In this document: positions 1 through 64,000 of the stretch, one piece after another
Layout of the letters: every line of letters starts with the position of its first letter
Position numbering within the stretch: the stretch's first letter is position 1
Origin: an uncultured Lachnospiraceae bacterium
GTDB lineage: Bacteria; Bacillota; Clostridia; Lachnospirales; Lachnospiraceae
Assembly: GCA_946628415.1 (NCBI GenBank)
Contig: CAMOWK010000011.1
Location: 9,927-73,926, forward strand
DNA length: 64,000 bases
Direction: 5' to 3'
Position numbers and translations under genes: made by a program
The notes under the pieces: generated by a model
What the model was told of the DNA's origin: nothing
The model's database searches: none
What the model saw: only the letters and a program-made list of their open reading frames with translations

Positions 1-2249
1 CGGAGTATCCCCTGAGCCATGGCAGGTACAAATGTAAGAGCAACAAGAAGACTGGCTACAAGTGTATATGCGATCGTAAGACCCATATCAACAAAGAGCT
101 GTCTCGTAAGTCCTTCAGTGAAAACGATAGGAGCAAAAACGCAGATTGTTGTAAGAGTCGATGCAGCTATAGCTCCCGCAACCTGAGATGCACCGTAAAC
201 ACTCGCCTTCTTTATGGACATACCTTCCGACCGGAGTCTGAAGATATTTTCTATTACAACTATCGAGTTATCAACGAGCATACCTATACCGAGAGCAAGT
301 CCCGACATAGAGATTATATTAAGTGTGATGCCTGTAAAGTACATGAGTACTATGGCAAATATAAGACTGAGCGGAATTGCGCATGCTATGATAATAGTAG
401 GTCTGGCATCCCTCAGGAATATGATAAGAATTATTATGGCTAGCACCGCACCGAGAAGCATGTTCTCAACTATGGATTTAACTATAATATCTATATAAAC
501 TCCCTGATTCATAAGAACCGAGAATTCAGGTCCTTTTTCTTCTTCTCTTTCAAGCAGGTCAAAACGCTCAAGTATGCTGTCGGTTACATCACCTGTTGCA
601 TATCCCGTCTGCTTTTCAAATGTAATGAGAAGTCCCGTCTCTCCGTTTATCTTTGCATATACATCAGCAGAATTATCTATCACCTCTATATTGGCTATAT
701 CAGAAAGATGGATAGGATCAACACCGTCCATACCAAGATCAACCAGCATAAGGTTTTCAAGTGATTCAACATCACTTACCTTGTTACCGACCTTTACAAG
801 CACCTGTCCTTCGTTACCGGAAACATATCCGGCAGGCATTTCAAAGTTCTGCGCCTTAAGAATGGCACCAAGATTTTCAACCGAAAGAACCTTATGGATA
901 TCAGCCTGATCTTTTGCAGAATCCTTTGCGGAATCAAGCTGTGTCTCAGCATTTGTAAGAGCGGCTTCACCGGTTATAAGCTGTGCCATTGCATCGCTCA
1001 TCTGGAGAGTTCCGAGTATAGAGCCCTTATTTATCTGGCTGAGAGCTTGGTCTATGGAAATCTTACCTGCCTCAATCTGACTGAGTGCCGAATTGATCTG
1101 GGCTATACCTGCATTTACCTGAGTAAGATTCTCAGACAGTTTGGATATAGCTGCCGGAAGATCCTCATAGGTAGAAATCTCTATTCCCTGAGTTGCAAGT
1201 ATCGGTGCCTGTTCGGCAATACCTGCATTTATCTGTTCTATAGTTGCAGTAAGTGTTGCAGCCTGTGCTCTTGCCTCATCTATACTCATACCGGCAAGTC
1301 CTGCAAATGTTTCGTCATCAAGCATACCCTGATCGTACATTTCTATTGCCTGATTAAGGGCAGTAAGTCCTTCCTGTGCTTTTACCGCACCGTCATACGC
1401 CTGCTGAAGAGTCTCAATTGCAGTCTTTAAGGTTTCAGCCGTTGCATTAAGCGTTGTAAGCTGACTCTTTAAATCAGATTCTGTCTGATAAAGCTCAATC
1501 TTTTTTGTATTAAGCTCGGTCTCGCCTTCACTGACCTGTGTTGCCACAGTTTCTTTTCCGGCATTGATCTTATTCTTTCCTGACTGAATTTCAGACTTCG
1601 CATCTTTTATCTCTTTTTCACCATCAACAAACTTGGCATCGATGGCTGAAGCGATTTCTTCATTTAATTTGTCAACCTTATCAGGATCTATCGTTACATT
1701 TATCTTCTGTTCTATACCACCGGCTATCGTTACGGAAGCTACACCTTCTATACTCTCAAGCTGAGGTTTAATGTCGTTATCAACATAATCAGTCACATCT
1801 ATGGCGTCCATGCCTTCAACTCCGACCGCAGCAACCATAATAGGAAGCATATCAGGATTTATCTGCATTATGATAGGATTTCCGACAGCCTCATCAAATG
1901 TACCCTTAACCTGATCAAGCTTCTGCTGGATATCTATCATCGTCTTATCCATATTAGACGATTCTTCATATTCCATGATAACAACCGAATAACTGTTATA
2001 AGACATTGACTGCATGGTTTTAAGATTGGATGTCGTTGCGAGACTTGCCTCAAGAGGGGCAGTGACATTTGTTTCAACCTCCTCGGGACTGGCTCCCATA
2101 TCCATAGTCATTACAACAACATACGGAAGTTCCATATCAGGAAGCAAATCCGCTGTCATTCTGGTCATGGCAACATAGCCTATAACAAGCACTGCTACAA
2201 CTACTACAAATACCGTATACGGCCTTCTTACACTGAATTTTGAAATCAT
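1..2249 (-). CDS. AcrB/AcrD/AcrF-family RND efflux permease, 3' end runs off the window; long coiled-coil insert in the extracytoplasmic domain
   Basis: Not in the ORF track because no stop lies in the window. Read by hand from ATG 2249: MISKFSVRRPYTVFVVVVAVLVIG...DLLPDMELPYVVVMT..GASPEEVE..VT.PLE. Later LNIISMSGLALGIGMLVDNSIVVIENIFR, the RND TM4 D-N-(S/A)-IVV-ENI signature. Confidence 0.93.
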   Translation of the reverse strand, partial: MISKFSVRRPYTVFVVVVAVLVIGYVAMTRMTADLLPDMELPYVVVMTMDMGASPEEVETNVTAPLEASLATTSNLKTMQSMSYNSYSVVIMEYEESSNMDKTMIDIQQKLDQVKGTFDEAVGNPIIMQINPDMLPIMVAAVGVEGMDAIDVTDYVDNDIKPQLESIEGVASVTIAGGIEQKINVTIDPDKVDKLNEEIASAIDAKFVDGEKEIKDAKSEIQSGKNKINAGKETVATQVSEGETELNTKKIELYQTESDLKSQLTTLNATAETLKTAIETLQQAYDGAVKAQEGLTALNQAIEMYDQGMLDDETFAGLAGMSIDEARAQAATLTATIEQINAGIAEQAPILATQGIEISTYEDLPAAISKLSENLTQVNAGIAQINSALSQIEAGKISIDQALSQINKGSILGTLQMSDAMAQLITGEAALTNAETQLDSAKDSAKDQADIHKVLSVENLGAILKAQNFEMPAGYVSGNEGQVLVKVGNKVSDVESLENLMLVDLGMDGVDPIHLSDIANIEVIDNSADVYAKINGETGLLITFEKQTGYATGDVTDSILERFDLLEREEEKGPEFSVLMNQGVYIDIIVKSIVENMLLGAVLAIIILIIFLRDARPTIIIACAIPLSLIFAIVLMYFTGITLNIISMSGLALGIGMLVDNSIVVIENIFRLRSEGMSIKKASVYGASQVAGAIAASTLTTICVFAPIVFTEGLTRQLFVDMGLTIAYTLVASLLVALTFVPAMAQGIL

Positions 2250-2345
2250 ATTTTAAATCCTTTAAAACATACAGCCCTTAATTCTTATCTAACGACTACT
2301 TATGGCATTCAATAAACATTTGATCTACCGGCCGGCCGATCATCT

Positions 2346-3002
2346 CTAATCAAGTAATGTAACGTCTGTTACGTAAAACACTTCACATGATCCGTCCCCG
2401 GTATCATCACGTGTTGTACTGCTATACCAGTAAAACGTGGCACCGTCCGGACGCGATGCATTTATATTAACCAGATAACCTTTCATTCTTATATGATCAC
2501 CTGCTTTTATTTTTTTAACAGACGCTCTTACTGCGTCATTTGCCCCGATTATATGATTATTGGCAGAGCATTTTGATACGCCGCTTACACCACCTACAGG
2601 ATTCAGCTCTGCATATGTATCGGTTTTCCAGTAATACCATCTTCCGTTTTGCGACCAGTTAAAATCAATCCTGTCATTATATTCAGCAACCTTGCCCCAC
2701 GCAAGTGCAAGATCTTTAGGTGCAAGCTTATCTCCAAGGGTCCCGCCTGTATAGTTCTTTGTATGAACCACAAGTGCCTCGATATCGTAGGAGTAAAGAT
2801 AGCTTATATCCACTTTAAAGTCATCCATCTGAAGAGTCGTGCTGCCTTTTGCTTTTTCCTGCTTTGGTTCACCTATACCTGCCACACTTCTTCTTGCATC
2901 CCCGCTGCTCCCTTTAAAATAAAAAATAAGAGCACCGGCGATAAGGATAAATATAATGGCTCTCACTCTGTTATCTTTAAAAATACTGTTCATGACTCTC
3001 AC
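2346..3002 (-). CDS. Conserved hypothetical protein with N-terminal membrane anchor
   Basis: 218-aa ORF with one hydrophobic N-terminal helix. Motifs APKDLALAWG, SQNGRWYYW, SANNHIIG, GYLVNI and SSTTRDDTGDGSCEV resemble a widespread uncharacterised family (recalled, not searched). Confidence 0.7.
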   Translation of the reverse strand: MRVMNSIFKDNRVRAIIFILIAGALIFYFKGSSGDARRSVAGIGEPKQEKAKGSTTLQMDDFKVDISYLYSYDIEALVVHTKNYTGGTLGDKLAPKDLALAWGKVAEYNDRIDFNWSQNGRWYYWKTDTYAELNPVGGVSGVSKCSANNHIIGANDAVRASVKKIKAGDHIRMKGYLVNINASRPDGATFYWYSSTTRDDTGDGSCEVFYVTDVTLLD

Positions 3003-3020
3003 CTGAAAATAAGTCTATGG

Positions 3021-3638
3021 TTATCTAAGCTCATCGAGTGTCTTACCGTAGGACGGCATAAAATCATTCATAAAATCTTTTACTTCCGGCATCTCCTGTG
3101 CCATATCGGAAAGTATCTTTTCCGTGGAAATCTTGGCAGTCCTGAATTCCATATTGCCGGAGGTTTCTTCTTCTATACATTTAATAAGAGCTGAAATCTT
3201 ATCAGCAGCCTTTACAAGCCGCCTCATATAGAGTTCTTCGGCTCTTTCCTCTTCAGTAAGTTCCGCGGTACTGTCAGAAAAGAAAACCTTTCTGTATTCA
3301 GATTTAAGGTCTTCGGGAAGCATTTCGATTATATGCTCCTCTGCGACTCTTTCCACTTCTTTATACGCAGTTTTAATATCCTTATTGTAGTACTTAACAG
3401 GTGTAGGCATATCTCCTGTTATTATCTCCGAAGCATCATGATAGAGTCCGATAACAGCTGCCTTATCAGCATTCATACTGTGACCGTATCTTACATTTCC
3501 AATAGTCACAAGAGCATGTGCGATCATCGCTACATCAAGGCAGTGCTCTGACAGATTCTCCGGGCGGGAATTCCTCATCAGCGCCCAGCGCTCTATATAT
3601 TTCATTCTTGAAACAAATGCAAAAAAACTGTAACTCAT
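3021..3638 (-). CDS. yfbR: HD-domain 5'-deoxynucleotidase
   Basis: RMKYIERWALMRN..ENLSEH, LYHDASEIITGDMPTPVKY, VKAADKISALIKCIEE. Confidence 0.9.
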   Translation of the reverse strand: MSYSFFAFVSRMKYIERWALMRNSRPENLSEHCLDVAMIAHALVTIGNVRYGHSMNADKAAVIGLYHDASEIITGDMPTPVKYYNKDIKTAYKEVERVAEEHIIEMLPEDLKSEYRKVFFSDSTAELTEEERAEELYMRRLVKAADKISALIKCIEEETSGNMEFRTAKISTEKILSDMAQEMPEVKDFMNDFMPSYGKTLDELR

Positions 3639-3723
3639 ACAAAGACATCCTTCCGTATCTATAAAAACGCTGCATATTTCGTATCACCCGGGTAATGGTT
3701 CTACGTTTTATTATATACAGCAA

Positions 3724-3754
3724 GTACCAGATACAGCTTACCTGCATCTGGTAC
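3724..3754 (-). terminator. 13-bp hairpin after the LCP gene, probable terminator
   Basis: GTACCAGATGCAG-gtaag-CTGTATCTGGTAC on the minus strand, about 20 nt after the LCP stop; weak U-tract. Confidence 0.55.
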
Positions 3755-3776
3755 ATATTACGCCTTAAATAACCAG

Positions 3777-4979
3777 TTATTCTGATTCTGTATCCTCTTC
3801 AGTTGCTTCCGGATCACCCTCATTATTTTCTGAATCTTCAAGAGAAATCGGCCCCGCACTTGACGCTCCTGTTTCAGATGTAAGTGCAGAATTGAGACTT
3901 GTCACCTTCTCTGAAGGATTATACGCTTTATCATCGAAAAGAAATTCATGAAGTACGATGACATTTTCAGAAAGATCCTGAGCAGCAAGACATGCTCCCT
4001 TTTCCTTTGAACTGTAATACGTGAATCTAAACGGGAAGCCTGCTGTATCAGTAAGTTCATAAGAAGCAAGAGCCTGAGCAAGAGTATACATTTCATCTTC
4101 GGTGATACTTGTTCTTATGTATGGGAAAAGTTCCTTTATCATCTTATCAATGGTTGAAATATCACTGTCTTTTAATTTTTCAACCATTGCAGAAAGAACC
4201 TCTCTTTGTCTTTCTGTTCTTGTTATATCACCCTGTCCTGTGTTACGAAGTCTTGAATATGCAGTAGCCTGAACTCCGTTAAGTGTTATATCACCTGTCT
4301 CAAATACACCGTCTGAATATATACCGTTTGAAGCAATCTGCTCGGTAATAAGTCCGTTCAGCATCTCAAGCTCAGCAGGTTCAATATTAACACGAACTCC
4401 ACCAAGAGCATCGATAGCCCTTGTAAGTCCTTCCCAGTTAACTGTTATATATTCTGTAATACTAAGATCAAGATTTGCATTAAGAGTCTTCACTGCCATC
4501 TCAGGACCGCCGTATGCATACGATACATTTACCTTTGAAGTAACAGGATTATCCTTCTGTATTTCAAGCAGAGTATCTCTGTAAACAGAGCAGAGTCTTA
4601 CCTCTTTTGTATCATTATTGATGGACGCTATGATGATTGCATCACTTCTTGAACCTTTTCCCATATTGGTATCACGGGAATCAACTCCAAAAAGTGCGAT
4701 CTGGGTAAAGCCCTTTGTCTCTTCTTCAACCTTTTCATCTATAGCAAGCTCATGCTTTTCTATATCATCAACAGTCATAAGGCTGTATCTGCTTTTTACG
4801 TACTGCCTGAATATTCCGACACCGAGAACAACGATGAGGATTATCTCAACGATGAGCGCTATGACCCATTTTACATTTCCTGAAACATTCCTCTTCTCAG
4901 CACGCTTATAGTCATAATAGTCTTCTTCGTAATTTTCGTATTCTTCTTCGTAATCGTCGTAGTCTTTATTCTTACTCAT
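3777..4979 (-). CDS. LCP (LytR-CpsA-Psr) family glycopolymer-peptidoglycan ligase
   Basis: Single TM, then IALFGVDSR, RSDAIIIASIN, SVYRDT, K(V)NVSYAYGG, LNGVQATAYSRLR, GDITRTERQREV. Confidence 0.93.
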   Translation of the reverse strand: MSKNKDYDDYEEEYENYEEDYYDYKRAEKRNVSGNVKWVIALIVEIILIVVLGVGIFRQYVKSRYSLMTVDDIEKHELAIDEKVEEETKGFTQIALFGVDSRDTNMGKGSRSDAIIIASINNDTKEVRLCSVYRDTLLEIQKDNPVTSKVNVSYAYGGPEMAVKTLNANLDLSITEYITVNWEGLTRAIDALGGVRVNIEPAELEMLNGLITEQIASNGIYSDGVFETGDITLNGVQATAYSRLRNTGQGDITRTERQREVLSAMVEKLKDSDISTIDKMIKELFPYIRTSITEDEMYTLAQALASYELTDTAGFPFRFTYYSSKEKGACLAAQDLSENVIVLHEFLFDDKAYNPSEKVTSLNSALTSETGASSAGPISLEDSENNEGDPEATEEDTESE

Positions 4980-5116
4980 TTATCACTTACTCCTGATTGT
5001 CCGGCATCAACCTGCTTACAAACAAACTGTATCATATGTAGGTCAAGCTGCCAACATTTATCTATAAGTCATCAAATTTATATTCTACGTAATAATAACG
5101 AAATGGGCTTCTTATT

Positions 5117-5854
5117 TCAAGCTTTACTTTGCTTAATTTTAATGGCTATTGTGTCATGTATCATAACAAAAATCTGGCTCACGGATATCTTTGATCTTCT
5201 CTGGGTACTGCGTTTAGGTCTCAGTACGACAGGAAGTTCAATGATCTTAAGCCCGGCTTTTGCCGCCATCGCAAGTATCTCAATATCAAATGAAAAGCGG
5301 TTTATAGTTGCATTTTCAAATATGCTCTTTGCCTTTTCCATTCTGAATACTTTAAGTCCGGTCTGAGTATCTTTTACATTAAGCGAAAAAAGCAGTTTTA
5401 CCATACGATAATAAACATAACTCATAAGGCGCCTAAACGGTGAGTATTCTATATTCGAACTCTTATGGAGTTTTGAACCTATAGCAATATCAGCATTTTC
5501 GTCTATAAGCTTTCTCAAAAAGTTTTCCAGCTGATAAGGTGGAAGATCAAGATCCGAGTCAAGAAATGCAGCATATGTGGAATCGGCATACATCATACCT
5601 TTTCTCACCGCATATCCTTTACCACGGTTTTTACTGTAGGAAATGACTTTTATACGTCTGTCCATATTTCTTGCCCTAAGCATTTCCTTTTTCGTACTGT
5701 CACTGCTCCCGTCATTTACGGCAATTATCGCAAAATCATTCGTAAATCTGCTTATCTCATCTGCCGCCTGAAGAAGATTATCACATATGATACTTTCTTC
5801 GTTATATGCCGGCATTACCACGGAAAGATATTTTTTCCTGCTGTTATCTTCCAC
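5117..5854 (-). CDS. GT2 glycosyltransferase, polyprenol-phosphate-sugar synthase (DPM1-like)
   Basis: SVVMPAYNEE, NDGSSDST, NRGKGYAVRKG, FLDSDLD, DTQTGLKVF, RFSFDIEIL. Start trimmed to the GTG overlapping the rfbB stop. Confidence 0.88.
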   Translation of the reverse strand: MEDNSRKKYLSVVMPAYNEESIICDNLLQAADEISRFTNDFAIIAVNDGSSDSTKKEMLRARNMDRRIKVISYSKNRGKGYAVRKGMMYADSTYAAFLDSDLDLPPYQLENFLRKLIDENADIAIGSKLHKSSNIEYSPFRRLMSYVYYRMVKLLFSLNVKDTQTGLKVFRMEKAKSIFENATINRFSFDIEILAMAAKAGLKIIELPVVLRPKRSTQRRSKISVSQIFVMIHDTIAIKIKQSKA

Positions 5855-6929
5855 TGTACATTGCCTCATAATACTTCTGATAATCACCGCTCGTTACATT
5901 TTCCATCCATTCCATGTTCTCAAGATACCACTTGATCGTAAGTCTTATTCCATCTTTAAACATGGTCTCCGGATACCAGCCAAGTTCTTCTTTTATCTTG
6001 TCAGGAGCTATGGCATATCTTCTGTCATGCCCCTTACGGTCTTCAACATAAGTAATAAGATCCTTTGATACATTTTTCTTACGAGGATCTGAATCAGGAA
6101 GAAGTTCCTGCAGAGTTTCAATGATTATATTAATTATCTCTATATTCTGCTTTTCGTTATGACCGCCTATATTGTATCTTTCACCGAGCCTGCCGTTTTC
6201 CTGAACCATATCTATTCCTTTAGCATGATCCATGACATAGAGCCAGTCACGAACATTCTTTCCGTCACCATAAACAGGAAGTTTTTTCCCGGCGAGCGCA
6301 TTGTTAATGATAAGCGGGATAAGCTTCTCAGGGAACTGATAAGGTCCATAGTTATTACTGCAGTTTGTTATATTTGCAGGGAAATGATACGTATCAATAT
6401 AAGCCTTCACAAGCATATCCGAACCTGCCTTACTTGATGAGTAAGGGCTGTGAGGATCTATAGGTGTTGTCTCATAAAAGAATGCGGATTCATCATCGGG
6501 AAGTGATCCGTAAACCTCATCTGTAGATACATGAAGGAATCTCTTATCCTCTTTAAATGTACCGTCCGGATTTTCCCATGCTGCCTTAGCCGCATTAAGC
6601 ATAACCGCAGTTCCGAGAACATTTGTCTTAACAAATATTTCAGGATTCCTTATACTTCTGTCAACATGACTTTCTGCCGCAAAATGAACAACTCTGTCAA
6701 TGTCATTTTCAGCAAATATCTTTTCTATAGCTTCTTTATCACAGATATCTGCTTTAACAAATGTATAATTATCTCTATTCTCGATATCCTTAAGGTTTTC
6801 GAGATTACCGGCATATGTAAGCTTGTCTACATTAATGATACGTATTGAATCACCGTATTTATCAAACATGTAGTGAATGTAATTAGAGCCGATGAAGCCT
6901 GCTCCACCTGTAACTAAGTATGTTCTCAT
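5844..6929 (-). CDS. rfbB: dTDP-glucose 4,6-dehydratase
   Basis: LVTGGAGFIGSN, DKLTYAGNL, HFAAESHVDRSI, STDEVYG, PYSSSKA, NNYGPYQFPEKLIP, DRKGHDRRYA. Confidence 0.96.
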   Translation of the reverse strand: MRTYLVTGGAGFIGSNYIHYMFDKYGDSIRIINVDKLTYAGNLENLKDIENRDNYTFVKADICDKEAIEKIFAENDIDRVVHFAAESHVDRSIRNPEIFVKTNVLGTAVMLNAAKAAWENPDGTFKEDKRFLHVSTDEVYGSLPDDESAFFYETTPIDPHSPYSSSKAGSDMLVKAYIDTYHFPANITNCSNNYGPYQFPEKLIPLIINNALAGKKLPVYGDGKNVRDWLYVMDHAKGIDMVQENGRLGERYNIGGHNEKQNIEIINIIIETLQELLPDSDPRKKNVSKDLITYVEDRKGHDRRYAIAPDKIKEELGWYPETMFKDGIRLTIKWYLENMEWMENVTSGDYQKYYEAMYSGR

Positions 6930-6968
6930 GGCATTGTCCTTTCTATACTTTTAAATAACGATACCAGA

Positions 6969-8405
6969 TCAGTCCAGTATCTTTGAAATCATCTGATTTA
7001 CGGTTGCAGGGTCACATTTACCCTTCATTTCTTTCATAACAAAACCTACGATTGCACCTGCTGCCTTCTTCTTTCCGGCTTTATAATCTTCAACCGCCTT
7101 AGGATTTGATTCTATAGCTTTCTTTACAACCCCTTCAAGCTCTCCTGCGTCAGCCTTGGTTGAAAGACCGTTATCGGCTACATACTTTTCAGGATCGAGA
7201 TTTTCGGTAAAGACAGCCTTCTCGAAAACTTCCTTTGCAACAGCATTGTTGATTTCCTTGGATTCATTCAGCTTTATAAGCTTAACAAGGTTTTCAGCAG
7301 AAAACTTAAGGTCTGTTGCGTCTGTTCCTGTTTCTTTCATGAGACGCATAGTCTCACCCATCAGCCAGTTACTTATCTTCTTGGCATCTCCGCCGAGTTT
7401 TACGCCCTCATCAAGGATGTCAGCCATCTTCTTTTCGGCTGTAATCTGATCGATATCGTAATCCGGAAGGTCGTACTCTTCCTTATATCTTATCTTTTTA
7501 GCTTCCCTGAACTCAGGTTCAGCCTTCTTAATCTCATCTATCAGTTCATCTGATACGATTATGGGAACAAGGTCTGGATCCGGGAAATATCTGTAATCCT
7601 GTGCATCTTCCTTGGAACGCATCGGATATGAATAACCCTTATTATCATCCCATCTTCTCGTCTCCTGAGTAACAGACTTTCCTTCTTCCAAAAGATCCGT
7701 CTGACGGGCTATTTCATTTTCTATGGAATGTCTGATGGCCGTAAAGCTGTTAAGATTTTTAGTCTCTGTTCTTGTGCCAAATGTCTCGCTTCCCTTTTCC
7801 CTTATGGAAAGGTTAACATCCGCCCTCATAGAGCCTTCATTTAACTTACAGTCGGAAGCACCGAGATACTGAATGGTCTCACGAAGCTTTGAAAGATAAG
7901 CTATAACCTCATCAGCCGATCTCATATCAGGCTCGGAAACTATCTCGATAAGCGGAACACCTGAACGGTTGAAATCCACGTATGAACTTTCATTCCATTC
8001 ATCATGAACAAGTTTTCCCGCATCCTCTTCCATATGGATTTCATGGATACGAACATCCTTCTTAGTTCCGTTTACTTCTATCTCAACCTTACCATCCCTG
8101 CATATAGGATAGTACAGCTGCGAAATCTGGTAATTCTGAGGATTGTCCGGATAGAAATAATTCTTACGGTCAAACTTACTGTTTCTTGTAATGTTACAGT
8201 TAGTTGCAAGACCGACTGCTATAGCCTTTCTAAGCACCTCTTTATTAAGAACCGGAAGACTTCCCGGCATACCCGTACATACAGGACATGTATGTGTATT
8301 AGGCGCACCACCAAATGCAGTAGAACATCCACAGAATATCTTTGTCTTTGTATTCAGTTCAACATGGACTTCAAGTCCGATAACTACTTCATATTCTTTT
8401 GACAT
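6969..8405 (-). CDS. gatB: Asp-tRNA(Asn)/Glu-tRNA(Gln) amidotransferase subunit B
   Basis: VIGLEVHVEL, FDRKNYFYPD, HMEEDAGK, DFNRSGVPLIEIVSEPD, DYRYFPDPDL. Start trimmed to ATG 8405. Confidence 0.97.
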   Translation of the reverse strand: MSKEYEVVIGLEVHVELNTKTKIFCGCSTAFGGAPNTHTCPVCTGMPGSLPVLNKEVLRKAIAVGLATNCNITRNSKFDRKNYFYPDNPQNYQISQLYYPICRDGKVEIEVNGTKKDVRIHEIHMEEDAGKLVHDEWNESSYVDFNRSGVPLIEIVSEPDMRSADEVIAYLSKLRETIQYLGASDCKLNEGSMRADVNLSIREKGSETFGTRTETKNLNSFTAIRHSIENEIARQTDLLEEGKSVTQETRRWDDNKGYSYPMRSKEDAQDYRYFPDPDLVPIIVSDELIDEIKKAEPEFREAKKIRYKEEYDLPDYDIDQITAEKKMADILDEGVKLGGDAKKISNWLMGETMRLMKETGTDATDLKFSAENLVKLIKLNESKEINNAVAKEVFEKAVFTENLDPEKYVADNGLSTKADAGELEGVVKKAIESNPKAVEDYKAGKKKAAGAIVGFVMKEMKGKCDPATVNQMISKILD

Positions 8406-8459
8406 TTTTTCACCTTTCTTCCCCGAATCCGTATATCCGGACGAAGCTTTCATTTACTG

Positions 8460-9935
8460 TTACTTACATATCTCCGGTTTCTTTCTTGTAAAGGTACTTT
8501 CAAATGCATATGCTGCCCTTAGTATCTTTCTTTCTTCAAATACCTGTCCAAGAAGCTGAAGTCCTACAGGCATTCCGTCCTTATCATATCCGCACGGAGT
8601 TGAAATACCCGGAAGTCCGGCAAGGTTAACAGAGACAGTATAAATGTCCCCAAGATACATTTTTATAGGGTCAGAAAGTGACTCCCCAATCTTTAGGGCA
8701 GTTGTAGGTGCAACAGGTCCAAGAATCACGTCATACTTAAGAAATGCCTTGTCAAATGCCTCTTTAATAAGCCTCTTAACACGAAGAGCCTTTACGTAGT
8801 AGGCATCATAATATCCTGATGAAAGAACAAATGAACCGAGCATTATACGACGCTTTACTTCAGCACCAAAGCCCTCGCTTCTCGTCTTCTTATACATGTT
8901 GTGGAGATCGGTATATTCAGCTGTTCTGTAGCCGTACTTGACTCCGTCAAACCTTTCAAGATTCGATGAAGCCTCTGCGCAGGCGATGATGTAATATGCA
9001 GGAATTGCATATTCAACCATTCCAAGGTCAAACTCTTCTACCTCTGCTCCAAGACTCTTTAATGTCTCAGCAGCTCTAAGTACATTTTCCTTAACATCCG
9101 CATCAAGTCCTTCTCCGAAGTAATCTCTAGGAATACCGATCTTCATACCCTTTACATCAGGTATAAGAGCGTTCATAAAATCTGTATCATCCATGTCTGC
9201 CGAAGTAGAATCCTTATAATCATGTCCGGAAATAATGCTGAGTGTTGCAGCGCAGTCCGTTACATCTCTTGCTATAGGTCCTATCTGATCAAGTGATGAA
9301 CCATAAGCAATAAGTCCGTATCTGGAAACTCTTCCGTAGGTAGGCTTAATTCCTGTAACACCACAGAAGCTTGCCGGCTGTCTTATGGATCCGCCGGTAT
9401 CTGAACCGAGCGCAAAAGGAACCTCCTCAGCTGCAACAGCCGCAGCTGAACCACCTGACGAACCACCCGGAACTCTTCCCAGGTCATACGGATTCTTGGT
9501 AGGTCCGAAATAAGAAGTTTCTGTTGTACTTCCCATCGCGAACTCATCCATATTTGTTTTTCCGACTATTACAGCACCCGCCTCGATAAGTCTTTCAACG
9601 GCAGTACTTGTAAATGTAGGAACAAAGTTACCGAGAATCTTTGATGAACAGGTGGTAAGCATTCCTGCTACATTCATATTATCTTTTATGGCAATCGGAA
9701 CTCCCGCAAAAGGACTGAGCACATCGCCGTCTGCTTTCTTTGCTGCGATCACTTTATCCATTTCCTCTGCACGCCTTAATGCGCCCTCTGTATCAATAGT
9801 AACAAAGGAATGCACGTCTTTATCTAATCTTCCGATAGCATCTAGAGAGGCTTTCACTGCTTCAACCGAGCTTAATTCACCACTCGCTATCTTCTTTCCC
9901 AGCTCAACCGCTGAGAGAGACATAATATCACTCAT
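8460..9935 (-). CDS. gatA: Amidotransferase subunit A
   Basis: Amidase signature GKTNMDEFAMGS, PGGSSGGSAAAVAA, GSDTGGSIRQPA, EVKRRIMLG. Confidence 0.97.
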   Translation of the reverse strand: MSDIMSLSAVELGKKIASGELSSVEAVKASLDAIGRLDKDVHSFVTIDTEGALRRAEEMDKVIAAKKADGDVLSPFAGVPIAIKDNMNVAGMLTTCSSKILGNFVPTFTSTAVERLIEAGAVIVGKTNMDEFAMGSTTETSYFGPTKNPYDLGRVPGGSSGGSAAAVAAEEVPFALGSDTGGSIRQPASFCGVTGIKPTYGRVSRYGLIAYGSSLDQIGPIARDVTDCAATLSIISGHDYKDSTSADMDDTDFMNALIPDVKGMKIGIPRDYFGEGLDADVKENVLRAAETLKSLGAEVEEFDLGMVEYAIPAYYIIACAEASSNLERFDGVKYGYRTAEYTDLHNMYKKTRSEGFGAEVKRRIMLGSFVLSSGYYDAYYVKALRVKRLIKEAFDKAFLKYDVILGPVAPTTALKIGESLSDPIKMYLGDIYTVSVNLAGLPGISTPCGYDKDGMPVGLQLLGQVFEERKILRAAYAFESTFTRKKPEICK

Positions 9936-9984
9936 CTGGTTTTCTCCTCAATTTACTTTTTGCATAGTTTTAATGCCATAAATA

Positions 9985-10272
9985 CTAGGCAAATGTCTTA
10001 GGAACTATATAACTGTCATCACTCTTTTCAGGTGCATTTGCGAGCATATTCTCGCTGTCATCACCATTTGTAACCACGTCTTCACGAAGTACATTTGACA
10101 CCGGAAATGTATGGCTCATCGGCTCCACACCCGATACATCAAGTTCATTCAGTTTATTTACGTATTCAAGCATATCAGTCATATCCTTCTTTGCCTGTTC
10201 TTTCTCTTCACCGGAAAGCTCAAGTTTTGCAAGGATCCCGACATAATCGATGGTTTCATCTGTTATCTGCAC
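9985..10272 (-). CDS. gatC: Amidotransferase subunit C
   Basis: 95 aa; VGILAKLEL, LNELDVSGVEP, LRED, LANAP; directly upstream of gatA. Confidence 0.95.
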   Translation of the reverse strand: MQITDETIDYVGILAKLELSGEEKEQAKKDMTDMLEYVNKLNELDVSGVEPMSHTFPVSNVLREDVVTNGDDSENMLANAPEKSDDSYIVPKTFA

Positions 10273-10345
10273 CTAATGTTACCTCCTAAAATATCTTTTT
10301 ATCAGAATAATCCGTTCCTTAATACCAAATATATATCCTTCATCA

Positions 10346-11359
10346 TCATTTTAAAATAAAAGAATAGGGAGCTTCTTTTAATGTCCGGACAGTAATGCCT
10401 TTTTCCTCAAAATGCCGTTTTAAGAGATATGCATCATAACTTCCTTCCGTATCCTCTATGATGTATGAAGGTGAATCCATAAATGCAACACTTGGATCAA
10501 CAATGTCATAAAATTCTGCTGTCAGTCCCCAGTTACCATGATGTCCGCACTGAACGTAGTCAGCCTTAAGTTTTTCTTCATTTCCGGGAACTATAAACTG
10601 TTCCATCTCCTTCTGCACATCAGCACAGAAAAGCATGCTCTCTTCTTCACCGGAAATTTTGAACATGATCGAGCCATCATTACACTGATTATTTTCAAAT
10701 GTATCTACATTCTCATCCCATGAACTTATGACCTCCATCTTAAGTCCAAGAATGTCGTAAACATCACCGGGATTTACATATGTGATATTATCCACAGTCT
10801 CCGCATATTCCTTAAACTTATAGTATGTGGAGATGCCGTCATAATCCTTTGCGCTTTTTTCATAAGCCTCATCATGAACCGGCGTTGCATAAATCCTGTC
10901 AATCTTAATCTTTTCTCTAAGGTCATCCTGCTCCATTATCGCATTAAATGCACCGATGTGATCATAGTGAGGATGAGTGATTATCCATGCCGAAACATGC
11001 CATCCATAATCTCTTATCTGACATGCTACGTCATTATAGGTTTCACCCCATCCGCCATCTATCACAACAAGATTCCCTTTGGAATCGACAATGGTATAAA
11101 ACATCATCTGAGGCTTATCATCGCCTCCATACTGGGTAATAAGCCACCCTTCTTTCGGAATTTCTCCTCTTATCCTGAGCTTCACCCAAAGAAGCAGCAG
11201 CACTCCGGCAGATAAAATCAGCAGTGCGGTAACCAGCAGTATTTTCCTTACACCGATACGTTTCTTTATCGTTTGCTTCTGTCCCGTACTATCTTCTTCT
11301 GTTTTTATCTTTTCTATTTGATTCGTTTCTTTATTGGCCGTTTCTATATTCTCAGTCAT
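10346..11359 (-). CDS. Membrane-anchored metallo-beta-lactamase-fold hydrolase (ComEC/Pce-like phosphoesterase)
   Basis: N-terminal TM helix; VIDGG, THPHYDHIG (HxHxDH), NDGSI, LFCAD, GHHG motifs. Confidence 0.85.
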   Translation of the reverse strand: MTENIETANKETNQIEKIKTEEDSTGQKQTIKKRIGVRKILLVTALLILSAGVLLLLWVKLRIRGEIPKEGWLITQYGGDDKPQMMFYTIVDSKGNLVVIDGGWGETYNDVACQIRDYGWHVSAWIITHPHYDHIGAFNAIMEQDDLREKIKIDRIYATPVHDEAYEKSAKDYDGISTYYKFKEYAETVDNITYVNPGDVYDILGLKMEVISSWDENVDTFENNQCNDGSIMFKISGEEESMLFCADVQKEMEQFIVPGNEEKLKADYVQCGHHGNWGLTAEFYDIVDPSVAFMDSPSYIIEDTEGSYDAYLLKRHFEEKGITVRTLKEAPYSFILK

Positions 11360-11400
11360 GCTTTATCCGAATCCTCTTCCAAAAGTTTCATTTTATACAA

Positions 11401-13146
11401 TTAATCTCTGACCTTTATGTGTGTCTCGCGAAGCTGCATCTCTGTAACTTCTCCCGGGGCTCCTGTCATCAGATCCTGCCCGGTTCCACTCATAGGGAAT
11501 GCAATAACCTCACGGATATTCTCTTCATTTCTAAGAAGCATTATCATACGGTCAACTCCCGGTGCCATACCTGCATGTGGAGGCGCACCAAACTGGAATG
11601 CATGGTAAAGAGCTCCAAATTTCTGCTCAAGTATCTCTTTAGAATACCCTGCTATTTCAAACGCCTTTTCCATAATCTGCATATCATGATTACGGACAGC
11701 TCCACTTGAAAGCTCAACACCGTTACAAACTATATCGTACTGGTATGCCAGGATATCAAGCGGATCCTTTTCGTTCAGAGCCTCAAGTCCACCCTGTGGC
11801 ATTGAAAAAGGATTGTGTGTAAATGCAGGTTTCTTTGTCTCTTCATCAAGCTCATACATAGGGAAGTCATTGATATAGCAGAAACGATAAGCATTCTTCT
11901 CGAGAAGATCGAGTCTGTTTCCAAGTTCATTTCTTATCTGGCCTGCATAAAGATTTGCAAGATTCTCTTTATCAGCGATAAAGAAAATTGTATCACCAAC
12001 GTTTAGACCTGCGAGTGTTCTAAGTTCTTCCTTCATATCATCCGGAATAAATTTATCGATAGGTCCCTTATAGCTTCCGTCTTCAAGCACCTCAAGATAT
12101 CCAAGTCCGCCCATTCCGATTCCCTGTGCGAATTTGAGCATCTTCTCATGCTGACCTTTACTGAGCTTCTTATGTGCATTTATAGCACGAACTGTCTTTC
12201 CGTGGAAAGGCTTAAATGTACATCTCTGGAAAAATTCCGAAAGATCTATAATCTTAAGTGGATTACGAAGGTCAGGCTTATCTGTACCATAAGTAAGCAT
12301 AGCCTCCTTGTAGCTTATTACAGGGAAAGGTGCTTCCGTAACTGTATATCCCTTTGGAGCGAATTCTTTAAATGTATCATAAAGAACTTCTTCGCCCACT
12401 TTAAATACATCTTCTTCTGTAGCAAAACTCATCTCAAAATCCAGCTGATAGAATTCTCCCGGAGAACGATCGGCTCTTGCGTCCTCATCTCTGAAACAAG
12501 GTGCTATCTGGAAGTACTTATCAAAACCTGACACCATAAGAAGCTGCTTAAACTGCTGAGGAGCCTGTGGAAGCGCATAGAACTTCCCCTTATAACGGCG
12601 TGATGGAATTATATAATCTCTTGCGCCTTCAGGACTTGATGCAGCAAGTATAGGAGTCTGGATTTCAACGAATCCCATATCCTCCATCTTTCTTCTCAGA
12701 TATGAAATAACCTTGGATCTAAAGAGGATGTTCGCCTTAACCTTATCATTTCTGAGATCAAGATATCTGTATTTCAGTCTTACGTCCTCACGCACCTCTT
12801 TTGAAGTAACGACTTCAAACGGAAGATCTGTATAAACCCTTCCAAGAATGTCTATGGAATGAGCTTCAAGCTCTATAGTCCCCGTAGGGATTTTAGGATT
12901 ATAGGTTTCTTCATCACGATGCTCAACAAGGCCTTCAACCGAGATGGCTTCTTCTCTCCTTATCCCCTCAAGAAGACTTGTATCACGAAGAACAACCTGC
13001 ATAACTCCATACATATCACGAAGGTCTATAAATGAAACGCCGCCGTGATCACGAATGTTCTCAACCCAGCCGGCAAGGCGTACGTTTTTTCCAACGTCAC
13101 CTTCAGTCATCTTATCAATCGTTCTGTCTCTGTAAATGTTTCCCAT
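11401..13146 (-). CDS. aspS: Aspartate-tRNA ligase, probably non-discriminating (Asp/Asn)
   Basis: RDHGGVSFIDLRD, RLKYRYLDLR, LPQAPQQFKQLLM, CFRDEDARADR, FQFGAPPHAGMAPG; clustered with gatCAB under an Asn T-box. Confidence 0.96.
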   Translation of the reverse strand: MGNIYRDRTIDKMTEGDVGKNVRLAGWVENIRDHGGVSFIDLRDMYGVMQVVLRDTSLLEGIRREEAISVEGLVEHRDEETYNPKIPTGTIELEAHSIDILGRVYTDLPFEVVTSKEVREDVRLKYRYLDLRNDKVKANILFRSKVISYLRRKMEDMGFVEIQTPILAASSPEGARDYIIPSRRYKGKFYALPQAPQQFKQLLMVSGFDKYFQIAPCFRDEDARADRSPGEFYQLDFEMSFATEEDVFKVGEEVLYDTFKEFAPKGYTVTEAPFPVISYKEAMLTYGTDKPDLRNPLKIIDLSEFFQRCTFKPFHGKTVRAINAHKKLSKGQHEKMLKFAQGIGMGGLGYLEVLEDGSYKGPIDKFIPDDMKEELRTLAGLNVGDTIFFIADKENLANLYAGQIRNELGNRLDLLEKNAYRFCYINDFPMYELDEETKKPAFTHNPFSMPQGGLEALNEKDPLDILAYQYDIVCNGVELSSGAVRNHDMQIMEKAFEIAGYSKEILEQKFGALYHAFQFGAPPHAGMAPGVDRMIMLLRNEENIREVIAFPMSGTGQDLMTGAPGEVTEMQLRETHIKVRD

Positions 13147-13227
13147 TTTCCTTTAATCTCCTTATAATCATTCGCAGTAATAGTAAGCTATATACCGGTT
13201 TCTACATTTATTCCCCGGCATATAAAT

Positions 13228-13312
13228 CGAGTAGGGCAGATGTAATCGCACCCTGCTCGCCCGCGAGCCGCCGGTCAGCTTTAGCTGACAACTTCCTTTC
13301 GGCGGCTCTGCG
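13228..13312. repeat. GC-rich multi-hairpin element (REP/MITE-like) in the aspS leader
   Basis: Hairpin CGAGTAGGG/CCCTGCTCG (13228-13259). Stem GAGCCGCCG (13265-73)/CGGCGGCTC (13300-08) enclosing GTCAGCT-TT-AGCTGAC. Flanks are AT-rich. Only one copy in the window. Confidence 0.5.
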
Positions 13313-13318
13313 ATATTA

Positions 13319-13595
13319 AAAATCCCGGAACAGAAAAATCTGTCCCGGGACGAATAAACTAATGTTTATCCGCGGTACCACCCGCGTTTTGAACTATCAG
13401 TCTGACTGATAATCCCTCTTAAATATGCATATCGAGCATAACCCGCTGTGTTCTACTTGGATGAAAAGTCATAACTTTTATTCCGTTCTTCACAGAGCTC
13501 AGGAGTGTTCCAATATCACGCGTCTTACTGCTGTCTCTCAGTCTATGAACAGCATTCCCTGTAGCAGCGTTTGTAATATAAGTCTCCATCAAAGC
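13319..13595 (-). promoter_or_regulatory. T-box riboswitch with Asn (AAC) specifier, upstream of aspS-gatCAB
   Basis: Minus strand: Stem I GCTTTGATGGAG...AGGGAA...CTGAGAG...GG-AAC-ACTCCTGAGC (13595-13497; AAC at 13509-13507). T-box AACGCGGGTGGTACCGCGG with antiterminator partner CGTCCC. Terminator TCCCGGGACAGA-ttt-TCTGTTCCGGGA-TTTTT. Confidence 0.92.
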
Positions 13596-13606
13596 CACTG
13601 TGCCAT

Positions 13607-13635
13607 AGTATAGTTCATCAAAAAGATTTTGTAAA
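13607..13635 (-). promoter_or_regulatory. Sigma-A-type promoter for the T-box leader
   Basis: TTTACA (13635-13630), 17 bp, TATACT (13612-13607), 11 nt before Stem I. Confidence 0.7.
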
Positions 13636-13689
13636 GCGCTTATTCGGCAATTTTCACATTTCCCAGTTCACGCTTAAAGATTTTTAAAA

Positions 13690-14589
13690 CTACAATCTGT
13701 TTAACAAAAACAAAATCCTTAATGAGATTTCATCAGTAACATTTCTCCTAAGCCTTCGTGGGAAAAAAAGTTTTGGTATAATCGACTTAAAATAGCTGTC
13801 ACATGTAAAAAGATCAACCAGACTTTTATCATAATCCGACAATTCGTTATAAAAAACGGACTTAATTTCCTTTAAAATCATTTTATAACTCTTAAGGCTG
13901 TTTCCAAGAATAAACTGCTTAAATCGCCAAATGAACATACCGCAAAATGACATATTGCTGCTTGTAACAGTCGATTCATGCCGTCTATAAAGAGCAAGCG
14001 GCTCACTATCTGTTACTATCCTTCCACATCCGGCAAAATACATAGCCATCCATGTTCCACGGCCTCCACACTTAATCGGAAGATTGCTCAGCAGGTTTTC
14101 TCTTGCTTTTTTGGTAAGCGCCATTGTAAACTCAAGCCCCGGAACTTCAAAAAGTACATTTACAAGTCTTTGTCTGTTCCTAATATCAGGGGATATAGAC
14201 ACTTTATTAAGACCACTGTCACAAATTACATATCGGCTGTAGTAACATACATTCTTATTCTTAAATTTTCTGAGTTTTTCTACCGCCTTCTCCACCTTTT
14301 GTGGCAGCCAATAGTCATCCTGATCAGCAAAGAAATAGTAATCTGCTTCTATATCATCTTTAAAAAGACTCCAGAAACAATCCGGATAACCCAACCTGCT
14401 TCCCTTTATAATATGCACTCTGCTATCATCAGCATATGAATCAAGTATTTTCAATGTACCATCACTTGACCCATCGTCCCTTATATAGAGCTCAAGATTT
14501 TTATATGTTTGATTCAAAATACTGTCTATCTGCTCTCTTACATATTTTTCCCCGTTGTAAGTAGCCATTAGGACAACGGCCTTATCCAT
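13690..14589 (-). CDS. GT2 glycosyltransferase (rhamnosyltransferase-like)
   Basis: VLMATYNGEKY, IRDDGSSDGT, YFFADQDDYW, LALYRRH. Confidence 0.88.
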   Translation of the reverse strand: MDKAVVLMATYNGEKYVREQIDSILNQTYKNLELYIRDDGSSDGTLKILDSYADDSRVHIIKGSRLGYPDCFWSLFKDDIEADYYFFADQDDYWLPQKVEKAVEKLRKFKNKNVCYYSRYVICDSGLNKVSISPDIRNRQRLVNVLFEVPGLEFTMALTKKARENLLSNLPIKCGGRGTWMAMYFAGCGRIVTDSEPLALYRRHESTVTSSNMSFCGMFIWRFKQFILGNSLKSYKMILKEIKSVFYNELSDYDKSLVDLFTCDSYFKSIIPKLFFPRRLRRNVTDEISLRILFLLNRL

Positions 14590-14617
14590 TTTATAAATCC
14601 TCTTAATCTATAGCGTA

Positions 14618-16156
14618 TTATTTTGCAATTCTGCCCTCTTTTTTACCATAATTAATATAATGCAGATAATACTGTTTATTATCAGAGCCAAATGCCCTTC
14701 GAAGGTCAATATATCTTGACCTGTATGCATTTAGATTAAAGTCCGGCTTTGCCTGACGTCCTTCCTTCATTCCATAATTTACGAAATGCTGCAAGGTTGC
14801 TATATCGTCATTCCCGAAAGCCTTTTTTATATCAGGATATCTGCTTGTGTAATAGTAGTAATCATATACGGAGCTGTAATCAACGCCATTCATTTTAGTT
14901 ACGGCATTTTTAACCGATTTGGTTCCCGTTGCCTTTCTTCCTTCATTGTAACCATATCTATTATAATGCTCATAATACTTAGCTAAGTCATTTCCAAAAG
15001 CAAGTCTGAGATCCTGATATGCATACTTATAGGAATATACATCAAATGTATCGCTGGACTTTCTGCCTTCCTTCATGCCGTACTCATTGAAATGCTTAAT
15101 GTACTTCTCATTATCATTACCAAAAGCCTTCACAAGATCAGCATTATTCTTTTTATATGTGCTTATATTAAATACTGCGCTTCCCTGTCTTCCTTCTGAA
15201 AGGCCATAACTCTCGTAATGCTTTGTAAGTTTTTCAGCATTTGAACCGAATGCTCTTCTAAGATCTGTATACTTGGCAGCATAGAAGCTTGTATTAAGTG
15301 TAGGTCCGAATGCCGGAAGTGCTCCAAGTCTTCCTTCCTTTTTACCGTAATTCACAAAGTGTGCCAAATACTTAAAATTATTACTTCCGTAAGCTCTTCT
15401 AAGATCTGCATTGGCTGACTTATAGTAATTAACATTAAAATCAGCTGAAGCCTGACGGCCTTCTTTTATCCCATATGCTATCCAGTGAACCTTAAGGAAT
15501 GTATCATTCATACTCCTGAGATCTGCATATTTGTTTCTGTAGTAAACCGGATCAAAAACCGCTGAGCCGAGATATGTCTTATTTGTAAACCACGGATTAC
15601 CTGCTGACCATCTGTCAGTAGGATCCCAGTCTCTAAACGGTGATGGACATGGACCTATCTTTGGGTTTTTAGGTTTCCCAAGCGGTCCGGTTGAAGAGCT
15701 TGCCATTACCGTCACAGGCGTTCCATCAGGGCAATTATCATATATATACTTTGCCCCTTCAACATTGAGCCTTACACATCCATGTGAAGCATTCTGACCA
15801 AGTATATCGTAATCTGCAGTATAAACAGACCCAGCATCGCCAAACCTTGCACAAGGTACTGAATGAAACAATACTGAGCCAACAATACGGTTTGTATACT
15901 GCCCCGCCGAATTAAGAAGATGTCCCCATCTGGCTCTTCCGGACAGTCTGAATGTTCCATGAGGAGTTGCTGTTTCAGCCCTTCCCGCTGAACAAATGAG
16001 TGACTTAACCGCGGCACCATTCTTGTATATGGTAACAACATTTGACTGTGTGTTAACATATATATGCCAGCCACCGGCTGCTTCAGCTTTTAAATCCGGA
16101 ATAAAGCTTAACAGCATTGCACATACAATTATAAGCGATAATAGTTTTCTTTTCAT
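14618..16156 (-). CDS. Secreted L,D-transpeptidase (YkuD) with seven C-terminal ~40-aa 'Y.DL..AFG...HY..YG.KEGR' repeats
   Basis: Signal peptide MKRKLLSLIIVCAMLLSF..AEA; IYVNTQSNVVTIY, TPHGTF, LFHSVP, SHGCVRL (catalytic H/C). An alternative GTG start lies at 16165. Confidence 0.88.
   Translation of the reverse strand: MKRKLLSLIIVCAMLLSFIPDLKAEAAGGWHIYVNTQSNVVTIYKNGAAVKSLICSAGRAETATPHGTFRLSGRARWGHLLNSAGQYTNRIVGSVLFHSVPCARFGDAGSVYTADYDILGQNASHGCVRLNVEGAKYIYDNCPDGTPVTVMASSSTGPLGKPKNPKIGPCPSPFRDWDPTDRWSAGNPWFTNKTYLGSAVFDPVYYRNKYADLRSMNDTFLKVHWIAYGIKEGRQASADFNVNYYKSANADLRRAYGSNNFKYLAHFVNYGKKEGRLGALPAFGPTLNTSFYAAKYTDLRRAFGSNAEKLTKHYESYGLSEGRQGSAVFNISTYKKNNADLVKAFGNDNEKYIKHFNEYGMKEGRKSSDTFDVYSYKYAYQDLRLAFGNDLAKYYEHYNRYGYNEGRKATGTKSVKNAVTKMNGVDYSSVYDYYYYTSRYPDIKKAFGNDDIATLQHFVNYGMKEGRQAKPDFNLNAYRSRYIDLRRAFGSDNKQYYLHYINYGKKEGRIAK
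14621..15556 (-). repeat. Seven protein-level repeats F(D/N)..YY...Y.DL...(F/Y)G....L..H(F/Y)..YG..EGR
   Basis: Seven EGR-terminated units counted in the translation. Confidence 0.85.
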
Positions 16157-16200
16157 CCGACGCACCCCATTTCTGATATACTGCTACTACTATTTATATC

Positions 16201-16959
16201 TTAATTCAAATAATTTGACAATCTTCTTTTTATATCACTTGAACATATCCTCGGTGTCCTTGATAGCCCTACTACTTCCCTGCCATTTTCATTACACCAT
16301 TTAACAGCCCTCTTAAAGCCATCATGAGTCTGATCTCCACCTATGGCAAAAATATCAAAATCTTCTTTTGGTAAACTGGTATCAACATCCCGGTATACCA
16401 CTACCTCATCAACAACCTTGAATGCAGAGACCATATTGATTCTTTCCTGAGTCGTATAAAAAATATCTGCATTCGGTTTTGTCTTGAGTATAAAGTCACC
16501 ATCCTGCACCGCTACAACCAGATAGTCACCGTACTTCTTTGCATTTTCAAAAAGTATGAGATGCCCATAATGAAAGAAGTCAAAAACGCCAACCGTAATA
16601 ACAGTTTTCTGAGGCCTTGGCTTTGAAGTCATTTTATTACGAAGTAAGGGTTCTGTAGTACCCCCCCTACCCATCAAATCCAGATCAAAATACTTATCAA
16701 TCTCATATCCGACAGGTTCTTCTGTACCTTTTACTAAAAATGCATCATCGACTGCTTCAAGTCCCTTTATCAGTTTTAATCGCATATCCTCCGGATATAT
16801 GATTTCTTCGTCAGAAATAGTTTTAGCATATTCATCATCAAAAACACCAATTATCAGTTTTTCACATGCAGCCTTACATTTTTCAATCAGTTTTAGATTT
16901 CCCAGATGAAATACATCAAACACTCCACTAATATAGCCCGTGTGGTATTGTTTTTCCAT
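16201..16959 (-). CDS. Tandem TagD-like cytidylyltransferase; N-terminal domain degenerate
   Basis: Domain 1 SGVFDVFHLGN (HxGH changed to HxGN). Domain 2 VGVFDFFHYGH intact, C-terminal SRTPRICSSDIK. Confidence 0.85.
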   Translation of the reverse strand: MEKQYHTGYISGVFDVFHLGNLKLIEKCKAACEKLIIGVFDDEYAKTISDEEIIYPEDMRLKLIKGLEAVDDAFLVKGTEEPVGYEIDKYFDLDLMGRGGTTEPLLRNKMTSKPRPQKTVITVGVFDFFHYGHLILFENAKKYGDYLVVAVQDGDFILKTKPNADIFYTTQERINMVSAFKVVDEVVVYRDVDTSLPKEDFDIFAIGGDQTHDGFKRAVKWCNENGREVVGLSRTPRICSSDIKRRLSNYLN

Positions 16960-17003
16960 GTTCTATAACTCCATTAAACACTTAATATCTTATGTATTAC
17001 AAT

Positions 17004-17876
17004 CTAGCAATCCTCATCATCAATAAACTCTGTACCATCAAGATATTTTATATACTTTGCCGCCTGATTCCACCTCTTCGACTCTGGAGGTAGTGTCATA
17101 TAGTCATCTCCGTAAAAATGACTGAGTATTTCTTTGTAGCCTACCGGAATTGGCATGGCAGTATCTTCGAATTCAGAATCTATAAGTTTTGAAAACCATT
17201 TTTTCTTATAGATTTCAAAACTGTCTACACATGTAAGCACATATCCGGTTTCCTTATTCTCATATTTTAACATAGTTTTGTTAAAATAATCAGATAGTTT
17301 TTTGGGAGTAATCCCAAATATTTTACACAAATGCTTTATAAATACCTTTGCCAGATATTTGAACTGTCCGGGTAATCCTTTTTCAAAAACCACTGTCTTT
17401 TCACATGATGTAACCGTATACAAAGCCTTTATGATTTTGATTTTAGTATCAATATTATGAAGTATATTATTATCAGCAGGTATATTGTAATAAGGGAATA
17501 TTTCGACAAATATACCCATATCGTCCATTCCGCTTTCCTTTGCGAGACGCGTTACAAATCTGGAATTCTTATAATAGAATTTCGGAATAATTATATAATA
17601 ACCGCCGGGAGTCACTGAAGGAGCATAAAAGCCGTACTCATCAAATTCCTCCTTCGGTATACTGAGGAATTTTATATAATCACTGTAAAACATTCCTATA
17701 TCCATATCATCGTCCCAGGGTATAAAGCCCTTATGCCTTACCGCCCCCAGCAGCGTTCCTGAAATGGCAAAAAATTTAATATCATACTTTTCACATAGAC
17801 TGCGAAATTTATTATATACAGTTATTATATCTCCATGAAGCTTTTTTAAATCTTCTTCATTATACTTCTTGTACAT
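17004..17876 (-). CDS. LicD-family nucleotidyl/phosphotransferase
   Basis: SGTLLGAVRHKGFIPWDDDMDIG, IFVEIFPY, FEDTAMPIP, YGDDYMTLPP. Confidence 0.92.
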   Translation of the reverse strand: MYKKYNEEDLKKLHGDIITVYNKFRSLCEKYDIKFFAISGTLLGAVRHKGFIPWDDDMDIGMFYSDYIKFLSIPKEEFDEYGFYAPSVTPGGYYIIIPKFYYKNSRFVTRLAKESGMDDMGIFVEIFPYYNIPADNNILHNIDTKIKIIKALYTVTSCEKTVVFEKGLPGQFKYLAKVFIKHLCKIFGITPKKLSDYFNKTMLKYENKETGYVLTCVDSFEIYKKKWFSKLIDSEFEDTAMPIPVGYKEILSHFYGDDYMTLPPESKRWNQAAKYIKYLDGTEFIDDEDC

Positions 17877-19119
17877 TTCTATCCCCTTTTTCTATATTAT
17901 GAACATCAAACAGCAGCATAACTATAAGAATAATCATAAGAAGAACTTCCGCGATAACCTGTGAATAACTGCCGCCATTTGGTCCAAATGCCGATATAAG
18001 CGGTCTGTTTATGACAAAATTCAGTATAAAAGAAATCGTCACTGCGATCAGTAGCTGAACAGACTTTCTTATAGCAATCAGCATCCCTGCAAAAAACCAG
18101 ACTGCAGCAGCGAAAAATGTGCACCATATAAGCGGAATCAGGTATTCATCGTGAGCTGCTATAGATGGATTATATAAAAGCTCAAGTCCCCAGTGTCCAA
18201 GCAGATATCCCCCAATATTCAGCACAACAAATGCTGCAACTATTATGAGTGATATCTTTTTTATATATCCGATAAATTTTTCTTTATTCCCATCAAAAAA
18301 GGTTCTTGCTATTCCCGGTATAAACGGCGAATATATAACACTCGCTGTAAGCTGAATAATGACTGTAGGTGATGCGACAGTTGAATAAATACCCAATTCC
18401 TCAATGCCACACTTTTGTTTTATACTCACCCTCACAACTGTGGCAAAAGAAGAAGCCATGAAGTAATAAACTACAAGACCTGCGCATGATTTAAGAAGCT
18501 TAATTATCCTTGCATCATATTTAACCTTCCCAATTCCTGCTATGTTCCTTGTCTGCTTCTTATCATAAAATTGAAATACAAGCCAGTCACTGAGAGCTAT
18601 AAAAATAAAGGTGATATACATTTCTCTTGTCAGTAAAAAAACAACTACAAATGAGGCAAGCTGCAGCGTTCCTCTCATAATATAAGATTTACCAATTATA
18701 TCAAAACGCCAATTTGTCTGCAGCACTCCCTGATAAACATCTTCAGCTGACTCAACTATTCTCATACACATATATATGAGAATACATATAATCTCCATTG
18801 GAGATGTACATACAATGACAGAATAGACTACACATGCTATATATGCAACTGCGCACGTAATCCGCCTGCTCATTATATAATCTTCGTTAGAATAAACCTT
18901 TGTTATATCGGAAATCTGAAAGCTCCTCATCCCAAAAGAAGCTATACTGGCAAATGAATTGGTTACTGACATTGCAAGTCCGAGCATCCCTACAGGCCAA
19001 TAGTTATCTTTTGACATATATACTATCAAAACTGTCATCAACCATTGACAAAAGGAAAAATATACATTTCCCACCGTATTCCACATAATACTCTTTTTCA
19101 TTAAAGCATTACTTTCCAT
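17860..19119 (-). CDS. Wzx-type polysaccharide flippase
   Basis: About 12 TM helices; N-terminal SIMWNTVGNVY, ELGIYST; located within the polysaccharide locus. Confidence 0.8.
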   Translation of the reverse strand: MESNALMKKSIMWNTVGNVYFSFCQWLMTVLIVYMSKDNYWPVGMLGLAMSVTNSFASIASFGMRSFQISDITKVYSNEDYIMSRRITCAVAYIACVVYSVIVCTSPMEIICILIYMCMRIVESAEDVYQGVLQTNWRFDIIGKSYIMRGTLQLASFVVVFLLTREMYITFIFIALSDWLVFQFYDKKQTRNIAGIGKVKYDARIIKLLKSCAGLVVYYFMASSFATVVRVSIKQKCGIEELGIYSTVASPTVIIQLTASVIYSPFIPGIARTFFDGNKEKFIGYIKKISLIIVAAFVVLNIGGYLLGHWGLELLYNPSIAAHDEYLIPLIWCTFFAAAVWFFAGMLIAIRKSVQLLIAVTISFILNFVINRPLISAFGPNGGSYSQVIAEVLLMIILIVMLLFDVHNIEKGDRNVQEV

Positions 19120-19127
19120 ATGTATTC

Positions 19128-19982
19128 CTATTCATCCTTAAATTTAAGTTTATATGGGTAATGATTTTTTCTTTTATCTTCAGGTGGAAGTTGCATAAAA
19201 TCACCGAACATTTTATTCAGGTTATCTTCTATCCTGTTGGGGAACTTAAGATCAAGTCCCTCAAACTTAATGGTTTTCAGCGGATAAATATCATCATAAT
19301 CATAAATATTAAGATAAGCTGTTGTATCACAGAGAAAGTCAAACCTCTTTGCCCCGGCTTTCCCATTATACTGAACACTTACTCTGTGGCACATCTGATA
19401 AAGCCACTTTGAAGAGACATTTAATGTCTTAAGGAACCAGTGAATCATCCCACATACAGGCTGAACTATCTTTGCCTTTATTCCGCTAAACGGAAGGACA
19501 GGATGAGGAATGCTTCTTAGAATAAGGAGCTTGCTCCAGAAGAAAGCCTGAACTGCCTGCCTCCTGAACTTCTTTTCATCATCCGGAATCTGATCAAAAG
19601 GGTATAAATCAAGGAAGATTCCAAAAGGAAGATCAATATCCTTAAGCGGCCACTCGACAAACTCAGTCCCTTTCATCGTCCATCTTGTAGTCAGCAGTGG
19701 ATAATTCGGATAATTTTTCCCGTTCATAAGAAAATACTTGTCACCGTAATACTTATCCGCAAGCCGAAGGAATCTTTCATAATCCTTACGCGGCATAGCT
19801 ATATCAATATCATCATCCCACGGTATAAAACCACCGTGTCTTATAGCCCCGATTGCCGTTCCTCCAACGCCGAAATAAGTAATATTATTTTTTTCACAAA
19901 GATCGAGGAAATCTCTGAGTATTTCTAATTCTGCCTCATGTATTTTCCTGAGCGTTTCCTCATCATAACTTCTATCTGTCAT
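19128..19982 (-). CDS. LicD-family nucleotidyl/phosphotransferase
   Basis: GGTAIGAIRHGGFIPWDDDIDIAMPRKDYERF, IFLDLYPFD, FGDFMQLPPE. Confidence 0.93.
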   Translation of the reverse strand: MTDRSYDEETLRKIHEAELEILRDFLDLCEKNNITYFGVGGTAIGAIRHGGFIPWDDDIDIAMPRKDYERFLRLADKYYGDKYFLMNGKNYPNYPLLTTRWTMKGTEFVEWPLKDIDLPFGIFLDLYPFDQIPDDEKKFRRQAVQAFFWSKLLILRSIPHPVLPFSGIKAKIVQPVCGMIHWFLKTLNVSSKWLYQMCHRVSVQYNGKAGAKRFDFLCDTTAYLNIYDYDDIYPLKTIKFEGLDLKFPNRIEDNLNKMFGDFMQLPPEDKRKNHYPYKLKFKDE

Positions 19983-20010
19983 TTATACATCCTCACAAAT
20001 TGCTGTTAAG

Positions 20011-20796
20011 TCATAGTTTATTTGATTTTTCCGAATTACTATACAGATTGCAAAGCATCTTTGCAACAGCTTTAGGCCAGAATTTACTGTACATTTCAAA
20101 ATCCTCCTGCCACCTGCTGGTACTTTCAATTATTTCCGTAGTAGTCGATTCCTCATGTATTCTGTGCCCCATTAAAAGCATGTGCACATAGCAGAAACTG
20201 CCATCCTCTTTTGAGAGTTTTTCCCATGTTTTCCAGTCAAGATTACTGAGAAGCCCCTCATCAAAAAGCGGTTCGGTAATTCTATCCTTAACGTATGTAA
20301 CAGACGGACAGCATATTCCGTTTCCAAACATAATTGGAAACCGCTTACCAAATCCGGTTCCTCTTAGTCTTCTGTTACACATCGGAACAGATAGAAGCCT
20401 TTTTATGATTAAGTTAGTATTCACCCTGACTCTTTTATCATTTCTTATCTCATAATAATCGGTACAGCACATGATTGCATTTTTAACAGAATTAAGTTCT
20501 TTTATCACTGCTGCCGTATAGTATTTTTCGTATATATCATCCTGATGCGCTATAGTGACATATTTCGTATCAGCTCTGCCGAGTGCACTGTTCCAGTCTT
20601 TTGCTATATCCGGCTCGTGATCCGTCAAATAAACAGGAATTTCATACTTTTTTGCCAGATTTCTTATATACTCATTATCTGTCGAGGTAGATATATAAAC
20701 CTTGCTCTCTACACTCTGGTTCAAAACTGACTTTATACACTCTTCAAGATATGGACTCTCTTTATATGCACAAATTGCAAATGTATGGTCTGCCAT
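20011..20796 (-). CDS. GT2 glycosyltransferase
   Basis: FAICAYKESPYLEECIKS, IAHQDDIY, ICCPSVTY, HRIHEESTT. Confidence 0.85.
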   Translation of the reverse strand: MADHTFAICAYKESPYLEECIKSVLNQSVESKVYISTSTDNEYIRNLAKKYEIPVYLTDHEPDIAKDWNSALGRADTKYVTIAHQDDIYEKYYTAAVIKELNSVKNAIMCCTDYYEIRNDKRVRVNTNLIIKRLLSVPMCNRRLRGTGFGKRFPIMFGNGICCPSVTYVKDRITEPLFDEGLLSNLDWKTWEKLSKEDGSFCYVHMLLMGHRIHEESTTTEIIESTSRWQEDFEMYSKFWPKAVAKMLCNLYSNSEKSNKL

Positions 20797-20811
20797 AATA
20801 ACTCCATCCCA

Positions 20812-22026
20812 CTAATCCAGTTCCTTTTTAGCTGTATCCAGTGCAACTTCTATAACCTTATCCATGTCATAGTACTTGTACTCGCCGAGTCTGCCTCCGA
20901 ATATTACATTTTCCTCTGCATCGGCAAGCTTTTTATATTCAATATATAATCCCGAATTTTTTTCATCATTAACCGGATAATATGGTTCATCTCCCGGCTT
21001 CCACTCAGAACTGTACTCACGGCTTATAACAGTCTTTGGAAGTTCGTTTCCATCCTTATCCTTACCAAACTCAAACCATTTATGCTCTATTATCCTTGTA
21101 TACGGTGTTTCTGAATCTGTGTAATTAATAACAGCATTACCCTGATAATTAGGCATATCAAGAGTTTCAGTTTCAAATCTCACCGAGCGGTACTCGAGTG
21201 TGCCAAGTTTATAATCAAAATATGCATCGATAGGTCCCGTATACAGAACCTTATCGGCAAGTTCGGCGTAAGGCACGGTGGCACCGTCACTATTAATGCC
21301 ATTCTTCCTTACATCAAAGAAATCCGTACCAGTCACCACTTTAATATTCTCATGTGAGAACATATTCTCTATCAGTTTTGTATAACCCCCTACCGGTATA
21401 CCCTGGAAGAGAGCATTAAAGTAATTATTATCAAATGTAAGTCTTACAGGAAGTCTTTTAATGATAAAGCTTGGAAGTTCGGTACATTTGCGTCCCCACT
21501 GTTTTTCAGTATATCCCTTTACAAGCTTTTCATATATATTTTTGCCAACAAGAGTTATAGCCTGTTCTTCAAGATTCTCCGGCTCGTACTCTTCCGGTTT
21601 TATATCCCTTCCGGTCTTTTCTTTATATGCTTTTACAAAGCCAAGGATAGCTTCCTTCTTTTCCTCTTCTATCTTTTCTTTTGCCGCGTCAGGAGTTACG
21701 ACTCCCCACATTTTATTAAAGGTATACATATTGAAAGGAAGCGAATAAAGCTCACCCTTATAATTTGCAACAGGAGAATTTGTATATCTGTTAAAGTCAG
21801 CATACTTCTGCACAAATTCCCATACCTCTTTATTATTGGTATGGAAAATGTGGGCGCCGTACTTATGAACCTCTATGCCTTCAACATTTTCCGTATAGAT
21901 ATTTCCTGCTATATGATCTCTTTTTTCAATGACAAGACACTTAAGCCCTTTTTCAGCCGCTTTTCTGGCAAAAACTGCGCCGTAAAGCCCGGCACCTACT
22001 ATAAGATAATCGTACTTTTTTGACAT
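20812..22026 (-). CDS. glf: UDP-galactopyranose mutase
   Basis: YDYLIVGAGLYG, HKYGAHIFHT, GYTEKQWG, TRIIEHKWF, EPYYPVN, GRLGEYKYYDMD. Confidence 0.96.
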   Translation of the reverse strand: MSKKYDYLIVGAGLYGAVFARKAAEKGLKCLVIEKRDHIAGNIYTENVEGIEVHKYGAHIFHTNNKEVWEFVQKYADFNRYTNSPVANYKGELYSLPFNMYTFNKMWGVVTPDAAKEKIEEEKKEAILGFVKAYKEKTGRDIKPEEYEPENLEEQAITLVGKNIYEKLVKGYTEKQWGRKCTELPSFIIKRLPVRLTFDNNYFNALFQGIPVGGYTKLIENMFSHENIKVVTGTDFFDVRKNGINSDGATVPYAELADKVLYTGPIDAYFDYKLGTLEYRSVRFETETLDMPNYQGNAVINYTDSETPYTRIIEHKWFEFGKDKDGNELPKTVISREYSSEWKPGDEPYYPVNDEKNSGLYIEYKKLADAEENVIFGGRLGEYKYYDMDKVIEVALDTAKKELD

Positions 22027-22110
22027 ACTAATTCCCCTGTTTAATATTTTTCAATTACTCTTTAGTCTATATCATATTTTTTAACAACTATTTAAACCGT
22101 AAAAATCATT

Positions 22111-24156
22111 TTACGGGAATGGACGTGTTGCTCCATAAATATATGGATGCGGTCCACCTGCTACACTGTATTTGTCAGTTACCCTTGGTGGCCATGACTC
22201 TATAACTCTTCCGTTTCCAAGGTAGATTGCAACATGAATGATAATGTTACCTCTTGCACTTCTGTAATATATAAGATCTCCTCTTCTGCGATTGTTATAG
22301 CTGACATGCTGCATAGGAGTCTGATTGAAAAGTGTACGTGAATCATACTCATTCTGCGGAAGCGCATGATGTGCCGGAGTAGCAGGATATGGATTGAAGC
22401 CACCCGCATACAGGCACTGCATTACGAGGCCGCTGCAGTCAGCCGCGCCACCGGGCTGAGTAGATTTACATATTCTGTACTGTGTCCCCATGTAATCATA
22501 TGCACGGGATATCATAGCTTCAATGCGTTCCTCTCTCGAATTGAGATTACCTGTCTTCATAGGGCTTACATAGTATCCCGGAATTGAAACAAGTGTCGGT
22601 GCATTTGTCTGAACCGTATAGATATTCCCCTTACCGTCGTATCTGTACCATGTACCCTTATACTTTAACCATCCATTCTTGTAATTCGGCTTATATAAGT
22701 CATTTGAAAGAGCCTTCTTTTCGTTATAAAGATTATTATCGTAAGAAGCCTTTCCCATTCTTCCTTCTTTAAGACCATACTTTACAAAGTGATTAAGAAC
22801 TGCATCTTCATCTGTTCCAAAAGCATTCTTTATATCACCATATTTTGTAACGTAGAAGTTGTAATCAAAGAGTGCTGCATAATCACCAAGTATATGCTTT
22901 GTCTCATAACCCCTCATTGAAGTTACGCCGCTTGTGACTCTGCCTTCACGGGCACCATACTGGATGTAATGCATATAGTATTTAGGATAATCAGTCTTAA
23001 ATGCATTTCTAAGATCTTTATATGCATAGATGTATGATACAACATCAAACTTTGCATTACCCTTTCTCTGCTGCTTCATACCCTGATTTATAAAATGATC
23101 GAGAGCACTTATATCATTGCATGCATACTGATTGGCAATATCTTTATTATTTGCTATGTAATAATTAAAATCATAAACCTTACTGTAATCAACTCCATCT
23201 TTAGAAGTTACAGGATCTTTTATTGATTTACAGCCACTGGTTCTGCGTCCCTCTTTCTTGCCGTATTTAATATAATGCTCATAATACTTTTTATACTCAG
23301 TACCAAATGCCTTGCGGAGATCCTTATACTCCATAGCATACGAACTCACATCAAAAGTTGAGTTTCCTCTTCTTCTCTCATTCATTCCATACTTTACGAA
23401 ATGTTCAATAAGTCCGTAATCGTTATAAGTTCCGATAACCTTGCGAAGATCAGCATAATGACTTACATAATATTCGTAATCATAAACATCTTTATAATTA
23501 AGACCATTGTATGAAGTAGTAGGACGGATCAGATTTGCTTCTCCAACTGTCTTTCTGCCTTCCTTTTTTCCGTATTTAAGATAATGCTCATAGTACTTTT
23601 CATTATTATTTCTAAATGCATTTCTTAGGTCGGGATATGACTTCATATAAGAATAAACATTGAAGTTTTCACTTGCAATTCTGCCTTCTTTCATTCCGTA
23701 TGTAATAAAATGGCGAAGAGTTTTTTCCTGATCATCTCCAAATGCTTTTTTCAGATCTGCATACTTATTTATGTAGTAGTAATAATCATAAACATCACTG
23801 TAATCTACACCATTATAAACACTTAGTCCCGGTGCAGGTTTTGCAGCAGTTTCATCCTTTAAAACAGGTTCCTGAACAGGCTCAGATATTGAAATAGTCT
23901 TTGTATTTTTTTCATAAACTATTCCCTCTCCAATTGCTTTAGCCTTTTCTTCCGGCTTTACCTCTTTACTCGCGGTTTCATCAGAAGCCGCTGCATCTTC
24001 CGCCTTGGCATCTGTAGACGATGCTTCATCCAGAAGAACAGTTTCTTCAGTAATATCAGTATTCTCTGCAGCATAAGCCGGACTGCCACATAAAAGAGCC
24101 ACTGAAAAAACTGCGCCAAAACATGACATAACAAGTTTCTTACTAAGATTTTTCAT
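22111..24156 (-). CDS. Secreted NlpC/P60 peptidoglycan endopeptidase with seven 'HY..YG.KEGR' repeats
   Basis: RBS AAGGAGG and signal peptide at MKNLSKK (24156). C-terminal YMGTQY..ADCSGLVMQC..GDLIYY..HVAIYLGNGRVIES. One GW..Y.GTWYRYD choline-binding-like unit. Confidence 0.9.
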   Translation of the reverse strand: MKNLSKKLVMSCFGAVFSVALLCGSPAYAAENTDITEETVLLDEASSTDAKAEDAAASDETASKEVKPEEKAKAIGEGIVYEKNTKTISISEPVQEPVLKDETAAKPAPGLSVYNGVDYSDVYDYYYYINKYADLKKAFGDDQEKTLRHFITYGMKEGRIASENFNVYSYMKSYPDLRNAFRNNNEKYYEHYLKYGKKEGRKTVGEANLIRPTTSYNGLNYKDVYDYEYYVSHYADLRKVIGTYNDYGLIEHFVKYGMNERRRGNSTFDVSSYAMEYKDLRKAFGTEYKKYYEHYIKYGKKEGRRTSGCKSIKDPVTSKDGVDYSKVYDFNYYIANNKDIANQYACNDISALDHFINQGMKQQRKGNAKFDVVSYIYAYKDLRNAFKTDYPKYYMHYIQYGAREGRVTSGVTSMRGYETKHILGDYAALFDYNFYVTKYGDIKNAFGTDEDAVLNHFVKYGLKEGRMGKASYDNNLYNEKKALSNDLYKPNYKNGWLKYKGTWYRYDGKGNIYTVQTNAPTLVSIPGYYVSPMKTGNLNSREERIEAMISRAYDYMGTQYRICKSTQPGGAADCSGLVMQCLYAGGFNPYPATPAHHALPQNEYDSRTLFNQTPMQHVSYNNRRRGDLIYYRSARGNIIIHVAIYLGNGRVIESWPPRVTDKYSVAGGPHPYIYGATRPFP
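22759..23790 (-). repeat. Seven protein-level repeats of the same family as in 14618-16156, alternating A/B types
   Basis: Units YDYYYY..Y.DL...HF..YGMKEGR alternate with F(D/N)V.SY..Y.DL...YYEHY..YG.KEGR. Confidence 0.85.
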
Positions 24157-24199
24157 TTTCTCCTCCTTAACTAGTATTTTTCTTAGCTTTATCTTACAA

Positions 24200-24760
24200 T
24201 CAACCTTGCAGGTTGTCGTTATCACTACCGGTATATGCATACCATATATATTTCTGTTTTTCTTTTTCGGAATACTCCACTTTTATATCAAGGTCATTTA
24301 TGGAAGCTCTTTCATATCCATTTTTATCATAGAACCTTATAGCGCGTTCATTATCCGGCTCAACACACCAGTATATAAGCTTGAGTCCCAGATCTCCTGT
24401 TGCAAGCCTCAGCATTTCTTTCATCGCATAGGCTGCGAATCCTTTGCCGATAGCTTCCGATCTGAGCGTTATTCCAAACTCGGCATTGCCAAGATGTCTG
24501 TCAATCTCTTTCAGGCTGACAGTTCCCATATACTTATCACCTTCTCCGGCAATGGCAAGATGAACTGCCCCTCCTATATTAACACCAATATTGCTTTTAA
24601 TCAGCCCCGATGCTATCCGGCTCATTTCAATAAACCTAACACAGTCATCAAGCGTCATTGTCTTAAAATCCTTTTTAAGATTTCCGACAACTGTCTCATC
24701 ATGCATCCATTCAAGCATAAGCGGTGCATCTTCCGTCTTAAGTTCCCTAAGCTTCATCAC
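24200..24760 (-). CDS. GNAT (RimJ/RimL/PseH-like) N-acetyltransferase
   Basis: LRELKTEDAPLMLEWM, AEFGITL..EAIGKGFA, NERAIRFYDKNG. Confidence 0.85.
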   Translation of the reverse strand: MMKLRELKTEDAPLMLEWMHDETVVGNLKKDFKTMTLDDCVRFIEMSRIASGLIKSNIGVNIGGAVHLAIAGEGDKYMGTVSLKEIDRHLGNAEFGITLRSEAIGKGFAAYAMKEMLRLATGDLGLKLIYWCVEPDNERAIRFYDKNGYERASINDLDIKVEYSEKEKQKYIWYAYTGSDNDNLQG

Positions 24761-25190
24761 TTTTCCCCGCTCTTTTTTTAAAAACGAAAATTTTACTTAT
24801 CACATAGTTGCCTACAGTAACAATAACCTGGACAACCAGCTTGGCTATCTTATCATTTACTCCCATAACAGTAACGAGTAAAAACATGGTTCCCATGTCC
24901 ATAAGAAGAGTGCCCACTCTTCCAAGCACAAACTCTATAAATTCCTTCCATCTGTCATTTCTTTCACTTTTAAAAACAAATGACCTGTTAATGAAATACG
25001 CAAACACCACTGCGCCTATCCACGATAAGACATTTGCTGCCTGCAGGAGAAACGGGTTGTCAGGATTTAGAACCGTAAATGTAAGGCCGTAATATATAGC
25101 AAGGGATACAATCGTGGTAAGCACTCCTGCTATGAGATAGTTCACTATCTCCTGATATTTTAAATACATATTCTTAATAGCGGTTACCAT
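24747..25190 (-). CDS. GtrA-family small flippase
   Basis: YLIAGVLTTIVS, ANVLSWI.AVVFAYFINRSFVF, KLVVQVIVTVGNYVISKIFVF; 4 TM. Start trimmed to ATG 25190. Confidence 0.9.
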   Translation of the reverse strand: MVTAIKNMYLKYQEIVNYLIAGVLTTIVSLAIYYGLTFTVLNPDNPFLLQAANVLSWIGAVVFAYFINRSFVFKSERNDRWKEFIEFVLGRVGTLLMDMGTMFLLVTVMGVNDKIAKLVVQVIVTVGNYVISKIFVFKKRAGKSDEA

Positions 25191-26871
25191 AGTATATATC
25201 ACCATCCTGAAGAAGCTTGCCCCATCTGTCACTGAACAGCTTCTTATCAGCCTCCTGAATAGTCTTATAATCATCCGGCGGAGTTAGCCTCCTGCTGTAC
25301 TTACATATCGATCTTCCTGCATATACGGATTTAAGGCCTGCGTCCCTCATCCTTAGGCAAAGATCTTCTATAAGAGTTTCGATAGTCTTATAGCCTTTTC
25401 CAAAACCGCCTGCCGCTTTTAAACTATCCTTTGTAAGCATAACACAGCCTTCCCTGAGTGCCATGTAATCAATGTACTGGTTATATTCCTCATCATAGTC
25501 CTCATGCATAAGGTATTCAGAGCCTAATATCTCATCCTTTCGATAGATGATTCCTGCATGTCTGGTTCTGTACATAGGAAGTGCAAACTGAGTAGCAGTG
25601 ATTCCGACATCCGGTCTTGCATTAAGTATACTCATCATATCACGTAATGCAAATGAACTGTAAATACATACATTGCAGGATACTATAAGTATATATTTGG
25701 TATTTATCCTTGCAATCTGATCGCTCAGTGCTTCTCCGAGTCCGTTTTTACCTCTGCTGAGAGGATTAACCGGAATGAACGATATATCGGACATTCCCTC
25801 CGATTTTTTAATCGACTCAAGGCACTTCTTTAATCCATTTTCAAATCCATCGGTAATCACAAGAACCGTAAGCGCCGCATCCCTGCCGCTTGGCATAGGA
25901 TACTGGGTTATGTAGTGTCCGAAAAGCCTGTCATCCTGACTGACTATAGCTTTAATTCCAAGGCGGTCATAATGCGCCTGAACTGCCTTAACTCCGGCAT
26001 CATATGCGTACATCTTCGCTTCCACATTTCCGGCTGTGGATGTGGCATTTACTCTCCAGCTGTAAAGAATCTTCGGTATATGATGAATCTTAAATGCATT
26101 TTCCGTACATCTGAAAATAAAATCATAATCCTGCGCACCGTTATATTCATCGTTAAAAAGTCCTGCCGTTTCAACAAGTGACTTTTTTACAACAAACATA
26201 TGCGTTATATAGTTACAGCTCTGAAGAAGATCCGGATTAAAATCCGGTTTTATGCTCGGTTCAAAATGCCTCACTCCGCCTTCATCGGTCTTGTCCTCGT
26301 CCGAATAAAGAACATCTATTTCAGGATCTTCATTTATTGCTTTTACACACTCGTAAAATGCATTTGGCATAAAGAGGTCATCATGATCTCCGAGCACTAT
26401 ATAATCACCCGTGGCGAGCGTATATGCCTGATTGGTGTTTGAAGATATCCCGAGTGTCTTATCACCTTCACCAATGTAGAGAATCCTGTCATCATCCTTC
26501 TGATATTCAGCTATGGCGTTTCTGAGTCTTTCTTTATCTTTACTGCCGTCTGAAAAACAAAGCTGCCAGTTACTGTAAGTCTGATCCTTAACCGACTTTA
26601 TCAGTTCATCCAGAAAAGTCAGGTCTGTTTCATAAAGTGGCACCAGAACACTCAGTAAAGGTTTGTAGGAAAAATTCTTATTTCTCTGCCTTTCCAGTTC
26701 ATCCTCTTTGGGTGATACTCTTTCAAAATACTCCTCATAAGCCCGGTCTCTCGGAAGAAGAAAACGCTTGTGAATTGCAAAATATCTGATTGTTGTACTT
26801 ACGGTTTCTTTAAGCCCGTACTGTCTAAAGAAACTCCATACTCTTTTTAACTTGTTAGTTACTTTTGTCAT
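25174..26871 (-). CDS. GT2 glycosyltransferase with a second, degenerate GT2-like domain
   Basis: SVLVPLYET, LGDHDD, YSDEDK, GAQDYDF, HIPKILYSWR; the C-terminal half lacks a clear DxD. Confidence 0.85.
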   Translation of the reverse strand: MTKVTNKLKRVWSFFRQYGLKETVSTTIRYFAIHKRFLLPRDRAYEEYFERVSPKEDELERQRNKNFSYKPLLSVLVPLYETDLTFLDELIKSVKDQTYSNWQLCFSDGSKDKERLRNAIAEYQKDDDRILYIGEGDKTLGISSNTNQAYTLATGDYIVLGDHDDLFMPNAFYECVKAINEDPEIDVLYSDEDKTDEGGVRHFEPSIKPDFNPDLLQSCNYITHMFVVKKSLVETAGLFNDEYNGAQDYDFIFRCTENAFKIHHIPKILYSWRVNATSTAGNVEAKMYAYDAGVKAVQAHYDRLGIKAIVSQDDRLFGHYITQYPMPSGRDAALTVLVITDGFENGLKKCLESIKKSEGMSDISFIPVNPLSRGKNGLGEALSDQIARINTKYILIVSCNVCIYSSFALRDMMSILNARPDVGITATQFALPMYRTRHAGIIYRKDEILGSEYLMHEDYDEEYNQYIDYMALREGCVMLTKDSLKAAGGFGKGYKTIETLIEDLCLRMRDAGLKSVYAGRSICKYSRRLTPPDDYKTIQEADKKLFSDRWGKLLQDGDIYYGNRY

Positions 26872-26963
26872 TATAAGTCCAAATCTTAATTACTATCTAT
26901 AAGCGGTATTAAATGAATACCGGTTATCCTGTCTATAATAATTACAGTTCATACCCGCACTCA

Positions 26964-27833
26964 TTACAGCCCGTTAGCTACATCAACGAGATATTCACCG
27001 TAATGTGTCTTCATAAGAGGTTCAGCAAGTTTAAGAAGCTGCTCTCTGTCTATAAAGCCTCTCTTATAAGCTATCTCTTCAATACATGAAATGTAAAGTC
27101 CCTGTCTCTTCTGGAAAGCTGCCACAAAGTCAGCAGCATCAAGGAGCATGTCATGGTTGCCCGTATCAAGCCATGCGAAGCCACGGCCTAAGGTTTCAAC
27201 CATAAGGTCTCCTCTTTCAAGATACACATTGTTTACAGATGTGATCTCTATCTCGCCTCTTGCGGAAGGTTTAACATTCTTTGCAATCTCAACCACATCA
27301 TTGTCATAAAAGTAAAGCCCCGGAACAGCGTAATTTGACTTCGGTTTTTCAGGCTTTTCCTCGATTGATATAGCCTTTCCGGACTCATCAAATTCAACAA
27401 CTCCGTACTCCCTTGGATCTCTTACATAATACCCAAAGATTGTTGCGCCCTTTTCTCTGCCGGCAGCACGTTTTAAGACTGCCGAAAAGCTCTGACCATA
27501 GAAAATATTATCACCAAGCACAAGCGCAACACTGTCATTTCCTATAAACTCCTCGCCTATAATGAATGCATCAGCGAGGCCTCTCGGACTTTCCTGAATC
27601 GCATACTGAAAATTCATTCCAAGCTGCTCACCTGTTCCAAAAAGCTCCTTGAAACACGGAAGGTCACGTGGGGTTGAAATAATAAGAATATCTCTTATCC
27701 CCGCAAGCATCAGTGTAGAAAGCGGATAATATATCATCGGTTTATCATAAACCGGCATTATCTGTTTGGATACCGCCTTAGTAAGCGGATAAAGTCTTGT
27801 ACCGGAACCACCGGCGAGTATTATACCTTTCAT
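26964..27833 (-). CDS. rfbA: Glucose-1-phosphate thymidylyltransferase
   Basis: [56 protein letters not shown]. Confidence 0.97.
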
Positions 27834-27849
27834 AAATGTGCCCTCCCTT

Positions 27850-28971
27850 TTACAGAGTATTCAGATATTCCATAAAATTACGTTTGTTTTCAATTGCTGT
27901 TGTCGTCGGGCGGCCAAGATCATCTCTCGCACCAATCCCGCATTTCACTTCAATAAAGCTTAATTCTTTTTTATTCTTAGCACCAAGAAGTGCATCATCT
28001 AATTCTTCATAAGAATTAACGGAAACCACATTCGGATATCCACATGCTTTTGCAATACCGACAATATCTATCTTACCTGCAACCGTCGGCATTCCACCAA
28101 CTGTTTCATGTGCGCCGTTATTGATCACTATATGTATCAGATTATCCGGTTTTTCAGCACCTATAACAGCTAATGCACCCATATGCATAAGAGCCGCTCC
28201 GTCACCGTCTATACACCAGATTCTTTGATCTTTTTTGTTAGATGCTACACCTAATGCTATGGAAGAAGAATGTCCCATTGACCCAACGGTAAGAAAATCA
28301 TATTTATGGCTCTGCCCATTTGCCTCTCTTATCTCAAAAAGCTCTCTGCTGGCTTTACCCGTTGTGGATATGATCGGGTCTTCACCTGATACCTTTACTA
28401 TATGCTTTATAATCTCTTCCCGGAGCATACTGTTATCATTTGAATAATCCACCTTGGGAGCATCTGAAAGAGCACCTTTTCTGATTACAAAAGCCACATC
28501 TCTGCCTTTACCAAGAACATCCCTAAATCCGTCCATAACATTTTGGACTTCTTCATCAGATGTATCGCTTCCTATTACGAATGTTTCAATCCCCATATCC
28601 TGAAGGAGCTTAACAGTCACTTCACCCTGGTATATGTGCTGAGGCTCGTCATGAATTCCTGGCTCACCTCTCCACCCTATAATAAAGATGACCGGTATAG
28701 CATATACTTTGTCATTCAGTAAGCTTGCAACAGGATTTATAATGTTTCCTTCACCGGAGTTCTGCATATAAACAACAGGAACCTTTCCGGTTGCAAGATG
28801 ATATCCTGCGGCTATTCCTACAGAATTACCTTCATTTGCCGCAATCACATGATGCTCTGCATCTATTCCATATGTCGCCATAAGATAATTGCAAAGTGCC
28901 TTAAGCTGCGAATCAGGGACTCCGGTGTAAAAATCCGAATCTATAATACTGACCAGTTTATCAACTCTCAT
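27850..28971 (-). CDS. aepY: Phosphonopyruvate decarboxylase
   Basis: [49 protein letters not shown], ThDP motif DGDGAALM. Confidence 0.95.
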
Positions 28972-28989
28972 TAAAAGCTCCTCCGTCCC

Positions 28990-30177
28990 TTAATTATCGC
29001 TCTTTGTTTGCGGAAGTATGATCTCATCTATTATAAATTTAGCTGTTTTATCTATCTCATCGTATGAAACAGTTTTGGGTAGTTCCACTCCAAATGCATT
29101 CTTTACCTTTTCGAGCAGAGCATCTGTATATATAAGTTTTCCATCGCGAACGTCTTCAACACCATCAAGTGCCATCGACGCCCTGTCAGCCTCATTCATT
29201 TCTTCAAAACTGAATACGGAATCATCAATCCATGCACCAAGCTTTCCGTCTCTATAACCGACAATAACAGGATAACCACCGATATTACCGTCAAAGCCCG
29301 GAATGAAAACCCTCTGCTGCTCACCTGTTCTTACAGCATCTATCACCGACATAATAATCCTGAAATTTGATGATGCATTCATCATATTTCTTGTCTGGTC
29401 AACAGGCATAGGTATATGACATGCAGCGTAAATTCTGTCATGAGGGATATCCTTTTCTTCACCTTTATAATAAACTTTAAGCGGAAGACTTACTCCCTCA
29501 GTCTGTCCTTCCTTGCTTATACATACATCATGAAAATGTCCTGCGGCAAACATGATATCAACATTCCAGTAATCATCAACGCCCAGAATATCTGCCACGG
29601 CAAACCTCATACGCGGAACAAGATGATTAAGATTACCCGACCCAAAATCAGGATATGCTTTGCCTGCGCTCTTAAGCCACGGAATTACAGCATCCGAGTA
29701 CGAAGTATTAATAACAATCGCATCTGTATCCGCCTTATCACATGCTTCCATCACATTCTTCGTAAAACGGATTGCAAGAGGACTCCATATTCCGTAAGCC
29801 CTTATATTTGCCCAGCTTATACTTCCGTATTTAAGACCCGGGTAAGCCCTGCTGGAATTAACGATAAAATCAGGTCTGTACTTTTCAATTGCATCCTTTA
29901 CGGCATCAATATCATTTAAATCAACGCCTCCACATACTTCAATGTGAGACTTATTCCTTTCCCTTATAAGGCCTGCTACCCGTGCAATATTCACCTTTGT
30001 CGTAAGCTTATCCGCATTTCTTCCGACAACGATAACACTTATAGCCGGATCGTTCTCGCTTATAAGATAATCCAGAAGATACGAGCCTACACTGCCGAGG
30101 CCTATAATCATTACTTTTATATCATTTTCTTTAATATGCTGTTCAACTGTTTCAAGTCTTTCTGCTAATGTTTTCAT
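28990..30177 (-). CDS. Uncharacterised NAD(P)-binding oxidoreductase, possibly LDH/MDH-like fold
   Basis: N-terminal Rossmann motif VMIIGLGSVG; INTSYSD, GSGNL, GHFH; C-terminal PGFDGNIGGYPV. Overlaps its neighbour by 4 nt. Confidence 0.6.
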   Translation of the reverse strand: MKTLAERLETVEQHIKENDIKVMIIGLGSVGSYLLDYLISENDPAISVIVVGRNADKLTTKVNIARVAGLIRERNKSHIEVCGGVDLNDIDAVKDAIEKYRPDFIVNSSRAYPGLKYGSISWANIRAYGIWSPLAIRFTKNVMEACDKADTDAIVINTSYSDAVIPWLKSAGKAYPDFGSGNLNHLVPRMRFAVADILGVDDYWNVDIMFAAGHFHDVCISKEGQTEGVSLPLKVYYKGEEKDIPHDRIYAACHIPMPVDQTRNMMNASSNFRIIMSVIDAVRTGEQQRVFIPGFDGNIGGYPVIVGYRDGKLGAWIDDSVFSFEEMNEADRASMALDGVEDVRDGKLIYTDALLEKVKNAFGVELPKTVSYDEIDKTAKFIIDEIILPQTKSDN

Positions 30178-30929
30178 TTTTCCTCCCAGTAAGAAACTAT
30201 CTTTCTGTAATCTTCTCTTGTATTACAATTGGTCCATCTGCCAAGTCCGACCAGTTCTATATCAGTAACAGAGTCGATGTAATCCTGTATGATCTTTAAA
30301 TTAGTATCTCCCTTTGCTTCGGCAAAAAACTTTTCATTTGCCAGTTTCAGTTTGTCTATATCTTTAAATTTCCATGTCTGCCCGGAATTAAAAATGCATG
30401 AAAAAGCTTTTTCAATCATAAGCATGCCATGGGAGCTGTTAAATGCATAGCAAAACTTTTCTCTATCATCCTTATAAAGCACTACCGCTTTATTTGCATA
30501 AATGGGTTCATAATTATATGTGAGTACATTTTTATCCGAGTCCAAAATCCTGCCAAATGACTCGTCATCTATATCCAGATCCCCTTCCACAAAAAGGATC
30601 TCATCCGGATTCTTAAGAAATGCCTCTTTTAGTCCGAGATAAAGACTGTAGCCTGAAGCAAGATCACTGAATCGGTCATTATAGACAAGCTGTACTTTTT
30701 CCCTTAAATCACTTTCAAGCCCGTCCATATAAGCCCTTAAATCATCAAATTTATAACCGCCCACAACTACTATCTGATCTGCATAAGAACACTTTTTCAA
30801 CATCTGATAAATAAGTGTACTTTTTTCATCAGTTTCGGTGTATATGGCTTTCAGTTTTTTTTCTTCCTCCGGAATATCTTTATTAAACCTGCTTGATATT
30901 CCGGCAACAGTAATAATAGCAATTTTCAT
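30174..30929 (-). CDS. LicC/PntC-like NTP transferase (cytidylyltransferase)
   Basis: IAIITVAGISSRFN (variant of the ILAAG.GTR glycine loop), VVGGYKF, LFVEGDL, NCNT.EDY. Confidence 0.75.
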   Translation of the reverse strand: MKIAIITVAGISSRFNKDIPEEEKKLKAIYTETDEKSTLIYQMLKKCSYADQIVVVGGYKFDDLRAYMDGLESDLREKVQLVYNDRFSDLASGYSLYLGLKEAFLKNPDEILFVEGDLDIDDESFGRILDSDKNVLTYNYEPIYANKAVVLYKDDREKFCYAFNSSHGMLMIEKAFSCIFNSGQTWKFKDIDKLKLANEKFFAEAKGDTNLKIIQDYIDSVTDIELVGLGRWTNCNTREDYRKIVSYWEEK

Positions 30930-30952
30930 ATTGAAATACTCTTTGTAATATT

Positions 30953-31960
30953 TTAATTATTCTTTTTAAGGTAATTGGTTATACACTCATCAAGTCCTAT
31001 ATCGAGTGTAACCGCCGGTTTCCATGCGGTTCTTGTCCTTATCTTTTCTGTAGAAAGAAGTCTCCTCTCCGGATCCGACTCTCTGTAACCGCTGAATTCT
31101 ATAACAGGATTATCTATCCCCATTTTTGCGGCACATTTTTTAGCAAGATCTATTATCGATATTTCTTCATCTGTAGCCACATTGTAAACAGTTCCGTCAA
31201 GAGCTGAGTCAGTCCCGGCAAGCGCCAGCACAGCACTGCAGCTGTCATAATTATTCAGGAAAGTCCTTCTGTTTTTTCTGCTGTTTTCAAGAAGAACAAC
31301 TTTTCCATTATCACGGAAGCTGTTAATAATAAACGGTATGATATGTTTCGGGTAACGTTCGTCTTTTGAATATACATTGGCAAAACGGATTGAACACCCT
31401 TTTATTTTTCCTTCGTCAACCGCATCCTTGATAAAGAACTCGGTAAGAAGCTTTCCTGTTGCATAGCTGGTTCTCTGACTGTGTTCAGCAACAGACATTG
31501 TAAGATAATCACTTTCCTTAACACCACCGTTTTCATTCCATGAATTCATGGAATAAACTTCTGATGTTGAGCAGTTGATATACTTTCCGGCACCGACTCT
31601 TATAGCCTGCTGAAGGAAATTATTCATACCTTCCACATTTGTTTCAAATGTCTCATAAACATGATAGAAATGCTCGGTATGAACTACTGCCGCACAGTTG
31701 ATATATATAACTTCGTCATAATCATTTTTAATACTGTTAACGCGGTTCTCAAAATCCTGCATTTCCTCTTTATTATTAAGGTCATATTCAAAGAATTCAA
31801 ATCTTTCGTCATTAATATGATCTGAAACAGTGTCTATGGAAGAAGCATAGAAATTATCAAAACCAAGTATATGATCAGTACTGCCATCTGTAAGTATCTG
31901 TCTAACAAGTTCATTTCCCGTCATTCCCGTGACACCACTTATTGCATAAAGTTTACTCAA
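30953..31960 (-). CDS. Extended SDR, NAD-dependent epimerase/dehydratase (UDP-GlcA decarboxylase-like)
   Basis: ISGVTGMTG, STSEVYS, RTSYATGKL (YxxxK), IRFANVY, GTVYNVA. Confidence 0.85.
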   Translation of the reverse strand: MSKLYAISGVTGMTGNELVRQILTDGSTDHILGFDNFYASSIDTVSDHINDERFEFFEYDLNNKEEMQDFENRVNSIKNDYDEVIYINCAAVVHTEHFYHVYETFETNVEGMNNFLQQAIRVGAGKYINCSTSEVYSMNSWNENGGVKESDYLTMSVAEHSQRTSYATGKLLTEFFIKDAVDEGKIKGCSIRFANVYSKDERYPKHIIPFIINSFRDNGKVVLLENSRKNRRTFLNNYDSCSAVLALAGTDSALDGTVYNVATDEEISIIDLAKKCAAKMGIDNPVIEFSGYRESDPERRLLSTEKIRTRTAWKPAVTLDIGLDECITNYLKKNN

Positions 31961-31972
31961 GTTTTTATCCTC

Positions 31973-32719
31973 CTATATTCCGTTTGTCAGTCTTATCTTA
32001 TAAAATTCATCTATTGAATCAGGAAAAAGTGACTGTTCAAATTCTATATTATACGAAACCGCCCTGAGCTCCACTCTTTTTGACGGAAGCGTAAGTACCG
32101 CATACTGCGCATATGGATTTTGATTTCTCGGCTGTCCCACAGAACCCGGGTTTATAAACATAACCGCTTTCTTATTTCTCATATCCGGATTATCCACATT
32201 ATAAAACTTGGTAAAGCAGTGCGAATAATGTGAATGGCCGCTAAGGACGATATCATAATCCTGATAATCTCCTCTTAGATTTTCAGGAAGTATGGCTTTC
32301 CAGTAATTATCCTCCAAAGAGCCATGAACAGCAAGTATTCTGTTTCCTAAAAGGCTTATCTCATCTATACCTTTTTTATTCATCTTTTCGCGTATATACT
32401 TTACGGAAGCACTGCTAAGATTCCTTGCCGTATACTCTGCCATAACCCGTCCCCTGTCAGATGAAAGTCTTTCCAGATCCTTATCAACTACAAGCTTCTC
32501 ATGGTTTCCCCATATGTTAATAAGAATTCTATTCTTCCATTTACCATTTTCAAGGTGAGTCAGCTTCTCTATTATTTCACTTGATCTCATACCGTAATCT
32601 ATACAGTCACCTAAGATCATTATACCCGAAAAATCCTCATCCCTGCAGTCATCCATCACAGCATCAAATGCGCTGACATTTCCATGTATGTCTGAGAGGA
32701 TTAAATACTTTTCTTCCAC
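31973..32719 (-). CDS. Calcineurin-like metallophosphoesterase
   Basis: ILSDIHGN, LGDCIDYG, WGNHE, VHGS, SGHSH, NPGSVGQPR all intact; GTG start with AAAGGA RBS. Confidence 0.9.
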   Translation of the reverse strand: MEEKYLILSDIHGNVSAFDAVMDDCRDEDFSGIMILGDCIDYGMRSSEIIEKLTHLENGKWKNRILINIWGNHEKLVVDKDLERLSSDRGRVMAEYTARNLSSASVKYIREKMNKKGIDEISLLGNRILAVHGSLEDNYWKAILPENLRGDYQDYDIVLSGHSHYSHCFTKFYNVDNPDMRNKKAVMFINPGSVGQPRNQNPYAQYAVLTLPSKRVELRAVSYNIEFEQSLFPDSIDEFYKIRLTNGI

Positions 32720-32755
32720 TTCATATCCTTTCAAAAACACTTTTTCTATCAGTTT

Positions 32756-34054
32756 TTATATTTCATCTATGAGTGTTATGATTTCTTTTATCGGCATAAG
32801 CCTGTCATCAACCTCTTTAGCCCTGTGATACTTCAGAATATCTTCTGCAGTCTTCTGCATGGCAGGAAATGCTGAACGTGTCAACTGATTTGCATAGATA
32901 ACGATATTTACTCCGTGACTTGCGAGTTCAGACTCGGTAATGGAATTGAATGATGATGGTACAACTACTATAGGAGTAGTCTTATCCTCCGCTCTAAACT
33001 TATCGCAAAACTCGATAATCTCTGCCGGGTCTTTCTTTCTGCTGTGAATCATAATGCCATCGGCACCTGCCGAAACAAAAGCCCTTGCCCGACTAAGGGC
33101 ATCTTCCATTCCACGTTCAAGAATCAGGCTTTCAATCCTTGCTATTATCATAAAGTCATCAGTCAGCTGAGCCTTTTTACCTGCAGCTATCTTAGCACTG
33201 AAATTCTCTATACTGTCCTGTGTCTGCTCAACCTCAGTTCCAAAGAGACTGTTCTTCTTAAGCCCTGTCTTATCTTCGATAATCACAGCGGAAACACCCA
33301 GTCTTTCAAGTGTACGTACTGTATATACGAAATGTTCCGTAAGTCCGCCCGTATCTCCATCAAAGATAATCGGCTTTGTTGTTACTTCGGTAATATCTTC
33401 GATAGTACGGAATCTTGACGTCATATCAACCAGTTCAATGTCCGGTTTACCTTTAGCGGTAGAATCACATAAACTTGATATCCACATCGCATCGAACTGA
33501 TCGAGTTTTCCGTTTTCACCTTCAACTACAGTCTTCTCAACTATAAGTCCCGTCAGTCCGGAATGAGCTTCCATCACTTTTACGACAGGCGTCATTTCAA
33601 TCAGCTGTCTAAGTCTCTTTCGTCTGTACTCAGGCATTGAAAGCTTTTCCTTCAGCTGAAGGTCAATCTTCCTTACACTTTCATTATAGGTGTATGGAAT
33701 ATCTATAATCTGTCCGCCGTAAGAATTAAGAAGCTTTTCAACGTGTGAACGTATAGATGCTTCGGCTCCGGTCTTCCAGTTATCACCATGTATAATATAA
33801 TCAGGATGAAGCAATTCTATAACATCATTATAAAGCATATCATCCTGAAGAATAACGTCATCCACACCGTCGATTCCCCGGTACAGATTCATCCTTTCTT
33901 CTTCAGTAGTAGTGGGAAATTTGGTACAGCGCATCATTTCCCTGTCACTGAGACATCCAACAATCACCCTGCCATATTCCTTTGCATGATTTATGATATT
34001 AAGATGTCCCTCATGTATAACATCAGTACTGAAACATGTATAAACTGTTTTCAT
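32756..34054 (-). CDS. aepX: Phosphoenolpyruvate mutase with N-terminal cytidylyltransferase domain
   Basis: TDVIHEGH (HxGH) domain; PepM signature EDKTGLKKNS; DGDTGG, MIHSR, IYANQL.RSA. Confidence 0.96.
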   Translation of the reverse strand: MKTVYTCFSTDVIHEGHLNIINHAKEYGRVIVGCLSDREMMRCTKFPTTTEEERMNLYRGIDGVDDVILQDDMLYNDVIELLHPDYIIHGDNWKTGAEASIRSHVEKLLNSYGGQIIDIPYTYNESVRKIDLQLKEKLSMPEYRRKRLRQLIEMTPVVKVMEAHSGLTGLIVEKTVVEGENGKLDQFDAMWISSLCDSTAKGKPDIELVDMTSRFRTIEDITEVTTKPIIFDGDTGGLTEHFVYTVRTLERLGVSAVIIEDKTGLKKNSLFGTEVEQTQDSIENFSAKIAAGKKAQLTDDFMIIARIESLILERGMEDALSRARAFVSAGADGIMIHSRKKDPAEIIEFCDKFRAEDKTTPIVVVPSSFNSITESELASHGVNIVIYANQLTRSAFPAMQKTAEDILKYHRAKEVDDRLMPIKEIITLIDEI

Positions 34055-34099
34055 ATCAGTTCCTCTCAAATAGTCTGTTTATAGTTTTATAGTCACTGA

Positions 34100-35590
34100 T
34101 CAATCATTTTTCTTACGTTTAATCTTATTAACCAGCTGACCTGTTATCTCAATCACAAGTTTCTCCTTTATAAGAAGCATATAGACCAGATACGCACCAA
34201 AGAAAAGCGTTCCGGATATAGCCATTTTTATAAATGAATCAAGCTCTGTATTCGTACTAAAGCTGAAAAACTTAAATGAAATGCAAAGTCCTGTACCAAG
34301 AAGTGTCGCAATTACTACATGAATCCATTTCACATCGCAGAAAAGCTTCGCCTTTAAATCCCTGGTAATATAAAACTGATAAATAAGCACGCTTATTTCA
34401 GCTATCAGTGTTCCAAAAGCAGCGCCTGCCGCCCCAAACTTAGGTATGAAAAGTGCATTGAGCACAAGGTCGATTACTGCTCCTATGATTTCAGAATAAA
34501 GAACTTCCTTTTCTCTGTCCAGTGGCACAAGCATCTGAATTCCCGTTACATTTGTAATTCCGATAAGAAGCACCGTCGGCATGATTATCATCATCGCAGG
34601 AGCAGCCGCTTTATAATCATTACCCGAAAGAAACAGTATCCCTTCTTTTGCATATAAGATAAAGTACACAGAAATCGGAACTGCAATCAGTATTATAAAA
34701 TGCATCGTCTTTCTGAGTATTCTGTAAAACTCATCCATCATCCCTTTGTCTACATAAAGGGATGCCCTCGGAAGCAACACGGTACTTACCGATGTGACGA
34801 TAGAAAGAAGTATATTCTTAAGCTTTACGGCTGCACCGTACAGTCCGACCTCTCCATCATCTTTGATGAAACCGATCATGACTTTGTCCAGATTCGTATA
34901 AATAACAGTTGCTACAGACATTGCAAAAAATGTAAAAATCATCTTAAGATGCTGCCTGAAGTTATAACCGCCTATCGGTCTCAGATATACGAATTTCCGA
35001 AGATTTATAAAATTCAGTACATTGGAAGCTGAACTTGCAAAAATACTTATCGCACCATAAAGTACGACATCTTCTCTCTTTTTAACAAACAGCAGCATTG
35101 CAGCAACTGCGATCACCTTGAATATAAGAGACCTTACTGTTATATACTGATACTTTTCAAGTCCCCTGTATAACCATTCTACACCTATAGCCCCAAGAAA
35201 TATGGTCGCTCCCATTATAATAAAAAGGGTAAGATCCCTTCTCAGTCTTGGTATCATGACTATGGCAAACCCATATACAACGTAGACTATAAGGCATGTA
35301 ACCATGTTAATTGTCAGAAGTTCATGGGTAAGTCTGGTAAGCTTTTCTTTATCATCCCTCACTTTTCCCGCGGCTTTTATGCCATACATGGGAATTCCCA
35401 GCTGTGCAAACATAGAAAAGTAAGTAACTATGGATGCGACAAACTCAACTTTTCCGGTTCCTTCTTTAAAGATAACTCTGGATATATACGGAAAAGTAAT
35501 AAAAGGAAAAATGAACTGCGACATTGTAAGTATCGCACTCATTATCATATTCTTTTTGACTGATGTTTTCTTAATATCGCTATCATTCAT
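34100..35590 (-). CDS. Wzx flippase
   Basis: FPFITFPYISRV, QLGIPMYG, VGLYGAAVK, LIPKFGAAGAAFGTLIAE; about 12-14 TM. Start trimmed to ATG 35590. Confidence 0.9.
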   Translation of the reverse strand: MNDSDIKKTSVKKNMIMSAILTMSQFIFPFITFPYISRVIFKEGTGKVEFVASIVTYFSMFAQLGIPMYGIKAAGKVRDDKEKLTRLTHELLTINMVTCLIVYVVYGFAIVMIPRLRRDLTLFIIMGATIFLGAIGVEWLYRGLEKYQYITVRSLIFKVIAVAAMLLFVKKREDVVLYGAISIFASSASNVLNFINLRKFVYLRPIGGYNFRQHLKMIFTFFAMSVATVIYTNLDKVMIGFIKDDGEVGLYGAAVKLKNILLSIVTSVSTVLLPRASLYVDKGMMDEFYRILRKTMHFIILIAVPISVYFILYAKEGILFLSGNDYKAAAPAMMIIMPTVLLIGITNVTGIQMLVPLDREKEVLYSEIIGAVIDLVLNALFIPKFGAAGAAFGTLIAEISVLIYQFYITRDLKAKLFCDVKWIHVVIATLLGTGLCISFKFFSFSTNTELDSFIKMAISGTLFFGAYLVYMLLIKEKLVIEITGQLVNKIKRKKND

Positions 35591-35606
35591 AATAAGAGTT
35601 TTTAGT

Positions 35607-36416
35607 TTACTCCTCTTCTGACTCTTCCACAGGCATATATACTGACTGCCCGTTTGACATATATATATTATAGCCACAGGTATTTTTATATATTTCAAAT
35701 CCATATTGGAAAAGTGTTACATCATCTACAGGATGTTCCTCTGCGGCAACTATAAAATTAAACCCACCGTCAACAGCCGCTTTAAGCACGATATCATAAT
35801 CCGGCTCTTCAGCTTCCAGAGCCTTACTTACGGAGCTCCTCTGATAATCCGTATAAACTATATATCCCTCTATATCCCTGCCATACATTGTTTCGATATT
35901 GGCATTATAAGCTCTCATATGCCATGTCATATTGTGAGGACAAATGCATCGCGGAGACTCGTCAGCCGAAAGCATTGTGTCAGCAACACTAACCGCCGTT
36001 TCCGAAAGTCCGTACTGATTGGTTCTTTTACCGAACTCTTCACCGGCAAAGATATCTGCCCCCAAAAATACTATGACCGCTGTAACAAATGCCATCATAA
36101 AAAGCTTATTTCTTAATCTGTTCTGACTATTCACAAGTTTTGAAATGGCAAGCGCAATGATAATTATATCCGGAATGAGCCAGAATATTCTCCAGTACGA
36201 CTTAAACGAATCTTTGAGGACATAGTAAACTACGGGGTTCAGGACCACAAAAATCATCAGAAGCACCGGGTATATAAGCTTTTTTCTAAGTTCTTTTTCA
36301 GAAACAAAAAGATAAAGTCCCGCTATAACGGCAAATGCAAGTATTGCCTCATCCTCATAATAAATATTCAGTTTTCCAAGCACCTCTGTGAAGAGGTTCT
36401 TCGCAACCGTAATCAT
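35607..36416 (-). CDS. Hypothetical membrane protein (partner of the DUF6077-like protein)
   Basis: Four N-terminal TM helices (LNPVVY, YWRIFWLIP) followed by a soluble C-terminal domain. Confidence 0.65.
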   Translation of the reverse strand: MITVAKNLFTEVLGKLNIYYEDEAILAFAVIAGLYLFVSEKELRKKLIYPVLLMIFVVLNPVVYYVLKDSFKSYWRIFWLIPDIIIIALAISKLVNSQNRLRNKLFMMAFVTAVIVFLGADIFAGEEFGKRTNQYGLSETAVSVADTMLSADESPRCICPHNMTWHMRAYNANIETMYGRDIEGYIVYTDYQRSSVSKALEAEEPDYDIVLKAAVDGGFNFIVAAEEHPVDDVTLFQYGFEIYKNTCGYNIYMSNGQSVYMPVEESEEE

Positions 36417-36441
36417 ATGTTATTCCAATTCATCAAAAAAT

Positions 36442-37614
36442 CTAAGAAATATACTTTGATATAGTAAGCACCTCTGAAAGTATGAATAACAGCACATTCG
36501 GAAGGACTGTCAGCACTGTCCAGAGAAGTATCTTCCAATTCTTCTTGAGTATAGCATATATAATCCCGAAGCAAGCTGTAAGAACCGCTGATAAAACAAG
36601 CCCGTTTCCCGACATAAGCGAGAGTGACATGTTGGCAAAAAGCAGGAGAAGCCACTTTATACCCATTTCTTTTTTATCCAAATCATATAACAGTATAAAA
36701 ATGAGTATCATAAGCGGCAGACCGAACGAGGCAACCATCGCCTTACCCTGCCATAGTCTGTATGCCTTCATGGCTACCATTGATGTCCTTGAAGACGCTC
36801 CGAATATATATAATACAAACATAAATGTAACGAATACCGACGTCTTACTTATATCACCGTTAAAAATCAGTTTACCCATATCAAACATAAGCAAAGCTAT
36901 GATAAGAGTATAAATGACCGGCATAACTGTATGTGCCAGAACTGTCGGATGAATAAAACTTATACATGCAAGATATGCAATATAGCCATACCACGGTGAA
37001 ATGAGATCCTTCTTGAAATCTCCGTAAAACTCTGTGATGGGACCGCCTGTTGTGGGATCTGTTGCGAGCAGTTTACCGTTTTTCAGTGTATCCACAGCAT
37101 TAACAATGTATCTTGAATCGTCCTCATCAAAATGAACTTTGGTTATGGTCTTAACAATGTAATAGATTACAACAGCCAGACATATAACAAGAAGAAGAGC
37201 CTCCTCTTTGTGATTGTAAAGTAATCTGCCAACTGCTCCGTTCTTGCTTTTAGTTTTCTTGCCCTTCTCTTTATCGCCGGAACCTGTGCATTTCTTTTTT
37301 ATTATATACATCCTCTCGATTCCGTATATCAAAAAGAAAAGCGATGTACCCAGTGTAATCCAGAGAACAGCATAAAAAGAGCCTTTAAACCATGTTATGG
37401 GAATGGCTGCTATAAGGAATACAGACATACTGAGGAGCATGCCCGCAAAGATTCTAAGTCCATGCCTTATACTGAATTCAAGTTTGTCAAAAACCATTTT
37501 CCTCTCTGCTTTTTCAATTCCAAGCATATGAAGAAGCCCGAATCCCGAAAAGTACGGGACAACGAGCAGATTCATAACAATTAATATTGAATTAAGCACA
37601 TTAATCTTATACAT
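36442..37614 (-). CDS. Multi-TM DUF6077-like protein, candidate GT-C glycosyltransferase
   Basis: Acidic first-loop motif HFDEDDSRY, IHPTVLAHTVMP, RLWQGKAM; about 10 TM. Family recalled, not searched. Confidence 0.6.
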   Translation of the reverse strand: MYKINVLNSILIVMNLLVVPYFSGFGLLHMLGIEKAERKMVFDKLEFSIRHGLRIFAGMLLSMSVFLIAAIPITWFKGSFYAVLWITLGTSLFFLIYGIERMYIIKKKCTGSGDKEKGKKTKSKNGAVGRLLYNHKEEALLLVICLAVVIYYIVKTITKVHFDEDDSRYIVNAVDTLKNGKLLATDPTTGGPITEFYGDFKKDLISPWYGYIAYLACISFIHPTVLAHTVMPVIYTLIIALLMFDMGKLIFNGDISKTSVFVTFMFVLYIFGASSRTSMVAMKAYRLWQGKAMVASFGLPLMILIFILLYDLDKKEMGIKWLLLLFANMSLSLMSGNGLVLSAVLTACFGIIYAILKKNWKILLWTVLTVLPNVLLFILSEVLTISKYIS

Positions 37615-37653
37615 GTAATCTAGTCACGCAACAGTATATAAGCAGTCTTCCTT

Positions 37654-39048
37654 TTATTTAGAGCCTTTAGCTTTTAATACTGCCTTAAAAGTTTTAATTA
37701 TAATTTTTATATCAAGACCCAGAGTGAAATTCTTGATATATTCATTATCAAGTCTTACAACCTCTTCGAAATCTGTGATATCTGACCTTCCTGAAACCTG
37801 CCACATACCTGTAAGCCCCGGCTTCATGGCAAGTCGGCTTAAGTGATGCCTGTGATACTGTTCAAACTCATCAACAGTAGGCGGTCTTGTTCCGACCAGA
37901 CTCATATCACCCTTAAGAATGTTTAGGAACTGTGGGAACTCATCTATACTTGTCTTTCTGATAAAGTTACCTGCAGGAAAGATACGCGGGTCATTTTCCA
38001 TCTTGAACATAAGACCCTGCATCTCGTTGTGAGCCATAAGCTCCTTCTTACGTTCTTCGGCATCAATATACATGGATCTGAACTTATACATCTTGAACTT
38101 ACGTCCATTCTTTCCGACACGAACCTGTGAAAAGAACACAGGACCGGGTGCCTGAATTTTGATAACAGGCGCAAGTATAAGCGTAAACAGCCCTGTAAAT
38201 ACAAGACCTATTATGCTGACCACTATATCAAATGCCCTTTTAATTATCATCTGACCTATGGTGATTCTGTTAATGCTTGTCGTTATCATGGAATATTTGC
38301 CAACGTTGGAAAGCGTGGCATTTGGAAGTTCGTCAACAAAGACATTAAGTGTGAGATGCACATTTACACCCATGGATATAAATGTATTGGTAAGCTCACT
38401 TACCTCTTCTCTCTTTGCTCTTATATAGACATCATCCACTACATTTTTCTTAAAATACTCGAGTATATCTTCCCTGTAGATTATATCCATATCCCTTTTC
38501 TGGTCATTCGGATCTCTGTCTCTGTCAAGAAGCACAGCTCCTTCAATACGGAAAAATCCCTTGCCGGAAGATTTTACTGCCTCAATCAGACTGTCAAGAT
38601 GCTTCCTGTATGTAACGATAAGAGCTTTTGTTCTGTTCTCATCATAAGTGTATTTCTTTCTGAGATATGCCTTAAGCGCCACATGCCCCAGAAGCATTAT
38701 CACGTTATCAATAACGTAAAATACAACAACGACAATACGCGAATACACTTCTGTTGTCTTAAATACGAAAAGGTACGCAAAAATAAGGGCCATAATTATA
38801 GTATTAACCTCAAGTACAGCCCTGATCTCTTTATATACATTTCTTCTTATGATTCCGCTGTGATATGGCTTCATAAGAATTATAACAAGATATGCAGCCA
38901 CTATAAGGGTGCTGAGTGTTACATACTCGTTGTCATGAAGTATATCCGACTTCTGCATTCTTATAATGTATGCAAACCAAAACGAAATGACTAGACTAAG
39001 AATGTCAAGTATTATAAAATCCAGATGCTTAGCTCTGTTTGTCTGCAT
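37654..39048 (-). CDS. Priming sugar transferase (CpsE/WcaJ family polyprenyl-phosphate phosphoglycosyltransferase)
   Basis: KRAFDI, GPVFFSQVRVGKNG..FKMYKFRSM, TSIDEFPQFLNILKGDMSLVGTRP, KPGLTGMWQVSGRS. Confidence 0.93.
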   Translation of the reverse strand: MQTNRAKHLDFIILDILSLVISFWFAYIIRMQKSDILHDNEYVTLSTLIVAAYLVIILMKPYHSGIIRRNVYKEIRAVLEVNTIIMALIFAYLFVFKTTEVYSRIVVVVFYVIDNVIMLLGHVALKAYLRKKYTYDENRTKALIVTYRKHLDSLIEAVKSSGKGFFRIEGAVLLDRDRDPNDQKRDMDIIYREDILEYFKKNVVDDVYIRAKREEVSELTNTFISMGVNVHLTLNVFVDELPNATLSNVGKYSMITTSINRITIGQMIIKRAFDIVVSIIGLVFTGLFTLILAPVIKIQAPGPVFFSQVRVGKNGRKFKMYKFRSMYIDAEERKKELMAHNEMQGLMFKMENDPRIFPAGNFIRKTSIDEFPQFLNILKGDMSLVGTRPPTVDEFEQYHRHHLSRLAMKPGLTGMWQVSGRSDITDFEEVVRLDNEYIKNFTLGLDIKIIIKTFKAVLKAKGSK

Positions 39049-39193
39049 TATATATCCTCCGGTAAGAAGGGCATATAAACCCAACTGTAATTTTTTACAT
39101 AATTATGAATATTATAACACAATCCATTCTATTATGCGATTATGTTTTAACGTAAACAGAATAATACTGTTTCCGTTTATATTCTTATAATTA

Positions 39194-40255
39194 TTAATCA
39201 TTTAAACTTGACAGTATACTAAGTGTACGGGTAAGCCCCGTCTCAATGTCATATCCCGGATTCCATCCGATTTTTTTCAGCTTGGTACCATCCAGTCTTG
39301 CCTTTGTAGCTTTACTGTAGCCCGATGCCTCCACGCTGTCAGGAAGTTCAAATACAACCTTCCTTCCGGCATACTTTGCCAGAATACCGGCTAAATCCTT
39401 TAAGGTAATATCAGATTTTGCATCAGCTATATTGTAAGCATGTCCTGATTCTCCCACTAGAAGCACAGTAAGAAGTCCGCTTACTGCATCAGCCACATAT
39501 GTATATGAATAGAACTGATTGCCCTCGGATTTCAGAACTATATCCTCCCCGTTTAATGCCTTTTTTATGAACTGGCTTATAGCCTTGGTGTCGGATAAAA
39601 GCATAGTAGGTCCGTAAGTTCTTGTAAGTCTCGGAATCACTGTATCAAGCCCTTTTTCAGCCATGTACGCCTGACAGAGTGCCTCTCCGCATCGCTTACT
39701 TTCAGGATAACCTGCCCTGAGAGTATTGGAATTTATGTATCCCACATAATCCTCATCAAAAAACTCTGTGTCGCCTCGGTTTTCACCATAAACTTCATTT
39801 GAAGAAGCGAAGGCAAAACGACTGCATCCGTGATCTACCGCAAAATCAAGCATATTCTTAAGCCCTATTACATTGGTCGTGATTGTCGAAATCGGCTCCG
39901 TTGCATACTGAAGCGGATGTGTATTTGATGCAAGATGAAGAATGTAGTCTACATCCATAAGCTCACACCTTAGAGCTTCCTTTACATCATACTTTACGAA
40001 AACCAGCTGTCCGCTTTCAAAGAAAGAAGGTTTAAATCTGCTTTTCATCCTTTCCTCGCTGCGTCCCAGAGCGTATACCGTGCAGTTAAGTCCGTCTTCA
40101 TTTTTTTTCATTATTACGTCTATAAGGAAACTCCCTATAAGCCCTGTTGCTCCGGAAAGCATAAGCTTCTTTCCTCTAAGCTTTTCCCACGGAAGTTCCA
40201 GCGATGCCACTCCTGTTACATCATCCTTATACAATTCATTTTCATACAGAGTCAT
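39194..40255 (-). CDS. NAD-dependent SDR, probable CDP-ketose reductase (Abp2/Mnp2-like) for CDP-alditol synthesis
   Basis: LSGATGLIGS, HLASNTHP, SSNEVYG, YPESKR, RLTRTYGP; near an IspD/TarI-like gene. Confidence 0.75.
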   Translation of the reverse strand: MTLYENELYKDDVTGVASLELPWEKLRGKKLMLSGATGLIGSFLIDVIMKKNEDGLNCTVYALGRSEERMKSRFKPSFFESGQLVFVKYDVKEALRCELMDVDYILHLASNTHPLQYATEPISTITTNVIGLKNMLDFAVDHGCSRFAFASSNEVYGENRGDTEFFDEDYVGYINSNTLRAGYPESKRCGEALCQAYMAEKGLDTVIPRLTRTYGPTMLLSDTKAISQFIKKALNGEDIVLKSEGNQFYSYTYVADAVSGLLTVLLVGESGHAYNIADAKSDITLKDLAGILAKYAGRKVVFELPDSVEASGYSKATKARLDGTKLKKIGWNPGYDIETGLTRTLSILSSLND

Positions 40256-40285
40256 AACCTGCCTCCTCATAATAATATCTGTAAA

Positions 40286-41377
40286 TCACTGCCTTTGCAG
40301 CATACTAAATGGTTTAAATACTATGCCCCGGGCATAAATAACATCAAGAAGTTTAGCGATAATTACAGGGAAAAATATTCCAACAACGGTTCCAAAGATT
40401 ATGCACACAGAAACATTCATCACCCCGGACATGCGGAAAATGTATCTCATCATGGCGGTAAACATTATATGCATAACATATATTTCAAGAGAATACTTTC
40501 CTATAAATCTGAGAAGACTGTACTTATATTCAAAACCGATTATCTTAAAAAAGATGTATACGGAAGGAAGTATAAGCAGTGCAATAATTGTATTCACATA
40601 CGGAATCTCGAATATAAAAACCGAATAATTCCAGAAATGATATATAAGCAGTATCCCTGCTATAAGTGCCGGTATGCATGCCCATTTACTGAAATAGAAC
40701 ATTTTCTTTTCTTCAAACTCCCTGTCACTTATGAGCGTTCCGAGAGAAAAGAAAAATGCATAGTAAAACATCCTGTAAAGTTCAAAATCCCCATAGCTTG
40801 AAAACTGCACCGAAAGAATATTAACAGCCAGAAAGATGACTGTATATATAGTTGATTTAAGCCCCAGCTTTCTTACCAGCGCAAATACCAGATTAAACGG
40901 AACAAGAATATAAAGATACCAGTATGGCGCTATAGCATTCTTCCAGATTATGAGCATACTGTCTTCAGTAACACGGCTGGTAACGATATCATCAAAATAT
41001 ATCTTTGTATATCCAAATATCATGCTGAAAAGAAGATATATAATAATTATATTTGCCGTATGGATAAGCAGCTTTTTCATTTTGATGTCATACTTATCAA
41101 AGAAAAGCCCTGTAATTTTACCCGTTTTTTTATCAGACTTAACATCCGTCCTTGATAAAGGTGCATATGCTCTTGCAAAAACGAAGCCGCTTATGAGCAT
41201 AAAAAGAGCCATGTGGAAAGTATAAATCACATTATAAATATTCCAGCATGGCCATATAGCCTTTTCGTTAGCGAAACTCATCGCATAACCGTTAGAGACG
41301 TGACCTAAAACAACGAGGATAGTGGCAAATCCCCTAAGTCCGTCTATATATGAAATTCTCTTTTTACTGATTGCCAC
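40286..41377 (-). CDS. Acyltransferase-3 family membrane O-acyltransferase
   Basis: IDGLRGFATILVVLGH, IYTFHMALFMLISG, WYLYIL, SLEIYVMH. Confidence 0.9.
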   Translation of the reverse strand: MAISKKRISYIDGLRGFATILVVLGHVSNGYAMSFANEKAIWPCWNIYNVIYTFHMALFMLISGFVFARAYAPLSRTDVKSDKKTGKITGLFFDKYDIKMKKLLIHTANIIIIYLLFSMIFGYTKIYFDDIVTSRVTEDSMLIIWKNAIAPYWYLYILVPFNLVFALVRKLGLKSTIYTVIFLAVNILSVQFSSYGDFELYRMFYYAFFFSLGTLISDREFEEKKMFYFSKWACIPALIAGILLIYHFWNYSVFIFEIPYVNTIIALLILPSVYIFFKIIGFEYKYSLLRFIGKYSLEIYVMHIMFTAMMRYIFRMSGVMNVSVCIIFGTVVGIFFPVIIAKLLDVIYARGIVFKPFSMLQRQ

Positions 41378-41450
41378 TTTCTATCATATTCCTCTAATCA
41401 TTATAGTAGTCTGTTATTTATGTCAGGGATACCCCCCGCCATACTAAAGT

Positions 41451-42167
41451 TTACTTCAGCCATCCATCCTTATCAGACTTCAGATAAGCCTTAAACAGTT
41501 CCAGATCATCCTTTGTTGTGAGCTTGATATTCTTGTCAGAGCCCGCAGCAAAATAGAGCCTTACACCCAGTTCAACCATCATAGTATTGGTATAAGAAGA
41601 ACCGTATATTCCTACTTCTTTTTCATATGCTTCGTGGTATTTATCATCCAGCAGACTGAACTTATATGCCTGAGGCGTAGAAACTCTTCTGAGAGTCTCT
41701 CTCGGAATATATTTTACAGTACTTATATCATCGTCGACTACAAAAATCTGTTCATTATAAGGCATTGATGTTACGGCATTTCCATACTTTCTGCACTTAA
41801 CTATTACATCTGATAGAACCGATTCATCTACAAGAGGTCTTATTCCGTCATGAATTATGATTATATCATCCGGAGAAGCTTTATCCTCAAGATTATATAC
41901 GCCGTTACGGATTGATTCCTGACCTGTGCTGCCACCGGAAACTATCCATTTAACCTTGTCAATATTAAACTGTTTTACGTATGCCCAGACAACCTCATGC
42001 CATCCGTCTATACATACAACTTCTATCGCATCAATATCCGGATGACGCTGAAAACCTTCCAAGGTATATACAAGAACAGGTTTATCATATACATTTATAA
42101 ACTGCTTTGGGATATCCTGTCCCATTCTGCTGCCTGAACCACCGGCAATAATAACTGCTATATTCAT
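41451..42167 (-). CDS. IspD/TarI-family cytidylyltransferase (Abp1-like), CDP-alditol pathway
   Basis: IIAGGSGSRMGQDIPKQF, GQESIRNG, IHDGIRP, STPQAY, NIKLTT.DD. Confidence 0.88.
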   Translation of the reverse strand: MNIAVIIAGGSGSRMGQDIPKQFINVYDKPVLVYTLEGFQRHPDIDAIEVVCIDGWHEVVWAYVKQFNIDKVKWIVSGGSTGQESIRNGVYNLEDKASPDDIIIIHDGIRPLVDESVLSDVIVKCRKYGNAVTSMPYNEQIFVVDDDISTVKYIPRETLRRVSTPQAYKFSLLDDKYHEAYEKEVGIYGSSYTNTMMVELGVRLYFAAGSDKNIKLTTKDDLELFKAYLKSDKDGWLK

Positions 42168-42176
42168 GCCATCCTC

Positions 42177-43580
42177 CTAATATGCATTCTTATTCACAAA
42201 GCCTTTAAAGACTGTAAGGAACATGATTTTTATATCAAACCATATATTCCAGTTTTCAATATAGTATATATCATACTTTATTCGTTCGGATATACTGGTG
42301 TCTCCACGGAGTCCGTTTACCTGCGCCCAGCCCGTAATCCCGGGGCGAACCTGATGCTTAACATTGTAGCGCGGTATCTCTTCCATAAACTCTTCAACAA
42401 ACTGTTTTCTTTCAGGTCGTGGTCCCACTATACTCATGGTTCCAAAGAGAACATTAAAGAACTGCGGAAGCTCATCTATACTGGTTTTTCTTATAAACTT
42501 TCCAACCGCAGTTACCCGGGGATCGTTCTTGATTGTCCAGCCTTTTTTCTCTTCCTTGGGATCCTGTACAGCCATGGAACGGAATTTATACATATTGAAT
42601 TCCTTATTATGAAATCCCACTCTCTTCTGCTTAAAAAGTACCGGTCCCGGTGATGATATTTTTACTGCTATAGCTGTTACAATCATCACTGGTGAAAACA
42701 GAATTATAAAAAAGAGTGATCCAAGTATATCTACTGTTCTCTTGAGGAAACTGTTAAATGGATCTGAAAGCGGTACATTTCTTATATTGATAACAGCGAC
42801 GCCATCCATATCACCCGGTACAGGATTGGAATTTATAACTTCGGAATAATCGGGAATAAACTTGGTATGTATGCCATATTTTTCGCATGTCGCTACAATT
42901 TCACCAAGTTTTCCGTATGCTGCAAGCGGAAGAGTTATGTCAACCTCGTCAGTTTCCTGACGACTGAGTATATCCGCCAGATTATCCAGTCTCCCTGTAA
43001 CCTTTATGTGCCTGTATTCAGTACCGATATCAGCTATATCATCAAGAATTCCGTCAATTTTACATCCCCATCCGGGATTTCTTTTTATGGCATCTATAAT
43101 CTTATTCGATGCAGGAGAGAATCCGACCAAAAGGACATGTCTCAGATGAGCCTCCTGTCCTCTGTATGCAGCCAGCACTTTTCTGGCGAGAAAACGTTCT
43201 ATGAGCTGAATAAATGTATTCAGAATAAAGAACCATACTACAACCTTTATCGAGTAATGCATGATGTTGCCCTGTTTCCTGAAAAGATACAGGAAAAGAG
43301 TAAGCAGCATGATCCCAACTACATTTGATGCAATGATATAGCCCATAAGCCGGAAATATCCAAGAAGTTTCTTTGGGTTATATAGATTAAAGCTTCTGAA
43401 AAGAATCAGATAAACAGCCACCATTCCGGCAAGGATATACATATATCCCCTGAACGGAAGATAATTCTCCATAACCCTTCCAAATGCTATATACATTGCT
43501 GCAAGATATGAAATTATCATGATAACGACATCAAGTATCACCTTTACAGCCGTCATATATCTGTGGTTGTCTCTGATCAT
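42177..43580 (-). CDS. Undecaprenyl-phosphate glucose phosphotransferase (WcaJ-type), second priming transferase
   Basis: N-terminal TM bundle; LKRTVDI, KFRSM, TSIDELPQFFNVL.G.MSIVGPRPER, VRPGITGWAQVNG.RGDT. Confidence 0.92.
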   Translation of the reverse strand: MIRDNHRYMTAVKVILDVVIMIISYLAAMYIAFGRVMENYLPFRGYMYILAGMVAVYLILFRSFNLYNPKKLLGYFRLMGYIIASNVVGIMLLTLFLYLFRKQGNIMHYSIKVVVWFFILNTFIQLIERFLARKVLAAYRGQEAHLRHVLLVGFSPASNKIIDAIKRNPGWGCKIDGILDDIADIGTEYRHIKVTGRLDNLADILSRQETDEVDITLPLAAYGKLGEIVATCEKYGIHTKFIPDYSEVINSNPVPGDMDGVAVINIRNVPLSDPFNSFLKRTVDILGSLFFIILFSPVMIVTAIAVKISSPGPVLFKQKRVGFHNKEFNMYKFRSMAVQDPKEEKKGWTIKNDPRVTAVGKFIRKTSIDELPQFFNVLFGTMSIVGPRPERKQFVEEFMEEIPRYNVKHQVRPGITGWAQVNGLRGDTSISERIKYDIYYIENWNIWFDIKIMFLTVFKGFVNKNAY

Positions 43581-43658
43581 ACTAAATTCCTATAATCCTT
43601 TACAAAGTTATCATCAGTTATAATGTTTCTTTTTTTATAAAAAAGCTCTGATCATCTG

Positions 43659-46600
43659 TTATTTTTCTATAACTACTTCTTTACCGCGGATATCATAATA
43701 TTTTACATCGGTTCTTTCATTTTTTTCGTTATAAATATACTCTACTTCCGAATAACCCTTATCACAGTTTACCGGATTATCATTCTCATCAAAGTATAAC
43801 TCTTTAATCTGATTATGCTTTTCATCATATTCGCGGCGAAGTATGGCGTAGCCGCCGCTTTTTTTCACAACTTTACCATCCAGATCAAGATATCTTTCTT
43901 CAGTAAGATAGCCCTGATCATCATATTCTCTCTCCCATGCCGCAAAGCCTTCGGGTCTTAAACAAGGATTACCGTCTGTGTCCAGATAGTCCTCGCGCAC
44001 CGTCTTATGGTACTTATCAAACTTTCTCTCAACAGTAGCGAAAAGTCCCCAGTACAGCGTCTCTTTTCCTTCAGCATCATATACAGTGAAACCTGTCTGA
44101 TTATCATACATATCATAAGTATATTCTATCGAAGCATAACCAGCCTTTAATGTATATGGCTTCCCATGCTTATCAAAGTATTCATCTTTTATAGCATGGT
44201 TCTTTGCATCAAATGTTCTGACAAGTTCTGCATAGCCGTCTTTACCGGCAGTCTTTTTCCCGTAGGCATTATAATATACTGTACTTGTTCTGTTTCCATT
44301 TTTATTATATGTATATTCTACAACTGAAAATCCGTCATTGCAATTAATAGGTCTGTCAGTCTTTGAAAAATAAGATTCTTTAAGGATTCTTTTTCCTTCG
44401 TCAAAGCTTCTCCTGAGTATAGCATAACCGGCATTGTTACTTGTAAGATTATTATCTCCGTCATAATACCTTGTAAGTATTATATTTCCTGCGGAGTCAT
44501 ATTCTCTTTCAAACGCAGCATACTCGCCGGTACATAGTACAGGTTTTCCGTTTCTGTCAAGATAATCCTCTCTGATGAGTTGTCCAAGACTGTTATATTT
44601 TCTCTCTATTGCAGTATATCCGTCTTTACATTTTACAGGTTTACCGTTAATTCCGGTATACTCCTCACGAATAATCTGTCCAAATTCATCATAATCCCTA
44701 TGAATATTTGCATAACCATTTGTTATAAGGACAGCTTTTCCTTCTGTATCGAAATAAGAATAGTCCGTCTGATTTCCGTTTTCATTATAGGCATATGTAA
44801 CAGATGCATATCCCTGATTTGTATAAGTAAGCTTTCCTTTTGTATCGCAATATTCTTCCTTTATTACTTTGTTCTCATCATTATAATACTTCTTAACTAT
44901 AGAATATCCGGAAGAAATAATGACAGGATTTCCATCGGCATCAGCATATGTCATTTTAGTAAGATGCCCCTCGTCATCATAGTCCTTGATAACTGCCATA
45001 TACCCTTCATTCCTTCGAGCCGGTCTTCCCATGTTGTCAAAGTAAGTTTCAAGTATTGGCAGATTCTTTCCATTAAAGTCAACATGAACAGTATTATACT
45101 GTCCCCAGAGCATATATTTCCAGCCGGAGGCATTTATATAAGTCGAATCGGAACGGTTTCCGTATTCATCATATTCATATTCGACCACTCCGTATCCTGA
45201 AGAATTGGTAAGTATACTTTCATCTGTCCCAAGATAGGTCTCTCGAATAAGTTTATTATCCTCATTATACTCTCTTTTTACAGTTGCATAGCCCGAGGTG
45301 TTAACTGTCAGTTTTCCATCTGTTCCAAAAACTTTTTCCAGCGTTACATTTTTTTCTTCATCATATTCACGTATTACAGCAGAATATCCGGATGAATTAA
45401 GCACAGGCTTTCCTTCTGTATCGAAAAACTCCTCACGAACTACATTTTTATCATCATCAAAAGTCCGACGTGTAGATGCGTAATTGCCCCTTATCATTAC
45501 AGGTGTCTTGCCATCAAAATATCTGATCAGGGATGCATTCCCCTCGTCATCATAGGAATACTCAACTGCGGAATAGCCTTTAAGAAGCATAGCCCTCTTC
45601 CCGTCAGCATCATAGTACTCCTCACGGGCAATCTGATTTTTAAAATTATAAGTACGCCTGAGTTCCGCGAAGCCTTTTTCCGTAACCATAGGCTTTGCCT
45701 CTTCATCAAGGTAAACTATATGATTCCTGTTATCTTCGCTGTCATATCCATACTCGCAGCCATAACAACCGTCAGAGGTCATGTATGGATTTCCTTCAAG
45801 GTCAAAATATCGTTCTAGGATGACACGTCCCTTATTATCATAAGTCTTATGCACATCGATATCAGGAGTTTTCCTAAATGTAATCTTGTCTATGATCACA
45901 TCATTCCCATCAACTCTGTACATTCTTATTCCGATAGCCCTGCCTTCAGGTATGTAGCATTTTAGATCTCTCTCGATTTTACCTTCCAGGCCAAAATCCG
46001 CTCTTGTAAGTCTCTCTTCTTTAATGTTTTCGGAATCCCAGACTTCATTTACCGCAAGTTTGCACATAATCGTGTCATTAGATGCTTCAAAGCTTTCGGA
46101 ATCCTTCGGAATCGAAAGTTCATAATGCACCGTATAAACTCCGGCTCTCAGTGCCTCAACCTGATGAATGGTATAATCAACCGTATTTTCTTTAGCATAA
46201 TATCCGGTAAAATGATAACCCGCCTTTTCAAGCGCTTCTATCACCTTTTCGTCATTCGAGTAAAATGCATGGTTTTCGGATATGTCTGTATATAAGAAAC
46301 CTCTTCCAAGCAATACATTTGCCTCAAAATCAGATGGCATAAGCACTGTGGTTTTCTCAAATCCTGCCAGCTGCTGTCCATCAAAAACAGACTTGCTGAA
46401 GAAACCATATTCTCTGTCATATAATTCCGGAAGGATGTTGGAATAAATCCTGCCGCCTGATTCTTTTAATGCATTTCCCGCAGCTTCCACAGCTTCCCTG
46501 TCAGGTTCCATCACGGCACTTTGATCATTCTCAGGTCTTGTGATTACTCTCTCACTGAAAAGATAGGCACCGAACAGCCCAAGAATCCCGCATGCTATGA

Positions 46601-48116
46601 CCGCAGCAGGAATAATCTTATTCTTATGCAGTACGATTCCCTTCACCAGCTTAAATACAGCAATTATCATCGCTGCAATCATAAGAAGAAGTGCTCCTGT
46701 TGCCTCGCATATGAGCTGCATTCCATATTCTTCAAGTTCAAGAAGGTGTGTTATATCTCCCCATGTTCTAAAAACTGATAATGCTGCCGGTATAGTAAAT
46801 GCACCGATAGCAATCAAAGCCACAGCGGTAATAATATAAGCCGCTGTAAGTTTTCGCTCAAGACCAGGTGATTTTTCCTCATCAAGAGCGGCTTCTTTAA
46901 AAGCAGAATCCCCCTCTTTAGAAAGGCACACTTTTGTTCCGAGAACAGCAAAAGGAAGTGTGATAAATACATTATAATTAAACTCTATAAAATGATGCTC
47001 TGAAACCGAATGAAATGCCAGAAGGGCAAATCCAAGCATAAGCCTAAAGTCTTTAAGCCGCGACGCCTTTCTCGCCATCAGACTCCAGTAAACAGCAAGA
47101 ATTATAAATATTACCGCTCCATAGCGAATCATGATAAGCGGATAAGAGCTGTCAACAAAGTTATAGCCCTCATTGTGGAAGGTTGAGCCACCTGCGCCAA
47201 TCTGATCAAACGCTGTTCCAAAAGCAGTAATCCCATGCTCATTATATGCATTTAAAGCATGAAGGATTCTTGTAGACATTAAATGATTGATTTTATAGGC
47301 AAGGGGAACATTCTTCCTGTAAAGATACATTACAGCAAAGAAAAATGCACCAAGGAGCGGAAATGCCAGTGAAAACAGCCATGACAAAAGCTTCTTAAAT
47401 GCGTTTGTTTTTTTATTTTCATTTTTTATGATAACTATATGAATTACAACAAGTAAAATGAATAATGTGCTGCATATTATTCCCGTAACACTGTAAGTAA
47501 CAAAGTAAGAAATAATGAATACAAAACCGCCAAAAAGAAGGAATGCCAGGTCTGAAATCTTCTCCCAGCCAATCCATGCCGTAACAACCAGATAAAGGCA
47601 ATATGCGGCAAAATCAGTCGGATAAGAAATACCCCATGAACATCTTATAACTCCGTCCTTCAGATAATCATAATTCTCAATCAGCCCTCCAAGGCCAAGG
47701 GTAATGATTATTCCAACCGAAAGTGCGAGGAAAAATGAATGGTATCTCGCCGCTTTCTTATAATCAGTTCCGATCATTCCAAGCGTTATAAGCGGAATAA
47801 ATGTAAGAAATGTATATCCGGTTGATTCATATGAAAAGAAAAACATAAGAGCTGCAACTGCAGCAAGAACAGTGTAAATATACGTTTCTTTCCTGTCACG
47901 GTCACGAATCAGCGTTGCTATAAGTTTTATGTCAACCATAATTCTAAGCGTAACAAAAAGAGTCTCTTCGGCTGTATCAGCAATATCAAGTCGAAGAGGC
48001 GTCGTATTGTACACTAAAAAAGAAAGATAAACTCCGACTGTTATGAGGAAGATATCTTCTATGAGTGTATATATATTAAACTTGCTTACAAGTTTTTTAA
48101 CCTTTTCCTTAAGCAT
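43659..48116 (-). CDS. 1485-aa fusion: Wzy-like polymerase membrane domain + extra TMs + central soluble domain + 23 tandem 32-aa YD-like repeats
   Basis: Wzy-type motifs R.SWGISYPT.F, STRILH, YNFVDSSY..IMIRYG, LAFHSVSEHH in the first ~390 aa. Repeats occupy residues 755-1485. Confidence 0.8.
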   Translation of the reverse strand: MLKEKVKKLVSKFNIYTLIEDIFLITVGVYLSFLVYNTTPLRLDIADTAEETLFVTLRIMVDIKLIATLIRDRDRKETYIYTVLAAVAALMFFFSYESTGYTFLTFIPLITLGMIGTDYKKAARYHSFFLALSVGIIITLGLGGLIENYDYLKDGVIRCSWGISYPTDFAAYCLYLVVTAWIGWEKISDLAFLLFGGFVFIISYFVTYSVTGIICSTLFILLVVIHIVIIKNENKKTNAFKKLLSWLFSLAFPLLGAFFFAVMYLYRKNVPLAYKINHLMSTRILHALNAYNEHGITAFGTAFDQIGAGGSTFHNEGYNFVDSSYPLIMIRYGAVIFIILAVYWSLMARKASRLKDFRLMLGFALLAFHSVSEHHFIEFNYNVFITLPFAVLGTKVCLSKEGDSAFKEAALDEEKSPGLERKLTAAYIITAVALIAIGAFTIPAALSVFRTWGDITHLLELEEYGMQLICEATGALLLMIAAMIIAVFKLVKGIVLHKNKIIPAAVIACGILGLFGAYLFSERVITRPENDQSAVMEPDREAVEAAGNALKESGGRIYSNILPELYDREYGFFSKSVFDGQQLAGFEKTTVLMPSDFEANVLLGRGFLYTDISENHAFYSNDEKVIEALEKAGYHFTGYYAKENTVDYTIHQVEALRAGVYTVHYELSIPKDSESFEASNDTIMCKLAVNEVWDSENIKEERLTRADFGLEGKIERDLKCYIPEGRAIGIRMYRVDGNDVIIDKITFRKTPDIDVHKTYDNKGRVILERYFDLEGNPYMTSDGCYGCEYGYDSEDNRNHIVYLDEEAKPMVTEKGFAELRRTYNFKNQIAREEYYDADGKRAMLLKGYSAVEYSYDDEGNASLIRYFDGKTPVMIRGNYASTRRTFDDDKNVVREEFFDTEGKPVLNSSGYSAVIREYDEEKNVTLEKVFGTDGKLTVNTSGYATVKREYNEDNKLIRETYLGTDESILTNSSGYGVVEYEYDEYGNRSDSTYINASGWKYMLWGQYNTVHVDFNGKNLPILETYFDNMGRPARRNEGYMAVIKDYDDEGHLTKMTYADADGNPVIISSGYSIVKKYYNDENKVIKEEYCDTKGKLTYTNQGYASVTYAYNENGNQTDYSYFDTEGKAVLITNGYANIHRDYDEFGQIIREEYTGINGKPVKCKDGYTAIERKYNSLGQLIREDYLDRNGKPVLCTGEYAAFEREYDSAGNIILTRYYDGDNNLTSNNAGYAILRRSFDEGKRILKESYFSKTDRPINCNDGFSVVEYTYNKNGNRTSTVYYNAYGKKTAGKDGYAELVRTFDAKNHAIKDEYFDKHGKPYTLKAGYASIEYTYDMYDNQTGFTVYDAEGKETLYWGLFATVERKFDKYHKTVREDYLDTDGNPCLRPEGFAAWEREYDDQGYLTEERYLDLDGKVVKKSGGYAILRREYDEKHNQIKELYFDENDNPVNCDKGYSEVEYIYNEKNERTDVKYYDIRGKEVVIEK
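43662..45854 (-). repeat. 23 tandem 32-aa repeats, consensus v.r.YD..GN...E.Y.D..GkPv....GYa.
   Basis: Hand alignment gives 731 aa: 21 units of 32 aa, one of 31 aa and a final one of 28 aa. Confidence 0.9.
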
Positions 48117-48165
48117 AACGTAATGTTACTACACAGAGTAGGTATTTTCAAGGACAAAACATTTG

Positions 48166-48648
48166 TCATTTAAGCATCTCGTCAAGGGTGTGCCATCCGA
48201 GAACGGCGCACTTTACTCTTGACGGCATGTGGGATATATCCTGCAGAGCTCCTGCTTCTTCAAGCATCTCTATATCCTCATCTGTCGCAGTGCCTTTGAT
48301 CATTCCAAGAAACTTCTCCTTAAGGACGAGAGCTTCTTCCACAGATCTTCCGATTATCATATCAAGCATTATATCAGCGCTAGCTTGTGATATTGCGCAT
48401 CCATCCCCGACAAATGCCCCGTCTTCAATGGTAGTTCCATCCTGTGAAAGTTTCAGTGACAACGTGATATCATCACCGCAGGTTGGATTCACGCCACGAA
48501 GTTCCATATATTTTCTTCCCTCAGGAAGAAAACAGTGTTTTACACTGCCCTCTCCCGTAAGATCCGGATTATCAATAAGCTTATACTTATGCAAAGGACT
48601 TATATTGTGATCCGTAATTATTTCGTTATAAAAAGTTCTTCTTTCCAT
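48166..48648 (-). CDS. sufU: SUF scaffold / sulfur-transfer protein
   Basis: NPTCGDDI, GCAISQASAD, RVKCA.LGW. Confidence 0.92.
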   Translation of the reverse strand: MERRTFYNEIITDHNISPLHKYKLIDNPDLTGEGSVKHCFLPEGRKYMELRGVNPTCGDDITLSLKLSQDGTTIEDGAFVGDGCAISQASADIMLDMIIGRSVEEALVLKEKFLGMIKGTATDEDIEMLEEAGALQDISHMPSRVKCAVLGWHTLDEMLK

Positions 48649-48653
48649 TATAT

Positions 48654-49880
48654 TCACCTGTCTTTATCATATCCCATCACATGCCTTATTTCTGAAAGCA
48701 CTGAAATGAATTTCTCCACTTCTTCTTCTGTATTATAGAACATGATGCTTGCGCGTGTTGTTGAAGGAATACCGAGCTGCTGGTGGAGCGGTTCAGCACA
48801 ATGATGACCTGCTCTTACAGCAACACCTTCATCCGCAAATATGGAAGCAACATCGTGAGGATGCACTCCTTCAATCTTAAATGTAAGTATTCCGTTATGT
48901 TCCTTCGCGGTCTTTCCACCGAGAAGTATTACGTGAGGAATCTTATTTATGCCCTCTATTGCAATCTCAGTAAGATGCTCTTCCCAGCGAAATGCATCGT
49001 CCTGACCTATACTTTTTATATACCTTACAGCTTCAGCAAGAGCAACTGCACCGCCGCCGTTCACTGTACCTGCTTCAAACTTATGCGGCACTTCAGCGTA
49101 TGAAACCTCATCAAGAGATACATGTTCAATCATCTCTCCTCCTGTCATGTATGGAGGCATCTGATTTAGCAGTTCCTTTTTTCCATAAAGCACACCGATC
49201 CCCATGGGTGCAAGCATTTTATGACCGGAAAACGCAAGAAAATCAACATCAAGATCACTTACATTAACCTTCATGTGTGGCACACTCTGGGCACCGTCCG
49301 CAATGAATACCGCTCCAACCTTATGCGAAGCAGCAGCAAAATCTTTTATATTTACTACTCGTCCGAATATATTGGACATATGAGTCATCGATACTATTTT
49401 CGTCCTGTCGGAAAGAAGCTCTTTAAACTCTTCCAGCGAAAACTCACCTGTGATATCACACATAAGATACTTTATCTTTGCACCGTATCTTTTCGCAACA
49501 TGCTGCCACGGAAGCATATTACTGTGGTGTTCTGCAACCGTTGTTATAATCTCATCGCCCGGCTGAAGAAGCATTTCTCCCAGACTGTATGCTGCAAGAT
49601 TAAGGCTCTCAGATGCATTTCTTGTAAATACTATCTCACTTTCATCCCCTGCTCCGATAAACTCCGCAACAGTTTTTCTCGCATCCTCATATTTTTCGGT
49701 TGCCGAAACCGAAAGGTCGTAAAGTCCCCTGAAAGGATTGGCATTACTGTATCTGTAATAATCCATTTCAGCTTGTAGAACTTTGTCCGGTCTCTGACTT
49801 GTTGCTGAATTATCCAAATATGCAAGATTTGTTTCATCAAAAAATCTAAAATCTTTTCTAATTTCTTTTACATCAAACAT
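48654..49880 (-). CDS. sufS: Cysteine desulfurase
   Basis: YLDNSATSQRP, EHHSN, DGAQS, FSGHKM, RAGHHCA. Confidence 0.95.
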   Translation of the reverse strand: MFDVKEIRKDFRFFDETNLAYLDNSATSQRPDKVLQAEMDYYRYSNANPFRGLYDLSVSATEKYEDARKTVAEFIGAGDESEIVFTRNASESLNLAAYSLGEMLLQPGDEIITTVAEHHSNMLPWQHVAKRYGAKIKYLMCDITGEFSLEEFKELLSDRTKIVSMTHMSNIFGRVVNIKDFAAASHKVGAVFIADGAQSVPHMKVNVSDLDVDFLAFSGHKMLAPMGIGVLYGKKELLNQMPPYMTGGEMIEHVSLDEVSYAEVPHKFEAGTVNGGGAVALAEAVRYIKSIGQDDAFRWEEHLTEIAIEGINKIPHVILLGGKTAKEHNGILTFKIEGVHPHDVASIFADEGVAVRAGHHCAEPLHQQLGIPSTTRASIMFYNTEEEVEKFISVLSEIRHVMGYDKDR

Positions 49881-50935
49881 AACTCTTCCTTTAATTCCTC
49901 ATCCGGAATCATTTCTATTGCGGTATTAACTCCGCTCCCCGCCATAAGTTCATATATCATATCCTTCGGGATTCCTCTGGACTGCATATAGTAAAGGATC
50001 TCATCGGAAAGCTGTCCGATAGAAGCCCCGTGTTCGCCTTCAACATCTTCTTCTGCGCAGAGTATTATAGGTATGGTCTTATTTACGACATCATCACTCA
50101 TAAGGAGAACTTCTTCATTCTCCTCGCCCTTTGCACCGGCACAACCACGAACAAAATCAATGGTACCTCTGTATGTCTTACGTGCCTCATCTCCGATCGA
50201 GCCCTTCGCAAGCATTTTACTTTCGGTGTTTTTCCCAAGATGCTTTGCCACATAGTTAAAATCAATCTCACCTTTTCCGTAGCCCATGTAACCGGTAAAT
50301 GCATTAAAGGATGACTTATCTCCGCGAAGCACTGCCTCACATCCTATGTTGATATTCTTACCCGAAAGTACAACATGAACAACCGAAAGTTCAGCGCCCT
50401 CTTCCAGCTCAGCTGCAGTATCATTTATGAATAATGTACTGTCAGAGAGCCTGTGTACCTGAACCAGATTAACTCTGGCATTTTTTTCAAGCTTTATTCT
50501 TGTCTCAACTATCCCCCGGATGTCCAATGATGAATCGCCTGAAAAATCCATCACAAAGGTAAGATTTGAATCCTGAGCTGCGTTTAACCTTACCCGATTT
50601 AAACTTTGCTCCTTTTCACTGTCATATATAAATCTGACTGAGGCATCTCTCTCCACACCTTTTTCAGAAGAAAAATATATAGGTGCGATATCTTCCTGAT
50701 TGACCAGATTTATAAAGCCTTTTCCTGTTGCCGATTCAATTTCATTAAACTCTTCATCTAAAGCTTTCCCTGCTTCCGCTTCAATTTCCGCCTTAGTCTT
50801 TATGTCTCCGTTTTTTATGACGTACTTTCCTTCTTCTGATGTGGGACTTACAAGAACCGACTTATCATTTATCTTTAGAGCATGCCAGGTGATGCTTGGA
50901 AGTCTGTTTATCCTTATATCTTTCATTTCTTTCAT
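49868..50935 (-). CDS. sufD: Fe-S assembly protein SufD
   Basis: IPIILCAEEDVEGEHGASIG, YYMQSRGI; lies between sufB and sufS. Confidence 0.88.
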   Translation of the reverse strand: MKEMKDIRINRLPSITWHALKINDKSVLVSPTSEEGKYVIKNGDIKTKAEIEAEAGKALDEEFNEIESATGKGFINLVNQEDIAPIYFSSEKGVERDASVRFIYDSEKEQSLNRVRLNAAQDSNLTFVMDFSGDSSLDIRGIVETRIKLEKNARVNLVQVHRLSDSTLFINDTAAELEEGAELSVVHVVLSGKNINIGCEAVLRGDKSSFNAFTGYMGYGKGEIDFNYVAKHLGKNTESKMLAKGSIGDEARKTYRGTIDFVRGCAGAKGEENEEVLLMSDDVVNKTIPIILCAEEDVEGEHGASIGQLSDEILYYMQSRGIPKDMIYELMAGSGVNTAIEMIPDEELKEELCLM

Positions 50936-50946
50936 AATGTCACCAC

Positions 50947-52350
50947 CTATCCGATACTGCCTTTCATTTCAAGTCTGATAAGATTGTTCATCTCAACTGC
51001 ATACTCAAGCGGAAGCTCCTTGGAAACATTATCTGCGAATCCGCTGACTATCATGGTTCTTGCATCTTCTTCCGAGATACCCCTTGACATGAGATAGAAT
51101 ACAGCCTCGTCACTGATCTGACCGATCTTTGCCTCATGCCCTATATCGGCATCCTTCGTTCTTATATCCATCGCAGGGATAGTATCAGATCTTGAAATAT
51201 CATCAAGCATAAGTGATGCGCAGTCCACTGAAACCTTTGCACCGCTTGCATTTTTTCCAACTACAACAGAGCTTCTGAACGTGCTCTCTCCGCCACTCTT
51301 CGAAATCGACTTAGCGCTTATCACTGCACTTGTGTTCTTTCCCGTTTCAACAAGCTTCATACCCGTATCAAGCTGCTGACCTTCGCCGGCAAATGTAATT
51401 CCGGTATATTCCATATGAGAGTTATCGCCCTTAAGTATAGTCATGGGGTAAAGATACGATGTATGAGAACCAAATGAACCTGATACCCATTCCATCTTTC
51501 CTCCCTCAGAAACAAGGGCTCTCTTACTGTTAAGGTTATACATATTCTTGGACCAGTTCTCTATGGTTGAATATCTGAGTCTGGCATTCTTACCTACAAA
51601 CAGTTCGACCGCGCCTGCATGAAGATTTGCAATATTATACTTTGGTGCAGAACAGCCCTCTATGAAATGCAGGTCTGCGCCCTCATCAACTATGATAAGC
51701 GTATGTTCAAACTGTCCCGCTCCCGGTGCATTTAATCTGAAATACGATTGAAGAGGGATTTCAACTTTCACTCCCGGTGGAACATATACAAATGAACCGC
51801 CGGACCAGACTGCTCCGTGAAGAGCCATGAATTTATGATCCGTCGGAAGAAGCAGTTTCATAAAATGATCCTTTATCATTTCAGCATAAGGACCGTGTAA
51901 TGCTGACTCAAGGTCGGAATAAACAACTCCTTGAGAAGCAACCTCTTCTTTTATATTATGATATACAAGTTCCGAGTCATACTGTGCACCCACTCCGGCA
52001 AGTGACTCTCTTTCAGCTGCAGGAATACCAAGCTTTTCAAATGTTTCTTTTATCTCATCAGGAACCTCATCCCAATCAGCTGTCATCTTTCCTTTTGGTT
52101 TAACATATGTAACTATGTTATCCATATCGAGCCCGTCAATTGAAGGTCCCCAGTCAGGGATCTGCAACTCATTATATATCTCGAGTGATTTGAGTCTGAA
52201 ATCTCTCATCCACTCGGGATCATTTTTCTCCTTCGATATCTCCATTACGATTTCGGGAGAAAGGCCTTCATCTACTTTATAATAATCTGTCTCTTCATAA
52301 CGAAAATCGTAAAGACTGCGATTAACGTCTTCGACATATGTCTTTTCCAT
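50947..52350 (-). CDS. sufB: Fe-S assembly protein SufB
   Basis: AGVGAQYDSE, QFEHTLII, EGCSAP, HEAKIG, FYLMSRG. Confidence 0.96.
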   Translation of the reverse strand: MEKTYVEDVNRSLYDFRYEETDYYKVDEGLSPEIVMEISKEKNDPEWMRDFRLKSLEIYNELQIPDWGPSIDGLDMDNIVTYVKPKGKMTADWDEVPDEIKETFEKLGIPAAERESLAGVGAQYDSELVYHNIKEEVASQGVVYSDLESALHGPYAEMIKDHFMKLLLPTDHKFMALHGAVWSGGSFVYVPPGVKVEIPLQSYFRLNAPGAGQFEHTLIIVDEGADLHFIEGCSAPKYNIANLHAGAVELFVGKNARLRYSTIENWSKNMYNLNSKRALVSEGGKMEWVSGSFGSHTSYLYPMTILKGDNSHMEYTGITFAGEGQQLDTGMKLVETGKNTSAVISAKSISKSGGESTFRSSVVVGKNASGAKVSVDCASLMLDDISRSDTIPAMDIRTKDADIGHEAKIGQISDEAVFYLMSRGISEEDARTMIVSGFADNVSKELPLEYAVEMNNLIRLEMKGSIG

Positions 52351-52376
52351 ACAAACCTCTCTTTTCACTTATCACA

Positions 52377-53120
52377 TTATTTAAGATACTCTTCAAAGCC
52401 CTTTTCATTTATCTCATCAATAAGGCTTGCATCACCCGTCCTGACTATCTTTCCATCCACAAGAATATGTGTGTAATCAACATCAAGTGATTCAAGTATC
52501 TTTGTACTGTGGGTAATGATTATAAGTGACCCGTCTGTACTTTTTCTATATTCAGAAACGCCTTTGGAAACTATTCTTACAGCATCAACGTCAAGCCCCG
52601 AATCGGTTTCATCAAGTATCGCAAGACTCGGTTTAAGCATAAGGAGCTGAAGAATCTCAGCCTTCTTTTTCTCACCACCGGAAAAACCTACATTCAGGTC
52701 TCTGTCTGCATAGTCCTTGTCCATCTCAAGTATATCAAGAGTCTTCTCAAGTTCTTTCCTGAATTCCCATATCCTGATTCTCTTCTCACGTCTTGAATCC
52801 ATACTGTTTCTTATAAAGTTAGCAAGGGTGATACCCGGAACCTCTATTGGGTTCTGGAATGTAAGGAATATTCCCCTCTTCGCTCTTTCTGCCGGATTCT
52901 CTTCAACAAGTTCCTCACCGTTAAAGAGTATGGAACCTTCCTTTACTTCGTATCTTGGATCCCCCATAATGGAATGTCCAAGAGTTGACTTGCCTGCGCC
53001 GTTCGGTCCCATTATGACATGCGTCTCTGCCTTACCGACACTAAGCGAAAGATTCTTAAGAATCTCTCTCTCACCTATACTTACATTTAAATCTTTTACT
53101 TCAAGTAATCTATCTGACAT
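52377..53120 (-). CDS. sufC: Fe-S assembly ATPase SufC
   Basis: GPNGAGKST, FSGGEKKKAEILQ, DETDSGLDVDA; GGAGG RBS before ATG 53120. Confidence 0.96.
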   Translation of the reverse strand: MSDRLLEVKDLNVSIGEREILKNLSLSVGKAETHVIMGPNGAGKSTLGHSIMGDPRYEVKEGSILFNGEELVEENPAERAKRGIFLTFQNPIEVPGITLANFIRNSMDSRREKRIRIWEFRKELEKTLDILEMDKDYADRDLNVGFSGGEKKKAEILQLLMLKPSLAILDETDSGLDVDAVRIVSKGVSEYRKSTDGSLIIITHSTKILESLDVDYTHILVDGKIVRTGDASLIDEINEKGFEEYLK

Positions 53121-53142
53121 TATTGTACCTCCAGCAAATATC

Positions 53143-53181
53143 AATAGGACTTAATTTGTCCATTAGAAGAGTATATTCTAA
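53143..53181. promoter_or_regulatory. Two adjacent inverted repeats upstream of sufC, candidate Rrf2/IscR-type operator
   Basis: AATAGGAC-ttaattt-GTCCATT (53143-53164) and TTAGAA-gagtata-TTCTAA (53163-53181). Confidence 0.4.
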
Positions 53182-53195
53182 AATGACTTTTAAGT

Positions 53196-53222
53196 AAAGA
53201 AATAAGGCGGCATTTGCCGCCC
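53196..53222 (-). terminator. Intrinsic terminator after the AAA ATPase gene
   Basis: Minus strand GGCGGC-aaat-GCCGCC-TTATTTCTTT. Confidence 0.65.
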
Positions 53223-53251
53223 TATGTAGTGATAAAAATTTCTCATTAAAT

Positions 53252-54946
53252 CTATAATGTTGCAAATGTATACGGAATCCCTGCTCCTTCAAAGACTGCA
53301 TCAAGTCTTTCATCGCTTGTAAGAACTATAACCTGATCAAGTCCCAGTGTTTCAACGCACTGTGCAAATGCTATCATATCTCTGAGCGGCATACCTGTCA
53401 TGGCATCATCAATGATGAGCGGTACATTTTCAGGAGACATTCCCGATGCAACTGAAAGTCTTATAGCAAGATAGAGTTTACGAAGCTCATCAAGAGAAAG
53501 CTGACTTATCTTGAGTGTCGCACCCGATACGCTTATAAAGAGACGTCCTTCGCTGCTAAGAGTAAGCTTTCCGTAATTATCACCCAGAAGTTTTTTGATG
53601 TATTTTTCAGAATTTGAAAAAATAACCTGATAGTTTTTCTTTCGCATTTCATTTGAAATCTGCTTAATTCTTGATATGGCAAGATTAATCGCCGCAAGCT
53701 CTGTTTCAAGCATACTCTTCTTTTTAAATACATCATTAAACTCTGCTTTAAGATGAGTTCTTTCTGATTTTCTGTTAAGAAGAAATTTCTCTTCCTCACG
53801 AAGTTTGTCCTTCTTCTCCTGAAACTCCTTGGCAAATGTCATATCGAATTCTATCTCTTCTCTCTGTTCCGACTCTTCCTTCAGTTCTTCAAGAACACGT
53901 TTAAAGTCATCATCGGACGGAGTCTCGGAATCATCCTCCTCAGAGAAGAAACCTTTAAGCCTGAGATCATCGATTATAGTAAGTATAACAAATATTGCTG
54001 TAAACAGGATGAATACTCTTCTTACTATCTCCTCAAAAGGAAGCAGTCTTACTATAATGGCAATAAGCACTATAACAGCGATTCCGACGAGAAGTATAAA
54101 CGGAAGCCTTTCTGTCAGTTTCTTCGGTCTGTCTTCCTCATCCAGAGATTTTTGCTCTGCTTCGGTAAGTCTGTCTATCTTTTCATCAATAGTTTCATCC
54201 TGCTGATATGTGACTGTTCCGTCTTCATTTTCAACTATCTTTCTTGCAACCCTCTTACGTTTTGCAGCTTCCATAAGGAATTCTTCATTGAGAGTCTTAA
54301 GGTCATTTTTAATTCTTTCAAGTCCCGGATCCACGTCATCATATTCTTCGATCTGTTCTGTAAGCTCATCCAGACGTCTGATCATAGGCTTTGTGCTGTT
54401 ACGCTGCTTCTCTGATTCAAGATATTTTATCGCGTCATTTCTGTTAATATCAGCAGCACCGGTATCCATTACATTTGTAACATATTCTTCGATACCCCTT
54501 GCAATCTCATTCTCATCCTGACCTTCGATCGGTTCTATTATCATACTTCCGGAATAACTCTTCCGGTCAGCCATGATAAGGGTTCCCGAAAGTGTATCAG
54601 GATTATTAAGACGTTTTTCTCTTCCTGAATTAACATTCAGTACGGAAGTCTGTTTAGTTGCGGAGAGGAAATCCTTTTCCACGAGATAAACCTCATCCCC
54701 ATCCTGAATATAAGCGCTTCCCTTATAACTGACTCCGGACTTTGGGCGTCTTAGGTTATATGACTCTTCATTTACACCGATACCTGATTTTTTCGTTATC
54801 CCGAAAAAGATTCCGAGAACAAAATCGCGAAATGTTGTTTTGCCGGCATCTTTTTCTCCGTAAATGACATTAACGCCCTTGCCGAGATCCACATTTTTAT
54901 TATTGAATTTTCCAAAACTTTGAAGAAATGCTTTGGTTATATACAT
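53252..54946 (-). CDS. YhaN/SbcC-like ABC-type ATPase with coiled coil and two internal TM helices; signature and D-loop degenerate
   Basis: FGKF..K, Walker A GEKDAGKTT, coiled coil, TM pair, LSLDELRKLYLAIRL, PLIIDDAM. Confidence 0.8.
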   Translation of the reverse strand: MYITKAFLQSFGKFNNKNVDLGKGVNVIYGEKDAGKTTFRDFVLGIFFGITKKSGIGVNEESYNLRRPKSGVSYKGSAYIQDGDEVYLVEKDFLSATKQTSVLNVNSGREKRLNNPDTLSGTLIMADRKSYSGSMIIEPIEGQDENEIARGIEEYVTNVMDTGAADINRNDAIKYLESEKQRNSTKPMIRRLDELTEQIEEYDDVDPGLERIKNDLKTLNEEFLMEAAKRKRVARKIVENEDGTVTYQQDETIDEKIDRLTEAEQKSLDEEDRPKKLTERLPFILLVGIAVIVLIAIIVRLLPFEEIVRRVFILFTAIFVILTIIDDLRLKGFFSEEDDSETPSDDDFKRVLEELKEESEQREEIEFDMTFAKEFQEKKDKLREEEKFLLNRKSERTHLKAEFNDVFKKKSMLETELAAINLAISRIKQISNEMRKKNYQVIFSNSEKYIKKLLGDNYGKLTLSSEGRLFISVSGATLKISQLSLDELRKLYLAIRLSVASGMSPENVPLIIDDAMTGMPLRDMIAFAQCVETLGLDQVIVLTSDERLDAVFEGAGIPYTFATL

Positions 54947-56007
54947 TATCTGTCTCCTGATGTGAAGAGTGCTTCAATGCCGTATCTTACAGCCTTTGTT
55001 CTTACCTCTTCATCCTGTTCATAGCTTTCTTTTATATTGTCGATGAACTTTCCTATAAGATTATGCTGGTTTTCATCATAGATCTTGTTCTCATCGTGGC
55101 GGCTTAAGGTCTTATCTATGATAGTATATACATTAAACCTGTCTTTAATCTTCTTGAAGTTAAGATGCATGTCCCTTTCGATTATGCCCTTCAGGACTAT
55201 AGTATATATATTATCAAACCCAAGCTTCCTCATCTTCTTGAAGACGCCTTCGATGATCTCCTGATCAGAAAAGTCAGAGCTTATCTCTATGGTCATGTTA
55301 ATGTATTGCCTCTTTGATATAGGCTTCCATCTTATCTTTGTAACGCCATCATTTATCTCACCGATAATATATCCCCTTCTTCCGATATCAAGATGGGATA
55401 AAGGTTCCGGTGAACCCGGATAAGCCATTCTGTTCTTAAGAATATGTACAGGTCTTGTGCTTCCTCCGAGAGCGATATAGTCAAAGCCCTTCCTTGCGAG
55501 AACTTCATTCTTGAAAGGCATATGTCCCTCTGTACCACCGCATCCAAGGAGAATATTTACAGCGTCCGGACGACCCGGAGAAATATTCTCAAGCACAGGA
55601 TCCGGATACTCGGCACGGCCGTAACTGTATCCTGTGACGCAGGTGTTTATGCCCTTAAGATATGCATTTGTAGTCCTGTCACGGGGAAGTATTACTGTTT
55701 TGGATTTAAACTTGTATGTCTCCTGAGGAGAACCGGGAGCTATATAGTCCCTATCACCTGCTGAGATGACAATTCTTGTTCCCGTAAGCGGCAGAAGCAT
55801 CTCATCTAAATGTTCAAGATCTTCCAATGTAGGCGGTGCATCAAAAAGATTTCCGGCTATAAGCAGAAGCCGCACATCTTCATCCTGACAAACCTGTATT
55901 ACATTTTTAAAAGTTTCTTCGATTTCTCCGGTTCTTTTATCGCCCCACTCTTTTCCGGCGTCGGGCTTTGCTCCCAGACAAACATCAGATATATGAATGA
56001 ATTTCAT
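54946..56007 (-). CDS. YhaO/SbcD-like metallophosphoesterase, metal ligands substituted (probable pseudo-nuclease)
   Basis: FIHISDVCLG, IAGNLFD, SAGDRDY, LLGCGG, YIALGGST, AYPGSPEP.....GRRGYI. Confidence 0.8.
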   Translation of the reverse strand: MKFIHISDVCLGAKPDAGKEWGDKRTGEIEETFKNVIQVCQDEDVRLLLIAGNLFDAPPTLEDLEHLDEMLLPLTGTRIVISAGDRDYIAPGSPQETYKFKSKTVILPRDRTTNAYLKGINTCVTGYSYGRAEYPDPVLENISPGRPDAVNILLGCGGTEGHMPFKNEVLARKGFDYIALGGSTRPVHILKNRMAYPGSPEPLSHLDIGRRGYIIGEINDGVTKIRWKPISKRQYINMTIEISSDFSDQEIIEGVFKKMRKLGFDNIYTIVLKGIIERDMHLNFKKIKDRFNVYTIIDKTLSRHDENKIYDENQHNLIGKFIDNIKESYEQDEEVRTKAVRYGIEALFTSGDR

Positions 56008-56103
56008 CTTTAAATTCTCCTTCACCTGTCTATGAGACAGTCGAAAGTATTATAGTTGTTTTATTCATGAATAGCAAGTGTCACGGGGTATAAAACTTAA
56101 CTT

Positions 56104-56313
56104 TTATTCATCAACCTCGTCACCGGCATTCTGAATATTCTGCACATCTTTGTTATATGCATCAACTGCGTCCTTGGCTTTTTCTTCCTGCTCTATCCCA
56201 TAATCAACCATGTTCTTTTCGCGTTCATTTTCCTCTGCCGTTTTGCCACCGCAGGCAGTGAGCATTACGATAGTTATGAGCATAATAATCGGTAAAATAA
56301 CTTTTTTCTTCAT
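56104..56313 (-). CDS. Small lipoprotein
   Basis: 69 aa; MKKK + hydrophobic core + lipobox LTAC; GGAGG-like RBS; start overlaps the tcdA stop. Confidence 0.7.
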   Translation of the reverse strand: MKKKVILPIIMLITIVMLTACGGKTAEENEREKNMVDYGIEQEEKAKDAVDAYNKDVQNIQNAGDEVDE

Positions 56314-57074
56314 GATAACCCTCCGTTACATATATCTTTTACAACTTCTCCGGCTATAATAAGCCCCACGACCGAAGGAACAAATGCCACCGAACCCGGA
56401 ACTGCTTTTTCTCTCCGTTCCTGTTCCTGCACATCATTTTTAGCATCAGCAGCTTCTTCCTTACTCTCCGGCAAATACTGTCTTTGCGGTTTAATCGGTT
56501 CTTCCTTTGAATAAACGACTTTAAGACTGTCTATCCCTCTTTTTCTGAGTTCCCGACGCATTACTTTAGCAAGAGGGCATACAGAAGTTTTATAGATATC
56601 AGAAACCATAAAACCTGTAGGATCAAGCTTGTTTCCGGCGCCCATGGACGAAATCACAGGCACTTTGGCTCTCGATGCATTTTCTATCAGAGTCAGCTTC
56701 GCCGTCACAGTATCAACTGCATCGACTATATAATCATACTCGCCAAAATCAAATTCATCGGCTGTCTCGGGTAGATAAAAAGTCTTGTAAACCCTTACGT
56801 TGCATTCGGGATTTATACTCATAACCCTCTCTTTTGCAACATCAACCTTATTTCTTCCAACACTTTCTTCCGTAGCGATGATCTGCCTGTTGATATTAGT
56901 TATGTCAACCACATCCTTATCAATCAGATCAAGTGCTCCAATACCGCTCCTTGCAAGCGCTTCAACCGTATAACCGCCTACGCCACCGACTCCGAATACA
57001 GCAACTCTCGAATTTTTCAGTTTCGCCAGCCCCTCCTCACCGAGAAGAAGCCCCGTTCTCATAAATCTATCCAT
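56310..57074 (-). CDS. tcdA: tRNA threonylcarbamoyladenosine dehydratase (ThiF family)
   Basis: VFGVGGVGGY.VEALARSG, TNINRQI, SSMGAGNKLDP, PLAKVMRRELRKRG, PGSVAFVPSV.GL. Confidence 0.9.
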   Translation of the reverse strand: MDRFMRTGLLLGEEGLAKLKNSRVAVFGVGGVGGYTVEALARSGIGALDLIDKDVVDITNINRQIIATEESVGRNKVDVAKERVMSINPECNVRVYKTFYLPETADEFDFGEYDYIVDAVDTVTAKLTLIENASRAKVPVISSMGAGNKLDPTGFMVSDIYKTSVCPLAKVMRRELRKRGIDSLKVVYSKEEPIKPQRQYLPESKEEAADAKNDVQEQERREKAVPGSVAFVPSVVGLIIAGEVVKDICNGGLS

Positions 57075-57081
57075 AATCCTC

Positions 57082-58008
57082 TCACACCATTTCCCACGGG
57101 GAAGCTCCCTCCGGTAAATCAGGTTGGGCAAAGTGCAATTTACCAGAGGAACTGTCCCCTTGGTAAATTCGCTGACGCAGGACTTCGTAGCAAACTATGC
57201 CTGCCGATATGGAGGCGTTGAGCGATTCCACTTCACCTTCCATGGGAATTTTAATAAGTCTGTCAGCATTTTCCGAAAGCGCATCGGACAGTCCCGCGCC
57301 CTCGTTTCCTATCATAAAGGCAACAGGTCCGCTAAAGTTCTCGGAATACATATTATTCCCTGAGAGGTGTGTCCCGAAAACTGTAACTCCCGACTCTTTA
57401 AGCCTCTTTGTATCTCCGACTATGTCGGCCGAAATGCATATAGGCACTCTTAGGATTGAACCCATGGTACCTCTGACAACCTTTGGATTATACACATCGA
57501 CAGAATCACTGCTAAGCAGTATCCCGGTAACTCCGGCGCCTTCCGCCGTTCTTATGATAGTCCCAAGATTCCCGGGATCTCTCAGGCTTTCTATGATCAG
57601 GATAAATGTATTTTGCCCGTGCTTAATTTCCGATATTTCATGAGCCTTAATCCTGACTACCGCTGCAATACCCTGCGGATTATCGGTATCCGAAAGCTTC
57701 TTATATACCTCATCTGTTACAGAATTTGCTTTTCCTTTTTCTATGAGACTGCGAAGCTTATTCTTAGTGGCATCTGCCTTTTCCTGAGGGAGCCCGCCAT
57801 CCATGCGGTTCCATATCTCCTCGGTATAAAAGGCATCAATGATATCCTCTTCCTTTACCTCCGAAAACAGCCTTACCCCTTCAATTACAAATGCATTTGC
57901 CGCATGCCGCAGTTTAGCATCCTTAAGAAGCTTTGAAACATACTTGATTCTTTCATTTTTAAGCGATGTAAGAACAGGTCTTCCCTGTCCAAAGTCAGAT
58001 TTAAGCAT
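57082..58008 (-). CDS. TrmH/SpoU-family RNA 2'-O-methyltransferase
   Basis: IEGVRL, PQGI, DPGNLGTIIRTAEGAG, GNEGAGL, ESLNASI. Confidence 0.92.
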   Translation of the reverse strand: MLKSDFGQGRPVLTSLKNERIKYVSKLLKDAKLRHAANAFVIEGVRLFSEVKEEDIIDAFYTEEIWNRMDGGLPQEKADATKNKLRSLIEKGKANSVTDEVYKKLSDTDNPQGIAAVVRIKAHEISEIKHGQNTFILIIESLRDPGNLGTIIRTAEGAGVTGILLSSDSVDVYNPKVVRGTMGSILRVPICISADIVGDTKRLKESGVTVFGTHLSGNNMYSENFSGPVAFMIGNEGAGLSDALSENADRLIKIPMEGEVESLNASISAGIVCYEVLRQRIYQGDSSSGKLHFAQPDLPEGASPWEMV

Positions 58009-58009
58009 A

Positions 58010-61000
58010 CTACCTCTCAACAACCTTTACGTTTCCCCCACCGTAGGCAAGAGCAAGGGCATCCAAAACTCCGGAATCCGGGTCTGTTTTAATGTTCATC
58101 TTCTTGGCTTTATGTTCCTCCCTAAGCTGAACATATACAGGCGACATTCCTTCGTATTCCTTAATGATATCTATCATATCACTTTCATTTTCTTTAAACT
58201 CGGTGTAATCATTAAAGCAGATCCACAACTCTCTTTTTTGAGCTATTGCTGCTTTTCTTATTTCTTCAAGCGGCTTTATATCTTCGGCAATGAGCTTTGC
58301 CTCTTCTTCGGTAATCGACGCCCGTCCCGAAATAAGAAGCTCCGCGCCCTCAGAAAGCATATCCCTCATTGCATCATATGTTTTTGGAAATACAATGATC
58401 TCCATAGTACCCACAAGATCCGATACAGTGAGAAATGCCATGTTCTCATTCTTCTTTGTAAGCTTTATCGTCACCTTTTCCACTATGCAGCCGATAGTAT
58501 AATTCATCCTGTCAACCGCGCCGGTCTTTCCTGTTTCATCATCAAACATAAAATCCGCCGAAGTAGAACCGGCATATTTTGAAATGACATCCTCGTATTT
58601 ATCAAGCGGGTGCCCGCTTACATAAAGTCCAAGCATATCCTTCTCGCCGCGAAGAAGCTCATCCTTTGTAAATTCGCTGCAGTCAGGATACTTAACCTTT
58701 GTCTTAAACTCTTCGCCAAATGAATCGTTAAAAAAGTCTGCAAAGTCCATCTGCCCGGATACGCTCTTCTTTCTCTCTCTCGTGACATTTTCGAGAATAT
58801 CCTGATACACCATCATCATCTGTCTTCTTTTTTGTCCGAAGCTGTCAAATGCCCCTGCCATTATAAAGCTTTCTATATATCTTTTGTTAACAGCAGCGTT
58901 AAACAGTCTTTCTATAAAATCCTCCAGACTTTTATAAGTACCGTTTTTCTCTCTTTCGGAAATGATGGTTTCAACTACATTATCTCCGACAGACTTAATT
59001 GCAGAAAGTCCGTATCTTATACTATCACCGGCAACCGAAAAATTACCGTAACCCATATTAACATCAGGAGGAAGAAGCTTTATCCCCATCTTCCTTACGG
59101 CGTCTATATAGCTAAGAAGCTTCGCGGAATTATCCTTTACAGACGTAAGAAGCGCCGCCATGAAATCAAGAGGATAATAGCATTTAAGGTATGCAGTCTG
59201 ATAGGCAACTACGGCATATGCGGCTGCATGAGATTTGTTAAATGCATATTTCGCGAAATCCGTCATTTCATCAAATATCTTATTGGCTGTATCTTCGGGA
59301 ATTCCGTTCTTAACACAGCCCGGCACAGAAAGTTCAGGATTTCCGTAAACAAAATACTGCCTCTCCTTAGCCATGACGTCTGCCTTCTTTTTACTCATGG
59401 CACGGCGTACAAGGTCACTTCTTCCAAGTGAATACCCCGCAAGCTCCATAACTATCTGCATGACCTGTTCCTGATATACTATACATCCGTATGTAGGGGA
59501 AAGTATCTTCTCCAGCGCCGGATGATCATAGCTTACACTCTCGGGATTCTCTTTCCCGGAAATGTATTTCGGAATAAAATCCATAGGTCCCGGTCGATAC
59601 AATGAAATGCCTGCAATTATATCCTCAAGGCTTCCGGGCTTAAGCTCCTTCATGAAATTTCGCATTCCGCTGGATTCAAGCTGAAATACTCCTTCACATT
59701 TCCCCTGAGATATAAGTTCAAACACCTTTTTATCATTATAATTATGATGTTCAAAATCAACAGTCGTCCCAAGCCTTCTCTTTACACCGTCTATAGTATC
59801 CTGAATGACAGTAAGATTACGAAGTCCGAGGAAATCCATCTTGAGAAGCCCAAGCTGTTCTATACGTGTCATATTATACTGCGTCGTAACGGCATCCCCG
59901 TTCTTACACAGTGGCACAAAATCTTCTATAGGTTCCCTGCCTATAACAACTCCTGCCGCATGCATTGAGGCATGGCGCGGAAGTCCCTCGAGCTTGCGTC
60001 CCATGTCAACCATGTAACGAACGTCCTCTTCGTTTTCATAGTATTCCCTGAAACTCGGGCTCGCTATAAGCGCCTTATCTATCGTCATGCCGATCTCCAT
60101 AGGTATGGATTTAGCAACTTTATCACAGGTACTGTATGGAATATCAAGGGCACGCCCAACGTCTCTTATACAGTTTCTCGGCGCAAGCGTTCCAAATGTA
60201 ACGATCTGAACTACCTTCTCCTCACCGTATTTTTCTTTAACATACTCTATAACCTCATGACGCCTGTCAGGATCAAAATCAATATCTATATCCGGCATGC
60301 TGACTCTTTCAGGATTAAGAAATCGTTCAAACAGAAGGTTATATCTTATAGGATCTATATCGGTTATCTTAAGAGAATAGGAAACTATACTTCCGGCAGC
60401 CGAACCTCTTCCGGGTCCTACCGGAATATTATTCTTTTTGGCAAAATGTATAAAGTCCCATACGATCAGGAAATAATCCACAAATCCCATATCGCGGATT
60501 ACGGAAAGCTCGTAATTCATTCTCTCCAGGAGTTCGTCGGTAAGAGGCTGATACCTTTCCTTTATACCCTTCTCACAAAGCATTTTCAGATATGAAAATG
60601 CATCGTACCCCTCCGGAACATCGTACTTCGGAATCTTATACTCACCAAAGGTTATATTAACATTACATCTTTCAGCAATCTTATGTGTATTCTGAAGAGC
60701 CTCTTTTGCATACGGGAACAGTTTTTCCATTTCCTCAGCAGACTTAAGATAGTATTTGCCCGGTGCATAATGCATTCTGTTTTCTTCATTTACACTCTTT
60801 GCCGTCTGGATACATATGAGGATATCATGAGCTTCCCAGTCTTCCTCGTAAATGTAATGCGAGTCATTTGTACAGACAAGAGGAATCCCTGTCTCCTTGG
60901 ATATACGCATTATATCTGTATTAACAGTTGTATCCTCAGGCAGCCCATGATCCTGCATTTCAAGGAAGTAATTTCCTTTACCGAAAATCCTTTCATGGTC

Positions 61001-61480
61001 AAGAGCAGCCTTCTTCGCCTCTTCATAAAAGCCCTGTCTGATCTTAACGGCAACTTCTCCCTGAAGACATGCAGAAAGACAGATTATTCCTTCATGAAAC
61101 TCTTCAAGGACTTCTCTGTCTACTCTCGGTTTATAATAATATCCTTCAGTAAAACCTCGGGTCACGATTTTTGAAAGATTACTGTATCCCACATTATTCT
61201 CAGCCAGAAGAATAAGATGATAGTATCTTTCATCATTTGCACCGGGCTCGCGGTCAAATCTCGATCCCGGTGCGACATAAACTTCACATCCTATTATCGG
61301 CTTGATCCCCGCCTTGTTACACTCTTCATAGAAATCGATAACACCGTACATTACGCCATGATCGGTAATTGCGAGGCTGTCAAACCCCAGCTCCTTTGCA
61401 CGTGAAACAAGCTCCGGTATTTTTGCGGAGCCGTCAAGCAAGCTGTATTCAGTATGAACATGTAAGTGGGTAAACTCCAT
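58010..61480 (-). CDS. dnaE: DNA polymerase III alpha subunit
   Basis: HLHVHTEYSLLDG, GRGSAAGS, NPERVSMPDIDIDF, KMDFLGL, YAFNKSHA. Confidence 0.98.
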   Translation of the reverse strand: MEFTHLHVHTEYSLLDGSAKIPELVSRAKELGFDSLAITDHGVMYGVIDFYEECNKAGIKPIIGCEVYVAPGSRFDREPGANDERYYHLILLAENNVGYSNLSKIVTRGFTEGYYYKPRVDREVLEEFHEGIICLSACLQGEVAVKIRQGFYEEAKKAALDHERIFGKGNYFLEMQDHGLPEDTTVNTDIMRISKETGIPLVCTNDSHYIYEEDWEAHDILICIQTAKSVNEENRMHYAPGKYYLKSAEEMEKLFPYAKEALQNTHKIAERCNVNITFGEYKIPKYDVPEGYDAFSYLKMLCEKGIKERYQPLTDELLERMNYELSVIRDMGFVDYFLIVWDFIHFAKKNNIPVGPGRGSAAGSIVSYSLKITDIDPIRYNLLFERFLNPERVSMPDIDIDFDPDRRHEVIEYVKEKYGEEKVVQIVTFGTLAPRNCIRDVGRALDIPYSTCDKVAKSIPMEIGMTIDKALIASPSFREYYENEEDVRYMVDMGRKLEGLPRHASMHAAGVVIGREPIEDFVPLCKNGDAVTTQYNMTRIEQLGLLKMDFLGLRNLTVIQDTIDGVKRRLGTTVDFEHHNYNDKKVFELISQGKCEGVFQLESSGMRNFMKELKPGSLEDIIAGISLYRPGPMDFIPKYISGKENPESVSYDHPALEKILSPTYGCIVYQEQVMQIVMELAGYSLGRSDLVRRAMSKKKADVMAKERQYFVYGNPELSVPGCVKNGIPEDTANKIFDEMTDFAKYAFNKSHAAAYAVVAYQTAYLKCYYPLDFMAALLTSVKDNSAKLLSYIDAVRKMGIKLLPPDVNMGYGNFSVAGDSIRYGLSAIKSVGDNVVETIISEREKNGTYKSLEDFIERLFNAAVNKRYIESFIMAGAFDSFGQKRRQMMMVYQDILENVTRERKKSVSGQMDFADFFNDSFGEEFKTKVKYPDCSEFTKDELLRGEKDMLGLYVSGHPLDKYEDVISKYAGSTSADFMFDDETGKTGAVDRMNYTIGCIVEKVTIKLTKKNENMAFLTVSDLVGTMEIIVFPKTYDAMRDMLSEGAELLISGRASITEEEAKLIAEDIKPLEEIRKAAIAQKRELWICFNDYTEFKENESDMIDIIKEYEGMSPVYVQLREEHKAKKMNIKTDPDSGVLDALALAYGGGNVKVVER

Positions 61481-61531
61481 ATCTGCCTCATCATGTAATA
61501 GAAATCTTTATCTGCACCTGTCCGGTCAGAA

Positions 61532-62152
61532 CTAACATCTGCTGTTATCGCACTTGCATCCCTGACAGCACTTCCCACATTTTTTTCGAGAGTTATACTT
61601 TCGCCATGCCTTCATATACCTTCTTGCATATGAAAACGCTGCATCTTCCCCTTCTTCAGCGAGTTTTCTGAGAAGTATCTCCAGTTTCTTTCTTGTGTAA
61701 GGATGCATAAGCCCTCTGCTCTTCCCTCTTTCATAGTAAAGAAGCGGGCTTTCGTCCGTATATTCGTCTTTTTTATAAATCTTGCTGGCTGCAACACGGT
61801 CGCAGAACATCTCAACAATGTAATTATCCGGCATCTTCATTCCGATAAGTGAACCATCCCTTTTCACAAGGTCATAGTCAACCCAGTATTCAAGATGATG
61901 TTTGTTCCTGCCCTTATGATGAAGCCAAGAAGAAGTATAACCTTTATCTTCTCTTTCAGCTTCGTTAGGGCTTCTGTTTCCCTGAAAATACTTTGCCCCA
62001 ACGGAAAACTCAGTCCACGAATACTTTGACAGATCATGAAGTATTCCCTGTTTATAAAGTCCGCATTTAAAGCAGTATTTGCCCACAAGGTATTTATGAT
62101 AATTAATAGTCTTAAGGTGCTTGTACCAGCCCTGTTCCTTTATGTTTTTCAT
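61532..62152 (-). CDS. DUF5662-like HD-type protein with a Cys-rich C-terminal tail
   Basis: QGILHDLSKYS..EF, WLHHKGRNKHH.EYW, EMFCDR.AA; tail CGKCCQGCKCDNSRC. Confidence 0.75.
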   Translation of the reverse strand: MKNIKEQGWYKHLKTINYHKYLVGKYCFKCGLYKQGILHDLSKYSWTEFSVGAKYFQGNRSPNEAEREDKGYTSSWLHHKGRNKHHLEYWVDYDLVKRDGSLIGMKMPDNYIVEMFCDRVAASKIYKKDEYTDESPLLYYERGKSRGLMHPYTRKKLEILLRKLAEEGEDAAFSYARRYMKAWRKYNSRKKCGKCCQGCKCDNSRC

Positions 62153-62162
62153 ACAAAAGCCT

Positions 62163-63119
62163 TTATTTCTTGATAAAAACTGTCTTACTGTTGTTACCGC
62201 TGCTCACGATATGAAGCTCTTTTATACCGGAAATGAATCTTGAAAGCGTGGAATAGCCGAACTCCTTTACATTGAAATCCGGATACTTCGTATGAAGCTT
62301 CCGCCCGATTATTCCAAGCTCTACGCCATTCTTGCCTGACTGTTCAACCATTTCGATAATATAGTTAGTGACCTCATCACGAAGTGAACTGTCCTCACGT
62401 ACTTTAACTATTACGGTGCTGTTTTTCTTCTTTAATTTAAAATTATCAAGATCCTCGATAAAAGTAGAAAGAAGCCTGTAACCATAGTTTCTGACATCAA
62501 AGTCAGAATACTTTTTCTGGAGTCTCGAGCCTATCTCACCAAGTCCTGTATCTCTTCCCTTATTATTATTCTCTGATATGATCTCAATTATGGCATTTTC
62601 AATAACAGACTGACTGAGAACATTCTCCGCCTTTTTCTTTTTCTTCTGACTGCTTCCGGAAGTATCATCTGTCTCGTCGGTTGACTGATCGAGCAAAAGC
62701 TCAAGATCCGTAAAAACCGAACATGCCGCTCTAAATGACTTTGGCGTTTTATTTTCACCCATACCTATAACTTCCATGCCTGATTCACGAAGTCTGCTTG
62801 CAAGCCTGGTAAAATCGCCATCACTTGAAACTATGCAGAATCCATCTACGTTATGGGTATAAAGAATGTCCATGGCATCGATTATAAGAGTAGAATCAGT
62901 GGCATTTTTACCTACAGTATTCCTGAATTGCTGTATAGGAGTAATTGAATTCTCCATCAGTTCCTTTTTCCATTTATTCGCCTGCGTACTGGTCCAGTCA
63001 CCGTATATTCTTTTGTAAGTGACGACTCCGTATTTGGTCATTTCATCTAATATACTTGATATATATTTAGAAGAAATATTATCTGAATCAATAAGTACGG
63101 CAAATCTTCTGTCTTCCAT
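62163..63119 (-). CDS. NYN-domain (LabA-like) protein with two OST-HTH/LOTUS domains
   Basis: VLIDSDN, RIYGDW, KNATDSTLIIDAMD, VSSDGDFT.LA..LRE; FDVRNYGY..LS and FNVKEFGYSTLS. Confidence 0.9.
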   Translation of the reverse strand: MEDRRFAVLIDSDNISSKYISSILDEMTKYGVVTYKRIYGDWTSTQANKWKKELMENSITPIQQFRNTVGKNATDSTLIIDAMDILYTHNVDGFCIVSSDGDFTRLASRLRESGMEVIGMGENKTPKSFRAACSVFTDLELLLDQSTDETDDTSGSSQKKKKKAENVLSQSVIENAIIEIISENNNKGRDTGLGEIGSRLQKKYSDFDVRNYGYRLLSTFIEDLDNFKLKKKNSTVIVKVREDSSLRDEVTNYIIEMVEQSGKNGVELGIIGRKLHTKYPDFNVKEFGYSTLSRFISGIKELHIVSSGNNSKTVFIKK

Positions 63120-63300
63120 ACTTCCTCCACAAATTGAATTTCAGCACACAATACTGATTTTAGTTATATAATCTTTTCTTCTTTCCGATAAAGACTATAA
63201 AGCAATGTATATTATATCATTTTTTTCATATTTATTGCACTTTAAATAGCCTAAAATTCAATAAAAATACAAAAATTACCGTTATATTTGTTTCAATTTC

Positions 63301-63329
63301 TTGTAAAACAAACTTTCATGTTGTATAAT
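63301..63329 (+). promoter_or_regulatory. Sigma-A promoter for tRNA-Thr
   Basis: TTGTAA (63301-06), 17 bp, TATAAT (63324-29). Confidence 0.75.
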
Positions 63330-63388
63330 AGGCAAGATTCGCGAAGTACATATGGCACCATAAATAGGCAGGATTCGCGAAGCGAATC
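63327..63388 (+). repeat. Two 20-nt direct repeats in the tRNA leader; the second ends in a perfect hairpin
   Basis: AATAGGCAAGATTCGCGAAG (63327-46) and AATAGGCAGGATTCGCGAAG (63363-82); GATTCGC-GAA-GCGAATC (63372-88). Confidence 0.7.
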
Positions 63389-63397
63389 ATGTTATCT

Positions 63398-63470
63398 GCT
63401 TCCGTAGCGCAGTTGGTAGCGCAACTGATTCGTAATCAGTAGGTCACGGGTTCAAGTCCCGTCGGGAGCT
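63398..63470 (+). tRNA. tRNA-Thr(CGT); CCA not encoded
   Basis: Acceptor GCTTCCG/CGGGAGC, D arm GCGC, anticodon arm ACTGA-TTCGTAA-TCAGT, T arm ACGGG-TTCAAGT-CCCGT, discriminator U. Confidence 0.97.
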
Positions 63471-63486
63471 ATATAGGGTCTTAAAC

Positions 63487-63527
63487 AAAAGTACAGCCAT
63501 GAACTATAAAGCTCATGGCTGTATTTT
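63487..63527. terminator. Bidirectional terminator between tRNA-Thr and the aldo/keto reductase gene
   Basis: AAAA-G-TACAGCCATGA-loop-TCATGGCTGTA-TTTT. Confidence 0.8.
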
Positions 63528-63538
63528 GCTTATATTAT

Positions 63539-64000
63539 CTAATTCTCAAAACAGTCTGCAACAAGTTTAAGATTCTCAATGATAGGAAGATGCTGAGGAC
63601 ATACTCCTTCACACTGACCACAGGCTATGCAATCACTTGCTTTACCGAATTCCTTGGTAAGATTGTTATAATACTCACCCTGCGGAGTCCAGCCCTTTGT
63701 TTCCACTTCCTGCATTTCAGCATTGTAAAGTGAAAAATATCTTGGGATATTGATATTCATAGGACATCCCGGCGTACAGTAGGAACATGATGTACATGGT
63801 ATGGCGATATTTCCGTTTATGATATTTGTCGCCCGCTTTATAAGCTTTTTCTCTTCATCGTTAAGCGGTTTCATATCCTGCATGTATGACGTATTATCTT
63901 CCATCTGCGCCATATTGCTCATTCCTGAAAGAACCATGAATACATTGTCAAGGCTTGCCGCAAAGCGTATAGCCCATGACGGGATTGATGCATCCGGATT
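63539..64000 (-). CDS. Aldo/keto reductase with C-terminal 4Fe-4S dicluster, 5' end outside the window
   Basis: The frame is open to the window edge (..[24 protein letters not shown]); [14 protein letters not shown] and [13 protein letters not shown]. Confidence 0.9.

What the first reader, a model, noticed from the sequence alone, without database searches (positions are those of the whole stretch)
14618..24156. A wall cross-linker and a wall hydrolase inside the polysaccharide locus share the same 7x aromatic 'HY..YG.KEGR' repeat: candidate polysaccharide-anchoring module
Seen: the YkuD L,D-transpeptidase (14618-16156) and the NlpC/P60 endopeptidase (22111-24156) each carry exactly seven ~40-aa Tyr/His-rich repeats. 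They are C-terminal in one protein and N-terminal in the other. Both genes are embedded among glycosyltransferases. Established: choline-binding, CWB2 and SLH modules anchor wall enzymes by binding secondary wall polymers. Inference: this repeat binds the glycan made by this locus and positions a make/break pair of peptidoglycan enzymes. I know the repeat only from uncharacterised proteins.
Basis: partly seen in the sequence, partly recalled or inferred. Interest (0 to 1): 0.68.

Follow-up and report, generated by a model that had tools for sequence, protein, structure and literature searches.

The report
Unannotated wall-targeting repeat of Lachnospiraceae enzymes
Two secreted cell-wall enzymes in this gut or rumen Lachnospiraceae polysaccharide locus carry a large, undescribed helical repeat that many wall enzymes and phage lysins of related bacteria also carry, so it is most likely how these bacteria hold enzymes on their wall, though what it binds is untested.

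Summary
The YkuD L,D-transpeptidase (14618-16156) has seven C-terminal 42-aa repeats and the NlpC/P60 peptidase (22111-24156) has seven N-terminal ones. A profile built from one protein scores 303 bits on the other; the best of 200 shuffles scores 5.4. Pfam, NCBIfam and the PDB hold no match by sequence, and Foldseek finds no PDB match for the fold. The working unit is an A+B pair of about 95 aa, predicted as a compact six-helix domain (pLDDT 97.7). Six repeats is the usual number, so "seven" is incidental. In relatives the repeat is fused to amidases, glucosaminidases, lysozymes, deacetylases, proteases and cellulases. It lies in tandem gene arrays and ends true phage endolysins, which is the signature of a non-covalent wall-targeting module. 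Its genes are interleaved with rhamnose and galactofuranose polysaccharide genes in several genera. No pepM or ppd homologue lies within 10 kb in 53 genomes. The parallel is C. difficile CWB2 proteins next to the PSII locus. A wall glycopolymer ligand is therefore plausible but unproven; peptidoglycan is the main rival. The repeat belongs to a family of about 18,000 clusters with relatives in Gram-negative bacteria, cyanobacteria and giant-virus glycosyltransferases. The "make/break pair" idea is not supported.

The parts
14618..16156 (-). Secreted L,D-transpeptidase gene: signal peptide, YkuD domain, seven C-terminal repeats
   Evidence: ORF. Pfam YkuD E=1.4e-16. The signal-peptide-like N-terminus MKRKLLSLIIVCAMLLSFIPDLKA and the SHGCVRL motif are read from the sequence. 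No LPXTG motif or C-terminal membrane anchor. RNA-derived contigs identical to parts of the gene occur in a gut metatranscriptome.
15707..16066 (-). YkuD catalytic domain (aa 34-153)
   Evidence: The ortholog in Lachnospiraceae bacterium YSB2008 is 73% identical over this part.
14621..15562 (-). Seven 42-aa repeats of the transpeptidase: R1 15446-15562, R2 15320-15445, R3 15179-15304, R4 15053-15178, R5 14927-15052, R6 14747-14872, R7 14621-14746
   Evidence: hmmsearch envelopes, 55-74 bits each. AF2 model pLDDT 87.6, all-helical. Pairs R1-R2, R4-R5 and R6-R7 are confident; R3 is below pLDDT 50. The R6-R7 unit alone gives pLDDT 97.7 and pTM 0.88.
22111..24156 (-). Secreted NlpC/P60 peptidase gene: signal peptide, acidic linker, seven repeats, catalytic domain
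   Evidence: ORF. Pfam NlpC/P60 E=1.1e-8. Signal peptide MKNLSKKLVMSCFGAVFSVALLCGSPAYA is read from the sequence. Orthologs in YSB2008 and RGIG4867 are 83% and 78% identical in the catalytic part. One RNA-derived contig lies at 23285-23458.
22750..23796 (-). Seven 42-aa repeats of the peptidase: 23671-23796, 23545-23670, 23362-23490, 23236-23361, 23056-23181 (degenerate), 22930-23055, 22750-22875
   Evidence: These form three A+B pairs plus a final unpaired A-type repeat.
22195..22488 (-). NlpC/P60 catalytic domain (aa 585-682)
   Evidence: The DCSG cysteine and the HVAIYLG histidine are read from the sequence.
23821..24072 (-). Acidic linker of the peptidase, poor in aromatic residues (aa 57-140, pI 4.3)
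24200..27833 (-). Conserved neighbour block: GNAT (24200-24760), GtrA (24747-25274), 565-aa GT2 (25174-26871), RmlA (26964-27833)
   Evidence: Pfam. The same order directly precedes repeat-protein genes in YSB2008 (L083) and Eubacterium sp. RGIG4867 (L088).
20812..22026 (-). UDP-galactopyranose mutase (Glf), between the two repeat-protein genes
   Evidence: Pfam GLF E=2.3e-83. Glf is flanked by repeat-protein genes in L083, L088, L115 and L141.
16201..20796 (-). Variable block between Glf and the transpeptidase: GT2, LicD, Wzx-like membrane protein, LicD, tandem cytidylyltransferase
   Evidence: Pfam. The block is absent from the same position in YSB2008, where the transpeptidase ortholog follows Glf directly.
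13690..14589 (-). GT2 glycosyltransferase downstream of the transpeptidase
3777..4979 (-). LytR-CpsA-Psr ligase, the enzyme type that attaches wall glycopolymers to peptidoglycan. It suggests that the locus product is wall-bound.
   Evidence: Pfam LytR_cpsA_psr E=7.9e-36. The role is established knowledge of the family.
27850..34069 (-). Phosphonate sub-locus (phosphonopyruvate-decarboxylase-like TPP enzyme through the PEP mutase-cytidylyltransferase fusion). It lies in the window but is not generally associated with the repeat.
   Evidence: Pfam. In 53 genomes no PepM or Ppd homologue lies within 10 kb of a repeat-protein gene.

Best explanation
The repeat is a previously unannotated, non-covalent cell-wall-targeting module. 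It appears to be the main way a clade of Lachnospiraceae retains secreted enzymes on the wall, and phages of these bacteria use it as the wall-binding end of their endolysins. The working unit is an A+B pair of 42-aa repeats. The A repeat reads NGVDYSxVYDYxYY...HFVxYGMxEGRQA and the B repeat reads FNVxSYxxxYxDLRxAFGxDLxxYYxHYIxYGxxEGRxA. The pair folds into a compact domain of about 95 aa with six helices and a small beta element. Cellular proteins usually carry three such units (some four), which would give multivalent binding to a repeating polymer. Phage lysins carry one or two. In this window the module would hold an L,D-transpeptidase and an NlpC/P60 endopeptidase in the wall. The most likely ligand is a peptidoglycan-linked secondary wall polysaccharide of the rhamnose/galactofuranose type, made by the neighbouring RmlA-GT2-GtrA/Glf genes. 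This would parallel CWB2 proteins and polymer PSII in Clostridioides difficile. Shown here: the repeats, their pair structure, the fusion partners, the endolysin position, the gene arrays and the linkage to polysaccharide genes. Inferred: that the module binds the wall at all (about 0.85), and that the ligand is a wall glycopolymer rather than peptidoglycan (about 0.55-0.6).
For: (1) Both window proteins have signal peptides and no other retention signal. (2) Among 66 non-redundant repeat proteins from GTDB genomes the partners are Amidase_3 (13), glucosaminidase (10), transglutaminase-like (8), polysaccharide deacetylase (7), GH25 (5), NlpC/P60 (4), CAP (3), YkuD (3), papain-like protease (3), GH9 (2), GH5 and M23. 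The repeats sit at the C-terminus in 108 of 167 ORFs, at the N-terminus in 22 and internally in 29. That is module shuffling typical of wall-binding domains. (3) Low-GC viral contigs encode Amidase_2, CHAP, GH25 or glucosaminidase followed by 2 or 4 repeats, and PHROGs calls them endolysins. (4) Several of these lysins also carry LysM or PG_binding_1. This suggests the repeat adds a specificity other than peptidoglycan. (5) Repeat-protein genes form tandem arrays of up to 7 genes in 21 kb; 37 of 68 loci hold two or more. (6) In 33 of 53 genomes a homologue of a window polysaccharide gene lies within 10 kb of a repeat gene: RmlA in 14 and the 565-aa GT2 in 15. Genes interleaved with repeat genes include a DegT aminotransferase, Acyl_transf_3, GT4, a GlfT2-like transferase and DUF2142. 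The gene order differs between genera (L083/L088 versus L115/L141), so the linkage is not only inherited synteny. (7) Precedent: the C. difficile PSII locus lies directly downstream of the CWB2 cwp gene cluster, and the CWB2 family includes glucosaminidases, transpeptidases and proteases (PMC4973711). CWB2 units are about 90 aa and come in threes (PMC5817068). (8) An LCP ligase in the window points to a wall-linked polymer. (9) Remote relatives are fused to glycosyltransferases and a dTDP-sugar reductase in giant viruses and to GT2 in bacteria, which fits a glycan-binding role.
Against: There are no binding data of any kind. Linkage to polysaccharide genes is absent in 20 of 53 genomes, and some repeat genes lie in ordinary contexts (L001). 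Paralogous units within this genome (43-54% identity to the transpeptidase's last unit) are no more alike than units from other genomes (up to 68%), so a strain-specific ligand leaves no visible signature. The repeat regions are basic here (pI 9.0-9.6), but only 59% of homologous repeat regions have pI above 8, so an anionic ligand is not implied. Gram-negative relatives include free-standing repeat proteins with no glycan context. The surface exposure of the conserved aromatics could not be checked. The 68 loci were chosen for similarity to this protein, so they are not an unbiased sample.
Confidence: 0.55

Rival explanations
1. The module is a wall anchor, but its ligand is peptidoglycan itself (glycan strand or stem peptide), as for LysM, SH3b, PG_binding_1 or the Cpl-7 CW_7 repeats. 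On this view the polysaccharide-locus context only reflects a general cell-envelope gene neighbourhood.
For: Most partners act on peptidoglycan. The repeat is well conserved across many genera and in phages, which suits a conserved ligand. Paralogues show no within-genome homogenisation. Twenty of 53 genomes show no polysaccharide neighbour. CW_7 is also a short repeat (the crystallised unit is 48 residues) and binds peptidoglycan (PMC5705596; PMC5817068).
Against: Endolysins combine the repeat with LysM or PG_binding_1, which would be redundant. Cellulases, proteases and CAP proteins also carry it. Remote relatives sit on glycosyltransferases of giant viruses, and peptidoglycan is not known from giant viruses or their eukaryotic hosts (own knowledge). 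RmlA lies within 10 kb in 14 of 53 genomes. For a gene that is usually single-copy in a genome of about 3 Mb (assumed) the expectation is under 1%, an estimate rather than a measured control. There is no Pfam match to any peptidoglycan-binding family, and Foldseek against the PDB returned no significant match at all (best E=2.5).
Confidence: 0.22
2. The repeat recognises a small charged decoration added by the LicD and phosphonate genes of this window (phosphocholine, 2-aminoethylphosphonate or similar) through its aromatic residues, as choline-binding repeats do.
For: The window holds two LicD genes, a tandem cytidylyltransferase, a PEP mutase-cytidylyltransferase fusion and a phosphonopyruvate-decarboxylase-like enzyme. 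The repeat is rich in Tyr, Phe and His. LicD lies next to a repeat gene in L112 and L134.
Against: In 53 genomes no PepM or Ppd homologue lies within 10 kb of a repeat gene, and LicD does in only 2. The LicD block is missing between Glf and the transpeptidase ortholog in the closest relative, which keeps both repeat enzymes. The predicted fold is helical, unlike the beta-hairpin solenoid of choline-binding repeats (own knowledge), and there is no PF01473 match.
Confidence: 0.07
3. The repeat is not a wall anchor. It is a general glycan-binding or scaffolding module: a substrate-binding module for external polysaccharides, an oligomerisation domain, or a rigid spacer that projects catalytic domains.
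For: The superfamily occurs in Gram-negative RTX-type and metalloprotease proteins, in GT2 enzymes and in giant-virus glycosyltransferases, none of which deal with Gram-positive walls. GH9 and GH5 cellulases carry it. Repeat-only proteins exist (8 of 167).
Against: Its position at the wall-binding end of endolysins and its dominance among peptidoglycan hydrolases are hard to explain by binding of dietary glycan. Without another retention signal the secreted enzymes would be lost from the cell. Arrays of many different enzymes sharing one module mirror the known anchor systems CWB2 and SLH.
Confidence: 0.1

Closest known systems
CWB2 (PF04122) cell wall proteins of Clostridioides difficile and their ligand PSII
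   Same: Units of about 90-95 aa usually occur in threes. One module is shared by a large paralogous family of secreted wall enzymes, including glucosaminidases, transpeptidases and proteases. It can sit at either end of the protein. The genes cluster next to the wall-polysaccharide locus (PMC4973711; PMC5817068).
   Different: There is no sequence match to PF04122. The predicted fold is all-helical and each unit is built from two 42-aa repeats. Foldseek against the PDB gave no significant match to any chain (best E=2.5). The ligand is unknown.
SLH domains (PF00395) binding pyruvylated secondary wall polysaccharide
   Same: Three tandem units give non-covalent anchoring of many enzymes to a peptidoglycan-linked polysaccharide, and the anchor genes are linked to polymer-modification genes (background from PMC4973711).
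   Different: There is no PF00395 match. No Pfam match to a pyruvyl transferase was found in the 10 neighbour genes scanned. Unit size and predicted fold differ.
Choline-binding repeats (CW_binding_1, PF01473)
   Same: Aromatic-rich tandem repeats anchor autolysins and phage lysins, and licD genes occur in the same window.
   Different: Those repeats are about 20 aa and form beta-hairpins (own knowledge). Here the repeats are 42-aa helical units. There is no Pfam match and no general linkage to licD.
CW_7 repeats of the Cpl-7 endolysin (PF08230; PDB 4CVD, 5I8L)
   Same: Short tandem repeats of similar length (the crystallised CW_7 unit is 48 residues) at the C-terminus of endolysins and in bacterial wall enzymes, including Lachnospiraceae (PMC5705596). 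CW_7 repeats are helical as far as I recall; this was not checked here.
   Different: There is no PF08230 match, and Foldseek against the PDB returned no significant match (best E=2.5). CW_7 binds a peptidoglycan muropeptide; the ligand here is unknown. Here two unlike repeats form one domain.
Unannotated 'FDxxxYLxxNPDVAAAGxxPLxHYxxxGxxEGRxP' repeat of Proteobacteria and Cyanobacteria, and its giant-virus glycosyltransferase relatives
   Same: This is the same repeat superfamily. The profile built from the window hits all 120 retrieved proteins, with E down to 1e-27. Profile-profile comparison gives probability 97.9% and E=4e-13 over 36 columns. Giant-virus proteins match the model with probability 1.0 and 27-46% identity. 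The shared residues are F-D, Y, D, H-[FY], G and E-G-R.
   Different: Those repeats are about 36 aa and acidic (median pI 5.1). They lack the A/B alternation and the NGVDYS hairpin. They are attached to RTX, metalloprotease M10, Calx-beta and GT2 domains, not to peptidoglycan hydrolases. They too have no Pfam model and, as far as I could find, no described function.

Membership tests
YkuD L,D-transpeptidase (PF03734), for the 14618-16156 protein | Match to the family model above the curated threshold | tested here: met
   61.9 bits against a cut-off of 23.4, E=1.4e-16.
YkuD L,D-transpeptidase (PF03734), for the 14618-16156 protein | Catalytic His and Cys in the HxxxxxxxxxxxxxxxxSHGCxRx motif | tested here: met
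   FHSVP and SHGCVRL are present in the translation. Activity itself was not tested.
NlpC/P60 peptidase (PF00877), for the 22111-24156 protein | Match to the family model above threshold, plus catalytic Cys and His | tested here: met
   35.4 bits against a cut-off of 23, E=1.1e-8. DCSG and HVAIYLG are present.
Choline-binding repeat CW_binding_1 (PF01473) | Sequence match to the ~20-aa repeat model | tested here: not met
   No match at E<=1 in either protein.
Choline-binding repeat CW_binding_1 (PF01473) | Beta-hairpin solenoid fold | tested here: not met
   The AF2 models are helical, with three helices per repeat.
CWB2 (PF04122) | Sequence match to the CWB2 model | tested here: not met
   No match at E<=1.
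CWB2 (PF04122) | Three tandem ~90-aa units shared by a large family of wall proteins clustered beside a wall-polymer locus | tested here: met
   The consensus is three units of about 95 aa. Counts of 6 (75) or 8 (40) repeats cover 115 of 167 ORFs. This is a likeness of organisation only, not membership.
CWB2 (PF04122) | Binding to an anionic wall polysaccharide (PSII) | not testable with these tools
   Needs binding assays.
SLH (PF00395) | Sequence match to the SLH model; dependence on CsaB-type pyruvylation | tested here: not met
   No Pfam match. No Pfam match to a pyruvyl transferase in the 10 neighbour genes scanned.
CW_7 / Cpl-7 repeat (PF08230) | Sequence match to the model, or fold match to 4CVD/5I8L | tested here: not met
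   No Pfam match. Foldseek against the PDB gave no significant match of any kind (best E=6.5 and 2.5).
LysM, SH3b, PG_binding_1 and other Pfam wall-binding domains | Sequence match | tested here: not met
   Only YkuD and NlpC/P60 were found in the two proteins. NCBIfam gave nothing over the repeats beyond chance-level hits (E 0.005-0.12).
The unannotated 'FD..Y...D...H[FY]..G..EGR' repeat superfamily (no database name) | Significant profile match between the window repeats and independent members | tested here: met
   There are 18,056 50%-identity clusters at E<=1e-3 and 2,154 at E<=1e-30. hhalign against a Gram-negative repeat profile gives probability 97.9% and E=4e-13.
Phage endolysin cell-wall-binding domain (functional class) | Location after the catalytic domain in proteins of viral contigs that match endolysin families | tested here: met
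   Amidase_2, CHAP, GH25 or glucosaminidase is followed by 2-4 repeats. PHROGs labels them endolysin.
Phage endolysin cell-wall-binding domain (functional class) | Demonstrated binding to host walls | not testable with these tools
   Needs experiment.

The most novel reading that the evidence does not exclude
The repeat is the Gram-positive branch of a very large, unnamed glycan-binding repeat superfamily whose fold has no solved representative. The same roughly 40-aa three-helix repeat would then have three roles. It would tether dozens of enzyme types and phage lysins to a rhamnose/galactofuranose wall polysaccharide in Lachnospiraceae. It would decorate secreted RTX-type proteins and glycosyltransferases in Proteobacteria and Cyanobacteria. 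It would sit on the glycosyltransferases of giant viruses, which are thought to build the glycans of their virion fibrils. This would be a third tripartite anchor-and-polymer system beside SLH with pyruvylated polysaccharide and CWB2 with PSII, and the first for a major family of human gut and rumen commensals.
Probability: 0.4. Interest if true: 0.78.

Novelty: new variant of a known kind. Interest (0 to 1): 0.62.

Why it matters
Lachnospiraceae such as Roseburia and the rumen Eubacterium and Lachnobacterium groups are central gut commensals, yet how they hold enzymes on their surface is largely undescribed. The known anchors (LysM, SH3b, CWB1, CWB2, SLH, CW_7) do not cover these proteins.

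A named and modelled domain would have several uses:
- It would annotate thousands of "hypothetical" regions; about 18,000 50%-identity clusters match the profile.
- It would give a handle for predicting the hosts of gut phages from their lysins.
- It would supply a binding module for engineered lysins or for surface display in these anaerobes.
- It would point to the wall polysaccharide that organises their cell surface.

The link to glycosyltransferases of Gram-negative bacteria and giant viruses suggests a general glycan-recognition fold that has so far escaped the domain databases.

Tried and rejected
- Sequence searches of the PDB with the repeat profile and with the whole repeat region gave only chance hits (E>=0.26).
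- Foldseek against the PDB gave nothing, for both the 322-aa model and the 98-aa unit (best E=6.5 and 2.5).
- tblastn against GenBank phages found a single unverified faecal contig, whose proteins look bacterial (7 and 10 repeats).
A 9-row alignment worked.
- The window's own genome was not found. The closest is Lachnospiraceae bacterium YSB2008, at 69% in the repeat region. The window protein itself is not on record for a context look-up.
- Look-ups of Gram-negative relatives failed twice. The one that worked showed an uninformative neighbourhood.
- Eight literature searches found no description of the repeat.
- Rejected: "seven" as a meaningful number.
- Rejected: a dedicated transpeptidase/endopeptidase couple.
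- Rejected: a phosphonate or phosphocholine ligand as the general explanation.
- Rejected: net positive charge as evidence for an anionic ligand. Only 59% of homologous repeat regions are basic.
- Rejected: "all viral hits are endolysins". About 57 of the 80 viral loci, those with 49-58% GC, encode a lipoprotein-like protein with one unit and no recognisable catalytic domain.

Full report
**Observation.** The window's minus strand carries a long polysaccharide locus. Two ORFs in it match the finding. The first, 14618-16156, is a secreted YkuD L,D-transpeptidase (Pfam E=1.4e-16). The second, 22111-24156, is a secreted NlpC/P60 peptidase (E=1.1e-8). Both have signal-peptide-like N-termini and intact catalytic motifs, and neither has an LPXTG motif or a membrane anchor. 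Each carries seven 42-aa repeats with the consensus xxFDxxxYxxxYxDLRxAFGxDxxKYxxHFxxYGxKEGRxxx. The repeats are C-terminal in the transpeptidase and N-terminal in the peptidase. A profile made only from the transpeptidase's repeats finds exactly seven domains in the peptidase, at 303 bits; the best of 200 shuffles scores 5.4 bits. No other ORF in the window has the repeat.

**Not a known domain.** Pfam (2025 copy) and NCBIfam (2026) have no model for the repeat. PDB sequence searches give only chance hits. Eight full-text searches found no description of it.

**Anatomy.** An alignment with 115 homologues shows a threefold super-repeat of about 95 aa. Each unit is an A-type repeat, preceded by an NGVDYS hairpin and ending EGRQA, followed by a B-type repeat ending EGRxATG.
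- AlphaFold2 on the transpeptidase's repeat region gives pLDDT 87.6. The region is all-helical, with three helices per repeat. Three pairs are confident and the odd repeat (R3) is below pLDDT 50.
- One A+B unit alone gives pLDDT 97.7 and pTM 0.88.
- Foldseek finds no PDB neighbour for either model (best E=6.5 and 2.5).
- Six repeats is the mode (93 of 120 database homologues; 75 of 167 genome ORFs). Among the genome ORFs eight is next (40) and seven is a minority (23).
- The ortholog of the transpeptidase in the closest genome has nine repeats. "Exactly seven" is therefore three pairs plus one extra, in both proteins by coincidence.

**What the repeat is attached to.** A word-indexed search found more than 1,000 homologues, and the named ones are Lachnospiraceae. 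A profile search of 1.84 billion cluster representatives found 18,056 at E<=1e-3 and 2,154 at E<=1e-30, with up to 19 repeats per protein.
- In 68 loci from 53 GTDB genomes I found 167 repeat ORFs. The genomes include Lachnospiraceae bacterium YSB2008, Roseburia lenta and R. amylophila, Lachnobacterium bovis, rumen Eubacterium MAGs and Sharpea azabuensis.
- In 66 non-redundant ORFs the partners are Amidase_3 (13), glucosaminidase (10), transglutaminase-like (8), polysaccharide deacetylase (7), CHB_HEX_C_1 (6), GH25 (5), NlpC/P60 (4), CAP (3), YkuD (3), papain-like protease (3), lectin-like (3), GH9 (2), GH5 and M23.
- The repeat sits at either end of the protein or inside it.
- The genes form same-strand tandem arrays of up to seven genes in 21 kb.
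- This pattern is the signature of a non-covalent wall-retention module. The window's transpeptidase and peptidase are two ordinary members, not a dedicated pair. Both are kept flanking glf only in YSB2008.

**Phages.** IMG/VR holds at least 92 confirmed matches.
- Low-GC contigs encode classical endolysins. The architectures seen are Amidase_2 with 4 repeats; Amidase_2 or CHAP with 4 repeats and LysM; GH25 or Amidase_2 with 2 repeats; and glucosaminidase plus amidase plus PG_binding_1 with 2 repeats. PHROGs labels them endolysin. So one or two A+B units serve as the wall-binding end of lysins. Their frequent pairing with LysM or PG_binding_1 hints at a ligand other than peptidoglycan.
- A caveat applies. 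About 57 of the 80 viral loci have 49-58% GC. They encode a 323-365-aa protein with a lipoprotein-type signal, one A+B unit and no recognisable catalytic domain. That protein is not a lysin.

**Link to polysaccharide genes.**
- The window order is RmlA, 565-aa GT2, GtrA, GNAT, repeat peptidase, Glf. The same order recurs in YSB2008 and Eubacterium sp. RGIG4867.
- In YSB2008 the repeat transpeptidase follows Glf directly. The window's LicD/Wzx/cytidylyltransferase block (16201-20796) is absent there.
- In Roseburia lenta and a Hadza MAG a different order links the same themes: DUF2142, GlfT2-like transferase, a 1,116-1,140-aa repeat protein, Glf, RmlA, GT2.
- Genes interleaved with repeat genes include a DegT aminotransferase, Acyl_transf_3 and GT4.
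- Per genome, 33 of 53 have a homologue of a window polysaccharide gene within 10 kb of a repeat gene. The counts are RmlA 14, the 565-aa GT2 15, Glf 4, LicD 2, PepM 0 and Ppd 0.
- For a gene that is usually single-copy in a genome of about 3 Mb (assumed), chance would give under 1%. This is an estimate, not a measured control.
- The window also has an LCP ligase and RmlB, which suggests that the polymer is wall-linked.
- This closely parallels C. difficile. There the PSII locus lies directly downstream of the cluster of cwp genes, and three ~90-aa CWB2 units bind PSII (PMC4973711; PMC5817068).

**Wider family.** A consensus recalled from memory for a Gram-negative motif retrieved 1,593 real proteins from Methylobacterium, Azospirillum, Niveispirillum, Halomonas and cyanobacteria. 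The few precomputed co-domains are RTX, peptidase M10, Calx-beta and GT2.
- The window-derived profile hits all 120 listed proteins, down to E=1e-27.
- A profile of 474 of their repeats has the consensus FDxxxYLxxNPDVAAAGxxPLxHYxxxGxxEGRxP. It aligns to the window profile with probability 97.9% and E=4e-13.
- That motif has no Pfam model either.
- Against predicted viral structures, the unit matches giant-virus glycosyltransferases and a dTDP-sugar reductase. The probability is 1.0 for the best of them and identity is 27-46%; single-repeat matches have rmsd 1.4-2.3 Å.
- The repeat is thus one branch of a broad, unnamed superfamily that tends to accompany glycan enzymes.

**Interpretation.** I take the module to be a wall-targeting anchor (about 0.85). 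Its most likely ligand is a rhamnose/galactofuranose-type secondary wall polysaccharide (about 0.55-0.6 given that it is an anchor). Three units would give avidity.
- Peptidoglycan binding is the main rival (0.22).
- A phosphonate or phosphocholine ligand (0.07) is disfavoured by the neighbourhood counts.
- A non-anchor role (0.10) is disfavoured by the endolysin architecture.
- The charge argument fails. Only 59% of homologous repeat regions are basic.
- Weak expression evidence exists. Gut metatranscriptome contigs identical to parts of both genes were found, though DNA carry-over cannot be excluded.

**Verdict.** This is a new family, apparently with a new fold, doing a known kind of job. 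Its ligand is untested and it has an unexpectedly wide set of relatives.

Noticed in passing
L025-L081 (e.g. L037:5248-6258, L029:5248-6258): About 57 viral contigs with 49-58% GC encode a 323-365-aa protein near the contig or prophage end. It has a lipoprotein-type signal (…ILACG…) and a C-terminal A+B repeat unit. Its ~250-aa N-terminal part matches no Pfam or PHROG family. It may be a prophage-borne surface lipoprotein (a lysogenic-conversion or exclusion gene) of a host outside the low-GC Lachnospiraceae.
   Followed up: partly
window 43659-48116 (-): This is a 1,485-aa ORF with about 11 hydrophobic segments in its first 520 residues and no significant Pfam domain (weak DUF7440 and Lnb-TM hits). 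It lies between a priming transferase and the SUF genes. A weak relative sits near a repeat gene and LicD in YSB2008 (L112:18703-19965). It may be a large membrane polymerase or transferase of the locus.
   Followed up: partly
window 27850-34069 (-): A phosphonate sub-locus. It holds a PEP mutase fused to a cytidylyltransferase (32756-34069), a phosphonopyruvate-decarboxylase-like TPP enzyme (27850-28971), DUF6564, a metallophosphoesterase and dehydrogenases, next to a Wzx-type flippase (34100-35704). This suggests a phosphonate-decorated glycan. It shows no general link to the repeat.
   Followed up: partly
window 37654-43580 (-): A second glycopolymer pathway lies in the same window. It has two Bac_transf priming transferases (37654-39084, 42177-43580), an IspD-like cytidylyltransferase (41451-42167), an epimerase/dehydratase, an Acyl_transf_3 and DUF6077. 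'The glycan made by this locus' is therefore ambiguous.
   Followed up: no
window 22618-22680 (peptidase aa 521-541): Between the repeats and the NlpC/P60 domain lies the stretch NGWLKYKGTWYRYDGKGNIYT. By eye it resembles a single choline-binding-type (CW_binding_1) repeat. Pfam did not report it.
   Followed up: no
L083, L098, L108, L109, L136: Tandem same-strand arrays of 6-7 repeat-protein genes lie within 21 kb in YSB2008, RUG222, Lachnobacterium bovis and Lachnospiraceae bacterium C7. In YSB2008 a HipA-like kinase gene sits inside the array (L083:17141-18424).
   Followed up: partly
L093 versus L094; L148: A contig labelled 'Thermoguttaceae bacterium LCP21S3_D1' has the same three repeat-protein genes at almost the same positions as Roseburia amylophila. 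A 470-kb contig labelled 'Candidatus Saccharibacteria SZUA-359' carries a Lachnospiraceae-like repeat gene with RmlA and GT2 neighbours. These are probably mislabelled or contaminated assemblies.
   Followed up: no
L082 (MT836085.1): The only GenBank 'phage' record with the repeat is an unverified 14.4-kb faecal contig. It encodes 1,236-aa and 779-aa proteins with 10 and 7 repeats. This looks like bacterial DNA rather than phage DNA.
   Followed up: no
window 24157-24240 / 24200-24760: The longest ORF of the peptidase (start 24240) overlaps the end of the upstream GNAT gene. The start that yields a signal peptide is 24156. Similarly, the transpeptidase ORF begins with GTG at 16165, but ATG at 16156 gives the signal peptide.
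   Followed up: yes
window 13000-28000: Two gut metatranscriptome runs hold short contigs that are at least 99% identical to parts of the transpeptidase (14508-14699, 15323-15792, 15924-16159), the peptidase (23285-23458), the cytidylyltransferase, Glf and the 565-aa GT2. The strain therefore occurs, and is probably transcribed, in a sampled gut community.
   Followed up: partly

Follow-up and report, generated by a model that had tools for sequence, protein, structure and literature searches.

Genes of the locus

Six closely set ORFs occupy positions 27850-34069 on the minus strand of the window (the whole stretch of 64,000 nucleotides that was analysed). In gene order, they code for a bifunctional cytidylyltransferase-PEP mutase (CyTase-PepM, 32756..34069), a metallophosphoesterase that is a putative phosphodiesterase or phosphatase (MPE, 31973..32740), an extended SDR (30953..31960), a DUF6564 protein (30174..30929), a protein of 395 amino acids that its predicted fold and synteny mark as a putative NAD(P)-dependent oxidoreductase (Ross, 28990..30177), and a phosphonopyruvate decarboxylase (Ppd, 27850..28971). 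From pepM to ppd, the spacers measure 15, 12, 23, -4 and 18 bp, the negative value being the 4-nt overlap of the DUF6564 and Ross genes. A sequence-only reading of this DNA had claimed such a six-gene run; we found all its ORFs in place, and the Pfam and NCBIfam profiles agreed with its gene calls.

The probable start of PepM is the ATG at 34054. The protein scored 413 bits against TIGR02320 (cut-off 320), 194 bits against PF13714 and, at the N-terminus, 45 bits against PF01467; it carries the motif EDKTGLKKNS and the nucleotide-binding motif HEGH. Its residues 5-141 matched the structure of the Fom1 CyTase domain (5x3d, E=3.6e-25). Ppd matched the equivalog TIGR03297 with 473 bits (cut-off 312) and has the TPP_enzyme_N and TPP_enzyme_C domains. 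By these profile matches, we regard PepM and Ppd as bona fide enzymes, which would convert PEP to phosphonopyruvate (PepM) and then to phosphonoacetaldehyde, PnAA (Ppd).

The enzymes that usually act next, an AEP transaminase or an Fe-ADH, had been reported missing, and in the window this is the case. The Pfam scan of minus-strand ORFs of at least 150 aa, which took in the locus together with most of the window, found neither, and BLASTP searches with phosphonate-type Fe-ADH and class-V aminotransferase queries gave no match among all window ORFs of at least 70 aa. The sole class-V aminotransferase of the window, an Aminotran_5 protein at 48654-49880, was rejected as an AEP transaminase; it is SufS, situated within a suf operon.

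Among the remaining genes, MPE matched Metallophos_2 with 69.6 bits and a YfcE family below threshold. Of the solved structures, 3rqz and 3qfm are closest to it; we take them to be SapH Ap4A hydrolase/phosphodiesterase. The SDR (Epimerase and GDP_Man_Dehyd in Pfam) carries STSEVY and YxxxK motifs like those of UXS, ArnA and GMD, and in the PDB it comes nearest to dTDP-glucose 4,6-dehydratase and UDP-glucuronate decarboxylase (E-values of about 1e-14 to 1e-12). Judging from this similarity, its substrate is probably nucleotide-linked.

For DUF6564, the family match (PF20202) reached 307 bits, with a weak match to NTP_transf_3 of 20.5 bits, under the gathering score of 27. The AF2 model (pLDDT 85) had PntC 6pd2 (TMq 0.74) and LicC 1jyk as top Foldseek matches, as an earlier guess of a LicC/PntC-like protein had anticipated, and the sequence has an N-terminal nucleotide-binding motif, AGISSRF. 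The model thus points to a cytidylyltransferase of the PntC/LicC fold. DUF6564 had 924 homologs in our searches.

Surroundings of the cassette

The neighbouring genes, of which those given with coordinates below are on the minus strand, fit the wall-glycan setting proposed earlier; the window has a Wzx flippase, an LCP ligase, two initiating transferases, glycosyltransferases and LicD proteins. Directly upstream of the cassette, at 30-45 bp, is the Wzx-type flippase (34100..35704, Polysacc_synt 123.6 bits). Directly downstream, at 16 bp, is an RfbA-like glucose-1-phosphate nucleotidyltransferase (26964..27833, NTP_transferase 257 bits); rfbA was not among the recurrent neighbour clusters of the cassette in other genomes. 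A LicD-family phospho(no)transferase (19128..19982, LicD 124 bits) is a candidate for the transfer of the head group. A second LicD-family transferase (17004..17876, LicD 127 bits) follows, and beside this pair there is a stand-alone CTP_transf_like, TagD-like cytidylyltransferase (16201..16959, PF01467 99 bits). Also in the window are an IspD/TarI-like cytidylyltransferase (41451..42167, IspD 137 bits) and the LytR-CpsA-Psr ligase (3777..4979, LytR_cpsA_psr 124 bits), a marker of a wall-anchored glycopolymer locus.

Conservation of the cassette

Relatives were located in 286 species genomes. Gene order and completeness were counted in the 57 species genomes in which the flanks of the Ross gene reach 6 kb or more upstream and 3 kb or more downstream. 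All six genes were present in 50 of the 57, in the same order in 45, an arrangement far beyond chance. The SDR is the most conserved of the six (median identity 80%), and MPE was found in 68 of 80 genome loci. The carriers are rumen and gut bacteria, methanogenic archaea (17 Methanobrevibacter genomes have the set, at 49-78% identity) and a phage-like element; among the cultured ones are Eubacterium ruminantium ATCC 17233 and Butyrivibrio sp. INlla21. Three loci have the six genes reordered at ~30-47% identity (L011, L100 and L095), the last of them on the phage-like contig of 121 kb. The six genes are not strictly obligatory together, since a very common gut variant (L097) has neither SDR nor DUF6564.

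The commonest neighbour of the cassette is LicD (38 of 80 loci, 69 copies). None of the 80 loci had an AEP-type transaminase inside 10 kb; an apparent exception outside this set, L001, carries SerC and not AepZ. The four genes that had been left unassigned thus belong to the phosphonate pathway, as had been claimed, given that they accompany pepM and ppd in bacterial and archaeal genomes and on a phage-like contig, with no AEP-type transaminase inside 10 kb in the 80 loci.

It is quite unlikely, in our estimate, that the cell makes ordinary 2-AEP with a transaminase encoded elsewhere, and that MPE, SDR, DUF6564 and Ross make up a separate CDP-polyol or CDP-sugar pathway, merely co-located, in which DUF6564 and Ross resemble TarI and TarJ. 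The four genes do occur as an island with no PepM or Ppd in the flanks that the contig shows, 10 kb on the upstream side and 3.7 kb on the downstream side (L005-7). DUF6564 and Ross make a fixed pair, often overlapping, like TarI-TarJ; the SDR is similar to NDP-sugar enzymes, and the recurrent neighbours include IspD (a cluster in 20 of 80 loci) and glycerol-3-P dehydrogenase. On the other hand, the four genes lie between pepM and ppd in the 45 genomes of conserved order, the linkage survives reshuffling and divergence down to ~30% identity, and Ross alone accompanies PepM and Ppd in the minimal clusters described below. The missing transaminase also speaks against it, as this gene is normally adjacent in AEP clusters (PMC8942020).

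Fold and linkage of Ross

Neither Pfam nor NCBIfam gave a family above threshold for Ross. The sub-threshold Pfam matches, Sacchrp_dh_NADP and Epimerase, were limited to the N-terminus. Foldseek searches with the AF2 model (pLDDT 95.8) had MDH and LDH as best matches, with TM-scores of only 0.5-0.65. The Rossmann domain was closest to saccharopine reductase and carboxyspermidine/carboxynorspermidine dehydrogenase (E about 4e-6), a similarity confined to residues about 4-96 (Pfam score 24.8 compared to the gathering score of 25.1), while the remainder best matched LDH/MDH and not the C-terminal domains of saccharopine reductase. We conclude from the model that Ross represents an uncharacterised family whose predicted fold is LDH/MDH-like and whose Rossmann domain resembles that of saccharopine reductase. 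Conserved in the phosphonate-linked subfamily are His214, Asp162, Arg110, His185, Arg189 and Cys253; a weak HMMER alignment (domain i-Evalue 0.12) placed Arg189 and His214 on the carboxylate-binding Arg and the catalytic His of LDH. A conserved Arg53 after beta-2 suggests NADPH as the cofactor.

Ross has 2981 homologs and adjoins Ppd in loci at 31-83% identity. Minimal forms of the cluster, with no MPE, SDR or DUF6564, have the arrangement PepM-Ross-Ppd-LicD (L087), PepM-Ppd-Ross (L008) or Ppd-Ross with overlapping stop and start (L093/L094). From synteny and fold we propose that Ross is the PnAA consumer, in the usual position of the AEP transaminase or Fe-ADH.

Phosphonopyruvate is an oxaloacetate analogue, hence an MDH-like phosphonopyruvate reductase making phosphonolactate, with a branch before Ppd, is conceivable; we consider it the least probable of all the readings. 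The MDH and LDH matches and the conserved LDH carboxylate-binding Arg agree with it, and such a reaction was proposed by Li and Horsman for a Paenibacillus cluster (PMC8942020). However, hardly any cassette is without Ppd, which is also the tightest partner of Ross at deep divergence. Ross and Ppd would moreover draw on a single substrate.

Proposed pathway and its product

The operon probably makes a phosphonate decoration of the cell surface, with Ross replacing the usual transaminase or alcohol dehydrogenase. The six-gene module would produce a cytidylyl-activated phosphonate head group, to be moved by LicD-type transferases to a wall glycopolymer. Following PepM and Ppd, synteny and fold suggest that Ross would consume PnAA and that DUF6564 would make the CMP-phosphonate donor, with a second cytidylylation by the Fom1-like CyTase part of the PepM fusion. 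For MPE and SDR we hypothesise tailoring roles; MPE and the UXS/GMD-like SDR might act on an intermediate that is probably nucleotide-linked or phosphorylated. On balance we favour this explanation, including the view of the cassette as one conserved, horizontally mobile pathway module, a grading that applies to the explanation as a whole.

As to the reaction of Ross, we tentatively prefer a reductive condensation of PnAA with an amine to an N-substituted 2-AEP such as N-(2-hydroxyethyl)-AEP. In favour of it is the rumen bacterium Fibrobacter succinogenes, which makes this head group and whose cluster lacks the transaminase but has the MPE and SDR domains (PMC8942020). The solved relatives closest to the Rossmann domain of Ross are saccharopine reductase and carboxyspermidine dehydrogenase; enzymes of this type (PF03435) catalyse an NADPH-dependent condensation of an aldehyde with an amine, the reaction type proposed for the Fibrobacter head group. 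Ross also coexists with a phosphonate-type Fe-ADH in L096 and L037, which makes a role as a redundant PnAA reductase unlikely; in Aliarcobacter faecis the Fe-ADH (TIGR03405, 337 bits) is beside Ppd in one operon with Ross. In addition, both PntC and LicC take ammonium-bearing substrates (PMC6697681). Against amine chemistry, the LDH/MDH fold and the placement of Arg189 and His214 are no less compatible with simple reduction of a carbonyl than with reductive amination. Only a few loci have amine-related accessory genes (SerC/SerA, acyltransferases, methyltransferases); the L005-7 island and the L097 variant also count against our explanation, as does Fom1, the sole characterised relative of the CyTase domain, which acts on HEP.

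The product could instead be 2-hydroxyethylphosphonate (2-HEP), with Ross as a non-orthologous PnAA reductase, a route we rate as somewhat unlikely and disfavour relative to N-substituted AEP. The CyTase domain would then form CMP-HEP, the SDR would modify the CMP-bound intermediate, MPE would release it in a FomD-like manner, and DUF6564 would re-activate it for LicD. This route accounts for two cytidylyltransferases and a phosphodiesterase-type MPE (GpdQ, of the MPE family, hydrolyses phosphonate monoesters), and it suits the LDH/MDH-like fold of Ross with Arg and His at LDH catalytic positions. It needs no amine-supplying gene in the minimal PepM-Ross-Ppd-LicD clusters, and the Fom1 CyTase domain matched by PepM is a HEP cytidylyltransferase (PMC6697681, citing Cho 2017). 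However, Ross would be redundant beside the Fe-ADH in Aliarcobacter faecis and L037, and the UXS/GMD-like SDR would be left with no chemically sensible job on CMP-HEP. The PF01467 fusion does not imply HEP either, because AEP clusters, too, contain PepM fused to PF01467 (GCF 743, PMC8942020).

The earlier interpretation was sound in its gene calls, missing enzymes, glycan context and pathway membership, and less so in its chemistry. An undescribed head group is not established, since known products are possible, either 2-HEP or the N-(2-hydroxyethyl)-AEP of Fibrobacter succinogenes (PMC8942020), and we found no support for condensation with a CDP-sugar or alditol.

Comparison with known systems

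As an 'unclassified post-Ppd' neighbourhood the cassette has been published before, and its enzymes are uncharacterised as far as literature searches reach; new here are the wide occurrence of the cassette, the minimal clusters and the assignment of folds. According to Li and Horsman (2022), the 'post-Ppd other' clusters of Fibrobacter succinogenes (GCF 60) and archaea (GCFs 869 and 685) have PepM and Ppd with none of the seven known branch-point enzymes, like our cassette, and have PF12850 and PF16363 in common (PMC8942020). They thus share the metallophosphoesterase, the SDR and carriers among rumen organisms and archaea, a comparison by domain names only. The same paper describes Fibrobacter as having no AEPT and producing N-hydroxyethyl-AEP (PMC8942020).

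The Pnt pathway for 2-AEP glycans runs through PepM, Ppd, AEP transaminase, PntC and LicD in Treponema denticola, Atopobium rimae and Bacteroides fragilis (PMC6697681). Shared with the cassette are the cytidylyltransferase-fused PepM, Ppd, a PntC/LicC-fold cytidylyltransferase, LicD and the cell-surface glycan context. The cassette, however, has Ross instead of the AEP transaminase, plus MPE and the extended SDR, and DUF6564 does not reach the Pfam cut-off of PF12804, the PntC family, to which it is similar in fold only.

Known PnAA reductases or HEP dehydrogenases are Fe-ADHs of the PhpC/FomC type and an MDR of the PbfG type (PMC13576164). They would share their reaction with Ross if it reduces PnAA to HEP, but Ross is unrelated to them (no PF00465, no PF00107, an LDH/MDH-like predicted fold), and some operons have it alongside a PhpC-like Fe-ADH.

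The early steps of fosfomycin synthesis in Streptomyces involve Fom1 (CyTase-PepM), Fom2 (Ppd), FomC (Fe-ADH), a transient CMP-HEP and the FomD hydrolase. The CyTase-PepM architecture (the 5x3d match) and the PnAA intermediate are shared, and the fosfomycin logic, to cytidylylate a phosphonate, modify it and hydrolyse it, could account for MPE and the second cytidylyltransferase. Unlike that system, the cassette has no Fe-ADH, radical-SAM Fom3 or DUF402 FomD, and belongs to a LicD glycan locus, not an antibiotic cluster.

With TarI/TarJ (CDP-ribitol) and LicA/LicC/LicD (phosphocholine), the cassette shares the pairing of a reductase gene with a cytidylyltransferase gene, and a head group that is activated with CDP or CMP and moved by LicD to a wall glycopolymer. 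Still, Ross is not a TarJ-type MDR and the cassette has no kinase; its substrate would come from PepM and Ppd and would therefore have a C-P bond, unlike the head groups of those systems.

A six-gene phosphonate cassette in a wall-glycopolymer locus

The cassette (27850-34069) encodes, in this order, PepM with a fused cytidylyltransferase (CyTase) domain, a metallophosphoesterase (MPE), an extended SDR, a DUF6564 protein, a 395-aa Rossmann protein without a family (Ross) and Ppd. The sequence-only reading of this region as a tight six-gene run between Wzx and an RfbA-like gene was borne out. The intergenic distances from PepM to Ppd were 15, 12, 23, -4 and 18 bp, and the flanking genes were located at 34100-35704 (Wzx) and 26964-27833 (RfbA-like). 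All genes of the cassette region, these two included, were on the minus strand. Pfam scans showed that about 40 kb around the cassette make up a wall-glycopolymer locus with two LicD genes, a TagD-like cytidylyltransferase, Glf, several GT2 glycosyltransferases, GtrA, two initiating transferases of the Bac_transf type, IspD, an acyltransferase and an LCP ligase. A promoter scan found 55 promoter-like sites compared to about 50 expected, and terminator-like sites fell within genes. The scan was thus uninformative, and the operon status rests on gene spacing and synteny.

PepM (32756-34069, minus strand, 437 aa) combines an N-terminal PF01467 domain with a C-terminal PEP mutase domain; inspection of the translation indicated that the ATG at 34054 is probably the real start. 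In the NCBIfam scan it scored 413 bits against TIGR02320 (cut-off 319.55), which places it among the PEP mutases. The Ppm-specific motif EDKxxxxxNS was present as EDKTGLKKNS, and the PEP mutase structures 5unc and 1m1b, of the isocitrate-lyase fold, were matched with E-values of at most 1e-38. The CyTase domain (PF01467, 45 bits) carries the HxGH motif as HEGH, and residues 5-141 matched the Fom1 CyTase structure 5x3d with E=3.6e-25, as in a Fom1-type CyTase-PepM fusion. A domain of the Fom1 type would take 2-hydroxyethylphosphonate (2-HEP) as substrate and give CMP-HEP. Clusters for 2-aminoethylphosphonate (AEP) contain PF01467-PepM fusions too, according to PMC8942020. Ppd (27850-28971, minus strand), a short ThDP enzyme, matched the equivalog family TIGR03297 over its full length with 473 bits against a cut-off of 312.5, and is thereby identified as Ppd. 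The family assignments show a path in which PepM turns PEP into phosphonopyruvate and Ppd turns the latter into phosphonoacetaldehyde (PnAA).

[quoted passage not shown] The cassette appears to use a different, uncharacterised enzyme at the branch point. Among the Pfam-scanned ORFs of the window, a set that leaves out a 1156-aa ORF at 58010-61480, we found neither an AEP transaminase (AEPT) nor an Fe-ADH of the PhpC/FomC type, so the scanned set lacked the characteristic enzymes of both the classical 2-AEP and the classical 2-HEP routes. When all window ORFs of at least 70 aa were searched by BLASTP, neither a phosphonate-type Fe-ADH nor a class-V aminotransferase used as query gave a match.

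The Aminotran_5 gene at 48654-49880 was considered as a hidden AEPT and rejected, being a member of a sufC-sufB-sufD-sufS-sufU series. This iron-sulfur operon (SufC, SufB, SufD, SufS, SufU) is complete at 48166-53144 and adjoins the glycan locus. SufS was the sole class-V aminotransferase found in the window and could pass mistakenly for an AEPT.

Distribution and gene order

Ross had 2981 homologs in a set of 5.8 billion proteins, the best 120 of them at 77-83% identity, and DUF6564 had 924 homologs. Scanning a single genome per species turned up relatives of Ross in 286 stretches, of which the best 80 loci were retained, and the six window proteins were compared by BLASTP with the ORFs of all fetched loci. 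All six genes were present in 50 of the 57 loci that had at least 6 kb upstream and at least 3 kb downstream, and 45 of these 50 kept the order PepM-MPE-SDR-DUF6564-Ross-Ppd. The median identity to the window proteins was 71% for PepM, 53% for MPE, 80% for SDR, 59% for DUF6564, 74% for Ross and 72% for Ppd.

The carriers were mostly rumen and gut Clostridia (Lachnospiraceae, Butyrivibrio sp. X503 and INlla21, Eubacterium ruminantium ATCC 17233, Ruminococcus, Oscillospiraceae), joined by Selenomonadaceae, Acidaminococcaceae, Bacteroidales MAGs, Methanomethylophilaceae, Defluviitaleaceae, Aliarcobacter faecis and A. butzleri. Seventeen Methanobrevibacter genomes, M. millerae among them, had the six genes in the same order (loci L031, L032, L035, L040, L042, L044, L046-L050, L053-L056, L061 and L069), with protein identities of 49-78% (70-76% for Ross). 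Such values imply that bacteria and archaea of the rumen exchanged the cassette recently. In the genome paper of M. millerae ZA-10, pepM and ppd had been noticed as a cluster "with no methanogen matches" (PMC4987999). The cassette is real, widespread and transferred between domains of life.

We also clustered the neighbouring ORFs of the best 80 of the 286 loci and annotated the clusters with Pfam. The commonest neighbour was LicD, in 38 of the 80 loci with 69 copies, often paired; next came GT2 (21 loci) and IspD (20 loci). No class-V aminotransferase was found in any of these 80 loci, and none of the PhnW/AepZ type within 10 kb. An Fe-ADH was present in five of them as well as in the A. faecis locus, every time besides Ross. 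Fibrobacter was absent both from these best 80 loci and from the named entries of the best-120 lists.

Rearranged, reduced and variant loci

The gene set was observed in several shuffled forms. For example, locus L011 (Ross 47% identical) had the order PepM-Ppd-SDR-DUF6564-Ross-MPE, and a Defluviitaleaceae locus, with a Ross sharing just 35% identity with the L011 protein, had PepM(PF12804 fusion)-Ppd-MPE-SDR-DUF6564-Ross-LicD. At about 31% identity, the 121-kb phage-like contig L095 (with NrdD, thymidine kinase, ThyX, SSB and phrog_5889) had PepM-Ppd-MPE-(ApgM/PhpG-like)-SDR-...-DUF6564-like-Ross-like. A linkage that outlasts such divergence and rearrangement argues for a single pathway. The region 1-11164 of L095, with which L009 and L010 are grouped, also encodes a choline-kinase-like protein, a BCCT transporter and a LicC-like NTP transferase, and its ApgM homolog resembles PhpG too. 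The fetched part of this contig showed no structural phage genes, and neither the Ross alignment nor the phage-like homolog found a relative in scans of IMG/VR.

Reduced clusters provided the main argument on the role of Ross. The Roseburia locus L087 reads LicD...PepM-Ross-Ppd-LicD and has none of MPE, SDR and DUF6564 within 10 kb; another, L008, is PepM-Ppd-Ross; and in L093 and L094 (33% identity) Ppd and Ross stand together with overlapping stop and start. Since Ross is kept with PepM and Ppd in such clusters, it would use the Ppd product, PnAA.

On the other hand, there are two counter-examples. One is an MPE-SDR-DUF6564-Ross island (L005-L007, Ross 58% identical) that had no PepM or Ppd in the shown 10 kb upstream and 3.7 kb downstream. 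The other is a very common gut variant (L097, L098) without SDR and DUF6564, Ross-Ppd-hexapeptide acyltransferase-MPE-PepM-TagF-like-NTP_transf_3-...-LicD. The island is bordered by HigB- and HicB-type toxin-antitoxin genes, and the 90% cluster of its Ross has 205 members; the Ross protein of the gut variant occurs in 469 blocks of the collection.

The A. faecis locus (L096, CP053837.1, 59145-80314) reads PepM-MPE-SDR-DUF6564-Ross-LicD-PepM-Ppd-FeADH, the second PepM being a CyTase-PepM. The Fe-ADH directly after Ppd is of the phosphonate type (TIGR03405, 337 bits); Ross and an Fe-ADH occur together in locus L037 as well. The gene content of L096 points to flagellar glycans modified with phosphonates and to two phosphonate branches running in parallel. 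We observed that this cassette lies inside a flagellin-glycosylation island with NeuB, a CMP-sugar synthetase, Maf proteins and flagellin.

Sequence and fold of Ross

In the scans of Pfam and NCBIfam, Ross (28990-30177, minus strand) had no family above threshold. Its match to PF03435 reached 24.8 bits, under the gathering threshold of 25.1, and covered only the N-terminal residues 22-109, so it is not assigned to the saccharopine reductases, a family that is also marked by a C-terminal Sacchrp_dh_C domain; the Pfam scan gave no Ldh_1 match either. In a profile search, the best PDB sequences for residues ~4-96 were saccharopine dehydrogenase/reductase and carboxyspermidine dehydrogenase (E ~4e-6), while LDH aligned less strongly to residues 117-269. 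Enzymes of the saccharopine reductase/carboxyspermidine dehydrogenase type condense aldehydes with amines.

The AlphaFold2 model, made from an alignment of 55 sequences, had a pLDDT of 95.8, and its 50 best Foldseek matches in the PDB were all MDH/LDH (E ~1e-9 to 1e-8, TM 0.45-0.66, identity 12-18%). A weak HMMER alignment (domain E-value 0.12) put the Ross segment GSGNLNHLVPR over GTGTTLD-TTR of LDH, where the motif GxGTxLDxxR lies, and GHFHD over GEHGDS; in it, going by standard LDH motifs, Arg189 is presumably the arginine binding the substrate carboxylate and His214 the catalytic histidine. Asp162 does not vary across the Ross family as a whole, in which Asn182 and His214 reach a conservation of at least 90%. 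The phosphonate-linked subfamily adds Arg53, Arg110, His185, Arg189 and Cys253 as invariant or nearly so. The position of Arg53 after beta-2 suggests use of NADP, and the two arginines and one histidine specific to this subfamily would suit the binding of a phosphonate.

An LDH-like fold with such catalytic residues would fit a Ross that reduces PnAA to 2-HEP. So would the resemblance of the CyTase domain to that of Fom1 and the minimal clusters, where this reaction requires no gene supplying an amine. Against it stands the Fe-ADH found beside Ross in A. faecis and L037, and we consider this route somewhat less likely than the amine route described below. Two classes of PnAA reductase/HEP dehydrogenase have been described, the PhpC-type Fe-ADH and the PbfG-type MDR (PMC13576164), and Ross belongs to neither. 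A relationship of Ross to PbfG, which represents the new class of HEP dehydrogenases, was considered and rejected because PbfG is an MDR zinc enzyme.

MPE, SDR and DUF6564

MPE (31973-32740, minus strand) is a calcineurin-like metallophosphoesterase whose closest solved relatives in the PDB search were 3rqz and 3qfm, the latter being, as we take it, the SapH Ap4A hydrolase/phosphodiesterase. SDR (30953-31960, minus strand), with motifs STSEVY and YxxxK as in UDP-glucuronate decarboxylase, ArnA and GDP-mannose dehydratase, had dTDP-glucose 4,6-dehydratase and UXS as its closest solved relatives.

The DUF6564 protein (30174-30929, minus strand) matched PF20202, presumably a recent Pfam entry, with 307 bits. 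By sequence it is not a member of PF12804 (PntC/LicC), NTP_transf_3 scoring 20.5 bits against a gathering score of 27, and a sequence search of the PDB gave no match. The predicted model (pLDDT 85) had as best Foldseek matches the phosphonate cytidylyltransferase PntC 6pd2 (E 1e-12, TMq 0.74) and LicC 1jyk, a likeness of fold that supports the "LicC/PntC-like" label given to this protein from sequence alone. Its N-terminal nucleotide-binding loop, G-x-x-(S/T)-R, is invariant as AGISSRF.

Proposed route and competing chemistries

We infer with fair confidence that Ross uses PnAA, that DUF6564 and/or the CyTase domain give a CMP-phosphonate and that LicD transfers it to a wall polymer. In such a route Ross would consume PnAA with NAD(P)H; the CMP-phosphonate would be made by DUF6564, the CyTase domain or both; and LicD would pass the phosphonate group to the polymer, which Wzx would flip and the LCP enzyme would anchor. 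Ross is probably a new branch-point enzyme. In the way it works, the cassette resembles the phosphonyl-tailoring (Pnt) pathway and the LicC/LicD logic, and the CyTase-PepM architecture is common to it and Fom1. It differs from the classical AEP pathway in having no AEPT and from the classical HEP pathway in having no Fe-ADH in the window. The sequence-only proposal of a route using neither of these enzymes is supported. That the head group is "undescribed", as was also proposed, is not supported, 2-HEP and N-(2-hydroxyethyl)-AEP being among the candidates, and the suggested condensation with a CDP-sugar or alditol found no support.

For the product of Ross we tentatively favour an N-substituted AEP in general, formed by reductive condensation of PnAA with an amine. 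The coexistence of Ross with a phosphonate-type Fe-ADH in A. faecis and L037 makes the role of a second PnAA reductase unlikely, and the Rossmann domain of Ross is closest to enzymes condensing aldehydes with amines. In addition, PntC and LicC accept ammonium-bearing substrates (PMC6697681), and Fibrobacter succinogenes, which has no AEPT and shares PF12850 and PF16363, makes N-(2-hydroxyethyl)-AEP, as stated by Li and Horsman (PMC8942020). They describe these two otherwise unusual domains as common to Fibrobacter and archaeal clusters, propose a reductive amination and catalogue this neighbourhood type as "post-Ppd other". The features of the Fibrobacter family GCF 60 (PepM and Ppd, no AEPT, PF12850, PF16363) were all present in the window. 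Because Ross has no Pfam family and DUF6564 is presumably a recent entry, a domain-based comparison of this kind could have missed both. Our search, with its incomplete coverage of the literature, found no paper characterising the cassette or its Ross and DUF6564 proteins. Racemase, acyltransferase and methyltransferase genes recurring as accessories were considered as evidence for an amine product and given little weight, each occurring in just 0-3 of the best 80 of the 286 loci.

A more specific and speculative scheme can be drawn for the N-substituted AEP. Ross would join PnAA with serine or phosphoserine to N-(2-phosphonoethyl)(phospho)serine, MPE would strip the phosphate and DUF6564 would cytidylylate the phosphonate. 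The UXS-like SDR could then act on the CMP-linked serine moiety by oxidation, decarboxylation and re-reduction, giving CMP-N-(2-hydroxyethyl)-AEP, from which LicD would transfer the N-(2-hydroxyethyl)-AEP group. With this full MPE-DUF6564-SDR scheme, Ross would be the founder of an eighth early branch-point family, opine-synthase-like and NADPH-dependent, acting on PnAA and (phospho)serine or another amine independently of O2 and PLP, in a horizontally spread cassette. We regard the whole of this as improbable. If true, the O2- and PLP-independent route would account for the Fibrobacter head group, and the horizontal spread would extend over rumen and gut bacteria, Methanobrevibacter, flagellin-glycosylation islands of Campylobacterota and a large phage-like element.

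The cassette is not rare: its carriers number hundreds of species from rumen and gut, the dominant rumen methanogens among them. Should Ross be confirmed as the consumer of PnAA, phosphonate biosynthesis would gain a new branch point, DUF6564 (PF20202) a function and the Fibrobacter N-hydroxyethyl-AEP head group a candidate route; a surface modification common to bacteria and methanogens would be identified, which could matter for phage/host recognition and for rumen phosphorus cycling. Cultured carriers (E. ruminantium ATCC 17233, Butyrivibrio spp., M. millerae, A. faecis) allow direct testing.

Further observations

In the Bacteroidales MAG locus L001 (6446-8706 and 10195-12295), Ross and Ppd are separated by an insertion of SerC and a SerA-like dehydrogenase, and IS21-type (IstB) and Mu-like transposase genes directly follow Ppd. 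Its cassette proteins are 65-94% identical to those of the window, despite the different phylum. The aminotransferase of this locus, which is outside the best-80 set, was considered as AepZ and rejected, with 545 bits for SerC compared to 27.7 bits for PhnW-AepZ.

Tri-domain fusions of ~747 aa (DUF6564/NTP_transf_3-like, CTP_transf_like and Fe-ADH) adjoin the cassette in three loci (L059, 13892-16132; L062, 11194-13437; L075, 1724-3970). In L037 two separate ORFs, placed a short way upstream of Ppd, make up the same unit.

Three window ORFs had no Pfam match: one of 1485 aa (43659-48116), one of 419 aa between the two LicD genes (17860-19119) and one of 269 aa (35607-36416), whose frame overlaps the start of Wzx.

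The cultured Vibrio phage Va2 (MW073017.1, 86429-87580) has an orphan Ross-family gene, annotated as hypothetical and 31.5% identical to the phage-like homolog, with no PepM or Ppd near it. A Rhizobiales member of the family (L092) adjoins an alanine racemase gene. From these two settings, the wider Ross family has other contexts as well.

Follow-up and report, generated by a model that had tools for sequence, protein, structure and literature searches.

The gene at positions 28990-30177 (minus strand) of the window, the 64,000-nt stretch of an uncultured Lachnospiraceae genome analyzed here, codes for a real, widespread and uncharacterized enzyme of the LDH fold that marks a new branch of phosphonate biosynthesis. 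Homolog, profile and fold searches identify its 395-aa product, hereafter the orphan, as an NAD(P)H oxidoreductase. We propose that it could stand at the branch point of a third pathway leading from phosphonoacetaldehyde (PnAA), as a PnAA:(phospho)serine reductive aminase. The open reading frame starts with ATG and has the limits given in the first-pass annotation of this DNA. Since 2,981 relatives were recovered at E≤1e-3 (90% clustering), it is not a chance reading frame. The first-pass annotation had predicted a dedicated role in phosphonate biosynthesis for a family without any known such role, and this prediction stands.

The orphan is the fifth gene of a six-gene operon transcribed from the minus strand, in which every gap is shorter than 30 nt. 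The preceding genes code for a cytidylyltransferase-PEP mutase fusion (CT-pepM, 32756-34069; EDKxxxxxNS motif, TIGR02320 over cut-off), a calcineurin-like metallophosphoesterase (31973-32740; PF12850), an extended SDR (30953-31960) and a DUF6564/MobA-LicC-like nucleotidyltransferase (30174-30929; PF20202 E 1e-91, PF12804 weak). As had been noticed at first sight, the orphan is translationally coupled to the nucleotidyltransferase gene, whose TGA overlaps the orphan ATG (30177-30175) by 4 nt (ATGA), with a GGAGG ribosome site at 30186-30182, four bases 5′ of the ATG (together 30174-30186). It also directly precedes ppd (phosphonopyruvate decarboxylase, 27850-28971; TIGR03297 over cut-off), which begins 18 nt 3′ of the orphan gene. 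With a true PepM and Ppd both present, the operon qualifies as a phosphonate biosynthetic cluster. It is flanked by rmlA and a gene for a Wzx-type flippase (34100-35704, minus strand); with the latter immediately upstream, the cassette belongs to a surface-polysaccharide locus. Two LicD-family transferase genes lie about 9-12 kb downstream (19128-19982 and 17004-17876, both minus strand); the product of the former is a candidate for transfer of the head group to the glycan. Promoters and terminators were about as frequent as expected by chance (26 versus 22.6).

Elsewhere in the window, a second SDR with an SNE motif (39194-40270) accompanies an IspD-type cytidylyltransferase (41451-42167). 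This pair probably supplies a CDP-polyol to the LicD enzymes and would compete with the phosphonate as LicD donor. The window also codes for a membrane protein of 1,485 aa whose C-terminal part is a long stretch (about 700 aa) of YD-like repeats (43659-48116), and for two secreted proteins (14618-16165 and 22111-24240) that by eye have a tandem Tyr/His-rich repeat in common; the N-terminus of one is L,D-transpeptidase-like and the C-terminus of the other NlpC/P60-like.

Family models over cut-off did not recognize the orphan. None of 104 orphan-family members matched Pfam Ldh_1_N/C or any NCBIfam family over cut-off, a single-sequence PDB search with the orphan found nothing, and it matched neither Fe-ADH PF00465 nor D-2-hydroxyacid dehydrogenase PF02826. 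Experimentally based names were not found among its relatives, and a profile search with the distant clade returned no characterized member. The likeness to LDH/MDH suspected in the first-pass annotation was nevertheless borne out by more sensitive comparisons. The match of the family profile to LDH (E 1.2e-7) spans the catalytic domain, and hhalign aligned the two families with 96-98% probability. An alignment-based AlphaFold model of high confidence (pLDDT 96.8) returned only MDH and LDH among its top 50 Foldseek matches (best MDH, E 1.2e-9). VIA ranked MDH/LDH first (Z 18-23; best Z 22.7, rmsd 3.1 over 276 residues), followed by GH4 glycosidases (Z 15-19) and saccharopine-type enzymes (Z 10-11). 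The closest structures (PDB 6qss, 4plt, 1hyh and 3wsv) share the whole two-domain fold with the orphan (Z 21-23, rmsd 3.1-3.4 over about 280 residues) at 12-19% identity. The orphan thus belongs to the LDH/MDH structural superfamily, with a Rossmann domain and an LDH-type C-terminal alpha/beta domain.

The saccharopine dehydrogenase label found in databases was rejected, as PF03435 covers only aa 22-109, the Rossmann part, and lies below its cut-off. Likewise, the match to the 8deb profile is confined to the first 96 profile positions, the comparison with saccharopine/carboxyspermidine-type enzymes reached Z 11.4 at rmsd 5.2, and no full-length match including the catalytic domain was found.

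All four motifs that had been read from the sequence were found again, on the minus strand: the GxGxxG dinucleotide-binding motif (GLGSVG, aa 26-31, 30085-30102), INTSYSD (aa 156-162, 29692-29712), which aligns to the LDH NPVD loop and includes the family-invariant D162, GSGNL (aa 179-183, 29629-29643) and GHFH (aa 213-216, 29530-29541). In the established LDH numbering and residue roles, the likely catalytic histidine is H214, which aligns to His195 and is nearly invariant, while R189 occupies the Arg171 position in the phosphonate clade defined below. According to the same alignment, H185, Y160 and I120 stand at Asp168, Asn140 and Arg109, none of which is kept, and R263/N264 stand at Ala245/Thr246. 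Since only part of the LDH catalytic set (His195 and Arg171) is retained, the orphan falls outside the LDH/MDH family in the functional sense. It further differs by a longer substrate loop, a C-terminal extension and Gly-Arg (G52-R53) where LDH has Asp53, a replacement that suggests specificity for NADP(H).

The relatives of the orphan fall into a phosphonate clade with R110, K116-Y117, H185, R189, K222 (K/R), C253 and R263-N264, and relatives below about 29% identity that lack these residues; this clade was delimited partly by three of its characteristic residues. In the tree, the distant group stands apart with support of 100/99, and 91% of phosphonate-clade members have C253 compared to 3% outside. 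Judged from the alignment, the basic residues of the clade (R110, K116, H185, R189, K/R222 and R263) would exceed the need of one small phosphonate, and P0130, the one homolog found without the partner genes described below, has lost K116, K222 and R263; we count both in favor of the proposed reductive amination.

The expected co-occurrence with pepM was found. Among 400 genomes of the host family, seven carry the orphan and 52 carry pepM, and all seven orphan genomes are pepM-positive. The probability of this overlap by chance, calculated by hand, is about 4e-7, a value overstated by kinship, though the seven genomes represent seven genera. The cassette is therefore present in 7 of 52 pepM-positive genomes of this sample, about one in seven. 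In 28 well-flanked loci from species genomes, pepM, the phosphoesterase and the nucleotidyltransferase were always present, accompanied by the SDR in 27, ppd in 26 and Fe-ADH in three, and never by an AEP transaminase (AEPT; 0/28). Figures for 34 metagenome loci were similar (pepM 33, phosphoesterase 34, nucleotidyltransferase 33, SDR 30, ppd 32, AEPT 0, Fe-ADH 0). Where ppd was not visible in the locus, the genome carried it elsewhere (5/5). Cases in which the module appeared to lack pepM were mostly split clusters (G007, L046, L011, L032 and L033); two MAGs, G402 and G581, gave no pepM match on contigs that are short or end at an edge.

We compared these loci with 50 pepM regions from other genomes of the family, which comprised 20 of AEPT type, 19 of Fe-ADH type, ten unassigned and one module fragment. 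The phosphoesterase, the SDR and the DUF6564 gene were found in none of the 49 sampled pepM loci without the orphan. Because these partners are constant with the orphan and absent from pepM loci that lack it, the orphan, phosphoesterase, SDR and DUF6564 gene are a four-gene unit, which stands in for the single reaction that normally follows PnAA. At 31-33% identity, G234 and the phage-like contigs L229 and L231 still have all six genes, and below about 29% identity the link to pepM is lost. The cassette also occurs in Roseburia intestinalis, rumen bacteria, methanogens and phage-like contigs; scans of IMG/VR returned no relatives. The ten unassigned regions (L094, L096, L109, L110, L117, L122, L128, L132, L137 and L138) showed no AEPT, Fe-ADH or cassette with the queries used, and eight of them no ppd within about 8 kb; they may represent further branches after pepM.

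PepM and Ppd together produce PnAA. Starting from this aldehyde, the orphan would bind PnAA and O-phospho-L-serine (or serine) and reduce the resulting imine with NADPH, in the manner of an opine-type reductive amination, to yield N-(2-phosphonoethyl)-(phospho)serine. The phosphoesterase would then strip the O-phosphate and the DUF6564 protein (or the domain fused to PepM) would attach CMP to the phosphonate, possibly in the reverse order. The UXS-type SDR would oxidize the serine hydroxyl, decarboxylate the resulting beta-oxo acid and re-reduce the product to CMP-N-(2-hydroxyethyl)-2-aminoethylphosphonate, whose head group a LicD transferase would place on the surface polysaccharide. The fold, the cassette and the residue patterns are observed, and we consider this sequence of NADPH-dependent amination, dephosphorylation, CMP activation and decarboxylation slightly better supported than not. 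We know of no LDH-fold reductive aminase, and literature searches, whose coverage of subscription journals is incomplete, returned nothing relevant on the orphan family in connection with phosphonates or on reductive amination by LDH-fold enzymes.

The choice of PnAA and O-phosphoserine as substrates comes from working back from N-hydroxyethyl-AEP, given one enzyme each of the reductase, phosphatase, nucleotidyltransferase and decarboxylase types. Fibrobacter succinogenes is reported to make an exopolysaccharide containing this compound without AEPT, and its ppm neighborhood was described as containing phosphoesterase and GDP-mannose-dehydratase-like domains, with reductive amination suggested (Li & Horsman, 10.1101/2021.04.07.438883). 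This description matches two of the orphan's partners, and the link to the product rests on it; no Fibrobacter-named record of the orphan was found. In that paper, the unclassified 'post-Ppd other' group (F. succinogenes GCF 60; archaeal GCF 869/685) likewise combines pepM, ppd, a calcineurin-like phosphoesterase and a GDP-mannose-dehydratase-like SDR without AEPT. In outline, this kind of neighborhood and a reductive amination are already in the literature. The text consulted differs from our proposal in taking ethanolamine as the amine, in naming no enzyme for the step and in giving the phosphoesterase and SDR no assigned role. That an LDH-fold family forming C-N bonds and a UXS-type SDR acting on an acyclic CMP-phosphonate together constitute a transaminase-free branch, and explain the Fibrobacter head group, seems to us an even proposition.

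UDP-xylose synthase (UXS) needs a carbinol next to the carboxyl-bearing carbon on a nucleotide diphosphate. By inspection, the part of UDP-glucuronate that runs from its C4 hydroxyl past the carboxyl-bearing carbon to the nucleoside would have an atom-by-atom counterpart in CMP-N-(2-phosphonoethyl)serine: the serine C3-OH would correspond to C4-OH, the C2-carboxylate to the C5-carboxylate, the nitrogen to ring O5, the two CH2 groups to C1 and O1, and the phosphonate to the beta phosphate. The SDR keeps T/S132, S133, E134, R163, Y166, K170, N195 and R300 in 86 of 86 sequences, and six of these in the window's enzyme (T132, S133, E134, Y166, K170 and R300) align to Thr118, Ser119, Glu120, Tyr147, Lys151 and Arg277 of human UXS, pointing to an oxidative decarboxylase. 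Ser119, Glu120 and Arg277 are described as distinctive of the UXS group of decarboxylases (PMC3438964); the window's RmlB has Thr-Asp-Glu at the T-S-E position. Human UXS1 was the best profile match of the SDR by a small margin over RmlB, and in structure searches UXS (Z 33.3) was tied within 1 with epimerases and dehydratases. While the T-S-E, YxxxK and closing Arg of UXS and ArnA decarboxylase are conserved, the partner SDR differs from both by its approximately 23% identity, a family-specific HT(E/K)(H/Y)FY motif and H206, and the acyclic CMP-phosphonate that we propose as substrate.

Serine-kinase-like neighbors and the serC of the host genome are independent hints at phosphoserine. DUF1015 proteins were proposed to be serine kinases (10.1101/2024.10.14.618325), and in two loci out of more than 100, the unrelated L171 and L231, pepM has a DUF1015 gene as its immediate neighbor. 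The L171 gene overlaps pepM by 1 nt (Pfam E 9e-73), and the L231 gene gave weak SerK and SbnI matches. L228 contains an ApgM/homoserine-kinase-like gene within the module. Separately, a housekeeping serC-serA-asd operon (G000 C1:18994-24319) continues into a DUF1015 gene, as described for SerBK.

Several observations argue against the proposed route. Neither P0130, a pepM-ppd-orphan locus without the partners, nor Vibrio phage Va2, which has no pepM, fits the full pathway. The retained His195/Arg171 pair is carbonyl-reduction machinery, and no member of the orphan family is characterized.

The LDH fold with its His195 and Arg171 equivalents would suit a plain aldehyde reductase that converts PnAA to 2-hydroxyethylphosphonate (HEP) in place of PhpC, with the partners tailoring HEP or something else. 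The orphan occupies the AEPT or Fe-ADH slot in most loci and directly follows ppd in P0130, and unrelated HEP dehydrogenase families evolved more than once (PbfG, PMC13576164). However, all 19 Fe-ADH/HEP loci lack the three constant partners, the orphan is retained beside Fe-ADH in five bacterial loci (L023, L028, L030, L033 and L150) and in L043, a decarboxylase-type SDR would be left without a substrate if HEP were the product, and the His-Asp dyad is broken. Reduction of PnAA to HEP, one of the two reactions initially envisaged for the orphan, is therefore doubtful, and we regard it as unlikely.

A rather improbable variant would keep the C-N chemistry and change the partners, either PnAA with ethanolamine or phosphoethanolamine, or AEP with (phospho)hydroxypyruvate, the classic opine reaction of an amine and a 2-oxo acid. 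The same or a related product would result, R189 at the Arg171 position suits a 2-oxo acid, and AEPT occurs in a separate cluster in G007 and adjoins the orphan in L205. Against the AEP variant, the host genome lacks AEPT, as do all 28 genome loci; if ethanolamine were used directly, the conserved UXS-type SDR would have no task.

Improbable, too, is another NAD(P) chemistry on PnAA, such as a GH4-like transient oxidation, aldehyde oxidation or acyl transfer via Cys253, or condensation with a sugar phosphate, leaving the SDR to act on a true nucleotide sugar. GH4 NAD-dependent glycosidases share the fold (Z 19.3; no GH4 Pfam match in the orphan family), C253 is a mark of the phosphonate clade, and the cassette resides in polysaccharide loci. 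Yet the position that we take to be the metal-binding Cys of GH4 appears to be G181/N182, the NADP-type signature favors net reduction, and the cassette is not accompanied by a dedicated gene for sugar supply.

Reduction of phosphonopyruvate (PnPy) to phosphonolactate by an MDH-like enzyme, the other reaction initially envisaged, is very improbable: PnPy mimics oxaloacetate, the top structural matches are MDHs, and an MDH-like PnPy reductase was predicted for Paenibacillus larvae (10.1101/2021.04.07.438883), but Ppd, an irreversible consumer of PnPy, is co-conserved with the orphan at all divergence levels, unlike in the case of the PnPy reductase VlpB, which works without Ppd, and the 2-oxo-acid site lacks Arg109, Asn140 and Asp168. 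Nor is the orphan needed to pull the PepM step, as had been supposed, since Ppd already supplies the thermodynamic pull.

Reductive amination of PnAA with (phospho)serine shares its reaction type, an NADPH-dependent amination of an aldehyde with an amine, with carboxy(nor)spermidine dehydrogenase, saccharopine reductase and opine dehydrogenases. The orphan differs from these enzymes in its catalytic domain (Z 11.4 and 10.1 versus 22.7 for MDH) and has no match to the C-terminal saccharopine domain. In its pathway position next to pepM and ppd, it resembles AEPT, the Fe-ADHs PhpC/FomC, PbfG, PhnY, RhiG and VlpB, from which it differs by matching none of their family models and by having three dedicated partners.

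About 13% of ppm neighborhoods have no known branch enzyme. The four-gene unit is a widespread alternative route to C-P decorations on the surfaces of gut microbes, and the proposed model assigns each of its four uncharacterized enzymes a specific reaction. If the model is correct, reductive amination would be a new reaction for the LDH fold, UXS-type SDRs would gain a substrate other than a sugar, and a surface phosphonate so far reported without explanation would have a named route. Should the orphan be only a reductase, it would still represent a new family in that role, a more modest result.

Distant homologs are found in other contexts. On Rhizobium, Mesorhizobium and Sinorhizobium plasmids (L056:1-9140, L058 and L059), the homolog is divergent from alanine racemase, DMT exporter and HAD genes. 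In L056 and L059 it also adjoins MmgE/PrpD, a FAD/2Fe-2S trio presumably resembling opine oxidase, and LuxR, with LuxI in L056. These loci possibly make an undescribed opine-like metabolite, and we counted the alanine racemase, HAD phosphatase, exporter, MmgE/PrpD and opine-oxidase-like trio in favor of an opine-type chemistry of the orphan. The Mesorhizobium japonicum plasmid pMLa (L058 record, NC_002679.1:92148-92957) has a pepM that scores over cut-off and is separated from the distant homolog by about 230 kb. On a Bacillus plasmid (L057:5483-13764), the homolog lies within a cluster of MFS, three ATP-grasp, aminotransferase and HAD genes without pepM, likely a peptide natural-product cluster.

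Three phage-like contigs, L229:3618-11158 (133 kb), L231:1819-14614 and L228:1-9164, carry the phosphonate cassette near genes for DNA ligase, dUTPase, SbcC, NrdD and thymidine kinase. All six cassette genes are present in L229 and L231 and four are visible in L228; a BCCT transporter accompanies the cassette in L228 and L229, and a choline kinase in L228. Vibrio phage Va2 (L055:9992-11143, MW073017.1) has a lone homolog with the phosphonate-clade residues and an unannotated NTP transferase about 5 kb upstream (4479-5270). In P0130 (ENA ERZ27236663), pepM-ppd-orphan is followed by genes for a sigma factor, a methyltransferase, a cupin, a ThrRS-like protein and a carbamoyltransferase, a divergent use of the orphan enzyme without the three partners. 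Finally, the culturable human gut bacterium R. intestinalis XB6B4 carries the orphan: in L144 (3455-16647), a cassette with the XB6B4 protein RO1_19970 lies beside a flagellin gene, together with LicD genes, a methyltransferase and a glycerophosphotransferase-family gene, and a phosphonylated flagellar glycan is a possible product.
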